IMG/VR virus record: IMGVR_UViG_3300047375_000738
DNA: 64,000 bases
Strand: one strand, 5' to 3'
Source of the DNA: a virus
Taxonomy: Duplodnaviria > Caudoviricetes
Positions 1-64,000 of this stretch are shown in pieces. Position numbers and translations under genes: made by a program. The notes beneath the pieces were generated by a model. It had not been told where the DNA came from and searched no databases. It saw nothing but the letters and a program-made list of their open reading frames with translations. Each line of letters begins with the position of its first letter. Positions within the stretch are counted from its first letter, which is position 1.

Positions 1-599
1 TCACCACCTGCAAATTCAACTCTACGAAAGTAAGGTAGCAGTTTTTCTAAGTTTGACCAAAAGTTTTGGTCTTTTTCAAAGATGCCTATATAAGGGGCTT
101 TGGTAAGTCCTAGTCCTCTTACAGCATCTACTAGATAGTTGCCTTCTTCTTTGTAAAACTCTTCAACTTCTTCCCAATCTTTCCATTGTGTACTATCTAA
201 AGGATTGCACATGCGACATTTAAGATTACATAAGTTATTAATTTTAATTTCTATAGTTGGCAACTCAAAAGGCATTGTAAAATCGTCATTAAGAGTGTCC
301 AACGCATTTGGATATAGATTTATTCTACTTTCAGGAAAGCTATCACGTATATGACGTTGACGTAAACTTTCAACGCCTTGTGCTTCTAAGTCAAAACACG
401 GTACACATTCAGCAGGCATTTCGTTGTTTAGTACCTGCTGACGTACTCTACGCATGTTTTCATTGTTCCATGCACTTTCTAAGCTCTCATTTTGTATCCA
501 TCCAATAGGTTGGCTACGGCAACACACTTTAATTGCACCATCTTCTCTAGTTGCTAGTCCTGTAAACGGGTGCATACAAAATGTTTTACTTGATTGCAT
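1..599 (-). CDS. Radical SAM protein with N-terminal twitch/SPASM-like Cys domain (partial, runs off window start)
   Basis: Manual translation from ATG 599: MQSSKTFCMHPFTGLATREDGAIKVCCRSQ...CVPC...NNLCNLKCRMCNP...VEFAGG. Has CxxxCxxC and the GG motif; start overlaps the stop of the upstream gene. Not in the ORF track because it is truncated. Confidence 0.9.
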   Translation of the reverse strand, partial: MQSSKTFCMHPFTGLATREDGAIKVCCRSQPIGWIQNESLESAWNNENMRRVRQQVLNNEMPAECVPCFDLEAQGVESLRQRHIRDSFPESRINLYPNALDTLNDDFTMPFELPTIEIKINNLCNLKCRMCNPLDSTQWKDWEEVEEFYKEEGNYLVDAVRGLGLTKAPYIGIFEKDQNFWSNLEKLLPYFRRVEFAGG

Positions 600-1281
600 T
601 TTGTATACCCCATTCACGTTCTTTACACCAAAAACATTTGCCACAAACTGGAACTTTCTCATATGGTGTGTATGTAGTATAGTCAATGCCTTCAAACTCG
701 CCTTCGCAACTGCGTGTAATTTCTAAAAGTTCGCCTATGTTGTTATCTACATATTGTTTTATAATCCAGTCTTTGCGAACATTGGTAAAAGGATGACATA
801 TAGATGCACCCATGTGTTTCATTTCAATTGGTAAACGTGCAGTTTCTCTATCATCAAGTTTGCCATCAAATTTTTCAGTTGGATTTAGTGTAACACCAGC
901 ATACCATGCATCAAGTTTATACAAATGACCAATGTATTCGTTGTGTGAACGCAGTATAACACGATTGCCGGACTTCATTGATCCGTATTCATCTTTAATT
1001 AAGTACTCGGTTGGCTCTTCCATCTCTGGAGGTATAAATCCTTCAATGTGTTCTATACGATTATTAAATTTTTCTCGAAACCAACCAACAACATCCTTAG
1101 CAATCCATCGTTGCCACGGTCTAGTTTTCCACATACGTACTTGTGTTGTAAAATATATATCAGCATTTGTATTACTCAAGACAAGATATGCTAGTAGAGC
1201 GCTATCAGCACCGCCACTTAGACTAATACCTATTCTTTTCCATTCTTGTTCTAAAGGAATGTAAACATTATCGATCTTCAT
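586..1281 (-). CDS. QueC-like PP-loop ATP pyrophosphatase (7-cyano-7-deazaguanine synthase-like)
   Basis: SLSGGADSA PP-loop; C-terminal TRSC...CGKCFWC zinc motif as in QueC. Central region is divergent and the gene is far from the que genes, so true QueC activity is uncertain. Confidence 0.65.
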   Translation of the reverse strand: MKIDNVYIPLEQEWKRIGISLSGGADSALLAYLVLSNTNADIYFTTQVRMWKTRPWQRWIAKDVVGWFREKFNNRIEHIEGFIPPEMEEPTEYLIKDEYGSMKSGNRVILRSHNEYIGHLYKLDAWYAGVTLNPTEKFDGKLDDRETARLPIEMKHMGASICHPFTNVRKDWIIKQYVDNNIGELLEITRSCEGEFEGIDYTTYTPYEKVPVCGKCFWCKEREWGIQNAIK

Positions 1282-1286
1282 GCTGT

Positions 1287-1314
1287 ATTATAACACATTT
1301 TAGTAATGTGTCAA
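1287..1314 (-). promoter_or_regulatory. Sigma70-type promoter, leaderless
   Basis: Minus strand TTGACA-16 nt-TATAAT with extended -10 TG; ATG (1281) follows 5 nt after the -10 with no SD. Confidence 0.7.
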
Positions 1315-2106
1315 GTGTCCTATGCCAATACGCTCTTTGAACTCTTTTGTAAATTTACAATCAATACGTAACCCGTATTCTTGTTCCATACTAAATTCTC
1401 CACCATGCCAATCTTGATCATTAAAAAAACATGCATGACTGTTTATGTAGTGTTTGCGTTTATGTTCTGGATCCCACACATAGAATCCACGTTTTGTATT
1501 AGGACGAATATGTATAAATTCGATATTATGATCTGTGTAATCTTGTGTATCAGCATCGAGATCTCTATGTTCAAAAGGCTTACTACTTCCAGAACTTACA
1601 AAAAATATTACCCGGCCTGTGTATTCAACTATACCGTCGTCTTTTAATTTATTAACCCATTGCATTACATTAGGAAAGTATGCCGACTCTGGAGTTGCAT
1701 CTCTTTCTTCGTTTGCACGGTCTTTCATATTTGTGCCTTCTTCTTTTAGTACATAATAAATGTAAGGATCGTATGCACCTAATGTGGTTGTTAGATAACG
1801 CACAAATATATTACGTTGTTTATAATCATTAAAGTCTTTAGGAAATATTTTATCACCTTCGATGCGTATTGGATCATTAGCTTCTAATTGCTGGTATTCT
1901 TCAAATGCTTGATATACAGGCTTCCAGTTTGCAATATAGCTCATATCGTCAAAGTTAAATCCTGGCTTCATCCAAGTACCTTCTTTGGCAAACTCACGTG
2001 CTTGTGCCATTCCGCTTGCAATCTCGGCGTGTAGATTTTGAAATCCAGTAATATCTAAAAATGGATCTAAATTAATATACGGTAAGTTTTCGAATCCTCT
2101 TATCAT
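1300..2106 (-). CDS. Fe(II)/2-oxoglutarate oxygenase-like protein
   Basis: HxD (EHRD) plus distal His (DWHGG) and a following Arg, consistent with a DSBH facial triad. Confidence 0.6.
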   Translation of the reverse strand: MIRGFENLPYINLDPFLDITGFQNLHAEIASGMAQAREFAKEGTWMKPGFNFDDMSYIANWKPVYQAFEEYQQLEANDPIRIEGDKIFPKDFNDYKQRNIFVRYLTTTLGAYDPYIYYVLKEEGTNMKDRANEERDATPESAYFPNVMQWVNKLKDDGIVEYTGRVIFFVSSGSSKPFEHRDLDADTQDYTDHNIEFIHIRPNTKRGFYVWDPEHKRKHYINSHACFFNDQDWHGGEFSMEQEYGLRIDCKFTKEFKERIGIGHLTHY

Positions 2107-2111
2107 ACAAT

Positions 2112-2128
2112 TACTTATCTAGTAAATA
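2112..2128. promoter_or_regulatory. Back-to-back T4-late-like promoter motifs
   Basis: ATAAGTA on minus (2112-2118, 5 nt before ATG 2106) and TAAATA on plus (2123-2128, 4 nt before ATG 2133) in a 26-bp divergent gap. Confidence 0.5.
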
Positions 2129-2132
2129 CAGT

Positions 2133-2789
2133 ATGATTACTAACACTGAATTCACAACAACTCCTGCTAAACTTTCAGAAGCTCTTATGATGTGTCAATC
2201 CATGACTGGCAAAAGTGTACTTAACAAGCCGACCAACGATTTCTTTTATGACACTTGGGAAATACTACCAGAGTATAAAGGTACAGTATTTGACGAATTA
2301 CTTGCACCGTTAGAGAATATCGGCGAAGCAAGGATTATAAAACAAGAGTCGGGAACATGTTATTTTGCACACACTGATGTTGATAATCGTTATCATTTAA
2401 ACATCAGCGGCGATTGTGCTTCATTAATTGATTTAGATGCAAACAAAATGTATCCTCTTAAAGCTGATGGCAAATACTATTCAATGTATGCTGGCAAAAG
2501 TCATAGTGCTGCTAACTTTGGACAGTATCCTCGATACCAATTAGTAGTTAGGCAGTTATTAACACGATCTCTATGGGTGTATAAAGATATCTCAATATAC
2601 CCTGGAGGTGAAAATCCTCGTTATATGTTTGATAAATTTATTAGTCCAATACTAAATCAAATGGATTATCGTAACGTGATGAATAACTTTGAAGTATTAG
2701 AAACAGGTGTACGACTTACAACAAATCAACACTGGGCAAAATCAATTAAAGACATTTTGCCTATTGGATTTAAGATAGTCGAGCACTAA
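2133..2789 (+). CDS. Aspartyl/asparaginyl beta-hydroxylase-like Fe/2OG oxygenase
   Basis: ARII...AHTD...RYHL...HSAAN...RYQLVV pattern of AspH-like cupins. Confidence 0.65.
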   Translation: MITNTEFTTTPAKLSEALMMCQSMTGKSVLNKPTNDFFYDTWEILPEYKGTVFDELLAPLENIGEARIIKQESGTCYFAHTDVDNRYHLNISGDCASLIDLDANKMYPLKADGKYYSMYAGKSHSAANFGQYPRYQLVVRQLLTRSLWVYKDISIYPGGENPRYMFDKFISPILNQMDYRNVMNNFEVLETGVRLTTNQHWAKSIKDILPIGFKIVEH

Positions 2790-4157
2790 TTGTTTTTCTT
2801 CTTTGGAACTATTATTTCCGTATTTGTCTAAGTTACAATCCCACCCAATTGCTAAATGTGCCCACATATAATCAGGAAATAATGTTTTCCAATTTGAACT
2901 TTTCATGAACGTATTGTTCTTATATTTTTTATATACTAGGTCTTCGTGATTATTTTTTATGCCTAAGTTACGCATATCTTTCCAAAACTTGCCATTTCCT
3001 TTTTTACAAAGTGTATAATGGGCAAGAATAAAAAATGCTGCATCATCAAAACATTGTGGAATAATATTGTCAAATAACTTATCATTTTGAAAATTTATTG
3101 TATCTACAGCTCTATAAATTGTAGCAAGTGTTAAATACAATGCATTAGCTTCCATAGGTTCAATAAATCCTGCTGCTAATCCTATTGCAAAAACATTACC
3201 TGATCTAGGATTTTTCATTCTGGCAGGTGTCCACTTTAAAACTCTTGGTTCTAGTAAATTGTCTTTCTCGTTTTGTAGTAAATAATTCTTTACTTCTTCG
3301 TCTGTAAAATATTCATCACTAAATGTAATTCCTGTTCCAGTCCTATGTTGTAATGCAATTTTGAATTGCCATCCAAACTCGTTGCGTATTGTTCTTGTAA
3401 AAACTTTTTCATTTTTGTTTTTAATAGGCATAACTATAGTGGTATTAGGTTTATTGTCTTTATACAAAGCAAGTTCGTCCGAAACACTGTTTATCAATAG
3501 TCTTGAAAATCCTGTGCAATCTAGCCAGTAATCGCTTTCTATTTCTGCACCATCTACTGTAACACTTTTAATACCATTGCTGCTACATGTAACGTTTGAA
3601 ACTTTACCTTCGATAAAGTTTATACCTAAGGGCACAGATATATTATTAATTACCCAGTTTGCCATTTCGTTAGCATCTATATGATGCGATAATACATATG
3701 ACTGTTTTGTTGATTTTGGTATTTGATTTTGCAAAACTGAGTCATACAACTCATAGTAAGTTTCTTGGAAACTATTTACATCTTTATCTTTATATAAATC
3801 AATACAAACATCTAAGTAGTTAGGTTTTCTACAATCTAAATATGTATTTAAATCGTAACTATACAACTTGTCTATTGGTTTATTAAGTGTAAACCCAAAG
3901 TGCTGATCTTCGTCGGCCCAATTCTCAAAACAGTTTGTTAATTTTGTTGTACAATTTACATTTTTTATCCATTTTGATTGATCAACGCCAAACTGTTCTA
4001 AAAACGCCCATATATGTGGAGTAACACTTTCGCCGACACCAATTGTTGGAATATTTTTGCTATAAATTTGTACAACTTCTGCATCAGGAAAATTTTTCTT
4101 AGCCCAAGCACCAGCAAACGCACCTGCTGTTCCTGCACCTACTACTGTAATTTTCAT
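2742..4157 (-). CDS. Tryptophan-halogenase family flavin-dependent enzyme
   Basis: VVGAGTAG FAD motif, IGVGES, DCTGF, GWQFKIAL (WxWxIP-like), GLAAGFIEPMEA. Confidence 0.85.
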   Translation of the reverse strand: MKITVVGAGTAGAFAGAWAKKNFPDAEVVQIYSKNIPTIGVGESVTPHIWAFLEQFGVDQSKWIKNVNCTTKLTNCFENWADEDQHFGFTLNKPIDKLYSYDLNTYLDCRKPNYLDVCIDLYKDKDVNSFQETYYELYDSVLQNQIPKSTKQSYVLSHHIDANEMANWVINNISVPLGINFIEGKVSNVTCSSNGIKSVTVDGAEIESDYWLDCTGFSRLLINSVSDELALYKDNKPNTTIVMPIKNKNEKVFTRTIRNEFGWQFKIALQHRTGTGITFSDEYFTDEEVKNYLLQNEKDNLLEPRVLKWTPARMKNPRSGNVFAIGLAAGFIEPMEANALYLTLATIYRAVDTINFQNDKLFDNIIPQCFDDAAFFILAHYTLCKKGNGKFWKDMRNLGIKNNHEDLVYKKYKNNTFMKSSNWKTLFPDYMWAHLAIGWDCNLDKYGNNSSKEEKQLVLDYLKSNRQNVFN

Positions 4158-5122
4158 ATTGTTTGCGTCCTATCAATTTTACGCAGGTTATTATCTACTT
4201 TGATTTCTTTAACTTGTTTCATTACAGCAGAATGAGACAATTGATCTAAAACGTTTTGTTCGTCAATTGTGCCTGTGTAGTAAATTATACATTTGTCATT
4301 AACATTCCGACAAAGTGCAAGATCGGCACCTGCCTTTACAGTTATCATTTCCACTTGTTCTGGGTATACTCTAACTCCACACTCGCCTAACTTGAACATA
4401 TTTAGTTTACGTCCTACAAGTTTATATCCATCGTCTGTTTCTTCAACTAAATCTCCGCTTTGCCACCAATCGCCTTGTATTTTCCAACGTGCATGTATTT
4501 CGTTATCAACAATTTTAACATCAACATTAGGATTACCTTCTAGTGTATATGTGTTTGGTATTTCGCTCATTAGCACGTTTGGCGGAACTTCGGTTGCACC
4601 ATAAACATTGTAAACTTTTTGTGCACCTTTGTTGCGTAAATCCTCTAAGCACCCAACAGCAGTGTAGTCACTGCCTATAATACACTGCTCATAGCTACTT
4701 AGGTCCAAGTCATTCCAACGTCGATGCTTGTGTAATACTCTCCACATATTAGGAAGTATCAAACCGTGTGTAGGACGTATCTCATGCACCCTGTCTACAA
4801 ACCTTGGACCAACTTCGGTTTCTATGTAAAGCTCACTGTTAGCTAATAAACAAGGATACAAACTCATTACGGTAAATGCAATACCTCTTGTGCTGTAAAG
4901 ACTGAGCATCTTACTAGATTCTTTTAAACCAAACCACTCTGCATTAAATTCGCTAATGTGTCTTGTGACTTCCTTACTATGTGTGACGCTACGTGGATAT
5001 CCTGTAGTGCCGCTAGTGTTTACAGTAACTTCCCATTCTTCAATTTTGTCAATTACATGAGAACGCATTATATCATTGTCGCTTTCAGTATACAGAATAC
5101 CGTCAATAAAAATTTTATACAT
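4154..5122 (-). CDS. Compact AMP-binding (acyl-CoA synthetase-like) enzyme
   Basis: TSGTTGYP P-loop, YGATE, SGDL, GRK and VYPEQVE motifs of ANL adenylating enzymes; N-terminal part is shortened. Confidence 0.8.
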   Translation of the reverse strand: MYKIFIDGILYTESDNDIMRSHVIDKIEEWEVTVNTSGTTGYPRSVTHSKEVTRHISEFNAEWFGLKESSKMLSLYSTRGIAFTVMSLYPCLLANSELYIETEVGPRFVDRVHEIRPTHGLILPNMWRVLHKHRRWNDLDLSSYEQCIIGSDYTAVGCLEDLRNKGAQKVYNVYGATEVPPNVLMSEIPNTYTLEGNPNVDVKIVDNEIHARWKIQGDWWQSGDLVEETDDGYKLVGRKLNMFKLGECGVRVYPEQVEMITVKAGADLALCRNVNDKCIIYYTGTIDEQNVLDQLSHSAVMKQVKEIKVDNNLRKIDRTQTI

Positions 5123-5736
5123 TACATATCCTCCGCTAAAAATTCAGCTTCTTTCCAAAGATTGTTTTTCCAATTTTGTAAATAAAATTCTGTATTTAAT
5201 TTCCAAAAATCTTGAAAGTTGTTTCTATAATCTAATTCAATGGGATCTTCTAAATATCCTAGTTTGTTCATAATAGTTGCCCAAGTCCTATGAACTTTAA
5301 TTTGTGCACCTGCTTCATTGTCGTTAGTGCTTATATATAATGGCTTATCAGAACCACAATATTTAATACAAATTGGTAGTAAAAATTGACTAGTATAATG
5401 ATTCATAGGAGCACGCCTATAATTTTGCACTAACAATGCTTTAGGACCATCTATTAAATGGCTCAACATACATGTTCGTACGCCAATGCGATAAGCATTA
5501 TCACCTAATATGTTTAGTTCTTCAAGACTATGTAAACATACACTTCCTACTACATCCTTATTCCAATATAGAAGATATGTTTTATAATCATTTAAATGTT
5601 TCATATTATCATGTAACACTTTTTGATTACAGTTGTTGTAGTACCCTCTTTCTTTGGCATTGTTATAAAAACTTGTTAAGTCGAGATCTTCTGAAAACTC
5701 CTTAATACTAAACATATATTTCTTTAGCCCTTTCAA
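5122..5736 (-). CDS. Hypothetical protein, possibly GNAT-like acyltransferase
   Basis: Size and beta-alpha pattern (YLLYWNKDVVGSVCL...YRIGVRTC...LYISTN) resemble GNAT; no definitive motif. Coupled into the operon. Confidence 0.4.
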   Translation of the reverse strand: MKGLKKYMFSIKEFSEDLDLTSFYNNAKERGYYNNCNQKVLHDNMKHLNDYKTYLLYWNKDVVGSVCLHSLEELNILGDNAYRIGVRTCMLSHLIDGPKALLVQNYRRAPMNHYTSQFLLPICIKYCGSDKPLYISTNDNEAGAQIKVHRTWATIMNKLGYLEDPIELDYRNNFQDFWKLNTEFYLQNWKNNLWKEAEFLAEDM

Positions 5737-6388
5737 TAAAGCTATCTGGGTAGTTTGATTTAAAACTTTCTAAGCAAATTTGTGCATACGTACTCCAAGG
5801 TGCGCTATCTGTTACTTTTATATTCTTAGCATCTAAATATTTTAGTAGTTTGTCTTTTCGGTCATTGCTTATATGATCTAAAACTTCAGTAATTGCTACA
5901 TGTTCTTCGTTGTCGTTATAGCAGAAAAAATGATTAATATTTTTTAGTTTACCGTCTACAACAAAAAAGCTACTTGGATGTAAGCTATATTTCCATATAC
6001 CTGCACGTCTGTAATTTTTTAAGATACTAATTATTTGATCCTGCCAACCAGGCAAAATGTTATTATAGTTTTCTTGATTACAGTTTGCTAGTTGCCAAAA
6101 GTCATCTCCTTCGATATTAAAAATAATCTCTCTAGTATCCATGTCAATGTGCTGTATTTCTAAAACATGTTCAGGAAAAGATTTAAGCATTTGTTTGGTA
6201 AATTTTATTTCTCTTTGCCATCTTGTCTCGAGTGCATCTTCAGATAAACATTTGTTCATATGATACATTTGATCATACTTATAGTGTACACTAAAAAGTT
6301 TGTTTTGTCTATCTATTTTACTAGTGTATACTAAATTATTTCTACACAAGCCAACACCTGGCACATGATTATAATAGTATTCAAACAT
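5708..6388 (-). CDS. Hypothetical protein, possible kinase-like fold
   Basis: ETRWQREI...HVLEI...LHPSSFFV...KNIN resembles degenerate kinase subdomains; catalytic residues are not canonical. Confidence 0.35.
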   Translation of the reverse strand: MFEYYYNHVPGVGLCRNNLVYTSKIDRQNKLFSVHYKYDQMYHMNKCLSEDALETRWQREIKFTKQMLKSFPEHVLEIQHIDMDTREIIFNIEGDDFWQLANCNQENYNNILPGWQDQIISILKNYRRAGIWKYSLHPSSFFVVDGKLKNINHFFCYNDNEEHVAITEVLDHISNDRKDKLLKYLDAKNIKVTDSAPWSTYAQICLESFKSNYPDSFIERAKEIYV

Positions 6389-8253
6389 TAACTATACAAC
6401 GGAATAAATTTTGTCTCGCCATTTACTGTTGCCTGTAACCAGCTATCTGGTGTGCTTGTATTACTTGGTGTTACACCTGTTTCGCCTGATACTTTAAATT
6501 CATTAAGTGTAGTAGCTAGTTTACCTTCGCTGTCGAGGATCATATAATTTACACTATAATCTTGTGCTTGTGTTTGAAAAACAAGTTCGCCTGGTGCCCC
6601 ACGCTGATCTCCAGCATTTACATCAAAAGTTGCTCCATCAGGAATTCTGCCATATATGTTTGCAACAAGAGCAAATTTCTCACCTCCCTCCATGTTATCC
6701 ATTGTACTATCTTCGTAGTCTTCGTTAACATCAATTGCTGCTGCCCAGCCAATTGAAGGTAGTTTATGTCCAGCTTCAACGGATTCAGGCGCAAGCCATG
6801 TTCCGCCTACTGCTTCGAGACGTACTCCTTGCTGAATCCAATCCGGAATGTTTGGACTAACATTTCTAAAAAACTTACCACTCAAGCAAGGATTACTATA
6901 TATTGATTCAACTACAACTGATATACCATCAGATTTAATTTGTACACTATCCATGTCGATGTCAGTACATATAACATTGTCTGAGTATAGTGTACGAGTT
7001 GATAGTGTGTTTGCACTTGGGTCAAATACTTCCAATCCGTTGTTGTCAAACAAATATCCAGTTAAACTTACATTTGACCAATGTTTTGTTGTTGCATCAA
7101 ACAATGTTCCGTCGTTGTGTGTAATATTACCAGCAAAGGATCCATCTAGATGACCAAACAGTTCTGTTGCTCTTACTCTACGCGAACTCCACATATCAGA
7201 ACTAGCGTCATACGCATAAGTCTGATCTTCGTTAAGTATGTTACCAGTAAAGTTACCGTATACATTTGCAGTAATAGGTTGTTCAAATTCACCTCTAACT
7301 ACGTCAAAAATAGTGTCTTGTGTGTTTGGATGAATAATATTACCAGCAAGCGAAGTAGCCACTGAATTATTCACTACGCCGTAAAATATACCAGTGTTAT
7401 AATCTAATAGTACAGCTCCGTGAGCATCGAGAATATTAGCTTTTACTTTTGGATTAGTGATACTAGTTGACAATATTGTATTTCCGGCTTCATCAGAAAT
7501 ATTGCCAACAAAAGTTCCGTAAAAACTTTCACTGTCGTTATTATATAGTATGTCTCCGCTATTTCTTCCAATAATATTACCAACTAAGTCGCCACGGTAT
7601 TGTCCGTTGGTTTGATCAATAAGTAAACTGCCGTCTGACATACTACGTATGCTACCACTAAATACTCCGTGAAACGTTCCGTTGTCGTGGTCGAGAAGTA
7701 CAGCACCACTTGGGTCAATTATATCGCCTTGTAAACTTGCATTTTTAAATAATCGATCAGCAGTATTAAATACTTGAGCACCATTAGATGCATACATATT
7801 TCCGCTTAATGATGCACGTAATACAGGTTCGTCTGCATCCATAGCAAGTATAACAGAGTCTAGACTATCTTTAAGGTCGCCATGAAAGTTGCCTTTGAAC
7901 GTGCGTGTTTCTAAATCAAATCCGACATATCCGTTAGCTCCGATAATGTTTGCTTGGAGAGGTACATTAACTGATTGACTGTCAATGATAGTATCGCCAA
8001 ATGTATCTATCATTGAACCTCGTAGTTTTCCAGAAAACTGTCTAGTATCTGGATCGTATGCAATATTATTTGTACTATCAAAAACTGATCCAACTAATGA
8101 TCCGTAAAATTTAGCTGCTTCAGTATCGACAACAATTGTGTCTACACTGTTTGAAAGGCTTGCACTAATTCTTCCTGTATTGCTATCTACAATAATTGAG
8201 CTATCTGCTCCAACAATATCGATTCTATATTGTCCACCTTCGTATAATTCCAT
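6388..8253 (-). CDS. Repeat-rich virion structural protein (tail/fibre-associated)
   Basis: About 15 degenerate GxlxGxixDxxG repeats; C-terminus TPSNTSTPDSWLQATVNGETKFIPLYS; SD AGGAG; perfect TATAAATA upstream. Confidence 0.6.
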   Translation of the reverse strand: MELYEGGQYRIDIVGADSSIIVDSNTGRISASLSNSVDTIVVDTEAAKFYGSLVGSVFDSTNNIAYDPDTRQFSGKLRGSMIDTFGDTIIDSQSVNVPLQANIIGANGYVGFDLETRTFKGNFHGDLKDSLDSVILAMDADEPVLRASLSGNMYASNGAQVFNTADRLFKNASLQGDIIDPSGAVLLDHDNGTFHGVFSGSIRSMSDGSLLIDQTNGQYRGDLVGNIIGRNSGDILYNNDSESFYGTFVGNISDEAGNTILSTSITNPKVKANILDAHGAVLLDYNTGIFYGVVNNSVATSLAGNIIHPNTQDTIFDVVRGEFEQPITANVYGNFTGNILNEDQTYAYDASSDMWSSRRVRATELFGHLDGSFAGNITHNDGTLFDATTKHWSNVSLTGYLFDNNGLEVFDPSANTLSTRTLYSDNVICTDIDMDSVQIKSDGISVVVESIYSNPCLSGKFFRNVSPNIPDWIQQGVRLEAVGGTWLAPESVEAGHKLPSIGWAAAIDVNEDYEDSTMDNMEGGEKFALVANIYGRIPDGATFDVNAGDQRGAPGELVFQTQAQDYSVNYMILDSEGKLATTLNEFKVSGETGVTPSNTSTPDSWLQATVNGETKFIPLYS

Positions 8254-8261
8254 GGCACTCT

Positions 8262-8280
8262 CCTATACATTATTTATAGG
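8262..8280 (-). promoter_or_regulatory. T4-type late promoter TATAAATA (8271-8278) inside a 6-bp hairpin covering part of the SD
   Basis: Minus strand CCTATA-aataatg-TATAGG agagtgccATG. Confidence 0.65.
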
Positions 8281-8291
8281 TTTTTTTGGAC

Positions 8292-8320
8292 TTGACATAC
8301 CGTTTAGAATCATATATAAT
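8292..8320 (+). promoter_or_regulatory. Consensus sigma70 promoter, leaderless
   Basis: TTGACA (8292-8297), 17 nt, TATAAT (8315-8320); ATG at 8327. Confidence 0.85.
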
Positions 8321-8326
8321 GTAATT

Positions 8327-10246
8327 ATGTTTGATATTGTATTTGTAGGAACCAACGAAGAACAGTTTAACAAACTCAAGCAAAAAGTCTTTATTGCAAA
8401 AAAAGCCGATAGTGTTGAAAAAGCACAGCAAATTAGCCTAACTAAATTTCTTTGGATTGTGTATGACGATTTAGAAATTGCAAATGACTTTGAGTTTGAT
8501 TACACTCCTGACGACTGGAGTCAAGATGTTGCACATGTTTTTTTAAATGGCAAAGACTACGATGGTATATCTCTTATACCCAAGCATATAAAATTTAATG
8601 TAAAAGAAACACAGCATAGATTTTATGTACAAAGTAAAAAAGTTGAAGTACTAGCAAGTAATCCTGTTGCATATGATCATTTCTATGTAGATACATACGA
8701 AGAATATTTACATGCAATGCAAACATCAAAAACAGAAATGTTTTGGATAGATAGTCGTAATATTAAATCTACATTACCGGACATTTATTTTACACACCAC
8801 GACACATACAATCGAAAGGAAAATCATGCATTTATACATGATGTTAATGAGCGGAGAATATACAACGGCTTATTTTTATGTTCAAGACAAAAATCACTCA
8901 GTGAAAAAGAAATAAACTTTAGACATTTGGTAAGTCGTAAAGAATGGGATATAGTTGGTTCGACTGCAACAACTTATGATGTTTTTGAAATAGATACATA
9001 CGATGACTATTTGTATGCACTTGAAAATAGTAAAACAGAAATGTTTTGGATGAGTAGTGCAAATATTAGCGTTGACCTTCCTGATATATATTTTACACAT
9101 GACAATGCGTATGACAGAATGACTAACCACTCTTTCTTACACGTTAACAATAAACGCAATGGTTTGTTTTTGTTGTCAAAGCACAAGCAAGTGACCAAGC
9201 GAGAAATAGAGCACCGGCACATAGTTGGTTGTAAAGAATGGGATATAGTCGGTAGTGGACCGATTGAGTATGCAAAGTACTATCCTAAAGTATACGAAGA
9301 CTATCTTGATGCGTTACAAAATTCGCCCACTGAAATGTTTTGGATTATTCCACCTTATGTAAATCCAACAGCACGTTTTGCATTTGACACTTACTTTACA
9401 CACGATCAAACATATGACAGAAAAATTAACCATGCATATCTTAATGGAAAGTATCATGACGGCATAGTATTGTGTAGTAAGAACGGCAAGTTTAGTAGGC
9501 GAGAGTTTGACTATAAGTTTATTGCAAACAAAAAAGAAGTAAACATTGCAATTAGTACACCCAAGCCATATGATATAGTTTTTATTAGTTACCAAGAACC
9601 AAATGCTGATGAAAATTATGAACGTATACTTCAACGCTTTCCTCGATGTAAACGTGTACATGGAGTAAAAGGTATCCACCAAGCACATATTGCAGGCGCA
9701 AAATTATGCAACACAGAGTTGTTTTGGATTATTGATGGAGATGCAACTATTGTAGATGACTTTAACTTTGATTACCAAGTTGCACGTTGGGACAAAGAAA
9801 TGGTACATGTATGGCGCAGTCAAAATCCAATCAATGATATGGTATATGGGTATGGCGGTGTAAAACTATTTCCAACTGACTTGACTATCAATATGGATAC
9901 TAGCAAGCCTGACATGACAACTAGTATTAGTACTAAGTTCAAAGCAGTGCATGACATAAGCAACATTACTGCATTCAATACAGATGCATTTAATAGTTTT
10001 AAAAGTGCATTTAGAGAATGTACAAAACTTAGTAGTAAAGTAATTGATAGGCAAAAGAACGAAGAAACAGAAGAACGTTTGCGTATTTGGACAACAGTAG
10101 GAAAAGATCGTCCTTATGGAGAGGATGCTATTAGAGGTGCAAGAGAAGGCGCAGCATATGGCATGGCCAATCAAGGCAACACCGAAGCTCTCAAAAAGAT
10201 AAACGACTTTGATTGGTTAAAGGAGCAATTTGATGGAAACATTTGA
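8327..10246 (+). CDS. Modular glycosyltransferase (GT-A/GT2-like) with internal tandem repeats
   Basis: Start reassigned from 8138 to 8327 on promoter position. C-terminal YDIVFISY...GIHQAH...FWIIDGDA (DxD) domain preceded by about 93-aa repeats containing TEMFW and KEWDIVGS. Confidence 0.7.
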   Translation: MFDIVFVGTNEEQFNKLKQKVFIAKKADSVEKAQQISLTKFLWIVYDDLEIANDFEFDYTPDDWSQDVAHVFLNGKDYDGISLIPKHIKFNVKETQHRFYVQSKKVEVLASNPVAYDHFYVDTYEEYLHAMQTSKTEMFWIDSRNIKSTLPDIYFTHHDTYNRKENHAFIHDVNERRIYNGLFLCSRQKSLSEKEINFRHLVSRKEWDIVGSTATTYDVFEIDTYDDYLYALENSKTEMFWMSSANISVDLPDIYFTHDNAYDRMTNHSFLHVNNKRNGLFLLSKHKQVTKREIEHRHIVGCKEWDIVGSGPIEYAKYYPKVYEDYLDALQNSPTEMFWIIPPYVNPTARFAFDTYFTHDQTYDRKINHAYLNGKYHDGIVLCSKNGKFSRREFDYKFIANKKEVNIAISTPKPYDIVFISYQEPNADENYERILQRFPRCKRVHGVKGIHQAHIAGAKLCNTELFWIIDGDATIVDDFNFDYQVARWDKEMVHVWRSQNPINDMVYGYGGVKLFPTDLTINMDTSKPDMTTSISTKFKAVHDISNITAFNTDAFNSFKSAFRECTKLSSKVIDRQKNEETEERLRIWTTVGKDRPYGEDAIRGAREGAAYGMANQGNTEALKKINDFDWLKEQFDGNI

Positions 10247-11198
10247 ATTACTAGATAGATTTGAATTACTCTATCCGACTAATTCAAAGTTATCAGATCT
10301 ACGCAGAGTATATATTGATCATGATTTAAGTAGTTTATTTAGATTGTTAAATGCAGATGAAGAATTGCGCAAAGCAATAATGGAAGAAAACTTGCACAGT
10401 ATTTTTAGAACTATAGATAGTCACGATACTGAAGATCTACGCAAAGCTGTTATAGAAAAAAATTTACATAGCATTTTTAGAATTCTTGGTGATGATGATT
10501 TGCGCAAACTTGTATTAGAAGATAACATATATAAGTTATGGCCAATTCTTGATAGATATGTAAATACACAATTTACAGCAGCCTTTAAAAACTTTTTTGT
10601 AAACGAAACAGAAATATGGAATGATTGTTTTAGTAGAGGGCAGCTAGAAAGTAAATTATGGCTAGTAAATGAACTTGACAAGTTGGATGTAGAACTAGGA
10701 ACAGTGTTTTTATGTGCAGGATGGTATGCTACACTTGCAGTAATGTTATTTGAAAGTAACATTAAGTTAGATAATGTTAGATCTTTCGACATAGATCCAA
10801 GATGTGTAGATATTGCAGAAGTGTTTAACAAGCCTTGGGTAATGAAAGATTGGAAATTTAAATCATCAATACAAGACATATATAATATAAATTATAATCA
10901 ACATACATATGCTGTCAAACGCAGCGACGGTAGTCAGGTAAATTTAACAGACTCTCCTAATACTGTTATAAACACAAGTTGCGAACATATTGAAAACTTT
11001 GAAGAATGGTATGCAAAGATTCCTACTGGTAAATTAGTTGTATTACAAAGTAATAATTATTATGAAGTGCAAGAACATGTTAATTGTGTTAGAAGTATAG
11101 AAGAGTTTGCAGTAAAAGCACCTATGAATAATATTTTATATAGTGGCGAATTAGAACTGCCCAAGTACAAGAGGTTTATGTTAATTGGATATAAGTAA
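10233..11198 (+). CDS. Class I SAM-dependent methyltransferase-like protein with N-terminal helical repeats
   Basis: VFLCAGWYATLA motif I variant, SFDIDP motif II, VINTSCEH; N-terminal repeats DLRKAV/IxExNLHSIFR. Confidence 0.65.
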   Translation: METFELLDRFELLYPTNSKLSDLRRVYIDHDLSSLFRLLNADEELRKAIMEENLHSIFRTIDSHDTEDLRKAVIEKNLHSIFRILGDDDLRKLVLEDNIYKLWPILDRYVNTQFTAAFKNFFVNETEIWNDCFSRGQLESKLWLVNELDKLDVELGTVFLCAGWYATLAVMLFESNIKLDNVRSFDIDPRCVDIAEVFNKPWVMKDWKFKSSIQDIYNINYNQHTYAVKRSDGSQVNLTDSPNTVINTSCEHIENFEEWYAKIPTGKLVVLQSNNYYEVQEHVNCVRSIEEFAVKAPMNNILYSGELELPKYKRFMLIGYK

Positions 11199-11415
11199 TT
11201 TAACACTAAGAGAAATGCAACTAGAAAGTGCTAGAGCATTAAGCACCATGGAAGCTACTAACAATAACATATGGATGTTCAATAAAGAAGCACATCATAA
11301 CAGTCATAACTGGTACTTGGCAGTTGTGCATTGGTATATTAATGAGTATGGTGATCTGCCTAGCAAAACAGGACCTGGTAAAGAAGTAAAGTTGGTATTA
11401 GATGATAGTAGATAA
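11185..11415 (+). CDS. Hypothetical protein
   Basis: 76-aa ORF overlapping both neighbours in the same operon. Confidence 0.65.
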   Translation: MDISNLTLREMQLESARALSTMEATNNNIWMFNKEAHHNSHNWYLAVVHWYINEYGDLPSKTGPGKEVKLVLDDSR

Positions 11416-12124
11416 TTTGCCATTTTTTGCAGTAAGGGACTCAGAAGAATACACCTTTGAATCTAGAAGTGAAAAACAAAATTGGAAAAAATTAAAAAAA
11501 TCATTAGGCCCTGCATGGAAATATTATGACTCTAAAACATATCCTATTGTTACAACAATTAACAAACTAGGGTATAGGAGTAAAACAGTTTATCCTACTG
11601 ACGAATACTATGTTGCACTAGGATGTAGTAATACATTTGGACAATATCTGCATGAAGAAGACCGATACAGTAATATTATCGAAAGAAAAACAGGTATACC
11701 CGTTATTAATTTAGGAATATGCGGCGGATCATCTACTTGTGTATTTACAAATTTGATCAAGTTACTGTTTAGCAAATACCCTAATCCGAAAGCAGCAATT
11801 ATACAATGGCCAGAGCAAAATAGAATATCTTTGCATGGTGAAAAGGGAATTGATGTAGTACATGCACGAATTCCTGATCAATCTGTATTTGAGTTTTTTG
11901 TAAAAGATAATAGTCTAGAAGTAATGTCTAAATTTTTCTATGACTTAACGCACAAAATATGCGATATACCTATTATTGAATTTGCATTAAATGATTGGGT
12001 AGCTGATTTTTATGGAGTGGATGAAATTGCTCGAGTAGATAAAGCAAGAGATAATCGGCACTGTGGTACAAAAACTAATGAAGCAATTGCTAAGTACACA
12101 TTAAAGAGATTAGAAAATGTATAA
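11402..12124 (+). CDS. SGNH/GDSL hydrolase-like protein
   Basis: ALGCSNTFG (block I), NLGICGGS (block II), DNRHCG (DxxH block V). Confidence 0.65.
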   Translation: MIVDNLPFFAVRDSEEYTFESRSEKQNWKKLKKSLGPAWKYYDSKTYPIVTTINKLGYRSKTVYPTDEYYVALGCSNTFGQYLHEEDRYSNIIERKTGIPVINLGICGGSSTCVFTNLIKLLFSKYPNPKAAIIQWPEQNRISLHGEKGIDVVHARIPDQSVFEFFVKDNSLEVMSKFFYDLTHKICDIPIIEFALNDWVADFYGVDEIARVDKARDNRHCGTKTNEAIAKYTLKRLENV

Positions 12125-13196
12125 CTATAAAGATATTAAAACAATTCATTTAGAAAACACACAGAACTGTCAAGCTAGTTGTCCAATGTGTGATCGCAAT
12201 CAAAACGGCGGTGCAGTAAATCCACATATTGATCTCAGTGAACTTACACTTGAAGATTGTAAACGTATTTTTGAGCCAGAATTTATTAAGCAGTTAAAAA
12301 CAATATATATGTGTGGTAACTTGGGTGATCCTATTGTTGCAAGAGACACATTAGAAATATTCCGTTACTTTAGAGAGCATAACAAAGACATGTGGCTGAG
12401 TATGAATACTAATGCAGGAGCAAGAGATGAAGCGTGGTGGAGTGAATTGGCCCAAGTCTTTGGTAGAATGGGCACTGTTATTTTCAGTGTGGACGGTCTT
12501 AGTGACACTAATCATATTTACAGGCAGGGTGTTAGCTGGGATGCAGTAGAACGGGCTATGAAAAGTTTTATTGCTGCTGGCGGTAGAGCTCGTTGGGACT
12601 TTTTGATCTTTGAACACAATCAGCATCAAGTAGATGAAGCAGAAGCACTCAGCAAAGAGATGGGCTTTGAAAGGTTTCAAGCAAAGAAAACTGGAAGATT
12701 TGTTACTGCTAAAACTGAAAAGAAAGAATCGCATCAAGCAGTTGACAAAAAGGGCAACAAAACTGCCGAACTTAAAAAACCAGATGAAAAATATCTCAAC
12801 AAAGCACTAAGCAAACAGGATGCACTGTTAGAAAAATACGGTAGCATGGATGCATACTATGATGTTGTACCTATCAACTGCAAAGTAAAAGATGAAGGCA
12901 ACTTGTTTATTACAGCAGAAGGATTGGCACTTCCTTGTTGCTGGACTGCTGGAAGAATGTACAAGTGGTGGAACAAAGATTATAGACAAGAACAGATATG
13001 GGATTTTATAGATGCTGTTGGAGGCAAAGATGCGTTGAATGCAAAAACACACGGCTTGAAAGCAGTATTTGAAACAGGCATCTTTGATGATATTGAACGC
13101 AGTTGGAACAAATCAAGTTGTGCTGATGGTAAACTTAAAGTGTGTAGCATGAAATGCGGAATCGAGTTTGATCCTTTTGCAGAACAGTTCAAATAA
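12117..13196 (+). CDS. Radical SAM protein with C-terminal twitch/SPASM Cys domain
   Basis: CQASCPMC; GNLGDP; C-terminal C...PCC...CSMKC. Confidence 0.9.
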   Translation: MYNYKDIKTIHLENTQNCQASCPMCDRNQNGGAVNPHIDLSELTLEDCKRIFEPEFIKQLKTIYMCGNLGDPIVARDTLEIFRYFREHNKDMWLSMNTNAGARDEAWWSELAQVFGRMGTVIFSVDGLSDTNHIYRQGVSWDAVERAMKSFIAAGGRARWDFLIFEHNQHQVDEAEALSKEMGFERFQAKKTGRFVTAKTEKKESHQAVDKKGNKTAELKKPDEKYLNKALSKQDALLEKYGSMDAYYDVVPINCKVKDEGNLFITAEGLALPCCWTAGRMYKWWNKDYRQEQIWDFIDAVGGKDALNAKTHGLKAVFETGIFDDIERSWNKSSCADGKLKVCSMKCGIEFDPFAEQFK

Positions 13197-13206
13197 GTAT
13201 TATATA

Positions 13207-13758
13207 ATGGAAAATCTAACTACCTATAAAAGTAATAAAAAATTTTTAGAAGAAAGGTACAATCTAATAGCCAGTGGCACTAATAAAAAAGTTTATTACA
13301 ACGGTAATAATAATATTGTTTTCAAACTATTTGAAAATCCTAATATATTGGAAGGCGAAATAGTAAGATACCAAATACTAATTGAGAACAATATAAACTT
13401 TTTTACACCAAAATTAAAAATTGTTAATAAATTTGTTTGTGTAAGTCAATTTGCTGCACCAATAAAATTAAAAGATAACCACCGAGTTGCTTACAATTAT
13501 AATATAGCTATTATGGATCCTCAACTTGTATTTCTCAAAACAGATCCAATTAAAAACACAATGTGGAAGAATGTTTGCAATGAAACAGTAGATAGTAAAG
13601 GACTTACTCCTATCTATAATTGGGGAATTAGGAATAACAAAATATTGCTTTTAGATATAGAAACAATTTTGCATAATAAGGTAGTTGATTTTTTCAAGGA
13701 TAGTCAAATTATTGATAAATTTAGAGAAGTAATGCGAGCAGATCAATACTATGAATAA
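13207..13758 (+). CDS. Hypothetical kinase-like protein (very AT-rich)
   Basis: ASGTNKKVY...VFKLF...EGE...NWG...LLDIE resembles a kinase lobe. Start reassigned to ATG 13207, 7 nt after ATAAGTA (13193-13199). Confidence 0.4.
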   Translation: MENLTTYKSNKKFLEERYNLIASGTNKKVYYNGNNNIVFKLFENPNILEGEIVRYQILIENNINFFTPKLKIVNKFVCVSQFAAPIKLKDNHRVAYNYNIAIMDPQLVFLKTDPIKNTMWKNVCNETVDSKGLTPIYNWGIRNNKILLLDIETILHNKVVDFFKDSQIIDKFREVMRADQYYE

Positions 13759-15157
13759 TAAAGTAAGTGATACATTTTGTTTATTACCCTGGGTGCATCT
13801 AAGCACAAGACCAGATGGTAGTATGCGAGTATGTTGTACAGCAAATGCAAGTTCAGTTGGCCCTACCAACGATAAAGCACACGGCGGGCAAGTAGGTATT
13901 CTTAAAGATGATGAAGGAAGACCTAACAACTTAAACGTTAGTGATTTTCAAACAGCATGGAATAGCGAGTATATGAAAAATGTTCGCAAGCAAATGCTCA
14001 ACGGAGAAAAGCCGCCAAGTTGCTTGAAGTGCTACAAAGAAGAAGCTGCTGGACATCGCAGCAAACGCATGTGGGAAACACACTATTGGAGTGAGCGTGT
14101 AGATGTAGATAAAATACTACAAGAAACAAACGAGGACGGCAGTGTTCCGCCTAACTTAGCATATATTGATTTGCGGTTTGGCACAAAGTGTCAGTTAGCA
14201 TGTGTAATGTGTAGTCCACATGACAGTAGTGGCTGGATAAAGGATTATAAAAAGATTTTTCCTGAAGTAAAAAATGAATCACTCAAAGAGATTATGCAGT
14301 GGGACAACAAAGGCAGCACTAATGGCAGTAGTTATAATTGGCACAAGCAAAATCCTGTATTCTGGCAACAGTTTTATGAACAGATGCCTAGTATGCAACA
14401 AATTTATTTTGCTGGTGGTGAAAGTCTTATTATTGAAGAACACTATGAAATACTTGAACATGCAATTAAAATGGGTTATGCAAAAGATCTTGAACTGCGA
14501 TATAACTCAAACGGAGTTGAGTGGAGAGAGGATTTATTTGATCTGTGGAAAGAATTCAAATTAGTACGATTCCACTATTCAATAGACAGCATTAAAGAGA
14601 TGAACGATTACATTCGTTATCCAAGTGAATGGAAACGACAAGAAGAAGTATTTCACATTCTTGATACACAAACTACAGATAATGTTGAAATCACTATAGC
14701 GTGTGCAGTACAAGCACTTAATGTATATTACTTGCCAGACTTTATTCAATGGAAGCTAGAGAAGAAGTTTAAAAAGATTAACATGTGGCCATTTGGCGCA
14801 GGCGGTATTAGTCAGCACTTTGTATATTGGCCTGCACATCTAAATGTCAAGAGCTTGCCTGCAGACTTCAAAGCTAAGTGCAGAGCAAAATACGAAGCAT
14901 GGTATCCCTGGTGGGAAGCTAATTGGGAGCTAGGTATTCCGGATTGGCACAAAGGTAAAGTAGAGTACGAACAGTGGCGAAGTGCTGAATATGGTATTAA
15001 AAGACTAAATGGTATTCTCAGTTTTATGGAAAGCGAAGACTGGAGCCAACGCTTGCCCGAGATGAAAGAGTTTTTAGGATTATGTGATCGGCAACGTGGA
15101 AACAGTTTCGATGAAACATTTCCAGAGATGAAAGATATTTTTAAGGATATAGAATGA
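13751..15157 (+). CDS. Radical SAM protein with N-terminal twitch-like domain
   Basis: FCLLPW...RVCC...CLKC N-terminal domain; CQLACVMC; AGGESL. Confidence 0.9.
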   Translation: MNNKVSDTFCLLPWVHLSTRPDGSMRVCCTANASSVGPTNDKAHGGQVGILKDDEGRPNNLNVSDFQTAWNSEYMKNVRKQMLNGEKPPSCLKCYKEEAAGHRSKRMWETHYWSERVDVDKILQETNEDGSVPPNLAYIDLRFGTKCQLACVMCSPHDSSGWIKDYKKIFPEVKNESLKEIMQWDNKGSTNGSSYNWHKQNPVFWQQFYEQMPSMQQIYFAGGESLIIEEHYEILEHAIKMGYAKDLELRYNSNGVEWREDLFDLWKEFKLVRFHYSIDSIKEMNDYIRYPSEWKRQEEVFHILDTQTTDNVEITIACAVQALNVYYLPDFIQWKLEKKFKKINMWPFGAGGISQHFVYWPAHLNVKSLPADFKAKCRAKYEAWYPWWEANWELGIPDWHKGKVEYEQWRSAEYGIKRLNGILSFMESEDWSQRLPEMKEFLGLCDRQRGNSFDETFPEMKDIFKDIE

Positions 15158-16500
15158 GTAAATGTACTTTTTGTCCGCTGCCGTGGAATAGCATAAATCT
15201 ACGTAATAATGGTGACCTAAGGATTTGCTGTAATACAAATAGTTACAGTCCGCAGCGTGGTATTATGCGCAAAGAAAATGGCACTCCATACAATGCTGGC
15301 AAAGACGATTGGAACGAAGCAAGAAATGCTGAATTACTCAAAGAAGTGCGAGCTAGTATGTTAAAAGGAGAATGGCATCCTGAATGCGAACGTTGTAGAC
15401 AAGAAGAAAAAAACGGAATACGCAGCCGCCGAGAGTACGAAAACGAAGACTGGGGTAAGTGGTTTGGAGATGTTAGTCTAGAAAAAATGGCACCTATCAC
15501 ACAAGAAGACGGAACAATAGATACAAGCAAACAAGATATAGAGTTTATTGATATAAGATACGGAAACTTTTGCAACCTTAAATGTAGAATGTGCGGTCCT
15601 ACTGACAGTCACACATGGTATGACGACTTTGTTAAACTACATGGTAGAACACATTACAAAGATACTCACGATAAAATTCAATTAACAAAAAATGCAAAAG
15701 GTCGTTGGAGCACAGATCAATATGATTGGTTTCAAAACAGCAATAGATATTGGGACAACTTTGAAAAGTATGCACCAAACAGCAAAAAAATATACATTGT
15801 TGGTGGAGAACCTTTAATTATTGATGAACACACTGAAAGTTTAGAAAGACTTGTTGCAAGTGGCAAGTCAAAAAATGTAAGATTGGAGTACAACACAAAT
15901 CTAACCATGGTACCTAATAAACTTGTACACTTATGGGAGCAGTTTAAACAGGTAAGAATTGGAGTAAGCATTGATGGCGTGGGAGATGTATTTGACTATC
16001 AAAGAACTCCAGCTAAATGGAGTGCTGTATATCGCAATATGCAAAAGCTAGAAGAAGCAGATATAAATCTCAAAGCATGGTATGCATTTACAGTAACACC
16101 TTATAATGTGTTTCATTTTCCTGAATTTATGAAATGGAAATTAGAAGATAGCGGATTAGATAGTTACAATCCTATTACTGGTCCTCGTCCTATTGTAACA
16201 CATCATATGTGTCATAGTCCTAAGTATTTTAATGTAAAAGTTTTACCACCTGAGCTAAAGGCACAAGTTTCAGAATATTATAAAATCTTTAGAGAATGGA
16301 TTAGAACTACTGAATACAGCGACCATATAAAACAAAACTTTGAAAAACTACTTGACGGAGTTGAAAAATTTATGTTAAGTGAAGACTACAGTGAAGAATG
16401 GTTAGGTCATTTTGTTGATCAAACAAAAAAACTAGACGAAATACGAAATCAAAATGTATTAGATATTGTACCACAATACAAGGATTTATTTAATGGATAG
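15154..16500 (+). CDS. Radical SAM protein with N-terminal twitch-like domain
   Basis: FCPLPW...RICC...CERC; CNLKCRMC; VGGEPL; ATGA overlap with the previous gene. Confidence 0.9.
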   Translation: MSKCTFCPLPWNSINLRNNGDLRICCNTNSYSPQRGIMRKENGTPYNAGKDDWNEARNAELLKEVRASMLKGEWHPECERCRQEEKNGIRSRREYENEDWGKWFGDVSLEKMAPITQEDGTIDTSKQDIEFIDIRYGNFCNLKCRMCGPTDSHTWYDDFVKLHGRTHYKDTHDKIQLTKNAKGRWSTDQYDWFQNSNRYWDNFEKYAPNSKKIYIVGGEPLIIDEHTESLERLVASGKSKNVRLEYNTNLTMVPNKLVHLWEQFKQVRIGVSIDGVGDVFDYQRTPAKWSAVYRNMQKLEEADINLKAWYAFTVTPYNVFHFPEFMKWKLEDSGLDSYNPITGPRPIVTHHMCHSPKYFNVKVLPPELKAQVSEYYKIFREWIRTTEYSDHIKQNFEKLLDGVEKFMLSEDYSEEWLGHFVDQTKKLDEIRNQNVLDIVPQYKDLFNG

Positions 16501-17650
16501 CTTCTGTCCTTATATCGACAAGGCATTAAGATTTGAGTTTAGCACAAATCAAGACAATGATCTAGTTTTTAGGACTAGACCTTGTTGTCATATGCATGGA
16601 GGAAAGTTTGATAACCAGTATAAGAAATGGCAAGTTTGTAATACATGGCAAGACTTAGAATCTCACGACAATAGATTATATTTTTTAGATTGGCAAAAAA
16701 ATACTGACAAATTGCACGATGCATGTCATCCTTGTATAGAAGTAGAAAAACATAACCCTACAAAAAGTCCTAGATTTATTTTTCCTAAAGAAACTGTGCT
16801 AGACTATCATATTTTAGATGTTGTAGTTGGCAACACTTGTAATTTAGCCTGTCCTTTTTGTGCTCCAAATGTTAGTAGCCTTATAGAAAAAATTACATCG
16901 GGTTATAAAGATAGATCTAAACTTCCTGGTAAATGGAGTCACGATCCTGAAGTAAATGGCAATCCTTCTAAGGTTGCTAAAGTAGTTGCAGATTTTTTAA
17001 AAAATAGGAATATAGGCGAACTTAAAATTATTGGCGGCGAACCTCTATTGGCAGAAAACTGGACAGAAATAGGCAAAGTTATAGATCAAGGATTGTGTTC
17101 TGACACAACACTTGTATTTACTACAAATGGTACAGTAATGAATGAAAAGATTATCAAAAATTTAAAACAGGTAAAAGATTCTAAAGTAACAGTGAGCATA
17201 GATAGTATAGGGTCTAACTATGACTTTATCCGTTGGCCTTATAAGTACAACAAGGTGCAACAAAATGTAGATTACCTTATCGATCAAAAACCAAATAGCA
17301 CATGGGTAAATGTTGATGGCTTAGTCACTATAATTAATTTTGAATTTTTACCTGATATTATAGAAGAGTTTAAACGTTGGCCGAGTTTTAGTTTTATGTT
17401 TGATTTAAAACCAGATGGTAGTGAACTTGATTATAAGGTTTTATCAAAGGATATCATTAATCAAGTTTATAAAAATATAAATTTTGATAATGTAAAAAAA
17501 CAATTAGAATTTACATTAGATAACTACGACGATCTAAATATGAGTTATTTAAAATCCAAGACTAAAAATAGTTTAGAATGGTTTTTAAAACAACGCAGAA
17601 TGGATAAAACTGTCTTAGGAGAAAATACTTTAAAGTATTTAGGCATGTAG
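16493..17650 (+). CDS. Radical SAM protein with N-terminal twitch-like domain
   Basis: FCPY...RPCC...CHPC; CNLACPFC; IGGEPL. Start reassigned to ATG 16493. Confidence 0.88.
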   Translation: MDSFCPYIDKALRFEFSTNQDNDLVFRTRPCCHMHGGKFDNQYKKWQVCNTWQDLESHDNRLYFLDWQKNTDKLHDACHPCIEVEKHNPTKSPRFIFPKETVLDYHILDVVVGNTCNLACPFCAPNVSSLIEKITSGYKDRSKLPGKWSHDPEVNGNPSKVAKVVADFLKNRNIGELKIIGGEPLLAENWTEIGKVIDQGLCSDTTLVFTTNGTVMNEKIIKNLKQVKDSKVTVSIDSIGSNYDFIRWPYKYNKVQQNVDYLIDQKPNSTWVNVDGLVTIINFEFLPDIIEEFKRWPSFSFMFDLKPDGSELDYKVLSKDIINQVYKNINFDNVKKQLEFTLDNYDDLNMSYLKSKTKNSLEWFLKQRRMDKTVLGENTLKYLGM

Positions 17651-18319
17651 TTTGTAACTATTCCATAATCTATCGGGCCACGTTGTACCTTTTTTTCCGT
17701 GTACAATCAAATGATATCTATCATCGTTACTATTATTGTACACACAATGTTTATTATAAAGATTAAGCATAATAACACTTCCTTGTTGAAAAGGTAGATA
17801 TCCTATATCTTCCATATAAAACTTGCAATCTTCTGGGTTGTTTAACGCAATATTAATAGGACCTAATCTTGCTTCGTCTAAATCAAATACATCTTGATGT
17901 AAATCTATATAACCACCTGGACGCAATTTCATAATTCTTATTCTGTCATACAAGTTGTACCCAAATGACTTTTTAAAAAAACGTGTTATTGTTGGACAGA
18001 AGTTACTTATATCAGTCCATTTATAAGGCGCATTGTTTCTATCAGGAAATCCATACCGAGAATGATGATCAGTGTGTACACTACTTAATCCATGTATACA
18101 TAAACTTTGCCACCCATCACTTTCTTTTGCTCTATGTGTAACATATTGATCGCTTAATGATTTAGCTTCTTTTAGCATTTTCTCCCATTTAGCATTTTCA
18201 AATCCTGCTATAGGAAGAAACGGTATGTTCTTTGCCTTATACAATTTATCGATGCTATCGATGTTTTTATCATATACTTGTTTTGCAGGATAGTTGTATT
18301 GTTCGATAAATTTATCCAT
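17639..18319 (-). CDS. Aspartyl/asparaginyl beta-hydroxylase-like Fe/2OG oxygenase
   Basis: RIRIMKLRPGGYIDLHQD...HCVYN...RYHLIVHG. Confidence 0.8.
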   Translation of the reverse strand: MDKFIEQYNYPAKQVYDKNIDSIDKLYKAKNIPFLPIAGFENAKWEKMLKEAKSLSDQYVTHRAKESDGWQSLCIHGLSSVHTDHHSRYGFPDRNNAPYKWTDISNFCPTITRFFKKSFGYNLYDRIRIMKLRPGGYIDLHQDVFDLDEARLGPINIALNNPEDCKFYMEDIGYLPFQQGSVIMLNLYNKHCVYNNSNDDRYHLIVHGKKGTTWPDRLWNSYKLHA

Positions 18320-18332
18320 TGTAAGATCCTTT

Positions 18333-18340
18333 TATAAATA
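18333..18340 (+). promoter_or_regulatory. T4-type late promoter TATAAATA, leaderless
   Basis: Exact TATAAATA, 5 nt before ATG 18346. Confidence 0.6.
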
Positions 18341-18345
18341 TAAAC

Positions 18346-19668
18346 ATGGTACTTAATAAATATTTAGTCATCTTTCTAAACAACACCGCAGAAATTAAAA
18401 ACAATAAAATTAAGACTTATTGTCAAAATTTATTGCAATACTGGGCTTTAGAAATCAGTGTTCAAGTAAAAGTCAAAGTCTTTACATACATGGAGTCAGC
18501 ATTAGATTTTGTTGAAAATTGGAGTGACCACAAGCATGTAGTAATTATTGATATTGGAAATGATTTAGAAGTAAATGGACAGTTTATTTCAAAACTAATA
18601 GAAAATATTAATGATGACGATGTGCTAGTAGGACATATATTAGATAAACAAGATAGATACTATGAATTACACAATCAATGTTTCTATTTTAATGCAGATG
18701 TTTGGAAAAGTATAGGATGCCCCGAATATGGTCATAAAGAAAAAAAATTGTTATGCAATGTGCCTTTGAGATCTAAACAGAATCATCATGACGATTACAC
18801 TCCTTATTGGATTGCTCCTGGCACACAAGAGAAGCTTTACACTGATTTAAAACAAGGATACAATTTTATTAAATCGTTTTTAGATGCAGGCTTTACTATT
18901 AAAAGTTTTAACAAAAGTATTCGAGATAGCAAGGCATATTCTTATCCATATGAAATTGACGATCAGTTTCAAAATATTATTGATTTTAATTTTATTAAAA
19001 AATATTATCTATATAACACAGAAAAACAAAGATTGGAACAAATTCCAAATAAAAAAATAAAAAGATTTGCAACAGTTTGTGCAGGACTCAATCATTTAAA
19101 AGTTTTAAAAGATAAAGGATTTGACAGCGATACAAAATTGCTGTTTTATGATTGGGATGAGTTTAGTGTAGAAATGATGAAAGCTATATATTATCAATGG
19201 AACGGAATAGATTACGAAAATTTTGTAAAAGACACTGCAACTAAATTAAAATACACTGGAACTATTGTTGAAGATTGTAATAGAGAAAAAGAGTTTTTTG
19301 ATTTTTTTGGAGGCGAAAAACAATTTCAATCATGGTTTGCTGAACTAAGAGAAACAGTAACTTTTGATTTCAAACACATAGACATTATGCAATACAATGA
19401 AAACACTTTTGAAAAATTCTTTAATGCAAAAGGATTTAAATTATTTTGGTTAAGTAATATTTTCCATTACAAGCCTACAAGTATAATATATAATTTAGAA
19501 CAAAGAGCAAAAATACAAGATAGAGTAATTACAGCATTACCCAAGGAAAAGAATATGTTTGTTTTTTCTGATAGTTGTATATTAGATCAGTCTAAGATTT
19601 TTTCAACACTAGATTACAAAGAGAAAATTATAAATGCAAAACAGACACAGGAAGAGATATTAGTATGA
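18346..19668 (+). CDS. Hypothetical two-domain protein; C-terminal half possibly SAM-binding Rossmann-like
   Basis: 440-aa ORF; VCAGLN, LLFYDW and FWLSNIFHY motifs are only suggestive. Confidence 0.45.
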   Translation: MVLNKYLVIFLNNTAEIKNNKIKTYCQNLLQYWALEISVQVKVKVFTYMESALDFVENWSDHKHVVIIDIGNDLEVNGQFISKLIENINDDDVLVGHILDKQDRYYELHNQCFYFNADVWKSIGCPEYGHKEKKLLCNVPLRSKQNHHDDYTPYWIAPGTQEKLYTDLKQGYNFIKSFLDAGFTIKSFNKSIRDSKAYSYPYEIDDQFQNIIDFNFIKKYYLYNTEKQRLEQIPNKKIKRFATVCAGLNHLKVLKDKGFDSDTKLLFYDWDEFSVEMMKAIYYQWNGIDYENFVKDTATKLKYTGTIVEDCNREKEFFDFFGGEKQFQSWFAELRETVTFDFKHIDIMQYNENTFEKFFNAKGFKLFWLSNIFHYKPTSIIYNLEQRAKIQDRVITALPKEKNMFVFSDSCILDQSKIFSTLDYKEKIINAKQTQEEILV

Positions 19669-20417
19669 AAGTAAACTTTGGAAATCACAACATAGATAAA
19701 ATTGATTTAAATTTTCACAAAACAAACTTTGAAAAAATATTAAAGTCTAAAAATGCAAAAATTACAGGTGCAAATGACCTTAATAGATTTTGTAAAATCG
19801 AACCGCATGAAGAAAATAAAAAATTAAAGAACTTTTTTAATGAGTGCTTTGATGTAAATTTAGATTGGGGATTAGAATATTTTCATAGTGGCGAGCCTGC
19901 AGGTTTGCATACTGATTATGACAGACAATATTATAATAAGGCTGACTGCTGGGAAGGCCGAAATGGAGAAATGACACATTACAATGAAATTGTATTAGGT
20001 GTTATAATACCCTTAGATTGGAATAGTAGACAACCTTATACTATAAATTATGACAAAATAGCTACTGAGCCTCGAAAGCTCATGTACCGACAAGGGGAAA
20101 TGCGTTATAAAGATACAAATGAAGTTGTTGATTATCGAGGATCGCCGAATTGGTGGGAATGGAAATATGATCAGGAAGTTTTAAAATACAATCCCATTGG
20201 AAGCGGATATGTTGGAGAGTATGCAAATTTAAAAGTTGATAGTGTTTATAAATGGGAATTAGGAACAATGATGTTGTTTGATCCAGCAAGGTGGCACAGT
20301 AGTAGTTGGTTCTTATCAACAAGAAAAATACCAGACAATTTTGAATCATCGGTAGAATATAAAAGAGCAATAATAGGGTTTGGTACTAAGAATGTTGAAA
20401 TAGGTACAAAGAAGTAA
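19665..20417 (+). CDS. Fe(II)/2OG oxygenase-like protein
   Basis: GLHTD...LFDPARWHSS...KRAIIGF. Confidence 0.6.
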   Translation: MKVNFGNHNIDKIDLNFHKTNFEKILKSKNAKITGANDLNRFCKIEPHEENKKLKNFFNECFDVNLDWGLEYFHSGEPAGLHTDYDRQYYNKADCWEGRNGEMTHYNEIVLGVIIPLDWNSRQPYTINYDKIATEPRKLMYRQGEMRYKDTNEVVDYRGSPNWWEWKYDQEVLKYNPIGSGYVGEYANLKVDSVYKWELGTMMLFDPARWHSSSWFLSTRKIPDNFESSVEYKRAIIGFGTKNVEIGTKK

Positions 20418-20427
20418 GAAAAGTAGA

Positions 20428-20448
20428 TCTGGCCCAAATTGAGCCAGA
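20428..20448. terminator. Possible bidirectional terminator hairpin between convergent genes
   Basis: TCTGGC...GCCAGA stem, A-rich upstream and T-rich downstream. Confidence 0.35.
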
Positions 20449-20474
20449 AATATGTTTTTATGTTAACAACTAAT

Positions 20475-21110
20475 TTATCTGTGGTAATGTACTGTAATAG
20501 GTTCTTTGACAAAACTGTGCAGCATTCTACCAGTTTTATGATGTACTTTACGATCCAAACTGTCGTCTTTAATGCCAACGCCGATCATTAGTTCGATACT
20601 GTTATTTGAACCAATGATTTCCTGTATAGGTTCATTAATAAAACATGCACAATAACCAGTTCTGTAATCTAGTTGACTTGCAATTATATTTACATAACCA
20701 GCTGCAATTCCAATCGCCATATGTTGATCTCGAATCCAATTTTTTTCTAATTCACCATCGTGATTTTTCCACTTTTCTATGTACTTGGGTGATCTAACTG
20801 TATCAGTAAAAATAAATAAACTATGTGCAAGAACTTGACTATTTGTAGTAAATTCTGCATTGCCAGTTTCTTCATTTGTGATACCTAAACCATTGGTGTT
20901 CTTGTGAATTTCTTCAATACTATTTCTATTTGTAATTACATGTAAATCATAAAATTTAAAGTTTTGTTTACTTGGGCAATTAGTTGCAGCATGAACAAGA
21001 AGATCTATATCACCCTGGTGCATTTCTTGACTTAGGTCCCAATTTCTTTGAACATGCTGGCTGCGAATAACAGCTTTTTTGATATTTGTACTAGCGTCAT
21101 CTAAAAACAT
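20475..21110 (-). CDS. Nitroreductase-family flavoprotein
   Basis: IRSQHVQRNW...CPSKQN FMN-binding pattern; AIGIAAG...TGYCAC...IGVG. Upstream ATAAATA at 21135-21141 (minus) and SD AGGAG. Confidence 0.8.
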   Translation of the reverse strand: MFLDDASTNIKKAVIRSQHVQRNWDLSQEMHQGDIDLLVHAATNCPSKQNFKFYDLHVITNRNSIEEIHKNTNGLGITNEETGNAEFTTNSQVLAHSLFIFTDTVRSPKYIEKWKNHDGELEKNWIRDQHMAIGIAAGYVNIIASQLDYRTGYCACFINEPIQEIIGSNNSIELMIGVGIKDDSLDRKVHHKTGRMLHSFVKEPITVHYHR

Positions 21111-21211
21111 CTGGTTCTCCTGATATGTTAATAGTATTTATGGGTAATAAGTAAAGTAAAAGAGATTTTTATCAAGAAGTTGCTTATACCAATATTCAAC
21201 ACTTAAATATA

Positions 21212-21240
21212 TTGACAGAACACAAAACGGATGCTATAAT
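21212..21240 (+). promoter_or_regulatory. Consensus sigma70 promoter, leaderless
   Basis: TTGACA (21212-21217), 17 nt, TATAAT (21235-21240); ATG at 21246. Confidence 0.85.
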
Positions 21241-21245
21241 ATAAT

Positions 21246-22358
21246 ATGACAGAAGATTTAAAATGGTCAAATTATGACTTTACAAAAATACCCTTTGACG
21301 ACATTGTTAGTGTTGGTCAGCGTACCCTGTTGTATCGTGATATATTTACTGTTAGTTGGCTCCTTGGAAGGTTCTGTAATTACAAATGCTCCTACTGCTG
21401 GCCTTATGCCCGCAGCGACCGTAAGGATCACCGTCCTACCGAACTATGCACACGGACCATAGATGAAATAAAGAGGCAAGCACGTGAAAACGGATTTAAT
21501 AGTTATCATTTTAGTCTTAGTGGCGGTGAGCCTACTTTCCATCCTGGCTACTTGGACATTCTACAGCATCTGGCTGATGACGTAGACAATACTAACTATA
21601 CCAGCGTACACATGACTAGTAACTGTAGTCGTAACATGCGTTGGTTTGAGCAGTATGTAGAAGCAGTAAAGCCGTTCCACCGTGCAAGCATTACAGCAAG
21701 TTTGCACACAGAGCACTTAAATACAAAGGAGAAGATGCAGGAGTTCGCAGACAAATTAATCCTGTGTCAAGAACACGATGTACAAGTTACAATTAATATG
21801 GTTATGGTTCCAGACTGGTTTGAACGAGATTGGGAAAATGCCCTGTTCTTCCACGAGCAAGGAATCAACGTCACACTCAAGCCGCAATCAGACCCTACTG
21901 CTAGTAGGGTGGTTGATGGATACAAACCGGAGGACCTAAAACGTTTACACAACGGCATGCCACAACGTGCGTACACAGAAAGCAAACGCAAGTGGGAAGG
22001 TCGTCCTAAACCAACATTTGAAATACCTACAGGTGTTGATGGAAAGCTGGACACTACTATACCGTGGCACATGCAAATTGAAATGAAAGATGCTAACGGC
22101 AAAAACTGGTATATGGATCAAGCAGAACGTTTTAATGCATTTAACTTCAACAACTTTAAAGGTTGGAGTTGTAATGCAGGATATCAGGGTATTATTATTA
22201 GAGAACCTGATGGCAGTGTTAAACGCAGTTATAGTTGTCACGATGTACCACTTGGGAATATTGAAACAGGATTTAAACTGTTTGATAAAGCTATGCCTTG
22301 TATAACAGGTAGTTGTGTCAGCAGTGCTGATAGCAAAATTCCTAAAAGGAAGTTATAA
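21246..22358 (+). CDS. Radical SAM protein with C-terminal twitch domain
   Basis: CNYKCSYC; SGGEPT; C-terminal CNAG...YSC...CITGSC. Confidence 0.9.
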   Translation: MTEDLKWSNYDFTKIPFDDIVSVGQRTLLYRDIFTVSWLLGRFCNYKCSYCWPYARSDRKDHRPTELCTRTIDEIKRQARENGFNSYHFSLSGGEPTFHPGYLDILQHLADDVDNTNYTSVHMTSNCSRNMRWFEQYVEAVKPFHRASITASLHTEHLNTKEKMQEFADKLILCQEHDVQVTINMVMVPDWFERDWENALFFHEQGINVTLKPQSDPTASRVVDGYKPEDLKRLHNGMPQRAYTESKRKWEGRPKPTFEIPTGVDGKLDTTIPWHMQIEMKDANGKNWYMDQAERFNAFNFNNFKGWSCNAGYQGIIIREPDGSVKRSYSCHDVPLGNIETGFKLFDKAMPCITGSCVSSADSKIPKRKL

Positions 22359-23782
22359 TGGCAAACTTTATTATCTTTGCAGGAATGCAGGAACCAGAAC
22401 ATTATGCTGTACGTTCCGGCGGACAATATCAACTTGCCTCGTGGTTACGTTCTTTTGGGTATACTGTAAAAGTAATAGACTTTTGTTTTAAGATTAGCCC
22501 TAACATTTTAGAAGAAATAGCTAACAAACATGTTGACGAGAATACACTTGCATTTGGAGTAAGTACTACTTTTTGGAATATTGACGTAGTTGTACATGAT
22601 GGAGTAAAAATCGGCGGCATTTGTTGTCCTAAATGGGTAACACATTTAAAAGAAAAGTTTCAACAAACACATCCTAATATAAAATGGGCACTTGGAGGAT
22701 CAAACTCGTATTCTAGTGTAATAGACGATAACGACTGGATTCGTATACATCAGTTTGCAGAAGATGAAACACTTGCAATGTTAGATACCTTATCAAACAA
22801 AATAGAAGTGCGTCCACTATTTAATATACAAAATTTTACACGAAAGTATCACAATGATGATGCTATTCAGCCCTATGAAACATTAAGTATTGAAATAAGC
22901 AGAGGGTGTATATTTAAATGTAAGTTTTGTCAGTTTCCTTTAATCGGTCGAAAAAAAGGAACTAATATAAGGCGTGAAGAAGATATTCGTACAGAGTTAT
23001 TACAAAACTATCAGCAGTTTGGTACTACCAAATATTATTTTAGCGATGATACATTTAATGAAAGTTTGGATAAAGTACAAATGATTCATCGTATTAGTAA
23101 GTCTTTGCCATTTGAGTTAGAATATGTTGCTTATTTAAGAATAGACTTATTAGCAGCTAATCCTGAAATGATAACTTTACTTCCTGAATCTGGATTGCGC
23201 AGTGCTTTTTTTGGCATTGAAACTTTTCAAACACAGGGTGCAAAAGCAATAGGAAAAGGATGGAACGGACAAAACGCAAAAGCCTTTTTGTTAGAACTAA
23301 AAAAAGAATGGAAAGATAAAACAAACTGGTGGATGGGAATGATTGTAGGTTTACCAGGGTGGAATAAAGAACAAGAAGAAATAGATTTACAATGGATGAT
23401 AGATAATGATATGAGTTGCTGGTGGCATTGGGCATTATACATTAATCCTATTAATGTCGAAGACGGCTCTCCGTTTGTAAGCGAGTTTGAAAAAAACTAT
23501 GAAAAGTATGGATACCAGTTCACAGATGATAATCTTGTTAACTGGGTAAATGGTGATTTAGTACATACTGAGTTAGTTCAAGTAGCACTTGATTTAAACG
23601 ACAAGTCTTTTCAGTACAAAAAAGTTGCTGGATTTCGAATAGGAGAATTTAGTACGTCTTTACAATGCTCAATGGCAGATCTTGTAAATGTATACGAGAT
23701 AGACGTATCCTACGATTTGTTATTGAATAATACAAAACAGTTTGTAAATAAATATATCGAATGCCAGTTGCAGGAAACCTAA
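22358..23782 (+). CDS. Cobalamin-binding-type radical SAM protein
   Basis: N-terminal Rossmann-like domain (GYTVKVIDF...ALGG); EISRGCIFKCKFC; FSDDTFN; FGIET. Confidence 0.85.
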   Translation: MANFIIFAGMQEPEHYAVRSGGQYQLASWLRSFGYTVKVIDFCFKISPNILEEIANKHVDENTLAFGVSTTFWNIDVVVHDGVKIGGICCPKWVTHLKEKFQQTHPNIKWALGGSNSYSSVIDDNDWIRIHQFAEDETLAMLDTLSNKIEVRPLFNIQNFTRKYHNDDAIQPYETLSIEISRGCIFKCKFCQFPLIGRKKGTNIRREEDIRTELLQNYQQFGTTKYYFSDDTFNESLDKVQMIHRISKSLPFELEYVAYLRIDLLAANPEMITLLPESGLRSAFFGIETFQTQGAKAIGKGWNGQNAKAFLLELKKEWKDKTNWWMGMIVGLPGWNKEQEEIDLQWMIDNDMSCWWHWALYINPINVEDGSPFVSEFEKNYEKYGYQFTDDNLVNWVNGDLVHTELVQVALDLNDKSFQYKKVAGFRIGEFSTSLQCSMADLVNVYEIDVSYDLLLNNTKQFVNKYIECQLQET

Positions 23783-23783
23783 A

Positions 23784-24509
23784 ATGTATTATTCTAAAGA
23801 ACTAATGAAGGCTCAAAACAAAACAATGTTTCCTTCTGAGTTGTTTGAAAACTTTTTTAGTACCAGCGAGTTTGACAAAATAAAAACTATAGCAGCCGAG
23901 CTTGAAGAAAACGATCCTGTTGTACATTCAGGACAACAGTATACTAAGTTTAACTATTATGAAAGTACGCTTGATAGTCTACTTAGCGACCGCATAAAAG
24001 ATATAATAGGACCTCACAATGTATATCTATCAGTAGTTTCAAACACACTTGGTAATCCTGTTCCAACGCATACTGATCATAACTTAGCTGATGTTAGAGA
24101 AAATGCGTTACCCTATGCAACACTGTGTATTCCTTTAGATGTTGTAAGTGAGGATAGTAATTGGGGAACAGCATCTACTATAACATTTGACCAATATTAT
24201 TTTCCTGATCAAGACTGGGAACAACGCCGTCATATTTTTACAGGTTTCTTAAAACCTAACACAATAAAAAACTCACAAGGATTTATAAAAGAAACTACTA
24301 TTACACAGGAATATTATAATCGGTATTTAAATCAACATGAAGATTACAGTTTTTTTGAAGGAATGAGTATTGAAAAAATAATAGAATGGAAGAAAAATAG
24401 TCTTATGCTATGGCATCAATGTAGATTTCATTGTAGCGATTCATATAAAAGTTCGGGTACTAAAAACAAGAAAAGTATAATACTATGGACCACAAAGGAA
24501 AGTCAGTGA
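23784..24509 (+). CDS. Fe(II)/2OG oxygenase-like protein
   Basis: PTHTD...WHQCRFHCS...KSIILW. Confidence 0.6.
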   Translation: MYYSKELMKAQNKTMFPSELFENFFSTSEFDKIKTIAAELEENDPVVHSGQQYTKFNYYESTLDSLLSDRIKDIIGPHNVYLSVVSNTLGNPVPTHTDHNLADVRENALPYATLCIPLDVVSEDSNWGTASTITFDQYYFPDQDWEQRRHIFTGFLKPNTIKNSQGFIKETTITQEYYNRYLNQHEDYSFFEGMSIEKIIEWKKNSLMLWHQCRFHCSDSYKSSGTKNKKSIILWTTKESQ

Positions 24510-25078
24510 ACTTTATTGAACTCAGCAACCTTCCTGTATACGATTTGTATACAGAATTTTTAAGACTTCTTGATGAAAAAAAAATATGGTGGCATCATGA
24601 TGTAAACGATCAGATTTGTTTAAACGCAACCAAAGCTGATCCGTCAAACTGTTTAACAGGCAGAGGAAGTTTGTTTTTAGATTGGGATAGCTGTTACACA
24701 AACGAACACGGCAAACTAATAGTACCTCCTAGAAAAGTTCCTTTAAAGGAAGATAGCTTTGAGGTACTTTGTACAGGGTTTAAAGATTCATTATTTGAAG
24801 ATGTGTATAATAGTGTAACTAAAAAATATAAAGTAGGCAGAATTCGCATAATGAATTCTAGGCCTAAAACTTGTTTAACTTGGCACAATGATGATACTCC
24901 TAGATTACATTATCCAATAAAAACACAAGACGGGTGTTTTATGGTTATTGAAAACAAAAGTAAGCATCTAAAACAAAATCAGTGGTACTGGACAAACACA
25001 GTTGTTCCTCATACTGCATTTAACGGTAGTACAGATGAAAGACTTCATTTGGTAGTTACAATATTGGGTGATAAATGA
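24506..25078 (+). CDS. Aspartyl/asparaginyl beta-hydroxylase-like Fe/2OG oxygenase
   Basis: GRIRIMNSRP...WHND...RLHYPI...PHTAFN...RLHLVV. Probable GTG start at 24506 (GTGA overlap). Confidence 0.78.
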   Translation: MNFIELSNLPVYDLYTEFLRLLDEKKIWWHHDVNDQICLNATKADPSNCLTGRGSLFLDWDSCYTNEHGKLIVPPRKVPLKEDSFEVLCTGFKDSLFEDVYNSVTKKYKVGRIRIMNSRPKTCLTWHNDDTPRLHYPIKTQDGCFMVIENKSKHLKQNQWYWTNTVVPHTAFNGSTDERLHLVVTILGDK

Positions 25079-25569
25079 AATACGCAATAACAGGACATAC
25101 ATCTGGTATAGGAAAAGCTATATCTGAATCAGTCACAAACTTTATTGGATTTAGTAAAAGCACAGGATATAATATCAATGAACACATTGATAGAAAACAT
25201 ATTATTAAACAATGCAATGATGTTGATATTTTTATAAACAATGCACATGATGGGTTTGGGCAAACTTATATGTTGTTAGATCTGTTCCATGCGTTTAAAG
25301 ATACTAATAAAACAATAATCAATGTTGGTAGTGTAATAGCAGAAGACGAAACAATATTAAAAAACTATGAACATTTGTTAGAATATCAAATACAGAAAAA
25401 ATCATTGCGTGTTTTACACAACGATTTGATTAAGTTAGATACAACTTTGAATTTAAAATATACTCAGTTTGGGTATGTAGGAACTGAACGCATATTACAA
25501 AAGTATCCCAACATGGCTACTACAGAATATATTACAGTAGACAACGCAGTTGACATAATACTGTCATAA
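25075..25569 (+). CDS. Minimal short-chain dehydrogenase/reductase
   Basis: ITGHTSGIG, FINNA, INVGS, YxxxK (YQIQK). Confidence 0.75.
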   Translation: MKYAITGHTSGIGKAISESVTNFIGFSKSTGYNINEHIDRKHIIKQCNDVDIFINNAHDGFGQTYMLLDLFHAFKDTNKTIINVGSVIAEDETILKNYEHLLEYQIQKKSLRVLHNDLIKLDTTLNLKYTQFGYVGTERILQKYPNMATTEYITVDNAVDIILS

Positions 25570-25591
25570 ATACATTGAGGAGAATTTATTG

Positions 25592-26242
25592 ATGAACCAT
25601 ACAGAAGTAAAAAAAGCAATTATTAGAAGTCAGCATTGTCAACGCAACTGGGATTTACAAAAACAGATTCCGCAGGATGACATTGATTTAATAGTCCATA
25701 GTGTAACAAACTGTCCTAGCAAACAGAATATTTCCTTTTATAAAGTTCATGTAATTACCAATAGACAAGTTATTGAAAATATTCATGACACTACTTCAGG
25801 TTTTTTAAATTACGAAACAGGAAAGAATGAAACCAACAGTCAAGTACTAGCAAACTTAGTATTAGCATTTGAAGTTGAAGATTATATGAGTAGACATACT
25901 ACTGATACAGTACATCGAAATGACGAAATGTGGGCACATGATGATGGTAAACTAACGGCTGCTCAAAAGGAAAATTTAGAAAAAGATGCACACATGGCAA
26001 TTGGTATTGCAGCAGGATATGCAAATCTTATTTCTAGTATGCTACACTACGGAACAGGGTGTTGTGCATGTTTTGACGCAACAGAAGTTGCAACTATAGT
26101 TGGTGCTAAAAATCCAATCAAACTGTTAATGGGGATTGGCTTCAAAAATAAATCAAGACCACGCAGAGAGCATCATAGCAAACCTGAATTTGTTTTTCCA
26201 ACCAAATCTAAGCAAGAGATACAAGTAAATCATATAAAATAA
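25592..26242 (+). CDS. Nitroreductase-family flavoprotein (paralogue of 20475-21110)
   Basis: IRSQHCQRNW...CPSKQN; AIGIAAG...TGCCAC. SD GAGGAG and ATAAATA (25566-25572) upstream; start at ATG 25592. Confidence 0.8.
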   Translation: MNHTEVKKAIIRSQHCQRNWDLQKQIPQDDIDLIVHSVTNCPSKQNISFYKVHVITNRQVIENIHDTTSGFLNYETGKNETNSQVLANLVLAFEVEDYMSRHTTDTVHRNDEMWAHDDGKLTAAQKENLEKDAHMAIGIAAGYANLISSMLHYGTGCCACFDATEVATIVGAKNPIKLLMGIGFKNKSRPRREHHSKPEFVFPTKSKQEIQVNHIK

Positions 26243-26245
26243 TAT

Positions 26246-26908
26246 ATGACAGTTAAAATGTATAAATCTGTGTTGTCTGCCCACGTAGTAGATAACCTTC
26301 TCGATTTCTTTAATAATAATACACATCTACACTATGACACAATGGGAATGACTAAAATTGGACAGCCCTGGAGTCATATACAACACATACTTGAACCTAT
26401 TTTAAAAAAATATATACCTGTTGACAAAAACTTAGGTGATAATTTTTATAAGCACGACTTTCCTTACTTTACACATATAGATAGCGGAAACAATAAAAAT
26501 AGTTACAATATTTTAATCCCACTTTATGTAAGTGATAATGCAGAACAAAAGTTTGTTGTGTTTGATCAGCATTGTACTGATTACAGTGGTGCAACATGGT
26601 TAGGTGATATATGGAAACCTGAACAAGATTTTAACCTTAATAAAAAACGTGACTTTCCATACAAAGACCCAACAGTAATTGGCTGTACCGATCAGCCTAT
26701 TTCTGACGATATGTATGAAATATTAAAATATGATTATCGCAATGAAGAACAGTTTTACGGTTTAACTGGTACTGCATATGATTATAAGCCAGGCAACATA
26801 CTTGTATTTCCTAGCAATCAGTTACACTGCACAGGTCGTATGGATTGTGATTATAAAATAGGGCTAAGTTTGCGGTTTGAAATACTTGACAAAACTGTAT
26901 TTCTGTAA
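26246..26908 (+). CDS. Fe(II)/2OG oxygenase-like protein
   Basis: FTHID...VFPSNQLHCT...KIGLSLRF; similar layout to 23784-24509. Confidence 0.62.
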   Translation: MTVKMYKSVLSAHVVDNLLDFFNNNTHLHYDTMGMTKIGQPWSHIQHILEPILKKYIPVDKNLGDNFYKHDFPYFTHIDSGNNKNSYNILIPLYVSDNAEQKFVVFDQHCTDYSGATWLGDIWKPEQDFNLNKKRDFPYKDPTVIGCTDQPISDDMYEILKYDYRNEEQFYGLTGTAYDYKPGNILVFPSNQLHCTGRMDCDYKIGLSLRFEILDKTVFL

Positions 26909-26914
26909 TATAAT
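26886..26914 (+). promoter_or_regulatory. Consensus sigma70 promoter, leaderless
   Basis: TTGACA (26886-26891), 17 nt, TATAAT (26909-26914); ATG at 26921. Confidence 0.85.
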
Positions 26915-26920
26915 AAAGAT

Positions 26921-27901
26921 ATGAAACCACAAGATAAACAATCAATTCTTTTGAGTTTGGCTCAGTTTATTGAAGATAATCAAGAATATATTCTACAACT
27001 AGAACCTACTGCTCTTATTAATATCAGTGTTGATATTTGTAGATATTATGCTGGTGCAGCTCGAAACCTAATAGCCGTGCCTGAATATGAATACTTTAAG
27101 ACATGCACTAGTAGTATGAGATGGGAATCAAAAGGACACTGTTTAGGTGTTGTTCCTTGGAACTATCCATTGGTTATAGCATTATGGAAAATAGCGCCGG
27201 CACTAGCAGCTGGATGCACTATTGATATTAAACTAAATGATGGTAATGTAGGTGCCTTGCCTTGGATATTAGATAACTGGAAAAACAAATACAATAGTGT
27301 AAAAATAGTCAACAATATAAATTTACAAGAGTATGACTTTGTTGATATAACAGGCAGCAAGAAAACAGCAGATTATTTTAAATCAAACCACCATGATGTA
27401 AACGCAGATGTAGGCGGAGCAAGTATAGCAGTTGTTAACGATGGTAATTCGGCATTTATATTAGAAAATCTTGAATGGAGTGTTAAGTACAATCTTGGAG
27501 CAGATTGCACAGCACCTAAACATATTTTTGTTGTTGAAAAACTACTTGATACTGTAACAAAAATTGACGGTGTTACCTTAGGAGAGTGCAATGATATTGA
27601 TCACTTTTCTCCTACAGCAACAGTAAGCACATATACAAATATCAAAGATCTTGTAAAACAAATAAACCAACTTCCTAATAGATTAGGATTGCATTTATAC
27701 ACCAAAGATTTAGCAACCAAACGTTATGTAGTTGAACATGCACGTTGGGGAACTATCTTTGTAAACAAACCATTAACTGTGCCAGTTGAAATGCCACACA
27801 GTGGAATGGCTTCTAGCGGCAATACATTCAATCAAAGTTTTTTTAAAATATATCAATATCTTGTACCCAAACATATTGTTGTAGGAGATCAGATTGATTG
27901 A
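26921..27901 (+). CDS. Compact aldehyde dehydrogenase (aminobutyraldehyde dehydrogenase PatD-like motifs)
   Basis: VVPWNYPL, WKIAPALAAG, ITGS, GADCTA (catalytic Cys), EMPHSG; ELGG is replaced by DVGG; only 326 aa. Confidence 0.8.
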   Translation: MKPQDKQSILLSLAQFIEDNQEYILQLEPTALINISVDICRYYAGAARNLIAVPEYEYFKTCTSSMRWESKGHCLGVVPWNYPLVIALWKIAPALAAGCTIDIKLNDGNVGALPWILDNWKNKYNSVKIVNNINLQEYDFVDITGSKKTADYFKSNHHDVNADVGGASIAVVNDGNSAFILENLEWSVKYNLGADCTAPKHIFVVEKLLDTVTKIDGVTLGECNDIDHFSPTATVSTYTNIKDLVKQINQLPNRLGLHLYTKDLATKRYVVEHARWGTIFVNKPLTVPVEMPHSGMASSGNTFNQSFFKIYQYLVPKHIVVGDQID

Positions 27902-28337
27902 ATACATTACATTTTTAGACATACAAGAAATTTGGAAAAAACATCTCTGGCCTAACAGAAAAGAAATATTGCCAATGAGTAATATGAGATATGAGGATAT
28001 ACCTTATACTAGTATAAGTAAAAAATATACTCCGACTTTTTTTGCTTATATTGTCGATGGCGAAATAGCAGGAGTTAATAGCGGACATTGCAGTAGTAGA
28101 TTTCACTATAGGAGTAGAGGGTTGTTTGTATTTCCTCAATATAGAAAAAAAGGAATTGGCACAAAGTTGTTGAAACATGCTTGTTATCTTGGACGCAACG
28201 CAGAAATGGTTTACTGTTGGAGCCTGCCAAGGAAAGTTGCATTAGAAACTTATTTAAATGCTGGTTTTGAACAAACAAGCAAGTTTTTTGAAACTGAAAC
28301 TAGCGAACAGAACTGTTATGTGATTAAACCAACATGA
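27894..28337 (+). CDS. GNAT acetyltransferase
   Basis: LFVFPQYRKKGIGTKLL motif A; YLNAGF motif B; TTG start with GGAG SD. Confidence 0.85.
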   Translation: MIEYITFLDIQEIWKKHLWPNRKEILPMSNMRYEDIPYTSISKKYTPTFFAYIVDGEIAGVNSGHCSSRFHYRSRGLFVFPQYRKKGIGTKLLKHACYLGRNAEMVYCWSLPRKVALETYLNAGFEQTSKFFETETSEQNCYVIKPT

Positions 28338-29857
28338 TTTATGATGTAGTGCTATTTACAGAATGCAATGGTAGTATAGGTTGGGGCAGAGATGCAGGCG
28401 CCTACACAGTTGCCAGCAGACTACGTGAAACAGGACACAACGTTAAAGTTATAGATTTCTTTAGTCATTTTACTGAAGAACGGTTTAAACGTGCTATAGA
28501 TTTATATGTAAGCAAACAAACAAAGTTTCTAGGATTTAGTAGTACACATTTTAGTACACTAATGCCAGAAGACTGGGAAACACATTGGAGTGCAGATAGT
28601 AGAACACGCAAAAGTAATATGTGGAATGTATACTTTCCTTTTTCACCAGAAGAAGTTTCTAAATGGTTTGATAATGCAAAAGCCAAATATCCTAATATAA
28701 AGATAGTTGTAGGTGGCCAGAAGGTTGCACAAAAAAGAGCATTGCAAAAAAAGTATCCTATGGTAGACTTATGGGTAGGAGGTATGGCCGATAAAAGTGT
28801 GTTAGGATTAATGGAACAGTTTCCTGACACCAACTTTGTTAAGTCAGAACTTGATTATGGTAGCATGACAGAGCAAGAGTTTAGGTATAGTAAAATACAT
28901 TGGACTGACGATGACTATATATTTCCACATGAAGCACTACCATTAGAAATCAGTAGAGGTTGTCCCTTTAACTGTGCCTTTTGTGACTACCCTAAAAAAG
29001 CAGTAAACAGTTGGACCTTGGACGAAACACATTTGCGAGATGTACTAATAGAAAACTACGAACGTTTTGGTACACAGCACTACATGATTACCGATTATCA
29101 GCTCAACGAAAACATGCGAAAGATGAGTCTAATACACAATGTATTTACTAACCTACCTTTTGATATTACATGGAGTGGTTTTGGCAGACTTGATTTGTTA
29201 TACCAAAAGCCTGAAATGATTAGTATGATACAAGAAAGTGGCTGCCGCAGTATACAATGGGGAATAGAAACAGTTACAGATCAGGTAGGGCCTCTTATAG
29301 GCAAAGTAACCAAACGTTATATTATCGAAAGTGCATTAGAACAATGTAAAAGTGCATGGGGAGATAGTATAGTACAAGGCAGCGGATTCATACTAGGATT
29401 ACCAGGAGAAACAAAGTCTAGTTGTATTGAACTAGTAGATTGGATTAGTACACAGCCATGGCTTGATGCTTGGGAGATAACTCCTCTATATATTGGCGGA
29501 TATGATCCTAACAAAGAATATACTATTGATTATAGTAGAATACAACGCAATCCTGAAAAATACGGATACACAGTTACACTTGAAAAGAATGCAAACGGCA
29601 TATATGTTGAAGACTGGAAAAACGGTGACATGACAAAGTCAGACATGATAAATATTATCGAGCAAGCACAAAAAGGTACTGCTTGGCAAAAACGTATTAT
29701 GACATCATATTTAGGATACAGTCGTGCTAGTAATTTAAGATTTACACACAGTGAGATTATTAGTGCAGATAAAAATAATACCACATGGATTAGACAACAC
29801 GCTAATAATTATAATCAACTAGCAAATGAATATTTAAGGAAAAATAACTTATTATGA
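28334..29857 (+). CDS. Cobalamin-binding-type radical SAM protein
   Basis: GHNVKVIDF...IVVGG; EISRGCPFNCAFC; WGIET; FILGLPGET. Confidence 0.85.
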   Translation: MIYDVVLFTECNGSIGWGRDAGAYTVASRLRETGHNVKVIDFFSHFTEERFKRAIDLYVSKQTKFLGFSSTHFSTLMPEDWETHWSADSRTRKSNMWNVYFPFSPEEVSKWFDNAKAKYPNIKIVVGGQKVAQKRALQKKYPMVDLWVGGMADKSVLGLMEQFPDTNFVKSELDYGSMTEQEFRYSKIHWTDDDYIFPHEALPLEISRGCPFNCAFCDYPKKAVNSWTLDETHLRDVLIENYERFGTQHYMITDYQLNENMRKMSLIHNVFTNLPFDITWSGFGRLDLLYQKPEMISMIQESGCRSIQWGIETVTDQVGPLIGKVTKRYIIESALEQCKSAWGDSIVQGSGFILGLPGETKSSCIELVDWISTQPWLDAWEITPLYIGGYDPNKEYTIDYSRIQRNPEKYGYTVTLEKNANGIYVEDWKNGDMTKSDMINIIEQAQKGTAWQKRIMTSYLGYSRASNLRFTHSEIISADKNNTTWIRQHANNYNQLANEYLRKNNLL

Positions 29858-31611
29858 GTAGAGTAATTATATTAAATGATATTTATGATGTTAGAGGCAC
29901 CGGAGGTGTGAAGTTTCGCCAACATTTTTGCACCGACGAAGAACGTGAAGATATGGTTGAAAAGCATGTGTTTGATAAGAGTGTTGAAAAAGAATTAAAC
30001 AACACTGCACCTGCTAATGGAAACTATACCAGTGGACGATATGAAGGAAATAGCAAGTACAACTTTTGGTCTCGTTATATGGGTCCATACTGTGTAGCAA
30101 ATAGCATTCGAGAAAATTGTCCTCAAATGGATGTTGTTGTTTTAGATTATTTTACAAAACTAGATAACTTTTTTGAAGTATTTGAACAACTAGTAACACC
30201 TGATACTGAATACGTTGCACTTAGTGTAACATTTTTAAATAATCCATTTAATCCAAAACAAAAAGATTTTAACCTATGGCACTTTAGTCAAGAAGAATGT
30301 TTAGATTGGTTCCAACGTGTAAAAGAAATTGCTCCTAAAGCACAGATTATAATAGGTGGCGCTATTGTAGATACTATCTATAAACAACAAATAGTACAGA
30401 AAAAAAAGATGCCTATGGCGCCTGTAATATTAAAGTATGTTGATTATATGTTTCATGGTTATAGTGAAAATACCATTGTTGATTTTTTTAATAATAATCT
30501 AGATCCAAGTCAAGTAATTGAAAAAGACAGTGTAATTTTTATCAATGAACCTGCACTTGCTGGCAGAGGCGCTGTAGTAAATCAAACCAAATGGTCAGTA
30601 AAAGATTGTGTACAACCGGGAGAATGGTTGCCGTTAGAAATATCAAAAGGCTGTAGATTTGGTTGTAAGTTTTGTTTTTATGATACACATGGTACAGTTA
30701 TTAAAAGTCCCGAATGTTTGAAACAAGAACTACTGTATAACTATGAGCACTTTGGAACTACAGGTTACCAACTTACTGACGATACAGTAAATGATAGTTT
30801 AGAAAAAATTGAAATGATGCATAGTGTAATTACTAGTTTACCATTTAAGATTGAATGGATAAGTTATGCTAGACCTGATATGTTTCATAAGTATCCCCAA
30901 ATGCTACCATTGATGTTAGAAATGGGATGTAGAGGAATGTTTTTAGGTATTGAAACTTTGAATCATACAGCAGGTAAAATATGTGGAAAAGGATTAGATC
31001 CACAAAAAATTAAAGGCATAATAAAATGGATAAGAGAAACAGCAGGTGAGGAAGTATTTTTAACAGGCAGTTTCATTATTGGTCTTGTAGGTGAAACTGA
31101 AGAAAGCCTTATGGACACAGCAAGTTGGCTGAAAGAACAACAATATTTAAATAAAGCACAATATGAAATATTGTTTATAGCAGATGACGGTGGCCGAACA
31201 AGTAATCAGTTTAGTGAATCACAAGGCAAATATGGTATACATGAATTAAGATGGAACCCTGAATATTATTGGAAACATGCTACAATGGATTTAATAAGAG
31301 CAAAAGAAATAGCATTACAATGGGAAGATATGTTATCGGATCATTCATATACTGGGTTTGAACGTCATGCAGATTACAATACTAGTTTTTGGGCGTATCC
31401 TAGATTGCGTAGTTTTGGCCTCAACCATAATACAGCAACTAAGGTTTTAAGTTCTACACAGATTCCTGATATAGTTTATGACAAAAATCTTGAATGGATT
31501 TCAAAATATCATTCAGATATTATTAACACAAATCAACTTAGTGTTGAAGCTAAGTTGGTAGACTTATCACCTAATAATATGCGAGCATCATTTGGTCATA
31601 CCGGAGCATAA
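29854..31611 (+). CDS. Cobalamin-binding-type radical SAM protein
   Basis: VVVLDY...IIIGGA; EISKGCRFGCKFC; LTDDTVN; LGIET; FIIGLVGET. Confidence 0.85.
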   Translation: MSRVIILNDIYDVRGTGGVKFRQHFCTDEEREDMVEKHVFDKSVEKELNNTAPANGNYTSGRYEGNSKYNFWSRYMGPYCVANSIRENCPQMDVVVLDYFTKLDNFFEVFEQLVTPDTEYVALSVTFLNNPFNPKQKDFNLWHFSQEECLDWFQRVKEIAPKAQIIIGGAIVDTIYKQQIVQKKKMPMAPVILKYVDYMFHGYSENTIVDFFNNNLDPSQVIEKDSVIFINEPALAGRGAVVNQTKWSVKDCVQPGEWLPLEISKGCRFGCKFCFYDTHGTVIKSPECLKQELLYNYEHFGTTGYQLTDDTVNDSLEKIEMMHSVITSLPFKIEWISYARPDMFHKYPQMLPLMLEMGCRGMFLGIETLNHTAGKICGKGLDPQKIKGIIKWIRETAGEEVFLTGSFIIGLVGETEESLMDTASWLKEQQYLNKAQYEILFIADDGGRTSNQFSESQGKYGIHELRWNPEYYWKHATMDLIRAKEIALQWEDMLSDHSYTGFERHADYNTSFWAYPRLRSFGLNHNTATKVLSSTQIPDIVYDKNLEWISKYHSDIINTNQLSVEAKLVDLSPNNMRASFGHTGA

Positions 31612-31614
31612 AAT

Positions 31615-32244
31615 ATGGCAGACGCAAAGTTTATAGAACCTTTATTTGATACTCAATATTTCAAACAGTTATTCTTTTCAAAAATCAATCAGCATGTACA
31701 AACTGAATTAAGCTCAGTGATAAATGACTGGATTATGATTAATCTTTACAACCCAACACAAGAGTATCACGAAACACAAACTGGAAGTGAATTTGTTTGG
31801 ACGAACGATTATCACTGTATGGATAAGCAAGTATTCACATCAGTTTTGCATATGGCACAAGATGGAACAATACTCTTTGAAGACGGATACAAAAATATTC
31901 CTGTACATATTTTTGATCATGACAGCATAGCAGATAACTCTTATTATTATGATCAGTGTAAAAACAAAAAATTCAAATATCTTTGGTATAGTATTCACAA
32001 GGGTCCGCATGAATTACCTATGCATGTTGACAAAGATAGCCCTATAAGATATGTACAAGTTATACATAAAAATAGCAATCACACTGATTGGACTTACAAT
32101 GGAAAAGAGTTGCGTTTAAAAGAAGGCGATGCATTTCTTTTTGATCCTAAATTTACCCACAGCATTATTACAAAACGTAGTTGTGAGAGTATATTTTTAA
32201 TTGCTGATTGCATAGAAGAAACAATTGACAAATTCAATGTCTAA
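31615..32244 (+). CDS. AspH-like Fe/2OG cupin
   Basis: PMHVD...GDAFLFDPKFTHS. Confidence 0.6.
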   Translation: MADAKFIEPLFDTQYFKQLFFSKINQHVQTELSSVINDWIMINLYNPTQEYHETQTGSEFVWTNDYHCMDKQVFTSVLHMAQDGTILFEDGYKNIPVHIFDHDSIADNSYYYDQCKNKKFKYLWYSIHKGPHELPMHVDKDSPIRYVQVIHKNSNHTDWTYNGKELRLKEGDAFLFDPKFTHSIITKRSCESIFLIADCIEETIDKFNV

Positions 32245-33283
32245 ACAAATATTTTCTTATTCAAATCATAGTAGATTCACAAATCCAGAAGTTTTTGTTT
32301 CTGGAAAAAATGATACTGTAACAAACGCCGACGGTAAGACATATATTGATTGTAACAGTGGATTATGGAATGTAAACTTTGGATACAATAATCCAATGTA
32401 TACTCCTACAACTGACTTACATTATTATCCAACACATTTTTGGAGTAGCACCGAATCAACAGAACTTGCTGCTGAACAAATATGTAAATGGTTTGGATAC
32501 GATAGAGTATTTTTTGGGCATAGTGGAAGTGATGCTATTGATACTTCTATATACATTGCAAAATATTATACAAGTAAAAAAGACATTTTAGCATACAGTG
32601 TAGGCTATCATGGTACAAACACTCAAGCAAGTGTGTATGACAGCTACACGGCGCTGTTAGACGCTGTAAACAGCAACACAGCAGCAGTTATTATAGAGCC
32701 TATAATGATTACAAATGGTGTTATAGAGTTTGATAAACAAGTATTGCAACAACTATTTGATTTAAAACAGCAGTATGGGTTTTGTATTATATTTGACGAG
32801 ACTGTCACTGCATTAGGACGAGGCGATTATAGTTTTGATTACAGACCAGATATACTTATTGCAAGTAAAGGATTAACCAATGGAGTATTTCCTTTAAGTG
32901 CTACAATGGTAAACGCTGATATTGGAAGTTATATTAAAAATACAGATAGAGTATTTTCGCATGGATATACAATGAGTGGCCATCCACAAGGCAGTCATGC
33001 ACTATTAAAAACTATAAAACAAGTTGAAAAAACAAAACATCAATTGGTAGATTTACAAAATAATTTTTGTAAACAATTAAATGAACGTGACTTAGATTAC
33101 ACAAACAAAGGATTGGTGTTTGGTATTCATGTTAACAACGGTATATACATTCGTCGTGAACTTCAGCAACACGGATATCTTATTCGTCAAGCAAATAACA
33201 CATTGTTATTTCTACCTATGTTTATTGCTGATAATAATGATTATACTAGATTTTTTGATCTTGTAGCCACTTTGTCAAAATAG
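32237..33283 (+). CDS. Class III PLP aminotransferase (omega-amine/polyamine type)
   Basis: DCNSGLWNVNFG, SGSDAID, YHG, AAVIIEPI, FDETVTALGR, ASKGLTNG (PLP Lys), HGYTMSGHP. Start reassigned to ATG 32237. Confidence 0.88.
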   Translation: MSKQIFSYSNHSRFTNPEVFVSGKNDTVTNADGKTYIDCNSGLWNVNFGYNNPMYTPTTDLHYYPTHFWSSTESTELAAEQICKWFGYDRVFFGHSGSDAIDTSIYIAKYYTSKKDILAYSVGYHGTNTQASVYDSYTALLDAVNSNTAAVIIEPIMITNGVIEFDKQVLQQLFDLKQQYGFCIIFDETVTALGRGDYSFDYRPDILIASKGLTNGVFPLSATMVNADIGSYIKNTDRVFSHGYTMSGHPQGSHALLKTIKQVEKTKHQLVDLQNNFCKQLNERDLDYTNKGLVFGIHVNNGIYIRRELQQHGYLIRQANNTLLFLPMFIADNNDYTRFFDLVATLSK

Positions 33284-33785
33284 TACCACTAACACGATAG
33301 TTGTATAGTTCGGGTAGTTTGTGTATTAACCAATCCTTGCCAGTTATATGCTTTCGACATTGGCTTGCACCACAGCAGCATTTATCAATAATAGTATAAT
33401 CGTGATCAATAAACCCAGCATAATCTACAGTTATTTGTTCGTTTACATTAATGTCACGCAATGCAATGATTAAGTTTTCTTGAACGTATGCTGTAGGGTC
33501 GCAACTATGATTGTGGCAACCATTTAGCCAATATTTCAATCCACCTTGAAAGTGCCATGCACTGTTTACTAAATGAAAATAATCTTGTTTGTATACAGAT
33601 CTTTCTTCTTCGGTTAACCACATACCGCCCACACGATAAATGATATCTCCTTCTTTGATATCTTGAGTAGCAAACTTTCCATAGCCAACTGTATCATTAA
33701 TAAATTGCAACTCACTAGTATTACTACTAAGTCCTAAACTTATTTCGTGTGTATTTAAATATTCAATGAGCTTGTGTTTATTCAT
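33246..33785 (-). CDS. SET-domain protein with post-SET Cys motif
   Basis: GYGKFATQDIKEG, NHSCDP, ALRDI...EQITVDY, CCCGASQCR. Confidence 0.88.
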   Translation of the reverse strand: MNKHKLIEYLNTHEISLGLSSNTSELQFINDTVGYGKFATQDIKEGDIIYRVGGMWLTEEERSVYKQDYFHLVNSAWHFQGGLKYWLNGCHNHSCDPTAYVQENLIIALRDINVNEQITVDYAGFIDHDYTIIDKCCCGASQCRKHITGKDWLIHKLPELYNYRVSGTILTKWLQDQKI

Positions 33786-34665
33786 ATTTTATAGGTCTTA
33801 ATAGTTCTACACCAAACATCGGAATATATTCTTCAAACGGTATTAGTTGCTCGCCGTTATCACCTAAGTTTAATGCTAATAGTTTGTCTCTGTATTCTTT
33901 ATCTAAATCCATCATTAGTTCAAAGCCGGTAAGTTTGCCTCTAGGCTCAACATCAAAATCTTCAGCAATAATACTTGGTTTAATCTTTTTACTGTTTATA
34001 TATCTATCTTTGAAAGCTGTTTCTACCCAACGATATACACTTTCTTTTTGTAAGTAACTTATCATAGTTTCTGGTGTATATTGGAAAAAACTAGGAATAC
34101 ATTCTCTCTGTATATCTCGGAAATATGTATATAATGTAGTAACCCTAGCTTCTTCGCAATCATATACAGGCTTTTTTCCTATTTGGCGTATCAAGTAGTT
34201 TTCACCACCACCAAATACAGGTATACCATCCAAACGGTTGGCAAAGTAATAATACAAGTTTAGTTGAGGACTACTACAACGTGTGACTTGTGCAAAATCT
34301 ATTAACTGTGTTTTATAAAAATTTTCCACATTGATATCAATAATATCAGGAGATATACCTCTAGCTGCACATATTCTTAATGCATAGTTTATATCATGTA
34401 AGTTAAGATTTCGCTCATATTTAAATATAGCTACTCTAGGAGTTATGCCACATGCAATAAAACTATGTAACATAACTTCGCTGTCAAGGCCACCGCTTAA
34501 CAATAAAACAAGGTTGTCTCCGTGTAAATCATAAAGTTGCTGCGCTGTAGATTTACATTCATCTCTCCACGAACTATGAGAAGTCACAGTTCCGTGTTTA
34601 AAATAAAAGTCATCGTCACATGTAAATCCAACATTTACATGATTGTTTTTTGTATATTCGAACAT
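33778..34665 (-). CDS. PP-loop (asparagine synthase/N-type ATP pyrophosphatase-like) protein
   Basis: LLLSGGLDSE; GGGEN; C-terminal RGKLTGFE. Confidence 0.65.
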   Translation of the reverse strand: MFEYTKNNHVNVGFTCDDDFYFKHGTVTSHSSWRDECKSTAQQLYDLHGDNLVLLLSGGLDSEVMLHSFIACGITPRVAIFKYERNLNLHDINYALRICAARGISPDIIDINVENFYKTQLIDFAQVTRCSSPQLNLYYYFANRLDGIPVFGGGENYLIRQIGKKPVYDCEEARVTTLYTYFRDIQRECIPSFFQYTPETMISYLQKESVYRWVETAFKDRYINSKKIKPSIIAEDFDVEPRGKLTGFELMMDLDKEYRDKLLALNLGDNGEQLIPFEEYIPMFGVELLRPIKYE

Positions 34666-34671
34666 AATAGT

Positions 34672-34700
34672 ATTATAACAAACTATTGATAGATTGTCAA
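34672..34700 (-). promoter_or_regulatory. Consensus sigma70 promoter, leaderless
   Basis: Minus strand TTGACA (34700-34695), 17 nt, TATAAT (34677-34672); ATG 6 nt later at 34665. Confidence 0.85.
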
Positions 34701-37600
34701 GTCCTTGTTAGAGAACCTTTCATGCCCATATTTTCGCTACTTTTCCACAACGGTGAATAAAGTATTCTATTAGGGCTTCTAGTAATACTATCGTCATCGC
34801 CCCAGGCCTGTTTAGGTAATACTGTAATAGTATTGTTCATTCCAGAGTGCGCACTACACTGATAGTAATATACCCCTGGCACTGTAGGGGTCCAACTTAC
34901 ATCTCCAAGAGTTGATCCTTGCCCAGTTGCTGCTGGAGTAGTGACTTGATCTCCTGTTCCTCCACCTTGTGTGTGCTTAATATACAAAGGATGTGAATTT
35001 GTATTATTTGTAAGAGTAATAGTATCACCTTCGTAGATAGTTATAGTTGGGTTATCGCCAACTACATTTCCTCCTGATCTATCTGCAGTACTAGTAAATG
35101 TATAGGCAATTGCTCCATTTGATGTAGGAATAGGAAATGTGAATGACGCAGCAGTGGCTTCAGTTTGTGAATCTACAAATAACTTATCTGTTGTTGCGTT
35201 ATTGTGAATGTACGTTTTCATCTGTGCCGGTGTCATGCCTGGATTAGCCTGAAGCACACTTGCTACCATTCCTGCTACTTGTGGAGATGCCATACTAGTA
35301 CCTGATATTTTCATGTATTCGTCTGTAGCACTCGAACCTGTAATAGGCGATTGTACTGTACTTGCACTTGCTTCAGTGCCATCAGTTAAATCACACGCAC
35401 CTGACTTGTCTGTACTAGCACAACTCATAATACTTGTTCCTGGCGCAAAAATATCAACTCCTGGGCCATGACAACTTGACTCTGCTTTTTGTTCTAACGA
35501 TCCTTGATAACTAGTATCTATATTACCTACCATGAATGCATCGGTGGTATATGGACTGCTACCTCTGTATGGAGTTTCTGCGCCATTGCCCACAGTGATT
35601 GTATCATTCCAGTTGTCGCCTGTAGCGGTATCAATGTACCAATAGCTGTTACCTGCTGCTATACAGAAGTGTATACCTGCTGCTATACATTCTTCAACAT
35701 CAGCATCTACACTTGCTACTCTAACATTAAGTCTTCTAGCTGTACCGCTACTAAAGTACTGCGGAATAATACCAAAATATGTATACCAGTCTGCGTCACT
35801 GTTGGCCACACCATTGGTTCCTGGTGTTAAACTATTACCTCTATAGCTTATAGCAGTAGGGTCAGTACTACGTGTTCCGCTATATCCCCAACTAGCATTG
35901 ACTACTGTAGGGCGCTTAAATCCAGTCTTAGGGTCCACTGGCTTGTTGTTGTGCCAGCCTTTAATAACATCAAAACAATCGCTTACACTAATTCCGCCAC
36001 TATCGCCGGCGCCTTCTAATCCGCCAACTTTTACACTATATATGTCAGCATCTCGTGCCCAGCCTAGTGTGCGCCCTGCTACAGTACCAGCACAATGTGA
36101 TCCGTGTCCATTATAGTCTCTATAATGGTTTGCACTCATTGTACCGCTTACACCACTGTGATCGTACCAATCGATTTCTTTTACTCTACTTAGTGCATCT
36201 GGTGAATATCCTGAGTGTCCTGCATCAAATGGATTGCCTGTGTCCCCGTCACCAAATAAACTCTGTATAGCTCTTTTAGAAACTTTAGCAATACATGGTT
36301 CGATATACTTTTTAAATAACGCATAACCTAACGGAAGTGTTGATTCAATTTGTGCTGGTGTTCTAACATCGTCTGTCCATTCAGGAGCAAGACTACCGCC
36401 ATCCCATAAACTTGAATAATCAAACATACAAAAGTTTAGTAGATACAAGTATTCTTTTGCTGCTACTTCAAATGCGTCTGAGTCAGTTTTCCACGCATTT
36501 GCTGGACTTTGATAACCCGATGGATCCCATTTGCTTGCGTCAAATGCTTCTTCCATTGCTGCGAATAGCTCGCCACTTTGCCAGTCAGCAGCTAAGTAAG
36601 CATACATTTTTAAATCATCTGCTGGCAGTCCGTGCATGTGTATTGTATGAAATATGTGTTCGATAACTTCTTGAGCATCAATATCACCAGTTCCTGGCGT
36701 GCCACTACTGTTTTGATACCATACCATATCGTTCATTTCGTGACTATCTAAAAAGTTAACATAACCAGCATACTGTGCTGCTCCTTCGTCTGTTAACCAA
36801 TTTGGTGTATATGAAGCACCGCCGCCATATCCAACACGTTGCGCTGTTTGTTTTCCTTGGTGCCAGCTAACTTCAGCATCGCCTCTAAGTGTAAGTATTA
36901 ATTTTTCTTGTATTGGAGGTGAAACATTTGCTGCTGTTGGATCAAGGAACCAATTATACATCTGGGCAACTTTATTACCCCATTCATCAGGCACTGTTGT
37001 TGCTCCACCAACTGCTCCAGCTAAAACAATTTTTACACCTTTTACTTGTATAGATCTGTCAAAAACTGCTCCGTTTGTACTATCAGATGTTATTGCACCT
37101 TTGTTGTACATATCGTTTGAATTGTAATTAATTTTTGTAAATTCTATATGATCGGATTGTAATCCCGAATCTTGTATTACAATGTCAACACCTTGCCCTG
37201 TTAGTGTATGCGGAAAGTCTGCTGTGACACTGGTTGTACCACTACCCCATAAGTCTTCTCTAACAACACATCTAGCATTACCCCAATTTAAATCTGCTGC
37301 GGTAATAGCACTGGTTTTTCTAAATGCATCGGTAACAAGTGCGTTATTACCAATTTCAATATCGTCTCTAAGTTCGGGCGGAATTTGTACATCAACTACT
37401 CTAGCATCACTACGTAACGCAACAGCTTCTTCGTCAGTCAAACTGTAATGTGTGTTACGCTGACTCAATGGTCTTGCGTTTGCTACTGCAACTGTGCGAT
37501 TAGGAATATCTCCTGCACCCGTGTTTGCAATCATTTCTGCATTGAATGCATCGTAGTCAACACCTGCTTCTAGTGTGACAATATATTCTTTTTCGCTCAT
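34697..37600 (-). CDS. Subtilisin-like S8 protease with a large insertion and a C-terminal cupredoxin-like domain
   Basis: Triad motifs DIVIQDSG, GHGSHCAG, SGTSMASP; oxyanion AAGN; C-terminal HPLYI...YYYQCSAHSGM. Confidence 0.88.
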   Translation of the reverse strand: MSEKEYIVTLEAGVDYDAFNAEMIANTGAGDIPNRTVAVANARPLSQRNTHYSLTDEEAVALRSDARVVDVQIPPELRDDIEIGNNALVTDAFRKTSAITAADLNWGNARCVVREDLWGSGTTSVTADFPHTLTGQGVDIVIQDSGLQSDHIEFTKINYNSNDMYNKGAITSDSTNGAVFDRSIQVKGVKIVLAGAVGGATTVPDEWGNKVAQMYNWFLDPTAANVSPPIQEKLILTLRGDAEVSWHQGKQTAQRVGYGGGASYTPNWLTDEGAAQYAGYVNFLDSHEMNDMVWYQNSSGTPGTGDIDAQEVIEHIFHTIHMHGLPADDLKMYAYLAADWQSGELFAAMEEAFDASKWDPSGYQSPANAWKTDSDAFEVAAKEYLYLLNFCMFDYSSLWDGGSLAPEWTDDVRTPAQIESTLPLGYALFKKYIEPCIAKVSKRAIQSLFGDGDTGNPFDAGHSGYSPDALSRVKEIDWYDHSGVSGTMSANHYRDYNGHGSHCAGTVAGRTLGWARDADIYSVKVGGLEGAGDSGGISVSDCFDVIKGWHNNKPVDPKTGFKRPTVVNASWGYSGTRSTDPTAISYRGNSLTPGTNGVANSDADWYTYFGIIPQYFSSGTARRLNVRVASVDADVEECIAAGIHFCIAAGNSYWYIDTATGDNWNDTITVGNGAETPYRGSSPYTTDAFMVGNIDTSYQGSLEQKAESSCHGPGVDIFAPGTSIMSCASTDKSGACDLTDGTEASASTVQSPITGSSATDEYMKISGTSMASPQVAGMVASVLQANPGMTPAQMKTYIHNNATTDKLFVDSQTEATAASFTFPIPTSNGAIAYTFTSTADRSGGNVVGDNPTITIYEGDTITLTNNTNSHPLYIKHTQGGGTGDQVTTPAATGQGSTLGDVSWTPTVPGVYYYQCSAHSGMNNTITVLPKQAWGDDDSITRSPNRILYSPLWKSSENMGMKGSLTRT

Positions 37601-37610
37601 TTAAGCCCCC

Positions 37611-39389
37611 TTAGATTAAGTTAGCCCATGCACCGTTTTCATAACCTTGGAATTTGTTATCTGTTGTGTTGTATACAATGTCGCCGTTTTGGGCTGCTAA
37701 TGCGTTTCTTTCTGTTGTAGTAAAACTTGCCATACGTAGTGATGAACTTGTTACCACAACAGCATTTCCTGCTGTTAAGTTTAAGTTAGCACTTGCACTA
37801 ATTTCTGGTGTTTCTGTACCTGTTGATATAAATCTATCTGCTGTTACAGTATTAGTTACTACTAGATCATTTTCAACTGTTAAATCACTACTTACAGTTA
37901 CAGCTGGAGTAACTGTAATAGCACTTGAATCGCTTGAGTCTAGTATGCTGTTGGTAAATGTAAAGTTGCCCAGGTTTGCTGGCTGTAGAGCACTTGCCGC
38001 TAGAGCACCTTGAGCACTTGTGGCTGCATCTGTAATTCCGTATCCTGCTAATGTAGTAGGAGTTCCTGTTATACTACCAAAGGCAAAGTCTTGTGCTACA
38101 CCTGTGATAGTGATATTACCTTCTGCATCACTTGCTGTAGTAATAGCAGTTCCACCTAGTATACCAATGCTTTCGCCTTCGTTGATAAGTCTAACAGCAC
38201 TATCATCTGCACTAATACCAATATTAGTAAACGATGATGCGCCACCACCGCCACCGCCACCAGTGCCGTCACGCATAGCAACCCAGGCACCATTTTCGTA
38301 CACTTGGAATACACTGTCAGTAGAGTTATACAATAACATACCGTTTGCTGCTGTAAGCGCATTACGTTCAGTAGTTGTTAATGATCCTGCTTGTATAAAT
38401 CCAGTTGCTTTTACGTTACCTCTTACATCAAGTCTTAAACCTGCTGCTGGAGTATAATCACCAAGTGCCATATTGCCATCAGTTATACCTACATAGTTTG
38501 TTGGTGCATATGTTGCGCCATCGGATGCTGTACCAATATATAATCCAGAATGCCAACCTGCAAACGATACATATGTTTTTGTACCACTGTCGTCAATTTG
38601 ATCCCATGCTAACACTCCAATATTTTGATCAGATGGTGTACCGGAATCTGTTCTTCTAATCTTTAGATATGACGCATTGTCTGTATTAGAAATAAATGTA
38701 TTACTTATTGCACCGGTTGTGCCGTTGGTTATATCTAAGGTATCAGGGTATGTTATACTACTAACATCTTCTAAATTTCCGTGTAATGTATTATCAATAC
38801 CATCAACTATTAGAGTTGAGTCATTTCCAAACACACTACCTGTAACATCACCGTCAAATGTATCGGATGCCGCTGCACCACTATCAACACCTATTACCCA
38901 ATCTGCGCCATCATACTTTAAAACACTATTTGTTGTTACACCTGTTGTGTCTACATTAGCAAGTTGATTAAGTGTAATGCCTGTTAAGTTACTACCATCA
39001 CCGTAATGATCTGCACTTACTCTGCCCAATGCTGCATCAACTAATACTGTAGTGTCATCACCTCTAACATTACCTTGTATATCGATTGCATACTCTTGGC
39101 CTTCTTCAACACCTGCTCCACTAGCAATACCAGTTAACCCGCTGCCGTCACCTACAAAAGCGGTTGCACTAATATTTCCTGTTCCTGAAATATTAAATCC
39201 GTTTAAACTTAAATTTTGAGTTAATGATGCAGGTGAGCTTGCTGCGCTACTTGATACTAGTACTCCGCCTTGTGTTGATCCGTCACCAACATATATCTGT
39301 TTAGTATCAGTTGTGTATATTAGTTCGCCAACAGCAAATGTCTCGGCAGCTCGCTCTGCATTGGTTCCACGTCTTAGCTGTAATGCCAT
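37611..39389 (-). CDS. Tail fibre / virion structural protein
   Basis: N-terminal LQLRRGT...GEL.YTTDTK.IYVGDG (MTD-like N-terminal motif), PTTLAGYGITDA, Gly linker, duplicated TTTERNAL...YN.TD..FQ.YENGAW module; late promoter upstream. Confidence 0.78.
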   Translation of the reverse strand: MALQLRRGTNAERAAETFAVGELIYTTDTKQIYVGDGSTQGGVLVSSSAASSPASLTQNLSLNGFNISGTGNISATAFVGDGSGLTGIASGAGVEEGQEYAIDIQGNVRGDDTTVLVDAALGRVSADHYGDGSNLTGITLNQLANVDTTGVTTNSVLKYDGADWVIGVDSGAAASDTFDGDVTGSVFGNDSTLIVDGIDNTLHGNLEDVSSITYPDTLDITNGTTGAISNTFISNTDNASYLKIRRTDSGTPSDQNIGVLAWDQIDDSGTKTYVSFAGWHSGLYIGTASDGATYAPTNYVGITDGNMALGDYTPAAGLRLDVRGNVKATGFIQAGSLTTTERNALTAANGMLLYNSTDSVFQVYENGAWVAMRDGTGGGGGGGASSFTNIGISADDSAVRLINEGESIGILGGTAITTASDAEGNITITGVAQDFAFGSITGTPTTLAGYGITDAATSAQGALAASALQPANLGNFTFTNSILDSSDSSAITVTPAVTVSSDLTVENDLVVTNTVTADRFISTGTETPEISASANLNLTAGNAVVVTSSSLRMASFTTTERNALAAQNGDIVYNTTDNKFQGYENGAWANLI

Positions 39390-39398
39390 TTGAAAATT

Positions 39399-39440
39399 CT
39401 CCTAGGTGATATTTTGTTATATGTATTTATCACCTAGGAG
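39399..39440 (-). promoter_or_regulatory. 13-bp perfect inverted repeat sequestering the tail-fibre SD, with a late promoter ATAAATA (39424-39430) at the 5' arm/loop junction
   Basis: CTCCTAGGTGATA (39399-39411) and TATCACCTAGGAG (39428-39440), 16-nt loop. Confidence 0.8.
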
Positions 39441-39446
39441 CAATTA

Positions 39447-39755
39447 TCATTTATTTAATTTGAGAAAACGTTTAACACGTTTAGTCAAGTCTTTTCTAAT
39501 GCGATCCATGTCCATACGGAAGTCTATATTATCAATAGTTGGTTCGTATTCTTGAAACAGTGTTTCTAAACTTTGCTCAATGTCGTCAATTGATTGCTTC
39601 TTACGACTATCTTTGATGTCAACTTCCCATACATTACCGTCTTTAAACTTAATAATGCATTTTTTCATATATTCAATTGGTAATATTTCAATTTCAATAT
39701 CTTGAAATATATCATCCCAATCAGTTTCGTCGGTCTTGTTATTTGGATCTGTCAC
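39447..39755 (-). CDS. Hypothetical protein
   Basis: 102-aa ORF with SD-like GAGT/GAG upstream, in the minus-strand gene run. Confidence 0.7.
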   Translation of the reverse strand: MTDPNNKTDETDWDDIFQDIEIEILPIEYMKKCIIKFKDGNVWEVDIKDSRKKQSIDDIEQSLETLFQEYEPTIDNIDFRMDMDRIRKDLTKRVKRFLKLNK

Positions 39756-39758
39756 TCA

Positions 39759-40361
39759 CTAGGCGCTCTCGGTTGCTTTTTTTGTTGCTTTGCGTTTAGT
39801 AGGCGATAGTTCTTCAGCCTGTTCTCTTAGAGCTTTTGCTTCTTTAAACAGTCTGTCAGCATCACTACGCAACTTAGCAGCAATAGCATCATCAGTCAAC
39901 ACTTCACTTTGAGGAGCTTCTAGTGTAGTAGGTGCTGGAGTTTCAACTGATGCAGTTGTTTCCGGCTTTGGGTTTGCTTGGCTTTTAACTGCAAGATCAT
40001 CAATTGCAACACCTTTTTGCTGTGCAATAACTTCGTTCAATTCACTTAGTAGTACTACACTTGATCTGTTAGGAACCATTTCAATCTCGTTTGTTGGAAA
40101 TTTACGCATATGGCCAGTTGTATGTAGTCCAGTTAACATATTTCTACCATCTGAAAGATATGTACGTTGCATTGCTTCGTAAAATTCATCTGCTCTTTGT
40201 CCTGCATCTGATTCGACTAACTTCATTAGATCGTCATGATCTGCTGCTGCTAGAGCATCTGATGTAACAACTAAGCACGAATATGGATCGTTTGGAATCG
40301 TACGATACGCTACAACTACCTTTCGTTGATTGTTTTTAATTCTTCCTACGTGTTTATACAT
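39759..40361 (-). CDS. Hypothetical protein with Ala/Pro/Thr linker and basic tail
   Basis: 200-aa ORF in a tightly packed run. Confidence 0.75.
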   Translation of the reverse strand: MYKHVGRIKNNQRKVVVAYRTIPNDPYSCLVVTSDALAAADHDDLMKLVESDAGQRADEFYEAMQRTYLSDGRNMLTGLHTTGHMRKFPTNEIEMVPNRSSVVLLSELNEVIAQQKGVAIDDLAVKSQANPKPETTASVETPAPTTLEAPQSEVLTDDAIAAKLRSDADRLFKEAKALREQAEELSPTKRKATKKATESA

Positions 40362-40364
40362 GTA

Positions 40365-40616
40365 TTACTCGCTTTCTGTAGCCTCTGGTGCTGGCGCCGC
40401 GGCTGCTGCGGCCTCTGCTGCTTCTTTGGCTTGTTTTTGTTGCTCTTCAACATTGTTTAGGAACAACTCTAATTTATTATAGATAATACCTACAGCTGCC
40501 ATTTCTTTTGGTTTAAATGCACTACGTTCACTAGCAACATCAATGATGCCTTTCATAGTAGCTAGATCCTGGATTGTTAGTTCGTTTGGATCTGTTTGTG
40601 TCTGTTCTTCTGCCAT
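40365..40616 (-). CDS. Hypothetical protein
   Basis: SD AGGAG and ATAAGTA (40638-40644, minus) upstream. Confidence 0.75.
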   Translation of the reverse strand: MAEEQTQTDPNELTIQDLATMKGIIDVASERSAFKPKEMAAVGIIYNKLELFLNNVEEQQKQAKEAAEAAAAAAPAPEATESE

Positions 40617-40654
40617 TTTAATACTCCTATTATAAATTACTTATTTGGCTTTTT

Positions 40655-40930
40655 TTAATTGTACTTCAGATGTGGACAAGCTAATAAGAAATAGCTAAGT
40701 TCTGAAGGTGATTCAAATCCTACTTTCATTGAAGGTGTGATTTGATCGTTTACTAATTGGACCGATCGTCCAATAAAATATCTACCGTTACAGTTTGATG
40801 TAATCCATTCTTCCATTGCACTAGTAATATTATATTTCATTGCAAAGGTCGTTGTTTCAAAGTAAGGAGGACAAAAATCCAACTTACGTATATCTAAAAC
40901 ATTTAAAGGATTAATTTTACCTTTTATCAC
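40655..40930 (-). CDS. Hypothetical protein
   Basis: 91-aa ORF with ATGA-type overlap to the VWA gene. Confidence 0.7.
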   Translation of the reverse strand: MIKGKINPLNVLDIRKLDFCPPYFETTTFAMKYNITSAMEEWITSNCNGRYFIGRSVQLVNDQITPSMKVGFESPSELSYFLLACPHLKYN

Positions 40931-42240
40931 GCAGCCTCCTCGTAGTGCGCTGTCATGCCGAATGGCGCCTCAAGGTTCTTATCGTGGTGTGAATGAATTA
41001 CAAACACTGTTTCACACCAGTCTGGGTCACCCCAACTATCCCATGCGTATCCATCTGTAAACATAATAAAACGCTTGGGTTGAATACCATGCTCTTTCAT
41101 ATAGTTCCAGTTAGCATCAAAGTCAGTACCGCCACCGCCTTTAATTTCGTATTCGGTAATTTCACGTCCATCGTCGCCTGCAAAATCATCTTCGTTGTAT
41201 ACACTTGTATCAAAGCACCAGATCTTAATTTTATAATCTTTAAACTGATCCATGATGCCTTTTACTTCACCTAAAAAGTCTGCGGCTTGTGCATTACCAA
41301 TTGATCCACTCATATCAATTGCAACACAAATATCAATAGTTTCGTCAAAATTCATACCTGGAAGAATAGCACCAGTATGCCAACCTTTGCGTGATGGGCG
41401 ACTAAATGTATAATCGCTTTTAATTGTGCTTTGAATCTGTTGTTGAATAAGTTCACGCCAGTTCATTTTAGGTTCAGTTAGTTCTTTGATCAAACGCTGT
41501 ACACCTACTGGTGTATTTCCAGCACCTGCACTTTGAGATGCTTGAATCATTGCTTCTTTAATTTCATCTTTAATAGCTTCACGTTCGGCTTTGCTATATG
41601 TTGGACGACCTTTGCCTTCTCCTTCGTCGCCGTCGTCACCTTCGCCTTCCCAGTCAATATGTTCGTCTAGCATTTCGCCTAGTTGCTTTAGGTATTCTTC
41701 ACCGTTCTGTTTAGCTTCTTCATACAAGTCGTCGTACACTGCTTCACTAGCCCAACCACGGTATTTAAAGTCTTGAAAGCAATTTACAATACTTGGGATA
41801 GTTCCAATTCGATCATCTACTAACAAGTTATTAACAATATAGTCACATGCAATATTATATAGTCGAGGATCACGATCTTCTCTACGTGTTAAATGATCAA
41901 ATACCATATGTAGAATTTCGTGTGCAAGAACAAACTCAATTTCTTTATTGTTCATTGCATTAAAGAACTGTACATTGTAGAATAAGTTACGACCGTCTAC
42001 AGCGGCAGTAGGAAGCCAATCAGCACGTTGAACTTTCAAACGTGTTGCCATATTACCAAAGAAAGGGTGTCGTAATAGCAGTCCGATACGAGCAGTAATA
42101 ATACGTTCGTATACATCGACATTCATTTCGTCCAACTGTTCATCTGTTAGATCGGGATCAGGTTGCCATGTACGTAATTCAGATGCTGTCTTTTCTGTCG
42201 ACATCTTCATTGCAACATAATGTGGTAAAAAGTCTAACAT
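40927..42240 (-). CDS. HExxH metallopeptidase-like plus VWA domain protein (DUF2201-type)
   Basis: TAAVDGR, LAHEILH, acidic linker, IDMSGSI (MIDAS), GGGGTDF, MFTDG. Confidence 0.88.
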   Translation of the reverse strand: MLDFLPHYVAMKMSTEKTASELRTWQPDPDLTDEQLDEMNVDVYERIITARIGLLLRHPFFGNMATRLKVQRADWLPTAAVDGRNLFYNVQFFNAMNNKEIEFVLAHEILHMVFDHLTRREDRDPRLYNIACDYIVNNLLVDDRIGTIPSIVNCFQDFKYRGWASEAVYDDLYEEAKQNGEEYLKQLGEMLDEHIDWEGEGDDGDEGEGKGRPTYSKAEREAIKDEIKEAMIQASQSAGAGNTPVGVQRLIKELTEPKMNWRELIQQQIQSTIKSDYTFSRPSRKGWHTGAILPGMNFDETIDICVAIDMSGSIGNAQAADFLGEVKGIMDQFKDYKIKIWCFDTSVYNEDDFAGDDGREITEYEIKGGGGTDFDANWNYMKEHGIQPKRFIMFTDGYAWDSWGDPDWCETVFVIHSHHDKNLEAPFGMTAHYEEAA

Positions 42241-42269
42241 GCGTATTCTCCTTCAGTGCCTATATACTT

Positions 42270-42298
42270 ATAATACACTTCTATTTACGTTTTGTCAA
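42270..42298 (-). promoter_or_regulatory. Sigma70-type promoter of the VWA gene
   Basis: TTGACA-17-TATTAT; SD AAGGAG before ATG 42240. Confidence 0.75.
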
Positions 42299-42301
42299 GA
42301 G

Positions 42302-42331
42302 AAAAGTTGGGCGAGATTGACCCGCCCAACT
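42302..42331 (-). terminator. Intrinsic terminator after the AAA ATPase gene
   Basis: AGTTGGGCG/CGCCCAACT 9-bp stem followed by TTTTCTCTT on the minus strand. Confidence 0.8.
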
Positions 42332-42341
42332 GTATGGCGTC

Positions 42342-43424
42342 TTATGCACTCTGTGCAGCCTTGATGTATTTGCCATAACGGTCATGAAATTCATCAAAAC
42401 ATGCAATTGCGTCTGGATCAATTGGCAGTGAGTATTGCGTAAGAGCTAATTTGATACCCATAACAACTAATTCAGTTTCAAAGTTATCCATTGCAAAGCG
42501 TAAAAAGTTGTTGACTTTATCATCAAACTTTTTATCATTTTTGTCACATGCTTCTTTAAGCTCATAACAAAGACTTACAGTCAAGGAATACTTGGCACTG
42601 ATTTCTTGTGTCTGTAATTCTTTTACTTTGCCGGATAAAATATCGCTTGGATTAGGCATACTAGATGCAATCTTGCGATGCGCCATAAATTTAATTCCAA
42701 GTCCTTCTCCAACAGAACCAGCAACTAGATCTGTTGTAGTAGACTCATCATCATCGTCTTCAAGTAGTTCTGATACAAATGTCCATGAGCGAGGAGAAGC
42801 AAATGAACGACTAGAACTACGTGGATCAAAATCATACAAATCGCCTTTGGCAAAAGTTAAGTAGCCAACAACGTCTTTGTGGATATTGTTTGCAACTGAC
42901 CATTCAAACCAGTCGTCAAAATTGACAGCTAATTCTAAGTGAACGAATCGGTTAGCAAGTGGAGCAGGCATACGATATGTCACGCCTTTGTCTGCTTCAC
43001 GGTTACCTGCGGCAACAATAACTACATTGTCCGGTAACTTATATTCACCAATACGACGATTAAGTGTCAACTGGTACGCAGCCGCTTGTACTGCTGGTGC
43101 CGCAGAATTCATTTCATCTAAGAACAATGTAATATGATCATACTTAGATGCCATTTCTTCATCTGGCAATTCCATAGGTGGTGCCCACACCATTTTACCT
43201 TGTGTTGAATCAAAGTAAGGAATGCCTTTAATATCTGTTGGTTCCCAAAGAGATAGTCGAATATCAATCAAATGACTGTTAGGAAAGCTATCGTTTACTT
43301 GCCCTACGATATCTGACTTACCAATACCTGGAGGACCCCAAATAAAGATAGGACGTTTTTTGCGCATTGCCCGGCGCAAACTTGCTTTTGCCTTGTTTGG
43401 CGAAACTGTTCTTAAATCTGACAT
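42342..43424 (-). CDS. MoxR/dynein-related AAA+ ATPase
   Basis: GPPGIGKS Walker A, LFLDE Walker B, AAGNR, PAPLANRF. Confidence 0.92.
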   Translation of the reverse strand: MSDLRTVSPNKAKASLRRAMRKKRPIFIWGPPGIGKSDIVGQVNDSFPNSHLIDIRLSLWEPTDIKGIPYFDSTQGKMVWAPPMELPDEEMASKYDHITLFLDEMNSAAPAVQAAAYQLTLNRRIGEYKLPDNVVIVAAGNREADKGVTYRMPAPLANRFVHLELAVNFDDWFEWSVANNIHKDVVGYLTFAKGDLYDFDPRSSSRSFASPRSWTFVSELLEDDDDESTTTDLVAGSVGEGLGIKFMAHRKIASSMPNPSDILSGKVKELQTQEISAKYSLTVSLCYELKEACDKNDKKFDDKVNNFLRFAMDNFETELVVMGIKLALTQYSLPIDPDAIACFDEFHDRYGKYIKAAQSA

Positions 43425-43461
43425 GCTGTATTCCTCTCATGTTTATCAGTGCCTATAAACT

Positions 43462-43490
43462 AATATAACATTGGAATGGTTGCTTGTCAA
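43462..43490 (-). promoter_or_regulatory. Sigma70-type promoter of the AAA gene
   Basis: TTGACA-17-TATATT; SD GAGG before ATG 43424. Confidence 0.75.
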
Positions 43491-43879
43491 CCTTTACTTG
43501 GTAAGTTTTCTGATCTTTTCATGGCTTTTGTTATACCGTACTTACGAAGATCGCCACTGAACAGTGTAAGTTCAACTGCTTTTTTCTCGTTGGTTACGTG
43601 TATAGCAGTGTTATCAAGGTAATACGGACAGTCAATAAACTGATCTAAAAATATAATTACCTGTGTGGTGATTGGCATATCTGGTGGATACAGTATTCTA
43701 TATGTTGCTAGATCAATTTTAGAAAGCATATCAAACCCTTCTTCGGTTAAACGAAGTCCGCCGACTTCCTTTTCTCTAGTGTTCTTCCACCATGTTGGAA
43801 AGTACTGAGCTATGTTCTCTTTACTAATTGCCAGGTTAAGTTGTTTTAAAAAAAGTTTTGTATATACTGTCTTATTCAT
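43487..43879 (-). CDS. Hypothetical protein
   Basis: 130-aa ORF overlapping its upstream neighbour. Confidence 0.72.
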   Translation of the reverse strand: MNKTVYTKLFLKQLNLAISKENIAQYFPTWWKNTREKEVGGLRLTEEGFDMLSKIDLATYRILYPPDMPITTQVIIFLDQFIDCPYYLDNTAIHVTNEKKAVELTLFSGDLRKYGITKAMKRSENLPSKG

Positions 43880-44162
43880 CTGTAACTTTTTCGCCTGCTG
43901 TTAATTTAAATACAGCAAAGTCGTTAGTCTTAAACATTATGTTTAGTTTTTTAGAAAGATTAATTGCATGTCCTGGATTTGAAAAACTTGTTTTCTTATA
44001 CTTAGGTCCGGGATAATTTGTTAATTTGTTTTGTGACTTTAAGTTAAATGGTTTGTCTTTATAGAATACCGCCCAGATAGCTTCAGCATCGAGCACTTGC
44101 TCACTCTTGTAAGTTTTACCGTCTACAAATTCCATTAATATATTTGGTGCTGGTCTACTCAT
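43872..44162 (-). CDS. Hypothetical protein
   Basis: 96-aa ORF with SD AAGGA; preceded by a hairpin and late promoter. Confidence 0.75.
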   Translation of the reverse strand: MSRPAPNILMEFVDGKTYKSEQVLDAEAIWAVFYKDKPFNLKSQNKLTNYPGPKYKKTSFSNPGHAINLSKKLNIMFKTNDFAVFKLTAGEKVTDE

Positions 44163-44197
44163 ATGCGTATCCTTTAGTTATATACGCATATATTTAT
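44161..44197 (-). promoter_or_regulatory. 10-bp inverted repeat over the start region with late promoter ATAAATA (44191-44197)
   Basis: ATATGCGTAT (44161-44170) and ATACGCATAT (44182-44191), 11-nt loop. Confidence 0.72.
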
Positions 44198-44209
44198 CAT
44201 TTTAAATGT

Positions 44210-44455
44210 CTATTTCCATTCGCCACCACCGCCTATTTCTACTTTTATGATGTCATCTGACGCCCCACTAGCATTTTCTTTTACAAATTTTTCTAAGTCT
44301 CCGTGTATACGAGACATAACAATACCAAGTGCAAATGCTAGATTTTTTGCTTGTGCAATATCCATACGAACTTCTTTGGCACGACTGTTTTCAGCAGCCT
44401 GAACTTGTTTGATAAACTGTTGTAATGGAGCAGTATTAAGTGGTTCGTTTGACAT
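44210..44455 (-). CDS. Hypothetical protein
   Basis: 81-aa ORF in the minus-strand run. Confidence 0.7.
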   Translation of the reverse strand: MSNEPLNTAPLQQFIKQVQAAENSRAKEVRMDIAQAKNLAFALGIVMSRIHGDLEKFVKENASGASDDIIKVEIGGGGEWK

Positions 44456-44909
44456 TGCTTAGAGCCAGTTTCATTTCAATTTCAGTCTTATAAGGACCCA
44501 TATATTCATTGCGCTCAACTGTAACTTGCTTTGGACAAAAACTTTTAAGCCAGTTTACGTTAAACTTAATTAGATAATAACCAGCACAATACACACTACG
44601 ACTCTTTTCACTTTTTGTAAACAACGGAAGTTTGTTTTGTATATCAAACATACTGTTGTATGGTGTTGTGCGTGTAGGAAATCCATGCACTGAAAAGTCT
44701 TTTTGCTCTTCAGGTGCAATAACTTTTGCAGTTAAAAAACTAGGCCCAAACTTTTTAGTTAGATCTGATGCATCGGAGTGAAAGGTAATTTTACCTTTGT
44801 TACTAAAAATGAAACCTTCGTCGTTTTTACTAATTGTGCCAACTTTTTCTCCGGCTTCTTCGACAATCCAAAACTTATCCTCTAAGATTGGTTTAGCATT
44901 AATTGTCAT
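44436..44909 (-). CDS. Hypothetical protein
   Basis: 157-aa ORF with SD GAGG, overlapping the rnh stop. Confidence 0.75.
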   Translation of the reverse strand: MTINAKPILEDKFWIVEEAGEKVGTISKNDEGFIFSNKGKITFHSDASDLTKKFGPSFLTAKVIAPEEQKDFSVHGFPTRTTPYNSMFDIQNKLPLFTKSEKSRSVYCAGYYLIKFNVNWLKSFCPKQVTVERNEYMGPYKTEIEMKLALSNVKRTT

Positions 44910-45894
44910 TTATATACCTCGCTTGTAATGGTGTTGCATAAGATGCTGCCTGGTCTGCAATACGTTGCATATCCCACTTAGCACAGAATTTCATAAGACG
45001 CATGCCTACTTGTTGTACTTCTTTAGGCTTTGCATTTTCTTCAATAGTACTATTAATTATCTCTCTAATATCTGCAGGTTGTGCAGTCAAGTCACATAGT
45101 ACAACATTGCGGTTGTAGTCATCTAGTACACGATGTTCTTCGCCATTATGATCAGTCCAGCGTTGCAACATCATATTGTTCCAGTTGTAACCTTTAGTGT
45201 CTTTGTCTGCAAATGCTTCAATAAGACCTACTTTGTTCTTAGTGCCTTTCTTGCGTACACCGGGGTAAGCACTAAACACGTTGTCACTAGTATCGCCACG
45301 CATACACTTTTCAAACAACATAAAGTCGGGCTCGGGTGCAGGCTTAGGCTCTTTAGTCTTCTTGTCAATAACAGGCTCACGCTTCTTATCGTCAAAGTAT
45401 CCTTCGTGTGTAATAATAGTATTGCTAACACCGTTGTACTGTTGTACATTAGGTGCAATAAGTTGTGCAAAGTCGCCGTCAGTACTAATAATAACATGAT
45501 TGTCATTAGGGTGTGCTTGCACCCAACCAGCAATTAAGTCATCTGCTTCTAGTTGCGGATGACGCATTACTGTACAGTTAGTTTTGTCTGTAATAAATGT
45601 TTTAAATTCGTCAAAGCACTCCCAAAAGATTGTATCTTCTTCTTGCTGTGCAGGAGTTAGTGCATCGCGAGCAACTTTTCTGTTGCGCTTGTAAGGCTCA
45701 TAATAGTCCTTGCGCCAGCTACGACCTTCTAAACAAAACACAACATGATCTGCATCAAAGTCTTGCCATGCTTTCTTAACACCTGACAATGTAATATGGA
45801 AGGCCATACCGACCTTAGTGTCAATATCGCCACGTACTACATGCCTTGCACGAAAGAAAGTGTTAGCAGTGTCTACTAGAATATAAGTTGCCAT
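44899..45894 (-). CDS. rnh: T4 RNase H-like 5'-3' exonuclease (flap family)
   Basis: ILVDTAN, FCLEG, WRKDYY.PYKRNR, LEADD, ISTDGDF.QL, GDTSDNV. Confidence 0.88.
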   Translation of the reverse strand: MATYILVDTANTFFRARHVVRGDIDTKVGMAFHITLSGVKKAWQDFDADHVVFCLEGRSWRKDYYEPYKRNRKVARDALTPAQQEEDTIFWECFDEFKTFITDKTNCTVMRHPQLEADDLIAGWVQAHPNDNHVIISTDGDFAQLIAPNVQQYNGVSNTIITHEGYFDDKKREPVIDKKTKEPKPAPEPDFMLFEKCMRGDTSDNVFSAYPGVRKKGTKNKVGLIEAFADKDTKGYNWNNMMLQRWTDHNGEEHRVLDDYNRNVVLCDLTAQPADIREIINSTIEENAKPKEVQQVGMRLMKFCAKWDMQRIADQAASYATPLQARYINDN

Positions 45895-45916
45895 TAGTTT
45901 GCCTATTGTTGTTTAT

Positions 45917-45946
45917 ATATACGATTATATACGATTATATACGATT
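45917..45946. repeat. Three perfect tandem copies of ATATACGATT spanning a promoter spacer and -10
   Basis: 45917-45926, 45927-45936 and 45937-45946 are identical. Confidence 0.95.
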
Positions 45947-45952
45947 TGTCAA
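45924..45952 (-). promoter_or_regulatory. Consensus sigma70 promoter of rnh
   Basis: TTGACA (45952-45947), 17 nt, TATAAT (45929-45924). Confidence 0.8.
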
Positions 45953-45955
45953 GCA

Positions 45956-46336
45956 TTAACTTACTTCGCTTTTGCCTTTATCAATTGGCACTACATTAAT
46001 GTAACCAGTGTTTACTTTAGAATCAACTGCTTCTTCTTGTAGCATGTTATACACAATGTCACGGAACCATCTATCAACAATTTCTTCTTCGGGATCTGAT
46101 TCTTCTCCGTATCCGTTTTGTATTAGTTCTTGAATAAAGTATTTGTTCCAATCAAGCTCAAAGAACCCATTACGGATATTGTCTCCGTTGACTTGCATAT
46201 CAAGTACATTTACCCAAGGTTCCTTCTTACGTGTTGCATATTCTTTTGGATCACGTACTTTAATAACTTCTAGTTCTTTTTGTTCCTTAGCAGTAACGCC
46301 TGTTAAGTCTCTTACTTTTTTACTCCACCATCCCAT
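45956..46336 (-). CDS. Hypothetical protein
   Basis: 126-aa ORF, start coupled by TAATG to a small upstream ORF. Confidence 0.75.
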   Translation of the reverse strand: MGWWSKKVRDLTGVTAKEQKELEVIKVRDPKEYATRKKEPWVNVLDMQVNGDNIRNGFFELDWNKYFIQELIQNGYGEESDPEEEIVDRWFRDIVYNMLQEEAVDSKVNTGYINVVPIDKGKSEVS

Positions 46337-46414
46337 TATAGACCTGCCTTTCTAAGTGCGTCTTGATCGATAGGCGCCTTCATAGCCTTTTCGTGTTGTG
46401 CATTTTTATATTGT

Positions 46415-47308
46415 CTAAGTTCCCCAGGCATTTCCGAATAAGCTGATATGGAGTCTTGGGGTAAATCGCCATCCTTCTGCCATACACGCTTCAGCCACGT
46501 CTTTAACGTTGAGGGTGTATTCTTCACTGCGTCCGCCCATTGGCATAAGATATACCGGACATTCCACCCCGGCACTTCTGTAAGCGTCCACAGCTCTTTT
46601 AACTTCTTCAAAGTCGTCTTCAGTAGCCACAACAAACTTAAGATAAAGTTCGCTATCAGTAACGCACTGATACTCACTAGCAACATCAGGCTTGATAGCA
46701 GTTTCCCAAGGTTCTCCTGAGACACTAAGTTTTGGGGAACAACTCCAAGTGACTGTAAGTCTGTCGCTGTTGTTGAGATAGTTGTAGAGATCGTCGTGTA
46801 AATGTTGTGTAGTGTTTGTTTCAAATGTGATGTTCCTTAAATCCTGCATACGTGGATGTTCAAACAGCTCTACGTAAAGCCGTTGCCACGCTAACAACGG
46901 TTCACCGCCTGTCATGATCAAGTGTACATCTTGACCATTGTCCTGTACCCACTTACCATTAGGAGTAAGTGAAAGTAAATGCTCAACTACTTCGTCCACA
47001 GTTGCTTGTCGATTAAAGTGTTTAAACTCTGGATAGATACTTGCATATGTATCGCAACCTGTGTGTATAATAGGCAAGTCTGTAAATTCTTTAGTTGTTT
47101 CATGTACACCTGCGTCAAGTAATCCTTGTACTTCGGCATTGTGAATAATGCCTGCTTTTTGTTTTACATCACGCATTGGCTCGTTCTTTAAGCCAAAGTT
47201 CATACAACGAAAGTTACAACCGAAGGTGCGTAGGAATACACTGGGTACTCCTACAAACTTGCCTTCGCCTTGTACGCTATAAAAAGCTTCTGAATATCTA
47301 AGTTTCAT
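46415..47308 (-). CDS. queE: 7-carboxy-7-deazaguanine synthase (radical SAM)
   Basis: FYSVQGEG..VG.PSVFLRTFGCNFRC...GCDT, TGGEP, FETN, CSPK, TPRLH. Start at ATG 47308 (TAATG with folE). Confidence 0.9.
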   Translation of the reverse strand: MKLRYSEAFYSVQGEGKFVGVPSVFLRTFGCNFRCMNFGLKNEPMRDVKQKAGIIHNAEVQGLLDAGVHETTKEFTDLPIIHTGCDTYASIYPEFKHFNRQATVDEVVEHLLSLTPNGKWVQDNGQDVHLIMTGGEPLLAWQRLYVELFEHPRMQDLRNITFETNTTQHLHDDLYNYLNNSDRLTVTWSCSPKLSVSGEPWETAIKPDVASEYQCVTDSELYLKFVVATEDDFEEVKRAVDAYRSAGVECPVYLMPMGGRSEEYTLNVKDVAEACMAEGWRFTPRLHISLFGNAWGT

Positions 47309-47991
47309 TAGCAACTAAACTCCTGTTGTAGTTTAATGTTATCAAAGAACTCTTTCTTTGTACCTGCATCATCTTTAAATGCGCCACGTAGTACTGTAGT
47401 TTGTGTTAAACTACTATGTGCCATAATACCGCGATTCTCACAACAACCGTGTGTTGCTTGAATATAAACACCTAAATGTTCTGCACCAGTTGCGGCTTGG
47501 ATCTCACGTGCAATATCATTTGCAAGTTCTTCCTGTAGTGTGCCACGACGTGAACACCATTGTGCAATACGTGTGTACTTGCTTAGACCAATTAACTTAT
47601 CAGCGGCAATAATACCAATGTATGCAATACCTGCTACTGGCTGGTGATGATGCGAACACATACTTTTAAGTTCACTGCGTACTACTAACATACCTTCATA
47701 GCGATCATCGCTATCATTAGGAAATGCTGTTGCACTTGGCGCTGGATCATAACGTCCTGCCATAATTTCATTAAAGTACATTTTAGCAAGACGTCTTGCT
47801 GTGCCTTGTGAGTTAGGATCGTTATGACGATCAATCAATAGTGCATCTAGTACACCTTCAAATGCTGTAGTAGCATTATCAATAAGTTCTTCTTTATCAC
47901 CATTTTGTAATACTTGTGAAATATTGTCGCCTGCCCAGTGACGAATGCCTAGTTCATCTAGGCGGGCTTTTAGTTGTTCTGCTTTGCTCAT
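47308..47991 (-). CDS. folE: GTP cyclohydrolase I
   Basis: SMCSHHHQP, IGLSKYTRI, LQE, HGCCENRG. Confidence 0.95.
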   Translation of the reverse strand: MSKAEQLKARLDELGIRHWAGDNISQVLQNGDKEELIDNATTAFEGVLDALLIDRHNDPNSQGTARRLAKMYFNEIMAGRYDPAPSATAFPNDSDDRYEGMLVVRSELKSMCSHHHQPVAGIAYIGIIAADKLIGLSKYTRIAQWCSRRGTLQEELANDIAREIQAATGAEHLGVYIQATHGCCENRGIMAHSSLTQTTVLRGAFKDDAGTKKEFFDNIKLQQEFSC

Positions 47992-48030
47992 TTTTTCTCC
48001 GAGTTATAGACGTGGATGTCTATATAGTTT

Positions 48031-48059
48031 ATAGTAACATTATTTAGATCTTTTGTCAA
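48031..48059 (-). promoter_or_regulatory. Sigma70-type promoter of folE-queE
   Basis: TTGACA (48059-48054), 17 nt, TACTAT (48036-48031); SD GGAG. Confidence 0.75.
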
Positions 48060-48256
48060 CTAAAATGTTCATTTAACATTTCAATACGATCTGTTGCGGC
48101 AGCCATTTTATCAAGTTCTTCTTGAATAGCTTCAACAATATCGCTATGCTCACCGATACCAACACTTTGATGCATATACACCAAGATGTTTGTTTTTGCT
48201 CTTTCGAGCTCTCCTTCGGCATGCATACGAGCTGCCTTTACTAGTTGTTCACGCAT
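48056..48256 (-). CDS. Small hypothetical protein
   Basis: 66 aa, VGIGEHSDIVEAI; SD AGGAG. Confidence 0.75.
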   Translation of the reverse strand: MREQLVKAARMHAEGELERAKTNILVYMHQSVGIGEHSDIVEAIQEELDKMAAATDRIEMLNEHFS

Positions 48257-48491
48257 TGTTTTCTCCTTTTAATGCTTTTATAGTTTGTTGTTTCTCTCTG
48301 TCTCTTACAAAGAGATCTTCACCAGCATACGTACTACATTTATCTAATGCATCTTCGATATGCCATAGTAACTCATACAAGTCTTTTTTACAACCCCAAG
48401 TAACAAATCCGTCCATTCGAGGATCGCTTTCAGCAAAACTAATTTTGTTTACGCCTTGTTTTAGGTCACTTAGACTCCAGTCAACTATCAT
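48249..48491 (-). CDS. Small hypothetical protein
   Basis: Start reassigned to ATG 48491 (ATGA overlap with the PRTase stop). Confidence 0.7.
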   Translation of the reverse strand: MIVDWSLSDLKQGVNKISFAESDPRMDGFVTWGCKKDLYELLWHIEDALDKCSTYAGEDLFVRDREKQQTIKALKGENNA

Positions 48492-49006
48492 TCGTCGTAT
48501 TCCCAAGGAAACACAATCCAAGTATCTTCTTCGCTAGTGTCAATTTCTTTCCAATAATAATCAACACCGTCAAATTTTGTATGTGTCTTTTCACACATGG
48601 TAGCAAAGCGAACATTGTCATTCCAAACATCATTCCAGCCTTCGCTATTGGGCAAGCAACCGCTTTGCCAATCTTCTCTAATCCATTTGAACGTAGCACC
48701 TGTATCGTTAATGTCATCTACAATTAGTATTTGCTTTCGCATTTTAGGTTTGCATTGTCCATCGTGATATCCAAAAGCATCTTCGGCCATCCAGCAGTTT
48801 GATTCTTGTGTAGCATTGTCACGCAAACGCACATCTAGCGCATAATGATTACAGTTGAGCAGATGACTAAGCATTACACTAATTGGTAATCCACCTCTAT
48901 TCAATCCAACAATATAATCGGGCTTCCAGCCATCTTTATACATTTTTAACGCAATATTAGTTGCAGCCGTATTAACGTCTTGCCAACTATAGTATGTTTT
49001 TACCAT
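48488..49006 (-). CDS. Purine (xanthine/guanine-type) phosphoribosyltransferase
   Basis: PDYIVGLNRGG, ILIVDDINDTGAT (PRPP loop), WIVFPWE as in Gpt-like enzymes. Confidence 0.85.
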   Translation of the reverse strand: MVKTYYSWQDVNTAATNIALKMYKDGWKPDYIVGLNRGGLPISVMLSHLLNCNHYALDVRLRDNATQESNCWMAEDAFGYHDGQCKPKMRKQILIVDDINDTGATFKWIREDWQSGCLPNSEGWNDVWNDNVRFATMCEKTHTKFDGVDYYWKEIDTSEEDTWIVFPWEYDE

Positions 49007-49008
49007 TT

Positions 49009-49191
49009 TTAATACTCTACTTTTTGTTGTAAATATTGTATTTCGACGTGTTTTGCATTTATTTCGTCATTAAACCCATCTTCTAATCTATATGACACGC
49101 CTTGTTTATACAATTTAATATTTAATTTATTCATATTGTTTACTAAAGTGTTTAGTTCTTTAACCATTTGTTCTACTTTTGGATCTTTCAT
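49009..49191 (-). CDS. Small hypothetical protein
   Basis: Start ATG 49191 coupled by TAATG to metK. Confidence 0.65.
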   Translation of the reverse strand: MKDPKVEQMVKELNTLVNNMNKLNIKLYKQGVSYRLEDGFNDEINAKHVEIQYLQQKVEY

Positions 49192-50282
49192 TACCAACCG
49201 AGCCTTTCCCAAGGAACATCTTTATTACCAAAGTGTCCGTATGTACAGTTCTTACTATAGTTATTATACTTGAATAAATCGAATCTGTCAATGATTCCTT
49301 TTGGAGTCAAGTCAATCTCACGTTCAATAAACTTTGCAATACTAGCATTGTGTCCATTCGAATCAACATAAATGCTTGTAGGTTCTTTAACACCAATAGC
49401 ATAGCTCAACTGGATATTGCACCAGTCTGCCATATTGTCTGCTACTACATTCTTGGCGAGCCATCGTGCCATGTAGGCGGCACTTCTGTCGACTTTTGTT
49501 GGATCTTTGCCACTAAACGCACCGCCACCATGAGGAGCAAAACCCCCATAAGTATCAACAATAATTTTCCGCCCAGTAACACCTGCATCACCGTCAGGAC
49601 CACCAATAACGAAATTTCCAGTAGGGTTAAGATGCCATGTAGTTCTTTCATCAACTAAGTCTCCTAATTCTTCCATTGCGGCAAGTTTACAAAGATGTCT
49701 TGCTTCTTCTACGTTGCCTTCTGTGTGCTGTGTACTTATCACAACTTGATCAATACGTTTGATCACACCGTCACGTCTAGCACCATAGTACTCGACGCTT
49801 ACCTGACTTTTAGCATCTGGTCCTAGTATAGCACCACGTTTGCCTTTTAAGTTCTTTAGTATCTCATGACTGTAATGAATAGGTGCTGGCATCATACTGT
49901 CTGTATGATTACAAGCATAGCCAAACATCAAGCCTTGATCGCCTGCACCAAAGTCGTCTGTACCTAGTGCAATATCACCACTTTGTGAGTGAATCTCATT
50001 ATAGATACGCAAATTATCCCAATGAAACCCTTCTTGTTCATAACCAATCTCTTTAACTTTGTCACGCACGATTTGTTTAACTTTGTCCTTAGTGACATTA
50101 AAGTTTTTTACTTCGCCCGCTAACGTTACATGGTTAGTGGTTACAAGTGTTTCAATGGCAACACGAGAAGTTTCGTCTCCATTAGCAAGCCCGGCATCCA
50201 CTAGTGCATCAGATATTTGATCTGCTACTTTATCGGGGTGTCCGTCACTAACACTTTCGCTTGTAAAGATATAGTTGTTCAT
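49191..50282 (-). CDS. metK: S-adenosylmethionine synthetase
   Basis: FTSESVSDGHPDK, GAGDQG, GPDAKSQ, TGRKIIVDTYGG, GGGAFSGKD, YGHFG. Start ATG 50282. Confidence 0.97.
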   Translation of the reverse strand: MNNYIFTSESVSDGHPDKVADQISDALVDAGLANGDETSRVAIETLVTTNHVTLAGEVKNFNVTKDKVKQIVRDKVKEIGYEQEGFHWDNLRIYNEIHSQSGDIALGTDDFGAGDQGLMFGYACNHTDSMMPAPIHYSHEILKNLKGKRGAILGPDAKSQVSVEYYGARRDGVIKRIDQVVISTQHTEGNVEEARHLCKLAAMEELGDLVDERTTWHLNPTGNFVIGGPDGDAGVTGRKIIVDTYGGFAPHGGGAFSGKDPTKVDRSAAYMARWLAKNVVADNMADWCNIQLSYAIGVKEPTSIYVDSNGHNASIAKFIEREIDLTPKGIIDRFDLFKYNNYSKNCTYGHFGNKDVPWERLGW

Positions 50283-50503
50283 TTTTTCCATTCATCCATT
50301 TCTGTTTTTATTTCATCGCCTTCGCGATCATTTGCAATTGACATTGCCATACTTTGTATATCGTCAAGTAATGCATTTGCAATCGTCTTGTCGTATGTTT
50401 TACCACTTAGTTCGCTATATTGATTGCGTATACGATGTAGTTCGATAGCCTTATCTTTCATAACTTCGAGTCTTTGTATTAGTTCTTCAATAGTGTGTAG
50501 CAT
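50279..50503 (-). CDS. Small coiled-coil hypothetical protein
   Basis: 74 aa, overlapped at both ends in the operon. Confidence 0.7.
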   Translation of the reverse strand: MLHTIEELIQRLEVMKDKAIELHRIRNQYSELSGKTYDKTIANALLDDIQSMAMSIANDREGDEIKTEMDEWKK

Positions 50504-51555
50504 TAAAAGTAATCCTCCAATGTGCCTTTACGCTTTGTATCTAGTGTAGCACAGTGGAAGCCTCCGCTCATACTACGTGCTTGACGCATAGGTAGTCCAA
50601 TAGTATCAATGCCGTGCTTGCCTAATATACGTCTTAGTGCTTCTTGTTTTTCATCTACAACAACCAGTTCTTCGTTAACACTTAGGAAGTTAAGTCCAAT
50701 GTACGGGCTACACGGAGCAACACCTGTGTTTGCTGGCGGTACGTGTAGGTCTTCTTCGCCTACCCAAATCTTGTCCCAGTCTTTGAAAATAGGTGGGTAC
50801 CAATCTTCACTTAGTCTGCCTGCGTTTAACAGCACCAATCCAGGGCGTAGCGGCAGTACTGTGCTATCAAAGTGTGCAAAGCTATAGTACTTCTCAGCAA
50901 CGTGTAGGCGATAGCCTTTGGGCTCTAAGATAGTCTTAAGCCACTGAAAGCCTAGTTGGTTGCCACTGTTGCTTACTTGGCACAACAAGTCACGTCCCAT
51001 ACGAACAATATTTGGTGCATCAAAAATAATCTCTTTGTTTACTAGTGTAGCATCACGTCTGTCTTCTAGTTGATAGTTGTCATCTGTTAAGATAGGCTTT
51101 GGAGCATTGATCCACTGTGTACCTTCTTGCATCCAGCGATACAAATGTTCGTAGTATGCTCTAGTTTCAAAGTATCTTGCTCGCATAGGGCTTGGACATT
51201 CAATAATCATATTATCCAACGGCAGCAGCAAATCTCTTGGACAGAATGTATACCACCCTGTTGTTTCCCACTCTGGAGTGCTAAACTTTTTGTTGTGATC
51301 TACAGGCTCTGGACGCATTGTTTTTACACCTAGTCCTTGTAGACATTTTTCTAGCCCGTCAAGGTCTTCGTTTGCTTCGTCTACAATCCATTGTGCAATA
51401 GGTTGTCCATCAAACTGTTTGATGTCTTCTGCTTCTTCACCACCGTAGATAAAGCTGTGTGTACTCTTATTCATAGTAGGATGTACACAATTATCAGCAG
51501 TGCCGATGATAATTTCTTGCAATGGATCCCAATCGTTGTTACTCTGTACTGGCAA
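50503..51555 (-). CDS. Amidinotransferase (glycine/inosamine-phosphate amidinotransferase family)
   Basis: NDWDPLQEIIIG, CPRD, FDAPN, AHFDST, GGFHCATLD: Asp-His-Cys triad intact. Confidence 0.92.
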   Translation of the reverse strand: MPVQSNNDWDPLQEIIIGTADNCVHPTMNKSTHSFIYGGEEAEDIKQFDGQPIAQWIVDEANEDLDGLEKCLQGLGVKTMRPEPVDHNKKFSTPEWETTGWYTFCPRDLLLPLDNMIIECPSPMRARYFETRAYYEHLYRWMQEGTQWINAPKPILTDDNYQLEDRRDATLVNKEIIFDAPNIVRMGRDLLCQVSNSGNQLGFQWLKTILEPKGYRLHVAEKYYSFAHFDSTVLPLRPGLVLLNAGRLSEDWYPPIFKDWDKIWVGEEDLHVPPANTGVAPCSPYIGLNFLSVNEELVVVDEKQEALRRILGKHGIDTIGLPMRQARSMSGGFHCATLDTKRKGTLEDYF

Positions 51556-52441
51556 AATTTAATCCTTTTATATACTGTTTATGGAAACTTAATCTATTTG
51601 TATTTCCGCCGCGATTATATTGGTTATATATATTTTTATCATCTATACCAAAAATTACTGTCGCACTTGGATTTATTCCTAGCTCATTACAAAATTCTTT
51701 TTGTTTTTGTATATATTTTTGTGGTATGTAGTCGGGTGTAAAGTTTTCAAGATACTTTATGCCTAATGCTGCACCTAGTTTGTTGTTATATGAAATTTTA
51801 TGGTATACAAACATAGTATCGTCGTCATCGACTTTAGTATATCTTATACCAATACGTGCATATGCTACTGGAAAACTTTTACTAAGGCTAAAAGTTACAT
51901 CAGTTATACAATTATATGCAATATCAATTGATACGCCGTAACAAGCACCAAAATATGCACAATCTACCAGTACTGGTATTCCAAGCTCACAGCACTCACG
52001 CATAAGTTCATGATACTTAGAGTGCTTGTCGCCTGTATCTGCAAATGGTAGACTAATTACTACTGCATCTGCTTTGTGCAACGGTTCATCTTCTAAATAT
52101 GCCCAAACATATTTGTCTCTCCAAGCAAGTTTATGATACATATACTCGCCTTTAAAACAGCGGAAGCGTCTTTTAGAATTTTTCATATAAAATTTATCAA
52201 ATGATTCGGTTGTTCCGTTGCTATAGCATTTGTATTTAAAATCTTCTAACCCTGTAATACTATTAACTGTTGATTTTTTAATCCATTTGTCGTAGTCATA
52301 CAAAAATTCGTCAATAATGTTGTCATTATTGAGACATTGTAGATCTAATGTATTACGTAAAAGTTTTGTAGTTTCTGGATCGCTTATTGCAAAAGCACTT
52401 CCAAAATCCATATGTCTTTTATCATTGGGTATATTTGTCAT
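51539..52441 (-). CDS. Compact fold-type I PLP-dependent enzyme (aminotransferase/decarboxylase-like)
   Basis: SNGTTE, LVDCAY, FSLSKSF (PLP Lys), RIG. Confidence 0.72.
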   Translation of the reverse strand: MTNIPNDKRHMDFGSAFAISDPETTKLLRNTLDLQCLNNDNIIDEFLYDYDKWIKKSTVNSITGLEDFKYKCYSNGTTESFDKFYMKNSKRRFRCFKGEYMYHKLAWRDKYVWAYLEDEPLHKADAVVISLPFADTGDKHSKYHELMRECCELGIPVLVDCAYFGACYGVSIDIAYNCITDVTFSLSKSFPVAYARIGIRYTKVDDDDTMFVYHKISYNNKLGAALGIKYLENFTPDYIPQKYIQKQKEFCNELGINPSATVIFGIDDKNIYNQYNRGGNTNRLSFHKQYIKGLNFASTE

Positions 52442-53036
52442 CTTCGTCCAAAAATGTTATTTGCGAAACAATACATTCACTTGGACCAAAGTTTGACATT
52501 CCGTGCCATGTATCGCCTTTCCACGTATATGTATCACCTGCTTGCCAGTGTGTATATACTTCGTCGCCAACTTGTAACACTTGTCCTCTATCCCAATCCG
52601 ACATCATAGTAACAGTGCGACATATATCGTCTGCTTGATCCTCTGTGATATTATTAAATTTTACAAATGTAGCATATGTGTCAAAGTGCCACATTAAACT
52701 GCATCCGGGTGTTAGTTTTAAAAAGTTATAGTTAAATTTCATATGTGCATAAGGTACAATAACACTAGTTAAACCTTTTGTAAGCTCAGGTCTAATACAC
52801 ATATAATGTAAACTACCTTCTTTTGGTACTTTCCATTGTTTGTACATTGCTTCTAATGCTTTTTTATTTTTTGTAGCAAATGTATCCCAACTACTATCTT
52901 CTGGGATTTCATCTGTCATATGTGTAGCTTCCCAATCCAGTGTTAGTAGATCGTTTTTGCTCCATGTAACTTCGTCTACTGAACTTTCTTCAGCACCGTG
53001 TTGTTTCCATTCTTCGTAACTGCGCATGTCCATCAT
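52422..53036 (-). CDS. Fe(II)/2OG oxygenase-like protein
   Basis: KLTPG..LMWHFD...WHGMSN. Confidence 0.65.
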   Translation of the reverse strand: MMDMRSYEEWKQHGAEESSVDEVTWSKNDLLTLDWEATHMTDEIPEDSSWDTFATKNKKALEAMYKQWKVPKEGSLHYMCIRPELTKGLTSVIVPYAHMKFNYNFLKLTPGCSLMWHFDTYATFVKFNNITEDQADDICRTVTMMSDWDRGQVLQVGDEVYTHWQAGDTYTWKGDTWHGMSNFGPSECIVSQITFLDEDDKYTQ

Positions 53037-53968
53037 GCTTCTCCTTTCAAGTGCGCCTCTATATATTGCCTATTTGGTATTTTATTTGTTTTTAGTATTT
53101 TTATAAGTTGATTTTTATCAGACTGCTCTAAGTTTATTATATTAAGTTTCTTTGGATATGTCAAGACATTTGTTGTCCATTTTTTATAATTATTAGCAAA
53201 TTCACACATATCAGGTAATCCTTGCCAGTTATTTTTATGTAGCGTTGTATGAATAGTATAATCAAATGTATCAGCAATTTCGTCTAATGTTTTGACTACT
53301 CTACTCCAAACACTACCGCCACGTACTTGTTCGTTTAATGCGCCTACTCCGTCAATACTAACTGTAAAATGTACATGTTTGCATTGACTAAGTAGTCTAT
53401 AATCATCTTCAACAAGTTTGTGCATACCATTAGTAAAGTACTCAACTTCTAAATGTTCTAAGGTGTCAAATGACTCTAGGAAGCGCCTATGTCTATTAGT
53501 CATTAATGGTTCGCCACCTAAGAAAACAACCTTACTAATGCTTTCTGGTATATTTCTAAATTCTGTAGTACTGGTAATTCCTTTTTTAGGAGGCAAGTCT
53601 GGGTTTTTCTTTACCCACCAACTGCTACTCCACTCTTCCCAACAGCCATCGCATGTAAGATCGCATATGTTATCAAATCCTACTTCAAGATATCTAAGTT
53701 TGATATCCATTGGGTATGTTTTATTAAACCATTCTCGTAAACTTTCCTTGCCGAGACTTTCTTCATGCTTGCACTTTGCACAATTTGGATCATCGATAGT
53801 AAAGTTCTCACGTAGTGCTTTATATTCGTCACTGTATAGTATACTGCCTACATCACCGTCAAATGTTTGTATAGGTGTTTTATAACGGCAGCAAGGGTAG
53901 ACACGATTGCCTCCCCTAATGTTTGTATGACTATATAATGCTGAACAACTAGAATGGAGTTTCATCAT
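53033..53968 (-). CDS. Radical SAM protein with N-terminal twitch-like domain
   Basis: SC...YPCC...CAKC; CDLTCDGC; LGGEPL. Confidence 0.9.
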   Translation of the reverse strand: MMKLHSSCSALYSHTNIRGGNRVYPCCRYKTPIQTFDGDVGSILYSDEYKALRENFTIDDPNCAKCKHEESLGKESLREWFNKTYPMDIKLRYLEVGFDNICDLTCDGCWEEWSSSWWVKKNPDLPPKKGITSTTEFRNIPESISKVVFLGGEPLMTNRHRRFLESFDTLEHLEVEYFTNGMHKLVEDDYRLLSQCKHVHFTVSIDGVGALNEQVRGGSVWSRVVKTLDEIADTFDYTIHTTLHKNNWQGLPDMCEFANNYKKWTTNVLTYPKKLNIINLEQSDKNQLIKILKTNKIPNRQYIEAHLKGEA

Positions 53969-54305
53969 TTTCTTGGTGATTTCCTTTATAGTCTTGCTCT
54001 ACCATTTTGTAAATTGTTTTAAAATTTTCGTATGCTTTTTCTAAAGCTGGGTAATATCCAACCATGTTATGTATTTTATCAATGCTAGGCATTGTATCTA
54101 CAAACTCAGTTTGTTCCCAGGTAATATTGTCAGCCCAATGTGTATCTTCGAGTGTGATAGTACTTGTTGTATCGATTGTAATAGTATCAATGCTGCTAGT
54201 ATCGATACTACTTATAGTAATGTCTGACACATCAAATGTTAAATCCTCGTCAATACTAGTATCAATTGTGATTGTGTCTTCTAAGTTCCAGTTCGTACTG
54301 GTCAT
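53949..54305 (-). CDS. Hypothetical protein with Asp/Thr/Ser/Ile low-complexity N-terminus
   Basis: Repeated DTITIDT-like units, then a helical C-terminus YPALEKAYENFKTIYKMV; SD GAGG. Confidence 0.7.
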   Translation of the reverse strand: MTSTNWNLEDTITIDTSIDEDLTFDVSDITISSIDTSSIDTITIDTTSTITLEDTHWADNITWEQTEFVDTMPSIDKIHNMVGYYPALEKAYENFKTIYKMVEQDYKGNHQENDETPF

Positions 54306-55137
54306 TGCACATTTCCTCTATTGTTTTTGTAAGTGTAACATGCTCGCTAAGAGTATCTACAACACTGCTCACAGCATCTCCTTCTCTACGAGGTGCTTCT
54401 ATAATATTTAATTGTTTACCAGTTACTTTTTGCATAGTGTCAATAACTTCTCTAACACTATATCCTACATTACTGCCTAAACATTCATATGGCGTATTTG
54501 CGGGGCCTCGTTCCACGGCTGTGACAATGGCGCCAGCCAAATCAACAACGTGAATATAATCACGAATGCAAGTGCCATCCCTAGTATCATAGTCCGTACC
54601 AAAGATCTTAAGGTCTGGTATCTTTTCACTAGCCACCATAGCAGCGACACGAATAAGATGGGTAGGAGCACCCAATTGACGATGAACACCGTCAGTACCA
54701 GATACGTTAAAAAATCTAAAGATGGTGTATCCATCTGCTTTCTCCTTAATTACATCTTCTGCTGCCACTTTACTGCGAGCATAAGGTGATGCCATTTCCC
54801 ACGCACTACTTGTACTAGCAAAAATTACATGTGGTGTTGTTGTCATTGATAGTAAGTTTGCTGTACCGCCTACATTTACTCTATAATACTCTGCTGGTTC
54901 TTTTAAACTATCAGGCACTACACTGCGTCCTGCAAGGTGTACAATAGCATCGTAGACGCCACCGGCATATTGACCAGTAACGTCTACGTTATAATACTCG
55001 TCACAGAATTCCTTAACATCATTAGTTTCGCCGTGGATTTCTGTATCCCAACCTATAACTTTATGACCTTTTTCTTTAAGTAATTTGCATACATGGCTAC
55101 CAATGTAACCGCTTGCACCTGTAACTAATACTTTCAT
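54262..55137 (-). CDS. galE: UDP-glucose 4-epimerase-like NAD-dependent epimerase
   Basis: TGASGYIG, HLAG, YARSK (YxxxK), FNVSG, IRDYIHV. Confidence 0.88.
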   Translation of the reverse strand: MKVLVTGASGYIGSHVCKLLKEKGHKVIGWDTEIHGETNDVKEFCDEYYNVDVTGQYAGGVYDAIVHLAGRSVVPDSLKEPAEYYRVNVGGTANLLSMTTTPHVIFASTSSAWEMASPYARSKVAAEDVIKEKADGYTIFRFFNVSGTDGVHRQLGAPTHLIRVAAMVASEKIPDLKIFGTDYDTRDGTCIRDYIHVVDLAGAIVTAVERGPANTPYECLGSNVGYSVREVIDTMQKVTGKQLNIIEAPRREGDAVSSVVDTLSEHVTLTKTIEEMCNDQYELELRRHNHN

Positions 55138-55737
55138 TTATTGCTCTCGCAACTTTCCGGATAATGCTTTTAATAGCAATCCATATGCTGGTAAGAAGAT
55201 AATCAAACCTACTGCAATCTTTAGTACAGTTTGTGATCCTGCAATCTCCATCCAGTTTGCTGCCATATACTCGTCTGCTGAGTTGTTAAACGCAACAAAG
55301 AAGAATGTGTAACTATCAATTACGTTTGCAACTACAGTTGACAACGCTGGTGCTAACCACCATGCACGATACTTTTCACGCAAGTATTGGAATACATATA
55401 CGTCTAGCATTGTACCAACTGCATATGCTGTAGCACTTGCAAAGCCAATACGTAGTGCAACACTCTGCGGTGCACCTTCTAGCAATACTACTGCAATACT
55501 ACCAATGATAGCAAGCGGATAGGCTGCTGCGATAGTTGCTCGTGCAATATTCTTACCTAGCATACGCACAGTAAGATCGGTTGCAAGAACAACAATCGGG
55601 AATGTAAATGCAGCCCAGGTTAGTTTTACTCCAAAAAATTCAACTGGAATACTAACTAAAGCATTACTTACTACAACGACGATAACATGCAACAGCGCAA
55701 GTTTAATCATCATACTTTTATCAATATCTTTAAACAA
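55138..55737 (-). CDS. yhhQ: Queuosine-precursor (preQ0/preQ1) transporter, YhhQ family
   Basis: Six hydrophobic segments; VSNALVSIP, TWAAFTFP...ATDLTVR, RIGFAS..AY..G..LD..VFQ, DSY.FF..AF. Confidence 0.85.
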   Translation of the reverse strand: MFKDIDKSMMIKLALLHVIVVVVSNALVSIPVEFFGVKLTWAAFTFPIVVLATDLTVRMLGKNIARATIAAAYPLAIIGSIAVVLLEGAPQSVALRIGFASATAYAVGTMLDVYVFQYLREKYRAWWLAPALSTVVANVIDSYTFFFVAFNNSADEYMAANWMEIAGSQTVLKIAVGLIIFLPAYGLLLKALSGKLREQ

Positions 55738-55754
55738 TTATTTCTCCTTCTTGT

Positions 55755-56921
55755 CTAATACTTGTTAACCGCTACATGATCTCTATAACGATTATCATCT
55801 CGCTTCCATTGTTCTCCGTTACCTTGCATAATATCAATGTAACGATCAATAGTAGCACTTGTCCAGTCACTAATTTTTCCCATATCTTTGTGTGGGCCTT
55901 CTAGTAACTTGTCAAGTTTGTTTCCTGCATCTTCAACACTCCAAGGTATATACATACGCTCATGACAGTTGGAAAAGATTTCAGGGAAACTTCTATAAGC
56001 AGGAAATAATACATTACAACCTAATGCATCAGCTTCGCTTACAGTATTACTTGTCCAGTCTTGTAAAGCACAGTTAAACAATACTTTACTATCGTTGACA
56101 ATATGGTAATATTCTTCTTTTTTAAGATTTTCATAAATCCTTAGTACACCTTTGCTTACTAAGTCGTTTGCACGTTCAATATACTTAGGATTATTACTAC
56201 GTAAAGGACCGCCTTGTAGTACAGCAAACTCAACATTTGTGTCTGCATACTTCTCAGCAAGATCCATATAAAAATCAGGTTGTTTTTCTTGATCCCAACG
56301 TGCTGCAAACACAACACGGTTGCTACGTGACTCCCAAAACGTTGGTGCTTCGCCGGATCGTTGTACAACTTCTCTTTTGTCAAAGGCTAATCCACTAATA
56401 TTGTAGAGCGGCGCCTTCCAATTAGCTACTTTCATATTAGCAATCATTTCTTCATTACTTGCTAATACTCCTGTAACAAATTCGTTGCACATTTCTTCGT
56501 ACAAACTCATCCATTTACCCATACCCCATACATGAACAAAGTCATCTGGGTCTACAGCTTGTGCAAGGCATCTAATAAACACCTTTGGCTGTTGGGTTGC
56601 TGGAATTTGATCCATAATGTACGGCAATGACTCCATACCAGGCTGAAACATATCTTCAAAGAAAATAACGTCTTCAGCTGTTACTTCGCCGTTGCGCATC
56701 ATTTGCACCAAGTTCATCATCTGCGACATAGCAAAGTAACTACGTCCGTGTGCATCAAGAACTTGTCCAACACTAATAGATTTAGTGTCATCAATTGTTG
56801 TACCAGGTACAACTACATAGTCAATACCACGTCTTTTGAAAGCACGTTCACTCCAGTCTTGCAACTGGAGTGTATAACGTCCTTCATATGGCTCTAAGCC
56901 CATATAAAATAGTTTACGCAT
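55755..56921 (-). CDS. GT-B (GT4-like) glycosyltransferase
   Basis: VVFAARWDQEKQP; FNCALQDWTSNTVSEADALGC corresponds to the GT4 E-x7-E donor-binding region. Confidence 0.75.
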   Translation of the reverse strand: MRKLFYMGLEPYEGRYTLQLQDWSERAFKRRGIDYVVVPGTTIDDTKSISVGQVLDAHGRSYFAMSQMMNLVQMMRNGEVTAEDVIFFEDMFQPGMESLPYIMDQIPATQQPKVFIRCLAQAVDPDDFVHVWGMGKWMSLYEEMCNEFVTGVLASNEEMIANMKVANWKAPLYNISGLAFDKREVVQRSGEAPTFWESRSNRVVFAARWDQEKQPDFYMDLAEKYADTNVEFAVLQGGPLRSNNPKYIERANDLVSKGVLRIYENLKKEEYYHIVNDSKVLFNCALQDWTSNTVSEADALGCNVLFPAYRSFPEIFSNCHERMYIPWSVEDAGNKLDKLLEGPHKDMGKISDWTSATIDRYIDIMQGNGEQWKRDDNRYRDHVAVNKY

Positions 56922-57121
56922 TAGCGTCTCCGAGGTTTACCACCACGTGCTTTTGCACGTAAGTAATTTTGATACTTCTGATACGCCTGCCATACAGGGT
57001 CAGATTTTTTATAAAGTGACTTTTCATCATACACTTTACCTTCAAAGCGACAGTAGTCGCGGAATTCGTCCAGATCGTTGAATACTTTCTGATACGCATC
57101 ACGATTAAATGTGATATTCAT
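56921..57121 (-). CDS. Small hypothetical protein
   Basis: 66 aa, SD AAGG, TAATG coupling to the GT gene. Confidence 0.7.
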   Translation of the reverse strand: MNITFNRDAYQKVFNDLDEFRDYCRFEGKVYDEKSLYKKSDPVWQAYQKYQNYLRAKARGGKPRRR

Positions 57122-57134
57122 TTACCTTATTCCT

Positions 57135-57560
57135 TTATGCTGGGTAAACAATTTGACAGCCGTTTTCGCCATCTTCGGCAACATCAATAACAACAAACCG
57201 GCTGGGGTATTTGTTGTTGATGTGTAGATACAAATCATCCGCAATCATTTCGCATGACTTGTAATCTAGTTCGAGAATATCTTCTTTATAAAGATTCTCT
57301 AACCAACGTTTGAATTGAATAAATTCAATGTCTCTATCGTTGTGTGTTACTTGAATTTGTACTTTAAAGTGAAACGTATGTCGATGTGGGTATCCTAAGA
57401 AACTTACATCGTATTCGTCACCTGTTGCCAGCGCAGGATCGTCGAGTGCTGCTGGATATTTGTGAATACCTTCTTTAGTAAAGGTTACCCAAATACTACG
57501 TTTTGCGTTTTCTAGTGCGTTTGCCATTTTAGCGTCCTCTTCTCTCATGCGCCGTTGCAT
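57135..57560 (-). CDS. T-fold QueD-like protein, candidate DpdL-type
   Basis: LGYPHRHTF (LxxxHRHxF), IEFIQFK, SCEMIA, EDGENG. Start is probably 57560 (leaderless) or 57527 (SD GAGGA), not 57587, which lies inside the promoter. Confidence 0.68.
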   Translation of the reverse strand: MQRRMREEDAKMANALENAKRSIWVTFTKEGIHKYPAALDDPALATGDEYDVSFLGYPHRHTFHFKVQIQVTHNDRDIEFIQFKRWLENLYKEDILELDYKSCEMIADDLYLHINNKYPSRFVVIDVAEDGENGCQIVYPA

Positions 57561-57566
57561 ATATGT

Positions 57567-57595
57567 ATAATAACGTTCTTGTTGCATATTGTCAA
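57567..57595 (-). promoter_or_regulatory. Sigma70-type promoter
   Basis: TTGACA (57595-57590), 17 nt, TATTAT (57572-57567). Confidence 0.65.
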
Positions 57596-58119
57596 GTGAT
57601 AATTGTGTCTGTAGTGTATTTAGACCAGTCTGTAAAAACAGCCTTCTCTTTTAAATCATGTAGTCTATGAACCCATACACCAGGGTTACTTGCATCAAAG
57701 TCTTTATCGTCAATTTTTAAACAAGCATTATATCCAAGTTGATCGATATACGGAAGTTTTACGCTAATCATTGGAATAAAGCGGTTGTGTTCTGTGAATC
57801 CACTTTCTAGCAACCCTTCAATTTGGCTTGCATCAGCATCTAGTGTGACCCAATAGCCTTCTTTCAATAATGGAAATATCATAGCTTCCCAAGGTTTCCA
57901 TTCGCTTTCTGTATTGCTAGTGACATTGAAACTCATATTAGCACCACAGTAGATATGTTTACATCCTTGCATTTCAGCCATGGCTATTACTTCGTCTGGA
58001 TCCATGGCACCTACAACGAATAGTGTTTTCTTTCCAAACTGTGGTGTATGTTCAACTTCTGTTCCAACAAAATATTGAACACTTTCGATATCGGTTCCTT
58101 GATCGTAAACTCTTTTCAT
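57592..58119 (-). CDS. Hypothetical protein in the deazaguanine module
   Basis: 175 aa; GTEVEHTP, HIYCGAN and NPGVWVH look like conserved motifs; SD GAGG. Confidence 0.75.
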   Translation of the reverse strand: MKRVYDQGTDIESVQYFVGTEVEHTPQFGKKTLFVVGAMDPDEVIAMAEMQGCKHIYCGANMSFNVTSNTESEWKPWEAMIFPLLKEGYWVTLDADASQIEGLLESGFTEHNRFIPMISVKLPYIDQLGYNACLKIDDKDFDASNPGVWVHRLHDLKEKAVFTDWSKYTTDTIIT

Positions 58120-58289
58120 GATTTCCTCGTTTTATATTGTTCTTGCCAAAGATCCCAACGTTTTTTATAGTATTCGTTGATTTCTTTTTTAGGGTAGTTT
58201 TTTTCTTCCATGTTAGCAATGATAGTTTCGATATCTTCTAGTGCCATTTCAATTGTTTCTAAACGAACTTTTTTCTCATTTGGATCCAT
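58116..58289 (-). CDS. Small hypothetical protein (57 aa, below ORF-track cutoff)
   Basis: Manual translation MDPNEKKVRLETIEMALEDIETII...WQEQYKTRKS; SD GGAG; ATGA overlap downstream. Confidence 0.7.
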   Translation of the reverse strand: MDPNEKKVRLETIEMALEDIETIIANMEEKNYPKKEINEYYKKRWDLWQEQYKTRKS

Positions 58290-58488
58290 TTACTCCATTC
58301 TCCATTGCATTTATTTTATTCTGTATTCGATATAGTTCGTCCTTGTAGAACAACTTTTGTGTTTTTAAAGTTCTTACTTCTTGATCTACATAAAGTCTTT
58401 TTTCTAGTTCTATAATTTTTTCGTCTAATGCTCTATGTTTTTTTGTAAGCTCTGCTAGATATGCAGTTAATCCTTCGAGACTTGTCAT
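58276..58488 (-). CDS. YdcH/DUF465-like small coiled-coil protein
   Basis: L..KHRALDEKI..LE...V..LK.QKL.YKDEL pattern. Confidence 0.65.
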   Translation of the reverse strand: MTSLEGLTAYLAELTKKHRALDEKIIELEKRLYVDQEVRTLKTQKLFYKDELYRIQNKINAMENGVNGSK

Positions 58489-60038
58489 TTATACTCCCAT
58501 AATTCGTTAAATTTAGTTTGTGCATTAACAGCCTTCTTGCCAATATTTAGACGTGTTCCGATTACGTGCATCCAATAGCGATCAAAGTCTTCAATAAGTT
58601 TTAAACTTTTTTCTCGATCTTTTAAGCTAAAGATTTCGTCTACTATTTCTTTAAACTTAACTACACCATACTTTTGGAAGTCAGTATCGTTAATTAGCAT
58701 GTACGGAAACTTGCCATTGTCGTATTCTCTGTTTGCACGTTGTGTACTTTCGATGTGCATCCAGACATTATGGCCCATTTGTAGTGCATAGCTAAAGCTA
58801 TCCCAACTGGTGCTATCTTTTTTACGCACAGTAGTATTACCATCAGCATCTAGTAGAGGATTGCCTTCTTTATCTAAGTCAACATCACCTGCTTTTACTT
58901 TTATAGTACCGACTTTGTTTTTATCACCTTCTGCATAGATACAGATATCATTCATCTTGCAATGTTTGCTAATAGGAGAGTCTTCAAATGCATCTAGTAT
59001 GTTGTCAGTTATAACTGCATCACTAAACTTGCGTTTATCTGTAGCATACTTCAATGAATCGGCACCCGGAGCCATCATGTAACTCCATTTGCCACGATCT
59101 TCGATGCGGATACTGTGATAAATCTGTCCGTTTGCTGTAGCAAGAAACGGAGATGCACAGTCGTATGTAATCATAAAGTTTTTGTTATGATATTTACGTA
59201 CTGCACGTTGAATGTCTGTAAGTAATACAGCCCATTCTAACTTACTAGTACCCAGGAAGTGCATTACATCATGCAATCCTTCTTCTAGCAAGCCATCGTG
59301 TATCATATGCACAAGGCGCCTTAAGATAAGATGCACATCACACATGTTTTGTCCGCCCATTGCCCACCCGTTAAAGTGTGTGTCTGGGTATTTTGCTGGA
59401 TCACAATAGTCCTTAAACTCTTCGTACCAACTATCAGCATCAGTATGAGTACTGCCTTGTAATACGTTGAGTACTTTAAAGTTACCACGTCTATTATCCA
59501 TGTAATAACGTGCATTAATATGTGTTGCATCAACAGCATCTTGATAGCTATGAATATTTGCTGCATCTGCTGCTTTTTTGTCTTGGAATGTCCATGTTGG
59601 AATATCGAGCATCATGCCGTAATCCATATATTCTTCCATCCAGTTTACAACTAGCTCACGTTTCTTTGCAGCCAGTGGACAATCTGGATTAGTCCAATCA
59701 CCTGGCCATAAGCCTTTAGCAATCTGGAAGCCTCCGGAGTCTCCAAGTAACCATGAATTCTCTCTATCACGCTTACGTAGCATATCTTCTTTTTCACTGA
59801 ACTTATTAGTGTCAAGCTCGGCATGTCCTGCAGAATAGAGCGCCCATTTGTAGTGGAACGCTCCTTCTTTTGAATTCAAAAAGTTCATACTTTCCATTTT
59901 GTCGATACCAACTGGAATTCTAGCTGGCTCGACATACTCTTGGAAACGTTGTTTGCCTATAAAAGTAGCATAGAAGCCACTAATGCTAGGCAAAAATACT
60001 GCATAGTCCTTCTGTGCTTCTGTGAGATCTGTATTCAT
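58485..60038 (-). CDS. Guanine transglycosylase, TGT/DpdA-like (probably DNA-acting)
   Basis: LGDSGGFQ, MMLDIP, VLQG, WAMGG, MHFLG and YDCASP map to TGT catalytic motifs. Long, divergent, and next to the clamp and que genes. Confidence 0.82.
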   Translation of the reverse strand: MNTDLTEAQKDYAVFLPSISGFYATFIGKQRFQEYVEPARIPVGIDKMESMNFLNSKEGAFHYKWALYSAGHAELDTNKFSEKEDMLRKRDRENSWLLGDSGGFQIAKGLWPGDWTNPDCPLAAKKRELVVNWMEEYMDYGMMLDIPTWTFQDKKAADAANIHSYQDAVDATHINARYYMDNRRGNFKVLNVLQGSTHTDADSWYEEFKDYCDPAKYPDTHFNGWAMGGQNMCDVHLILRRLVHMIHDGLLEEGLHDVMHFLGTSKLEWAVLLTDIQRAVRKYHNKNFMITYDCASPFLATANGQIYHSIRIEDRGKWSYMMAPGADSLKYATDKRKFSDAVITDNILDAFEDSPISKHCKMNDICIYAEGDKNKVGTIKVKAGDVDLDKEGNPLLDADGNTTVRKKDSTSWDSFSYALQMGHNVWMHIESTQRANREYDNGKFPYMLINDTDFQKYGVVKFKEIVDEIFSLKDREKSLKLIEDFDRYWMHVIGTRLNIGKKAVNAQTKFNELWEYK

Positions 60039-60041
60039 GTA

Positions 60042-60770
60042 TTACTTCTGTTGTGCTGGGAGGATATAATCGTATGTTGCCATGCCACTGTCTACGCTAA
60101 TTTTCATTGCGCCTTGATCTGTGATACTAAGAGTTTTATCACCATCTAAGTTTAAAATAGCAATAGTTTGTGCAACTGGCCACGCCCAAGTATGCGTTAA
60201 TGAACCGCTGATTCCGTGTTCAAATGTAAACGAACCTGCGTGTGTAGCTTCGTCTCCAAAGTAAAAGTTTAGATTGCCATCTTCTGTTTTAACTTGGAAT
60301 ACATTTTCTTCACTATGAGCACCAGACATAAGTTTCATACGTGCAATTGATGCCATTGTAGGTTGGATTTCGACATCCCAGCTATTACCTTTGAACTTAA
60401 CACTTTTTAGTTTTTCTTCAATAATTGCTTTGTTCATAAAGCGATAATCATTCTTAAAATCACCAGTTGTGTTTTCAAAGTGAATGTGTGTTGGGATAGT
60501 TTCGCCGTTGCGATCATCTTCAACAACCGCAATGTTAGCATTTTCTTTGTACTCTGGATTGTTCAAGTGATAAGCAAGTTTGCCTAAGTCTGGCATACCA
60601 AATGTACCAGCAAATTCGCTTACTGGATTGTGCGTTTCCGCTGTCATGATAACACTACGATCGTCTGCCATTGTTTCGATCTGTGTATCTTTTTCAGCTG
60701 TAACTTTTAGTGTTGTGATAAAGCCTAATTTGTGTGTATGGCTTACGATATCTTGTAAAATGTCGTGCAT
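60042..60770 (-). CDS. Probable DNA polymerase sliding clamp (T4 gp45-like)
   Basis: 242 aa, two-domain alpha/beta pattern (FGMPDLGKL, DYRFM, YDYILPA); own promoter and SD. Confidence 0.6.
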   Translation of the reverse strand: MHDILQDIVSHTHKLGFITTLKVTAEKDTQIETMADDRSVIMTAETHNPVSEFAGTFGMPDLGKLAYHLNNPEYKENANIAVVEDDRNGETIPTHIHFENTTGDFKNDYRFMNKAIIEEKLKSVKFKGNSWDVEIQPTMASIARMKLMSGAHSEENVFQVKTEDGNLNFYFGDEATHAGSFTFEHGISGSLTHTWAWPVAQTIAILNLDGDKTLSITDQGAMKISVDSGMATYDYILPAQQK

Positions 60771-60790
60771 GTGATTCTCCTATATGTATT

Positions 60791-60819
60791 ATTGTACTGC
60801 ATATTTGGTATAAAGTCAA
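60791..60819 (-). promoter_or_regulatory. Sigma70-type promoter of the clamp-TGT unit
   Basis: TTGACT (60819-60814), 17 nt, TACAAT (60796-60791); SD AGGAG. Confidence 0.65.
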
Positions 60820-61748
60820 CCAAATAAACTACTAACTGATTCTTCGTTTGTGACACGTCTAATAGCTTCGCCAAATAGTTGACTTACACTTACGTATCGG
60901 GTCTTTTTGCAATTCTTTGGACAGCGATTGTTAATACTGTCTGTTACTACTAGTTCTTCTAGTACACTCTTCTCAACTTTTTGACATGCTTCTCCGCTTA
61001 GTACTCCGTGTGTGATATATGCTCTAACACTTAGAGCACCGGCATCCATAATTGCTTTGGCTGCATTGCACAATGTACCACCTGAGTCGATAATGTCATC
61101 AACCAGAATGGCGTGTTTACCAGTAACATCGCCGATCAAGTTCATGACTTCGCTCTTACCCGCTTCAGGACGCATCTTATCTACAATAGCAATGTCTGCG
61201 TGGAACATATCAGCAAACTTTCTAGCACGAACAACTCCGCCTGCATCCGGCGATACAAATACTGTACCTTGTTCTGTTCCTACATTGCGTTTAATATCTT
61301 TGGCAAACACCAATCGGCTTGTTAAATCGTCTACTGGAATATCAAAGAAGCCCTGTATCTGTCCTGCGTGTAAATCCATTGTAAGTATTCTATCTGCACC
61401 TGCTGTTGCTAGTAGGTTAGCAACTAGTTTTGCTGTAATAGGTGTACGTGAAGCACTCTTACGGTCTTGTCTTGCATAACCAAAGTAAGGAATAACTGCT
61501 GTGATCCGTCTAGCACTTGATCTCTGTGCAGCATCGATCATAATCAATAGTTCCATTAGGCTATCATTTACAGGAGTACATGTACTTTGTACTATAAAAA
61601 CATCTTCGCCACGTATGTTATCATGAAACTCTACAGTTGTTTCGCCATCGGCAAATGTATCAATTTTAGATGGAACTAACGCTGCAAAACAATGCTCTGC
61701 AATTTCTTCTGCTAGAGCCATATTAGCGTTTCCGGCAATTATTTTCAC
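60816..61748 (-). CDS. prs: Ribose-phosphate pyrophosphokinase
   Basis: [46 protein letters not shown]. Confidence 0.97.
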
Positions 61749-62485
61749 TTTCGTATCCTTTTGTTATAGTTGTTAGCAGCTTCAAGTATATTTAGATTAT
61801 TTTTAAAACTTTCTGCCATTTTTAATAATGCACTTACATCCTTAGGGAAGCAGTGTCCTCCAAATCCTCGGTCTTCAGTAACTTGTGTATGGCTACTTCC
61901 AATCCGTGAATCCAACGCAATAAGCCTTGATACATTTTCATAGTCTGTATCAGTTGCTTTGCATAAATCGTATATTTCATTAAAGAACGCAACCTTAGTT
62001 GCTAGAAAACTATTTCTAAAATACTTTGTAAGTATAAGTTCTTCGGGTGTAGCAACATCTATGTTGACATTACCCATTGCATTTAAAAATATTTCCTGCC
62101 AAAAATGTACACTATCACCGCCAATGAGTATTGTATTGTTTTCACGGAAGTCTTCTAGTGCTGATTCTGCTCTTAAGAACTCTGGTGAAAAACTAACCTT
62201 AAGAAATGTGCGTTGAATGTACTGCCAGCCTATAAGGCTTATAGTGCTTTTAATCAGCACTGGCACATTTTTAAGATCGTTGAGTACATCATATACATTC
62301 TGCATATAACAAGTACCGTCTTCTGCTTGCGGTGTTGCAACACAAACAATTACACAGTCGCAATGCCGTAAGTCGTCGTAGTATCCTTTTGTCGGATCAC
62401 TAATTAGTACTTCGTAATAGTCTTTTAATGCTTCGTGATGCGCTTGGCCTACGAAACCGTAGCCAGCAATTCCTATTTTAGTCAT
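61745..62485 (-). CDS. UDP-glucose/GDP-mannose dehydrogenase-like protein lacking the C-terminal domain
   Basis: [32 protein letters not shown]. Confidence 0.8.
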
Positions 62486-63173
62486 ATTCTTTAAGTAACT
62501 TCCATGTATGTTGCCAATTATCTACTTGAATAGCTTTACTAGGATGTTTTAGTAATTTGGCTAGTGGATAGTCATTGCCACCTGGTTCCATTTTGTCACC
62601 AAAAAAGTGTATTGTAGCGCCTTTACTAAATTCGTAGTATACCTGTCCTTTATCACATCCAGTAGGATAGATGTCGATGCCTGTCTCTCCGCCAACTGTA
62701 GCAGTTATTTCTTTGAAAGAATGATTAATTTGAAATGCAATACTTTCACGTTCACGCATCAGTTTGTCGTATTTGATATATTCTTTACGTTCGTCTAGTG
62801 TGCAGTTACGTCCAATAATACTAAAGTTTACAGTACCTGGACGTTCTTCAATATGATTTCCAGTACGATATTTAAAGTTACTGCCTTGTAGCCACCCTTC
62901 AAGCATTTTTCTTAATTGGTCTGGCAATGTCCATTCGCTTTTTCGTACATTAACACCAGTAGTATAGATATCATTCCCCGAACAGTTAAACACTACTTTA
63001 GCCAGTGCATAAGTATCTTCGCCAAGTTGTTCAACAGTCTTATCTTTGTCACTTCCTGTAACAAAATATACATTATTCTTTACACAAAACTCATCAAAAA
63101 ACTGTTTAAATTCAGGATCAATTTTGCCACGGCTTGGTGTTAGTGTACCGTCAACATCAAAAACAAATTCCAT
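62478..63173 (-). CDS. HAD-family (eukaryote-type) phosphomannomutase
   Basis: FDVDGTLT, FVTGSD, NFSIIGR, GGETGIDI, FFGDK..PGGNDYP. Start ATG 63173. Confidence 0.85.
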   Translation of the reverse strand: MEFVFDVDGTLTPSRGKIDPEFKQFFDEFCVKNNVYFVTGSDKDKTVEQLGEDTYALAKVVFNCSGNDIYTTGVNVRKSEWTLPDQLRKMLEGWLQGSNFKYRTGNHIEERPGTVNFSIIGRNCTLDERKEYIKYDKLMRERESIAFQINHSFKEITATVGGETGIDIYPTGCDKGQVYYEFSKGATIHFFGDKMEPGGNDYPLAKLLKHPSKAIQVDNWQHTWKLLKEYD

Positions 63174-63337
63174 TAGTTCTCCATTGCACAAATAGCAGAT
63201 TCACCTTCAGTAAAACTTGCTTCTAATACTGCTTTATTGGTATGACAATTAATTTCGCTATTGTAACTGTTGTAGTATGTAACTTTATATTCATCGAACA
63301 CTGTAACATACGAAACTACTAATAATACCCAAGTCAT
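63173..63337 (-). CDS. Small hypothetical protein with hydrophobic N-terminus (54 aa)
   Basis: Manual translation MTWVLLVVSYVTVFDEY...NC...ICAMEN; coupled at both ends (ATGA, TAATG). Confidence 0.65.
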   Translation of the reverse strand: MTWVLLVVSYVTVFDEYKVTYYNSYNSEINCHTNKAVLEASFTEGESAICAMEN

Positions 63338-63741
63338 ACTTCACATACCCTTTTTCTAAGATCACTTGTACTAAATCTGTGATCACGTTTATTAAAATAA
63401 AAATCTACGCCACGTTGTAAGCATATTTCTTTACCAGTAAAGTCTTTGTCCTTATACTCTACACCTAATACTCTAACATGAATATTATACATTGTCAAGA
63501 TATCTTTTAGGTCTTGTTCGGTGCCATATGGAATAATTTCATCCACATATTTCACTGCTTTAAGTTGTGTATATCTTTCTACAATATTTTGTACAGGTGC
63601 ATTTTTTTCTTCTCTATCTACACTTGGATCCATTTGTAGTCCAACTAGTAAATAATCACATTGTTCTTTTGCTTCACGCAACATTTGTACGTGTCCTGCG
63701 TGTAGTAAATCAAATGTACTACATGTAAATCCTACTTTCAA
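63334..63741 (-). CDS. Cytidylyltransferase (TagD/glycerol-3-phosphate type)
   Basis: TFDLLHAGH (HxGH), ER...L.A.KYVD, RDHRFSTSDLR. Confidence 0.85.
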   Translation of the reverse strand: MKVGFTCSTFDLLHAGHVQMLREAKEQCDYLLVGLQMDPSVDREEKNAPVQNIVERYTQLKAVKYVDEIIPYGTEQDLKDILTMYNIHVRVLGVEYKDKDFTGKEICLQRGVDFYFNKRDHRFSTSDLRKRVCEV

Positions 63742-64000
63742 TGTAAATGCTCCTTTATTAATTTGTAATCTTTTGCGTAATATTCCTTAATATCATTAAC
63801 AAGACTTTCATCCATTGCTTCTATTATTCTATTTTGAATTTCTCTCTTCTTGGTTTCTTTAGTAGAATTAATTTTAGGCAATGGTCGTATTTGTGGAAAT
63901 AGCTTAAATTTATGTTTTAATAATATATCTAAACCTCCATCATCCATATTATAAAAGTATAATTTTCCATAAGCTGGTAAAAATTTGTATTGCGGAACTG
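63738..64000 (-). CDS. C-terminus of a sulfotransferase-family-like protein (partial)
   Basis: Frame is open to the window edge (VPQYKFL...KINST...IKEYYAKDYKL); tail resembles Sulfotransfer_2 C-termini. Confidence 0.45.
   Translation of the reverse strand, partial: VPQYKFLPAYGKLYFYNMDDGGLDILLKHKFKLFPQIRPLPKINSTKETKKREIQNRIIEAMDESLVNDIKEYYAKDYKLIKEHLH

Follow-up and report, generated by a model that had tools for sequence, protein, structure and literature searches.

A predicted T4-type timing switch: a putative late promoter inside a hairpin before the tail-fibre gene of an uncultured marine T4-like phage

The leader of a tail fibre-like gene in an uncultured marine phage carries a perfect 13-bp hairpin, which covers the Shine-Dalgarno (SD) sequence of the gene and has a putative late promoter at the junction of its 5' arm and loop. 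We consider this element likely to be a cis-acting timing switch of the type described for T4 genes e, soc and I-TevI, and the fibre would then probably be made only from late transcripts. A preliminary description of the same DNA had proposed this interpretation, and every part of it that can be examined in the sequence came out as predicted. The mechanism itself is not new, as it is already known from phage T4. What differs here is the host-recognition fibre gene as its target, the uncultured marine T4-like lineage in which it occurs, and its recurrence with independent arms. The window, i.e., the whole stretch of 64,000 nucleotides that was analyzed, corresponds to the minus strand of positions 27925-91924 in a single 170-kb genome with 35.9% GC, and positions given below are those of the window unless stated otherwise (Table 1).

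According to the proposed scheme, host sigma70 polymerase starting at 42298 and 43490 would produce RNA that crosses five tightly packed genes (coding for 437, 91, 83, 200 and 102 aa) and enters the fibre gene. In such read-through RNA, whose existence and amount we infer, the 5' arm would pair with the 3' arm and bury the SD together with most of the SD-AUG spacer, so that ribosomes would be unable to start on the fibre gene. At the late stage, polymerase carrying a phage gp55-type sigma factor would recognize GATAAATA at the arm/loop junction and initiate within the loop. Because a start at this place leaves out the 5' arm, the late mRNA would have an open 29-nt leader and could be translated, along with the 967-aa gene behind the fibre gene.

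Table 1. Features of the fibre-gene locus, in window coordinates
Feature	Position	Strand	Description
Regulated fibre-like gene, 592 aa	37611..39389	-	Mtd_N N-terminal domain (Pfam E = 1.6e-10)
967-aa gene	34697..37600	-	S8 peptidase (subtilase) domain and baseplate/fibre-connector-like C-terminus
Upstream gene, 102 aa	39447..39755	-	Stop codon inside the structure; last gene of the presumed read-through unit
5' arm (anti-SD strand)	39428..39440	-	Ends in GATA, which forms the first half of the putative late promoter
Loop, 16 nt	39412..39427	-	Contains the predicted late start and the other half of the promoter
3' arm	39399..39411	-	Includes Shine-Dalgarno AGGAG at 39403-39399
Full extended structure	39391..39449	-	13-bp core, outer AAUU/AAUU helix and UGA/UCA pairs
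Putative late-promoter motif GATAAATA	39424..39431	-	Core TAAATA at 39429-39424; straddles the 5' arm/loop junction
Predicted late transcription start	39418..39419	-	5-6 nt after TAAATA; position from motif spacing
Sigma70-type promoter TTGACA-17-TATTAT	42270..42298	-	Likely source of early read-through transcripts
Second sigma70-type promoter	43490-43462	-	Points toward the fibre gene
Intrinsic terminator	42305..42331	-	Only canonical one on the strand in the region; upstream of the 42298 promoter

Searches of the locus DNA against 50,697 phage records gave no match, and hence no close DNA relative among sequenced phages. The genome contains T4-type homologs of gp43, gp44, gp46, gp47 and gp55. 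The gp55 homolog (tblastn, E = 2e-6; about 30% identity to T4 gp55) adjoins gp47 and gp46, the same arrangement as in T4, and the late-sigma ORF matches phrog_12791, 'sigma factor for late transcription' (E = 2.8e-77). By these genes, the uncultured marine phage is T4-like, although only a distant relative. The N-terminus of the fibre protein resembles proteins of cultured phages that are annotated as tail fibres, as well as the product of a gene in pelagimyophage HTVC008M. The full-length protein had no match among phage records at E <= 1e-5, and its weak matches to phage proteins were confined to the N-terminal 110 aa. Because this N-terminus matches annotated tail fibres of cultured phages and contains an Mtd_N domain, the name tail-fibre gene that the preliminary description had used for the downstream gene appears reasonable. 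The 967-aa gene begins 10 nt past the fibre gene, and the next sigma70-like promoter occurs only at 34700; this gene is therefore probably on the fibre gene's late transcript and under the same predicted switch. The order of the 200-aa, 102-aa and fibre genes is kept in relatives.

When read on the minus strand, all 13 stem pairs of the hairpin are Watson-Crick, in agreement base for base with the perfect stem that had been claimed; the placement of AGGAG within the 3' arm was likewise confirmed. The sequence ATAAATA, reported earlier at the 5' arm/loop junction, is found at 39430-39424; its ATA belongs to the stem and its AATA to the loop. The 3' arm is separated from the fibre ATG (39389-39387) by a 9-nt spacer, and the 5' arm is confined to RNA begun upstream of the putative late promoter. 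Folding in context added an outer helix, in which AAUU at 39445-39442 pairs with AAUU at 39398-39395, and paired the stop codon of the 102-aa gene (UGA, 39449-39447) with UCA at 39393-39391. Because of these additional pairs, the structure extends from the stop codon of the upstream gene to 2 nt before the fibre AUG.

The minimum free energy of the 87-nt context was -23.8 kcal/mol, compared with -7.9 +/- 2.5 kcal/mol in dinucleotide shuffles (z = -6.5 to -6.7), and none of 200 shuffles was as good as the native hairpin. This is the longest perfect hairpin of the 170,115-bp genome, which has no other perfect inverted repeat of at least 13 bp when loops of 30 nt or less are considered, and its arms are single-copy in the 170 kb even when up to two mismatches are tolerated. 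A search of Rfam 15 placed the hairpin in no family at gathering score, and the generic miRNA-precursor hairpin matches were far below it. The hexamer CCTAGG is scarce genome-wide (5 copies versus about 18 expected from base composition), and the two hairpin arms account for two of the five copies.

Several observations support the claim that a late promoter lies in the hairpin. In addition to the gp55-type sigma factor, the hexamer TAAATA was found to be concentrated within 40 nt upstream of gene starts, where 37 of its 209 copies occur (17.7% versus a background of 2.2%, an 8-fold enrichment). When all hexamers were compared, it was the only non-SD hexamer strongly enriched before gene starts. 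Genes downstream of TAAATA include a baseplate wedge subunit and virion structural proteins. The DNA polymerase gene was considered as a further target and dropped, since its TAAATA sits by chance in the spacer of a sigma70-type promoter. The base preceding ATAAATA is free in this phage (G, T, C and A were all found), and exact TATAAATA is depleted in the window (2 copies versus about 10 expected).

Two spacing classes of TAAATA were observed. In about eleven genes genome-wide, TAAATA is followed by 4 or 5 nt and then by ATG; examples in the window are TAAATA at 18335-18340 (+) before the gene starting at 18346, and TAAATA at 2123 (+) before the gene starting at 2133. Because this spacing leaves no room for an SD, these genes point to a class of leaderless late mRNAs, in which the start would be fixed at 5-6 nt past the motif. 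In the second class, 16-34 nt separate TAAATA from ATG and an SD is present. The 5-6 nt rule agrees with T4, in which about one helical turn separates the late TATA box from the start downstream of it (PMC2988020). If applied to the fibre leader, it puts the predicted start in the loop, and any start within several bases of this position would also be in the loop and past the entire 5' arm. On the minus strand between 43600 and 37500, the TAAATA of the hairpin is the only intergenic one besides the copy in the spacer of the 42298 promoter. A second TAAATA occurs at 39457-39452 (-), in the terminal codons (K L N K stop) of the 102-aa gene and 28 nt before the main promoter. If active, it would yield late RNA with the whole hairpin. 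It is probably incidental, because it is not conserved and is present in some relatives only.

Thermodynamic folding of the leaders agreed with the claimed occlusion of the SD in read-through RNA and its release in late RNA. Mean predicted unpaired probability of the SD window was 0.13 in a long leader, which included 60 nt upstream of the predicted start, versus 0.71 in the leader that begins at the predicted start. This contrast ranked first among the 29 leadered TAAATA genes of the genome. When the pre-start segment was shuffled, the mean unpaired probability of the SD was 0.49. The same computation for the experimentally proven control, the leader of T4 gene e, gave 0.36 for the long and 0.84 for the late form. 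Burial of the SD in the long leader is thus predicted to be at least as strong as in this control.

The read-through part of the scheme requires transcripts that arrive from upstream. Of 30 sequences of the form TTGACA-N16-18-TAnnnT, 14 were followed within 100 nt by a gene start on the same strand, compared with 3 of 56 for scrambled hexamers, and sigma70-type promoters therefore appear to be a real class in this phage. Judged by their promoter motifs only, the genes upstream of the hairpin would be early in timing. The region has a single canonical terminator on this strand, and because transcripts from the 42298 promoter start past it, no stop is expected between that promoter and the hairpin. 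These predicted signals, same-strand sigma70-type promoters upstream and no terminator before the hairpin, are compatible with the read-through that had been proposed. In addition, an RNA-library contig covers 38600-39949 without difference and is compatible with read-through RNA, with the qualification that DNA carry-over is possible and that contigs show no RNA ends, strand or level.

Conservation of the element was assessed in homologous leaders. Protein-guided searches of IMG/VR with the fibre, 200-aa and 102-aa proteins, combined with a promoter+SD pattern scan, yielded 68 distinct fibre leaders, and in all 68 of these fibre-homolog leaders TAAATA was present 20-60 nt before ATG. A metagenome pattern scan, in which only ATAAATA, GGAG and the codons of the N-terminal MA[LF]x[LF]RRG were fixed, added at least 91 new distinct leaders, for a total of 159 among the matches listed. 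The occluding hairpin was present in 22 of these 159 distinct leaders (about 14%, among the matches listed) and was missing from most homologous leaders of the same gene order. It is therefore not essential for this fibre gene, and its distribution is patchy; it is no general property of the fibre gene family. Among the 50,697 phage records, no cultured phage carrying this hairpin was found. Duplex energies between the pre-start segment and the leader were bimodal in the set of 68, with 16 leaders at or below -20 kcal/mol and the rest at or above -15 kcal/mol. Leaders that lack the hairpin do not have a terminator upstream of the promoter as a substitute: one was detected in 3 of 52 hairpin-less leaders versus none of 16 hairpin-bearing leaders.

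Native pairing was also compared with pairings in which the pre-start segments were foreign (500 permutations). In a first swap test on 68 leaders in 19 clusters, the result was not significant overall (Wilcoxon p = 0.63), showing that the hairpin is clade-restricted. With 159 leaders, native pairing was in the best 1% for 22 leaders, with 1.6 expected, among the matches listed. Sequence clusters that contained a best-1% leader numbered 5 of 40 among the matches listed, whereas the 500 permutations gave 0.95 on average and never more than 4 (p < 0.002). These counts indicate that the design is patchy yet recurrent, with arms that co-vary as whole helices. Hairpins that had unrelated arms, but still carried the SD on the 3' arm and the promoter in their loop, were found in leaders L022, L361/L339, L359, L306/L283 and L382, with z-scores from -2.5 to -6.8. 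Leaders L248, L251 and L253 (which pair with the AUG) and several weak stems (L040, L247, L250 and most of a further class, class B) were chance-like and were not counted as support.

The clade that shares the window's arms, designated class A, comprises about 16-20 variants with arms of 12-16 bp. All four GGAG bases are paired in these variants, and loops (11-26 nt) and flanks vary; other variation includes bulges, a few mismatches and G.U wobbles. The 3' arm is identical in 16 of 20 aligned class-A sequences. In leader L092, an extra A in the 5' arm is matched by an extra T in the 3' arm, which represents a compensated insertion. Pairs were counted by script in a covariance-model alignment from which antisense matches caused by the palindrome had been removed; a MAFFT alignment of class A, in which bulged 5' arms were shifted, was left out of the counts. 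Over the 13 core pairs in 23 sense leaders, there were 13 G.U cells versus 4 A.C cells. This excess favors a sense RNA, and at about 9 versus 4 independent events it amounts to a lean in that direction. No classic double substitutions were present in the class-A core pairs of these 23 leaders, and support from class A is thus conservation. The outer helix varied as AAAT/ATTT, ATTT/AAAT, TATT/AATA and AATT/AATT, which is suggestive of covariation, although the sequence is AT-rich and pairing registers differ. The covariation in homologous loci that had been proposed as a check was found in the form of unrelated arms in five of 40 clusters, among the matches listed, and the compensated L092, but not as double substitutions in the class-A core.

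Contigs of relatives in three runs matched the window from 39430, at the promoter, onward and diverged exactly upstream of ATAAATA, where their sequence resembled the hairpin-less leader class. A recombination joint at this position was considered and set aside, as a simpler view is that other fibre leaders share only the promoter and start region. The divergence could reflect either this region as the sole shared piece or fibre modules that were joined to different upstream contexts.

Among other explanations, the hairpin could serve mainly to stop or pause transcription of the upstream early operon; late transcripts would escape by starting inside it, and control would be exerted on transcription instead of translation. 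We regard this as unlikely. Its location exactly at the end of the upstream gene, with the stop codon in the stem and AAUUUUCAA following, would suit such a site, but only four U follow the stem, two of them are paired in the extended stem, and the loop is 16 nt long. The U run is also not conserved: AAAUAC follows GGAG in leaders L118 and L160, and AUUCAU in L005, and their stems are still strong. For these reasons, assignment to the Rho-independent terminators was rejected, and a terminator scan did not call the hairpin. In a sliding fold over 6 kb of the minus strand, it was the second strongest structure, after the genome's real terminator at 42331-42305, which differs from it in having a GC-rich stem, a 5-nt loop and a U run. 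Contigs break near the hairpin in two RNA libraries, a weak indication; gaps in coverage and contig breaks around 39438-39487 were left out of the evidence, as contigs carry no RNA-end information. In addition, the SD is always covered by the 3' arm, a feature that a terminator would not need.

An element for RNA stability or processing, either a protective 3' stem or a nuclease site whose overlap with the SD is incidental, is less probable still. Stable stems at operon ends commonly shield mRNA 3' ends, and the structure does begin at the upstream stop codon. However, independent arm classes all have the SD within the 3' arm and the putative late promoter at the junction or in the loop, and neither would be necessary for protection of a 3' end. 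Typical RNase III substrates are longer than a stem of 13-17 bp, which is the length available here.

The inverted repeat might also act as DNA, either as the operator of a dimeric repressor at the late promoter or as a recombination joint of a fibre cassette; we give this very little weight. The promoter is flanked by the repeat, whose two arms are highly conserved, and I-TevI provides a known case of autorepression of the operator type at a late promoter (PMC2988022). On the other hand, arm spacing ranges from 11 to 26 nt among strong variants, which would be awkward for a dimeric DNA-binding protein, and the one-sided changes described above are mostly G.U in the sense RNA. With regard to a recombination joint, the fibre gene is within a hyperplastic host-recognition region (PMC7029224) and PeSL cassettes provide a precedent for cassette-swapping joints, but the arms are single-copy, so there is no dispersed cassette, and the same layout occurs with unrelated arm sequences. 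Finally, a chance palindrome without function is highly improbable in view of the comparative data: a perfect repeat of at least 13 bp did arise in one of 10 Markov-shuffled genomes and the hairpin is missing from most homologous leaders, but about 20 distinct sequences keep it despite diverged loops and flanks, L092 has a compensated indel, and independent arms recur in five clusters (p < 0.002, among the matches listed).

The T4 precedent named in the preliminary description, i.e., the combination of a late promoter and a hairpin at the ribosome-binding site in e, soc and I-TevI, is documented (PMC3014915, PMC2988022), and the same design has been described for 49, 39, 25, 26, I-TevII, I-TevIII, segB and mobE of Aeromonas phage Aeh1 (PMC2988022). 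In T4 gene e, the hairpin sequesters the SD on transcripts started upstream, with a 100-fold effect on lysozyme synthesis (PMC3014915). The similarity to the fibre leader includes a late promoter within the 5' strand/loop region, such that late RNA lacks the inhibitory strand, and the same long-versus-late pattern of the accessibility metric. Gene e differs in that it has two TATAAATA boxes and that its stem is shorter and includes wobble pairs, whereas the fibre leader has a perfect 13-bp stem and a single GATAAATA, located at the arm/loop junction; moreover, the gene that would be regulated here codes for a fibre and not for a lysis enzyme. In I-TevI (in the td intron), I-TevII, I-TevIII, segB and mobE, a late gene within an early or middle unit likewise has its ribosome-binding site in a hairpin that late RNA is unable to form, owing to the position of the late promoter (PMC2988022). 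These are homing endonuclease genes, however, and I-TevI adds autorepression at the DNA level at its promoter. T4 soc, 49, 39, 25 and 26, which are late genes downstream of early or middle genes, are similar by description in that the ribosome-binding site is sequestered on a long polycistronic RNA (PMC2988022). The sequence features of this T4 class are present at the fibre gene, namely a gp55-type sigma factor with its putative promoters, a structure predicted to cover the SD, placement of the promoter as judged by motif position, and upkeep in relatives.

PeSL cassettes of T4-type phages also consist of a stem-loop and a promoter between genes in hyperplastic regions, but there the stem-loop is a terminator, the promoter is early, and each genome has many similar copies (PMC2839356, PMC4122927). 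In the fibre leader, a single-copy stem-loop covers the SD and encloses the putative late promoter; with arms found once in 170 kb and a promoter of late type, identity with a mobile PeSL cassette was ruled out. The late promoter of cyanophage S-PM2, NATAAATA, has the same core and a free first base (PMC2984593). We found no description in the literature of a hairpin switch for late promoters of marine T4-like phages, and prediction of late promoters in pelagimyophages was reported to be unsuccessful (PMC7029224). In Pelagibacter phage HTVC008M, the leader of the homologous Mtd_N-type gene (NC_020484, about 51650-51700; L262:2440-2495) has two tandem TATAAATA boxes and a CTAGGAG SD. No hairpin was detected in this leader, and the gene upstream is structural. 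These tandem boxes may help define late promoters of pelagimyophages.

The presence of at least five unrelated arm sequences before the same host-recognition fibre gene raises the possibility, which we offer tentatively, that the switch is an insulator repeatedly re-invented at this position in abundant uncultured marine T4-like phages. If true, strong recurrent selection against early synthesis of the fibre would be implied. A plausible cause would then be the repeated arrival of fibre cassettes behind early genes within the hyperplastic host-recognition region, and a hairpin with an internal late promoter would permit cassettes to be shuffled without mistiming. Recurrence with unrelated arms provides modest evidence, from natural variation, for a cost of early read-through into fibre genes. 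With the proposed switch, a classic post-transcriptional timing device of T4 would be extended to a structural gene for host recognition. It would also reach a distant marine branch of the T4 superfamily that is abundant but uncultured, and whose late promoters have been hard to define (PMC7029224). For annotation, the TAAATA rule, with a start 5-6 nt downstream, and the hairpin together offer a way to assign late timing, and the model predicts a precise late 5' end.

Two further structures were noted in this genome. A second hairpin at 44161-44197 (-), with arms ATATGCGTAT and ATACGCATAT of 10-11 bp, covers the AUG, but not the SD, of a 96-aa ORF (43872-44162). TAAATA overlaps the start of its 5' arm, so that a late start would drop most of the arm; the SD-window metric misses such an effect (0.60 versus 0.56). 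Outside the window, at about 6230-6320 (+) of the genome, a candidate with similar logic was identified, in which a segment about 30 nt upstream of GATAAATA is predicted to pair with the SD region of a 176-aa gene. Its stem is looser (-12 kcal/mol), the predicted unpaired probability of the SD was 0.14 in the long versus 0.69 in the short leader, and 2% of shuffles were as good.

What the first reader, a model, noticed from the sequence alone, without database searches (positions are those of the whole stretch)
48056..60038. Candidate new 7-deazaguanine hypermodification system: TGT/DpdA, T-fold and YhhQ linked to a glycosyltransferase, GalE, PLP enzyme and amidinotransferase
Seen: from the promoter at 57567-57595, genes run on one strand with overlaps or gaps of 17 bp or less down to 48056: T-fold, small ORF, GT-B, yhhQ, galE, acidic ORF, radical SAM, 2OG oxygenase, PLP enzyme, amidinotransferase, small ORF, metK, small ORF, PRTase, two small ORFs. 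The TGT-like gene lies just upstream and folE-queE just downstream. Known: FolE/QueD/QueE make CDG, phage DpdA transglycosylases insert 7-deazaguanines into DNA, and YhhQ imports preQ0/preQ1. Inference: the extra enzymes may decorate the inserted base, giving a glycosylated or otherwise extended 7-deazaguanine beyond those I know from phage DNA.
Basis: partly seen in the sequence, partly recalled or inferred. Interest (0 to 1): 0.9.

Follow-up and report, generated by a model that had tools for sequence, protein, structure and literature searches.

The report
Sugar transferase inside phage deazaguanine genes
An uncultured marine giant phage carries the known gene set for swapping guanine in its DNA for a 7-deazaguanine. 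A sugar-transferring enzyme always travels with that set, so a sugar-bearing purine never yet described is a testable possibility, but the amidinotransferase genes next to it are a movable add-on.

Summary
The gene run is real. The window is part of a 170-kb IMG/VR phage contig, about 48% complete.

Core genes:
- The 517-aa protein has a tRNA-guanine transglycosylase (TGT) fold (Z 17) with the DSGGFQ and YDCAS motifs, but it has no Pfam TGT match and no zinc motif.
- The T-fold protein belongs to the DpdL family. It is 54% identical to ACP17 DpdL, 33% to phiST DpdL, and has the signature LGYPHRHTF.
- FolE, QueE, MetK, YhhQ, the GalE-like epimerase, the purine PRTase and a StrB1-like amidinotransferase are confirmed.

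The glycosyltransferase (GT):
- The 388-aa GT is a GT4-like GT-B enzyme.
- It follows DpdL in 58 of 58 related metagenomic loci with enough sequence.
- It lies within 1-4 kb of DpdL, in four gene orders, in ACP17, PA5oct, Phosso, BUDD, X1, BCSR5 and BUCT-ZZ01.
- Sugar-nucleotide genes flank the block.

The other extra genes:
- The radical SAM, cupin, aminotransferase and amidinotransferase genes form a mobile four-gene cassette.
- Of 50 evaluable loci, 21 have no deazaguanine gene nearby. In some of these it sits among NDP-sugar tailoring genes.
- YhhQ, MetK and Prs are sporadic.

No chemistry is known. PA5oct DNA has an undefined modified G. This scan has noted the GT/DpdA/DpdL pairing before in at least 82 other genomes. 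I class it as a new variant of a known kind.

The parts
58485..60038 (-). DpdA-like guanine transglycosylase, 517 aa. D100 lies in LLGDSGGFQ and D293 in ITYDCAS.
   Evidence: AF2 model, pLDDT 80. The top 50 Foldseek PDB hits are all TGT. VIA Z 17 over about 300 aa. BFVD hits include phage TGT/DpdA and Vibrio phage nt-1. It is 35% identical to PA5oct gp316, and its motifs align with ACP17 gp123. No Pfam, NCBIfam or PHROG match.
57592..58119 (-). Conserved 175-aa partner protein of unknown function (p175)
   Evidence: Present in 77 of 82 loci. It is 36% identical (E 2e-22) to the ACP17 gp122 region, between FolE and DpdA. More than 4,000 homologues, none with a Pfam family. No usable Atlas hit.
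57135..57587 (-). DpdL-family T-fold protein (predicted CDG decarboxylase) with LGYPHRHTF at residue 64. The true start is probably an internal Met.
   Evidence: 54% identical to ACP17 gp125 and 33% to phiST CGPG_00067. Alignment A3 shows L..HRH.F in six of the seven DpdLs (PA5oct has HFH) and SHC..HGY in three of the four QueDs. The signature is defined in PMC10516641.
56921..57121 (-). Conserved small basic ORF between DpdL and the GT
   Evidence: Found in 61 of 82 loci at the same position.
55755..56921 (-). GT4-like GT-B glycosyltransferase, 388 aa, with R208/K213 and E296 conserved
   Evidence: AF2 model, pLDDT 78. Best fold matches are BshA, PimA, MshA and GlgM at E about 1e-11. Homologous to ACP17 gp124 (E 8e-16) and PA5oct gp317 (E 4e-10). 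70% identical to the BUCT-ZZ01 gene next to DpdL. Present in 58 of 58 loci.
55138..55737 (-). YhhQ/Vut_1 family transporter (queuosine-precursor importer family), an accessory gene
   Evidence: Pfam PF02592, 1e-24. Found only in L003, L012 and L086 among related loci.
54262..55137 (-). GalE-like NDP-sugar 4-epimerase
   Evidence: Pfam Epimerase 2e-35. TIGR01179 9e-62. It lies downstream of the GT in the near clade, and a paralogue lies upstream of the clamp gene in the distant clade.
53949..54305 (-). Conserved acidic repeat protein of unknown role
   Evidence: Found in 42 of 82 loci. Weak match to PA5oct gp319.
50503..53968 (-). Mobile four-gene cassette: twitch radical SAM (53033-53968), cupin/HxD..H protein (52422-53036), short class I aminotransferase-like protein (51539-52441) and StrB1-like amidinotransferase (50503-51555)
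   Evidence: Identities. It is a tight unit in 68 loci: 29 inside the block, 21 clearly outside. Outside loci that were examined neighbour NDP-sugar and radical SAM genes.
49191..50291 (-). MetK (SAM synthetase), an accessory gene whose position varies
   Evidence: All three Pfam domains, up to 1e-57. It lies after QueE in L006, L007, L085 and L092.
48488..49006 (-). Purine (6-oxopurine-type) phosphoribosyltransferase, a core gene
   Evidence: Pfam 6e-12. XPRT family 1.5e-10. PDB 1vdm 3e-9. Found in 50 of 82 loci. A PRTase also sits in the BUCT-ZZ01 module and, more weakly, in PA5oct.
47308..47991 (-). FolE (GTP cyclohydrolase I)
   Evidence: Pfam 6e-38.
46415..47314 (-). QueE-like radical SAM enzyme (CDG synthase)
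   Evidence: phrog_2076, 4e-51.
60816..61748 (-). PRPP synthetase (Prs), an accessory gene
   Evidence: Pfam 3e-53. Found in 1 of 82 related loci.
61745..63741 (-). Conserved sugar-activation genes upstream of the clamp gene: a short UDP-Glc/GDP-Man dehydrogenase-like protein, a eukaryotic-type phosphomannomutase and a cytidylyltransferase-like nucleotidyltransferase
   Evidence: Pfam. Present in 33, 43 and 59 of 82 loci respectively.

Best explanation
This is a DpdA/DpdL-type 7-deazaguanine DNA-modification module of an uncultured marine jumbo phage, sitting in its replication region.

Inferred pathway:
1. FolE, a QueD encoded elsewhere or supplied by the host, and QueE turn GTP into 7-carboxy-7-deazaguanine (CDG).
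2. The DpdL-family T-fold protein converts CDG. The published prediction is decarboxylation to 7-deazaguanine; this has not been shown.
3. The divergent TGT-fold protein exchanges guanine in phage DNA for that base.
4. The purine PRTase most likely recycles the released guanine. Prs would supply PRPP in this phage.
5. A GT4-type glycosyltransferase is an integral member of the module. Fed by the phage's own NDP-sugar genes, it probably adds a sugar to the deazaguanine, either on the free base as HuiG does or on DNA as QTMAN does on tRNA. The result would be an undescribed sugar-bearing purine.

Shown here: folds, family memberships, gene linkage and distribution.
Inferred: every chemical step, the DNA target, and the GT's acceptor.

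The radical SAM, cupin, aminotransferase and amidinotransferase cassette is a separate, movable module. Its chemical logic (C-H or C-OH to keto to amine to guanidine) suits tailoring of a sugar or another small molecule. Its link to the deazaguanine base is only positional. YhhQ and MetK are sporadic accessories that fit deazapurine uptake and SAM supply.
For: - TGT fold, Z 17, with all top hits TGT and the catalytic Asp motifs in place.
- DpdL membership by homology and signature.
- FolE and QueE.
- The core order clamp, DpdA, p175, DpdL, s66, GT, acidic ORF, PRTase, FolE, QueE is conserved in 80 IMG/VR loci.
- The GT is present in 58 of 58 loci with enough sequence.
- The GT lies next to DpdA or DpdL in ACP17, PA5oct, Phosso, BUDD and BUCT-ZZ01, and within about 1.5-3 kb in X1 and BCSR5, in four gene orders.
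- GT4 fold with conserved donor-site residues.
- Sugar-nucleotide genes flank the block.
- PA5oct, which carries the homologous genes, has DNA resistant to G-containing restriction sites (PMC12191111).
- ACP17 dpdA plus dpdL alone gave no dDG in E. coli, and the authors suggested missing enzymes (PMC10516641).
- Precedents for GTs acting on 7-deazapurines: HuiG and glycosylated queuosine in tRNA.
- The cassette is mobile.
Against: - There is no chemical data for any phage with this module.
- DpdL's activity has never been demonstrated.
- 7-deazaguanine itself offers no obvious O- or N-acceptor at C7, so the GT's acceptor is unknown.
- phiST has DpdL, lacks this GT, and makes plain dDG. RHph_I1_18 and Ahp1 also lack the GT.
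- The 517-aa protein matches no TGT HMM and lacks the zinc motif.
- QueD was not found in the 170-kb contig.
- Much of the GT linkage comes from related phages with inherited synteny.
- A more distant GT relative sits in a non-deazaguanine context in PhiXhv-12.
Confidence: 0.55

Rival explanations
1. This is an ordinary DpdL-type system that makes plain 2'-deoxy-7-deazaguanosine, as in phiST. The GT, epimerase and sugar-nucleotide genes serve another target, such as virion proteins, the host envelope or another metabolite, and merely share the early or replication gene region.
For: - phiST makes dDG with DpdL and no GT.
- The genome holds many other sugar and radical SAM genes elsewhere.
- 7-deazaguanine has no evident acceptor group.
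- A distant GT relative lies beside GlmS and a deacetylase in PhiXhv-12.
Against: - The GT stays beside or within a few kb of DpdA/DpdL through four gene orders in seven cultured lineages, and in 58 of 58 metagenomic loci.
- ACP17 and PA5oct carry the GT between DpdA and DpdL, with no other sugar genes annotated around it.
Confidence: 0.25
2. All the extra enzymes (GT, GalE, radical SAM, 2OG oxygenase, PLP enzyme, amidinotransferase) act in one pathway on the inserted base. In this sub-clade that would give, for example, a guanidino-sugar-bearing deazaguanine.
For: - In 29 loci the cassette lies inside the block, between the GT/GalE genes and the PRTase/FolE genes.
- The aminotransferase plus StrB1-like amidinotransferase logic fits conversion of a keto-sugar into a guanidino-sugar (established streptomycin pathway chemistry).
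- Outside the block, the cassette neighbours NDP-sugar dehydratase and DegT-type genes.
Against: - 21 of 50 evaluable loci have the cassette with no deazaguanine gene within 5-10 kb.
- Only 2 of the 80 best DpdA loci carry the full cassette.
- The same contig has a second amidinotransferase in a separate sugar and radical SAM cluster.
- There is no QueC or QueF to supply an amine-bearing base.
Confidence: 0.1
3. The module does not work by DNA base exchange. Either the PRTase and Prs convert the deazapurine base into a nucleotide for polymerase incorporation (the tubercidin TubE logic), or the products are tRNA modifications or pterin glycosides made by FolE, the T-fold protein and the GT.
For: - The PRTase is a core gene, and Prs lies upstream here.
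- The tubercidin pathway uses CDG plus a PRTase.
- Tetrahydrobiopterin glucosyltransferases appear among the GT's fold matches at ranks 39-49.
Against: - A TGT-fold enzyme with an intact Asp pair is universally present and sits beside the clamp and polymerase genes.
- QueE commits the pathway to CDG, not to pterins.
- The PRTase is most like 6-oxopurine salvage enzymes.
- There are no tRNA genes in the window.
- PA5oct DNA is modified at G.
Confidence: 0.08

Closest known systems
DpdL-type dDG system of Cellulophaga phage phiST (FolE, QueD, QueE, DpdL, DpdA3; Cui, Hutinet et al., NAR 2023, PMC10516641)
   Same: FolE, QueE, a DpdL-family T-fold protein with the LxxxHRHxF signature, and a highly divergent TGT-fold transglycosylase that Pfam does not detect. 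No full-length QueC.
   Different: - phiST has no GT4 glycosyltransferase, no p175, no PRTase and no sugar-nucleotide genes.
- Its DpdA3 has 259 aa and shows no detectable similarity to the 517-aa protein.
- Its DNA base (dDG) has been measured, whereas nothing has been measured here.
ACP17 (Busanvirus) and PA5oct (Wroclawvirus) deazaguanine gene clusters
   Same: - Homologous DpdA-like, GT and DpdL genes, with a homologous p175 in ACP17 and homologous QueE genes.
- PA5oct also shares the order acidic ORF, PRTase-like gene, QueE, p126, RNase H-like gene.
   Different: - In those phages the GT is the 342-353-aa type and sits between DpdA and DpdL.
- They have no phage sugar-nucleotide genes nearby, no YhhQ and no amidinotransferase cassette.
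- The published work names DpdL and DpdA in ACP17 but does not mention the GT.
- PA5oct's modified G is chemically undefined.
Glycosylated queuosine in animal tRNA (QTMAN/QTGAL; PMC12518689)
   Same: A glycosyltransferase adds a hexose to a 7-deazaguanine derivative that already sits in a nucleic acid. QTMAN's assignment to the GT4 family is from memory and was not checked here.
   Different: - The acceptor there is the cyclopentenediol of queuosine in tRNA.
- The phage GT family has no QTMAN_N domain.
- No queuosine side-chain genes are present.
HuiG of huimycin biosynthesis (GT with Pfam PF13439, acting on a free 7-deazapurine base)
   Same: A glycosyltransferase (Pfam PF13439) glycosylates a free 7-deazapurine base made by FolE, QueD and QueE. 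That the sugar goes to the exocyclic 2-amino group is from memory.
   Different: It belongs to an actinomycete secondary-metabolite cluster that uses preQ0 and QueC, has no DpdA and no nucleic-acid target. Homology to GT388 was not tested.
T4 alpha- and beta-glucosyltransferases
   Same: Phage GT-B enzymes that glycosylate a modified base in DNA after replication.
   Different: They belong to different GT families and act on 5-hydroxymethylcytosine. They are not among the 50 best fold matches of GT388.
StrB1 inosamine-phosphate amidinotransferase with an aminotransferase (streptomycin pathway)
   Same: amid350 matches StrB1 at E 2e-85. StrB1's GGFHCAT (Cys motif) is identical, and its HVDST aligns with HFDST here. 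It is adjacent to an aminotransferase-like gene.
   Different: It is a phage-borne four-gene cassette with a twitch radical SAM enzyme and a cupin. Its substrate is unknown.

Membership tests
TGT/DpdA transglycosylase superfamily | TIM-barrel TGT fold | tested here: met
   The top 50 Foldseek PDB hits are all TGT. VIA Z 16.6-17.3, rmsd about 4.9 A, about 300 aa aligned to bacterial, archaeal and mouse TGT. Phage TGT/DpdA entries appear in BFVD.
TGT/DpdA transglycosylase superfamily | Catalytic Asp pair in the DSGG(F/Y)Q and (F/Y)DC motifs, plus the GG substrate loop | tested here: met
   D100 in LLGDSGGFQ, GWAMGG at 224 and D293 in ITYDCAS are all invariant in 27 homologues, and they align with the same motifs in ACP17 gp123. 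The correspondence to Z. mobilis Asp102 and Asp280 is inferred from motif knowledge, not from a residue-level superposition.
TGT/DpdA transglycosylase superfamily | Match to the Pfam TGT model PF01702 | tested here: not met
   No hit by hmmscan, by genome search at E up to 1, or by profile search against PDB. The published DpdA3 and DpdA4 subfamilies also need HHpred to be detected.
TGT/DpdA transglycosylase superfamily | Zinc site CxCxxC...H | tested here: not met
   The protein has six Cys residues, at 120, 212, 233, 294, 360 and 366, and no CxCxxC.
TGT/DpdA transglycosylase superfamily | Guanine exchange on DNA | not testable with these tools
   Indirect evidence only: PA5oct DNA resists G-containing restriction sites.
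DpdL (predicted CDG decarboxylase, T-fold) | The LxxxHRHxF signature replacing QueD's CxxxHGH | tested here: met
   LGYPHRHTF at residue 64. Alignment A3 separates seven DpdLs from four QueDs. The definition comes from PMC10516641.
DpdL (predicted CDG decarboxylase, T-fold) | Homology to the named DpdLs of phiST and ACP17 | tested here: met
   54% identity, E 1e-34, to ACP17 gp125. 33% identity, E 5e-9, to phiST CGPG_00067.
DpdL (predicted CDG decarboxylase, T-fold) | Genome context of FolE, QueD, QueE and DpdA without QueC | tested here: inconclusive
   FolE, QueE and the DpdA-like gene are present. QueD is absent from the 170-kb half-genome, but a relative has it 40 kb from the block. The only QueC-like signal is a PP-loop N-terminal match covering 72 of 210 positions.
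DpdL (predicted CDG decarboxylase, T-fold) | CDG decarboxylase activity | not testable with these tools
   This activity has never been shown experimentally, even for the founding members.
GT-B glycosyltransferase, GT4-like | Two-Rossmann-domain GT-B fold closest to GT4 enzymes | tested here: met
   Best matches are BshA, PimA, MshA and GlgM, at E 2e-11 to 1e-9 and TM 0.6-0.7.
GT-B glycosyltransferase, GT4-like | Pfam Glycos_transf_1 group above its gathering score | tested here: inconclusive
   The window protein scores 18.1 bits against a cut-off of 26.4. Homologues pass: BUDD 45.7 bits, BUCT-ZZ01 28.3 and L002 31.0.
GT-B glycosyltransferase, GT4-like | Donor-binding R...K and the acidic residue of the EX7E region | tested here: met
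   R208, K213 and E296 are invariant across 23 homologues that are as little as 21% identical. The assignment of roles is inferred from knowledge of GT4 motifs.
QTMAN (tRNA-queuosine mannosyltransferase) | QTMAN_N domain PF12038 | tested here: not met
   No hit at E up to 1 in GT388 or in nine homologues, including ACP17, PA5oct, BUDD and BUCT-ZZ01.
T4 alpha/beta-glucosyltransferase | Structural similarity to AGT or BGT | tested here: inconclusive
   Neither appears among the 50 best PDB matches. Their absence from the list does not exclude similarity.
YhhQ / Vut_1 transporter | Match to Pfam PF02592 | tested here: met
   87.8 bits against a cut-off of 27.2.
Arginine-type amidinotransferase (StrB1/AGAT) | Full-length homology with the catalytic Cys and His motifs | tested here: met
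   E 2e-85 to 1bwd over residues 4-349. GGFHCAT is identical, and HFDST aligns with HVDST.
Fold-type I aminotransferase | PLP-lysine motif and a family match | tested here: inconclusive
   No Pfam or PDB match. Atlas neighbours at 0.99 are viral clusters in which 17-27% of members carry PF00155. An SLSKSF motif lies at residue 185.
2OG/Fe(II) oxygenase (cupin) | HxD...H triad and a family match | tested here: inconclusive
   H117, D119 and H178 are present. LpxO scores E 0.011. Only a motif-level alignment to the window's Asp/Arg-hydroxylase paralogue was obtained, at E 0.28.

The most novel reading that the evidence does not exclude
The phages that carry the DpdA, DpdL, GT4 and p175 module replace guanine with a sugar-bearing 7-deazaguanine, which would be the first glycosylated purine in DNA. 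This includes the very abundant marine jumbo phages and the cultured PA5oct, ACP17 and BUCT-ZZ01. In the sub-clade of this window, the sugar would be tailored further, by the inserted radical SAM, cupin, aminotransferase and amidinotransferase cassette, into an amino- or guanidino-sugar.
Probability: 0.35. Interest if true: 0.85.

Novelty: new variant of a known kind. Interest (0 to 1): 0.68.

Why it matters
Eight 7-deazaguanine derivatives are known in phage DNA, and none carries a sugar. All known glycosylated DNA bases are pyrimidine derivatives.

The module is common. The DpdA-like family has more than 7,800 metagenomic members and the p175 family more than 4,000.

It also occurs in phages already in culture, including the therapy candidate PA5oct. 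PA5oct's modified G is chemically undefined, and END nucleases target it.

Identifying the base would have several consequences:
- It would explain why dpdA plus dpdL alone failed to give dDG in E. coli.
- It would extend the chemistry of anti-restriction DNA modification.
- It would supply new DNA-modifying enzymes.

The finding also separates what is truly linked to dpdA (the GT, p175 and the PRTase) from what is only inserted there (the amidinotransferase cassette).

Tried and rejected
- Megablast of the 12-kb block against GenBank phages found no match.
- phmmer and a profile of the 517-aa family against PDB sequences found no TGT. hhalign against phiST DpdA3 gave no similarity, probability 1.4. 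BLASTP against the BUDD DpdA aligned only the DSGG region, E 2.
- Pfam did not recognise the ACP17, BUDD, PA5oct or phiST DpdAs either.
- p175 has no Pfam, NCBIfam or PHROG family, no usable Atlas hit, and no annotated homologue among 4,104 relatives.
- I rejected a QueC reading of the PP-loop protein at 33778-34665. Only 72 of 210 profile positions match, it lies 12-14 kb from the block, and it sits beside a SET-domain gene.
- I looked for a hydroxymethyl-pyrimidine route that could give the GT an acceptor. There is no thymidylate-synthase homologue in this contig, and relatives have one that scores like a true ThyA.
- The radical SAM enzyme shows no sequence similarity to BtrN. Its best PDB hit is SkfB at E 0.004, so the dehydrogenase analogy is only a suggestion.
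- A QueD near the cassette in L094, L099 and L100 turned out to be a QueD plus FNR pair separated from the cassette by UvdE, so it is not a real link.
- I did not run a complex prediction, because the report makes no binding claim.

Full report
**What the window is.** The window lies on a 170-kb linear IMG/VR viral contig that CheckV rates as 48% complete. It is about half of a jumbo phage of roughly 350 kb. The finding's genes all lie on the minus strand. There is no near-identical GenBank phage.

**Check of the observation.** Every listed gene exists at the stated coordinates.
- Firm identities:
  - YhhQ/Vut_1, 1e-24.
  - GalE-like epimerase, 2e-35. TIGR01179 scores 9e-62 but falls under its cut-off.
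  - A radical SAM enzyme with CX3CX2C, in the twitch family NF033640 at 8e-50.
  - MetK with all three domains.
  - A purine PRTase.
  - FolE, 6e-38, and QueE-like, PHROG 4e-51.
  - These rest.
- The amidinotransferase matches StrB1 (1bwd) at E 2e-85. GGFHCAT is identical, and HFDST aligns with HVDST.
- The 'PLP enzyme' is supported only by language-model neighbours named class I/II aminotransferase and by an SLSK motif.
- The '2OG oxygenase' is supported only by an HxD...H motif and a weak LpxO match.
- The promoter-like site at 57595-57567 is present. Such sites are no more frequent here than in shuffled sequence. Two perfect ones lie inside the run, so this need not be a single-promoter operon.

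**The TGT-like protein (58485-60038).**
- It matches no HMM library.
- An AF2 model (pLDDT 80) has tRNA-guanine transglycosylases as its 50 best Foldseek PDB hits.
- It aligns about 300 residues to bacterial, archaeal and mouse TGT at Z about 17.
- In BFVD it hits phage TGT/DpdA entries, including Vibrio phage nt-1.
- The motifs LLGDSGGFQ (D100), GWAMGG and ITYDCAS (D293) are invariant in 27 homologues. They align with the same motifs in ACP17 gp123.
- There is no CxCxxC zinc motif.
- It is 35% identical to PA5oct gp316.
- The family has more than 7,800 metagenomic members.

**The T-fold protein (57135-57587).**
- It belongs to the DpdL family, not to QueD.
- It is 54% identical to ACP17 gp125 and 33% to phiST CGPG_00067. 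Cui et al. named both of these DpdL.
- It carries their LxxxHRHxF signature. True QueDs in the same alignment have SHC..HGY.
- No QueD lies in the 170-kb contig. A relative has a QueD plus FNR pair 40 kb from its block.
- The only QueC-like signal is the PP-loop N-terminus of a 295-aa protein 12-14 kb away.

**The glycosyltransferase (55755-56921).**
- The AF2 model (pLDDT 78) is a GT-B fold closest to GT4 enzymes: BshA, PimA, MshA and GlgM.
- R208, K213 and E296 are invariant across homologues that are as little as 21% identical.
- The protein is homologous over its full length to ACP17 gp124 (E 8e-16) and PA5oct gp317 (E 4e-10). Those two are 37% identical to each other.
- It is 70% identical to a gene next to DpdL in the T4-like cyanophage BUCT-ZZ01.

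**Distribution of the core genes.**
- I fetched 80 IMG/VR loci whose DpdA-like gene is 56-88% identical.
- They share the core order clamp, DpdA-like, p175, DpdL, small ORF, GT, acidic ORF, PRTase, FolE, QueE, p126, RNase H-like.
- In all 58 loci with at least 1.8 kb downstream of DpdL, a GT of this family follows it. Twenty are the 388-aa type and 38 are the 353-aa type.
- Among cultured phages the GT sits in four arrangements:
  - Between DpdA and DpdL in ACP17 and PA5oct.
  - Just upstream of DpdA in BUDD.
  - Just downstream of DpdL in Phosso and BUCT-ZZ01.
  - About 1.5-3 kb from DpdL in X1 and BCSR5.
- Proximity kept through this rearrangement argues for functional coupling.
- DpdL also occurs without the GT in phiST (where dDG was measured), RHph_I1_18 and Ahp1.
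- p175 has a homologue in ACP17 that overlaps the annotated gp122 (36% identity, E 2e-22).
- Sugar-activation genes lie upstream of the clamp gene in most relatives: a cytidylyltransferase-like protein, a phosphomannomutase and a short UDP-Glc/GDP-Man dehydrogenase-like protein. The epimerase lies either after the GT or before the clamp gene.

**The accessory genes.**
- YhhQ appears in three related loci. Prs appears in one. MetK changes position.
- The radical SAM, cupin, aminotransferase and amidinotransferase genes form a tight unit in 68 loci.
  - 29 copies lie inside the deazaguanine block.
  - 21 have at least 5 kb on both sides and no core gene.
  - 18 are too short to judge.
- Outside the block, the loci I examined place the cassette among homologues of this phage's other radical SAM/SPASM, Asp/Arg-hydroxylase, NDP-sugar dehydratase and DegT-type genes. 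The own contig has a second amidinotransferase in such a cluster.
- Only 2 of the 80 best DpdA loci hold the whole cassette.
- Its enzyme logic suits turning a hydroxyl or keto group of a sugar or other small molecule into an amine and then a guanidine. That is inference from streptomycin-type chemistry. The radical SAM enzyme is not detectably BtrN-like.

**Mechanism.** The following steps are inferred:
1. FolE, QueD and QueE make CDG.
2. DpdL converts it. The published prediction is decarboxylation to 7-deazaguanine; this is unproven.
3. The TGT-fold enzyme swaps the product into DNA.
4. The purine PRTase recycles the released guanine.
5. The GT adds a phage-made sugar to the base, either before or after insertion.

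Support from the literature:
- PA5oct DNA resists enzymes with G in their sites, and the base has not been identified (PMC12191111).
- ACP17 dpdA plus dpdL gave no dDG in E. coli, and the authors suspected missing enzymes.
- That paper mentions neither a glycosyltransferase nor a PRTase.
- I found no paper describing a glycosylated deazaguanine in DNA.
- Precedents for GTs acting on deazapurines exist: HuiG on a free base and glycosylated queuosine in tRNA. This GT family lacks the QTMAN_N domain.

The main weaknesses are that no chemistry exists and that 7-deazaguanine offers no obvious acceptor group for a sugar.

**Verdict.**
- The block is a known kind of system, a DpdA/DpdL deazaguanine module, in a new variant with an integral GT4 enzyme, p175 and a PRTase.
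- The amidinotransferase cassette, YhhQ, MetK and Prs are add-ons.
- This scan has already noted the GT/DpdA/DpdL pairing in at least 82 other genomes.
- What is specific to this window is the cassette inserted in the block and the evidence that it is mobile.

Noticed in passing
window 13751-19668; own contig (G000) 92-116 kb = L153, L154: The phage carries many paralogous radical SAM/SPASM enzymes of 394-468 aa and an Asp/Arg-hydroxylase-type cupin. Beyond the window there is also an NDP-sugar 4,6-dehydratase/epimerase, a DegT-type aminotransferase fragment and a second amidinotransferase. Together they form a large sugar or small-molecule tailoring cluster whose product is unknown.
   Followed up: partly
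window 33246-34665: A 295-aa PP-loop ATPase matches only the N-terminal third of the QueC model (22.6 bits). It lies next to a SET-domain protein (E 8e-12). I do not read it as QueC.
   Followed up: partly
window 57592-58119; L084:6216-6695: p175 has a full-length homologue in Acidovorax phage ACP17 (36% identity). It overlaps the annotated gp122, whose start looks to be called too far downstream. This is an unrecognised conserved partner of DpdA and DpdL.
   Followed up: partly
window 53164-53136 and 49291-49263, minus strand: Two perfect TTGACA-17-TATAAT sites lie inside the gene run, upstream of the cupin gene and of the small ORF after metK. The run may have internal promoters.
   Followed up: no
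L157 (Synechococcus phage BUCT-ZZ01) 3233-10167: This T4-like cyanophage has the order QueE, XGPRT, QueD, FolE, a second GT (447 aa), a 416-aa protein, DpdL, then a GT 70% identical to this window's GT. This points to exchange of the GT between cyanophages and the marine jumbo phages, and gives a cultured test system.
   Followed up: partly
L158:705-1959 and L100:5336-7314: A canonical QueD is paired with a ferredoxin-NADP-reductase-like gene in two different phage contexts.
   Followed up: no
window 53949-54305: An acidic protein with ID(T/S)-rich repeats is conserved in the block in 42 loci and matches PA5oct gp319 weakly. It could be a DNA mimic or an anti-restriction protein, but this was not tested.
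   Followed up: no
window 34697-39389: A 967-aa subtilase-domain protein lies next to a 592-aa protein with an Mtd_N (major tropism determinant) N-terminus. These are probably tail-fibre or receptor-binding genes.
   Followed up: no
window 61745-62485: The UDP-Glc/GDP-Man dehydrogenase-like protein has only 246 aa. It has part of the NAD-binding domain and the central domain, but no match to the C-terminal domain.
   Followed up: no
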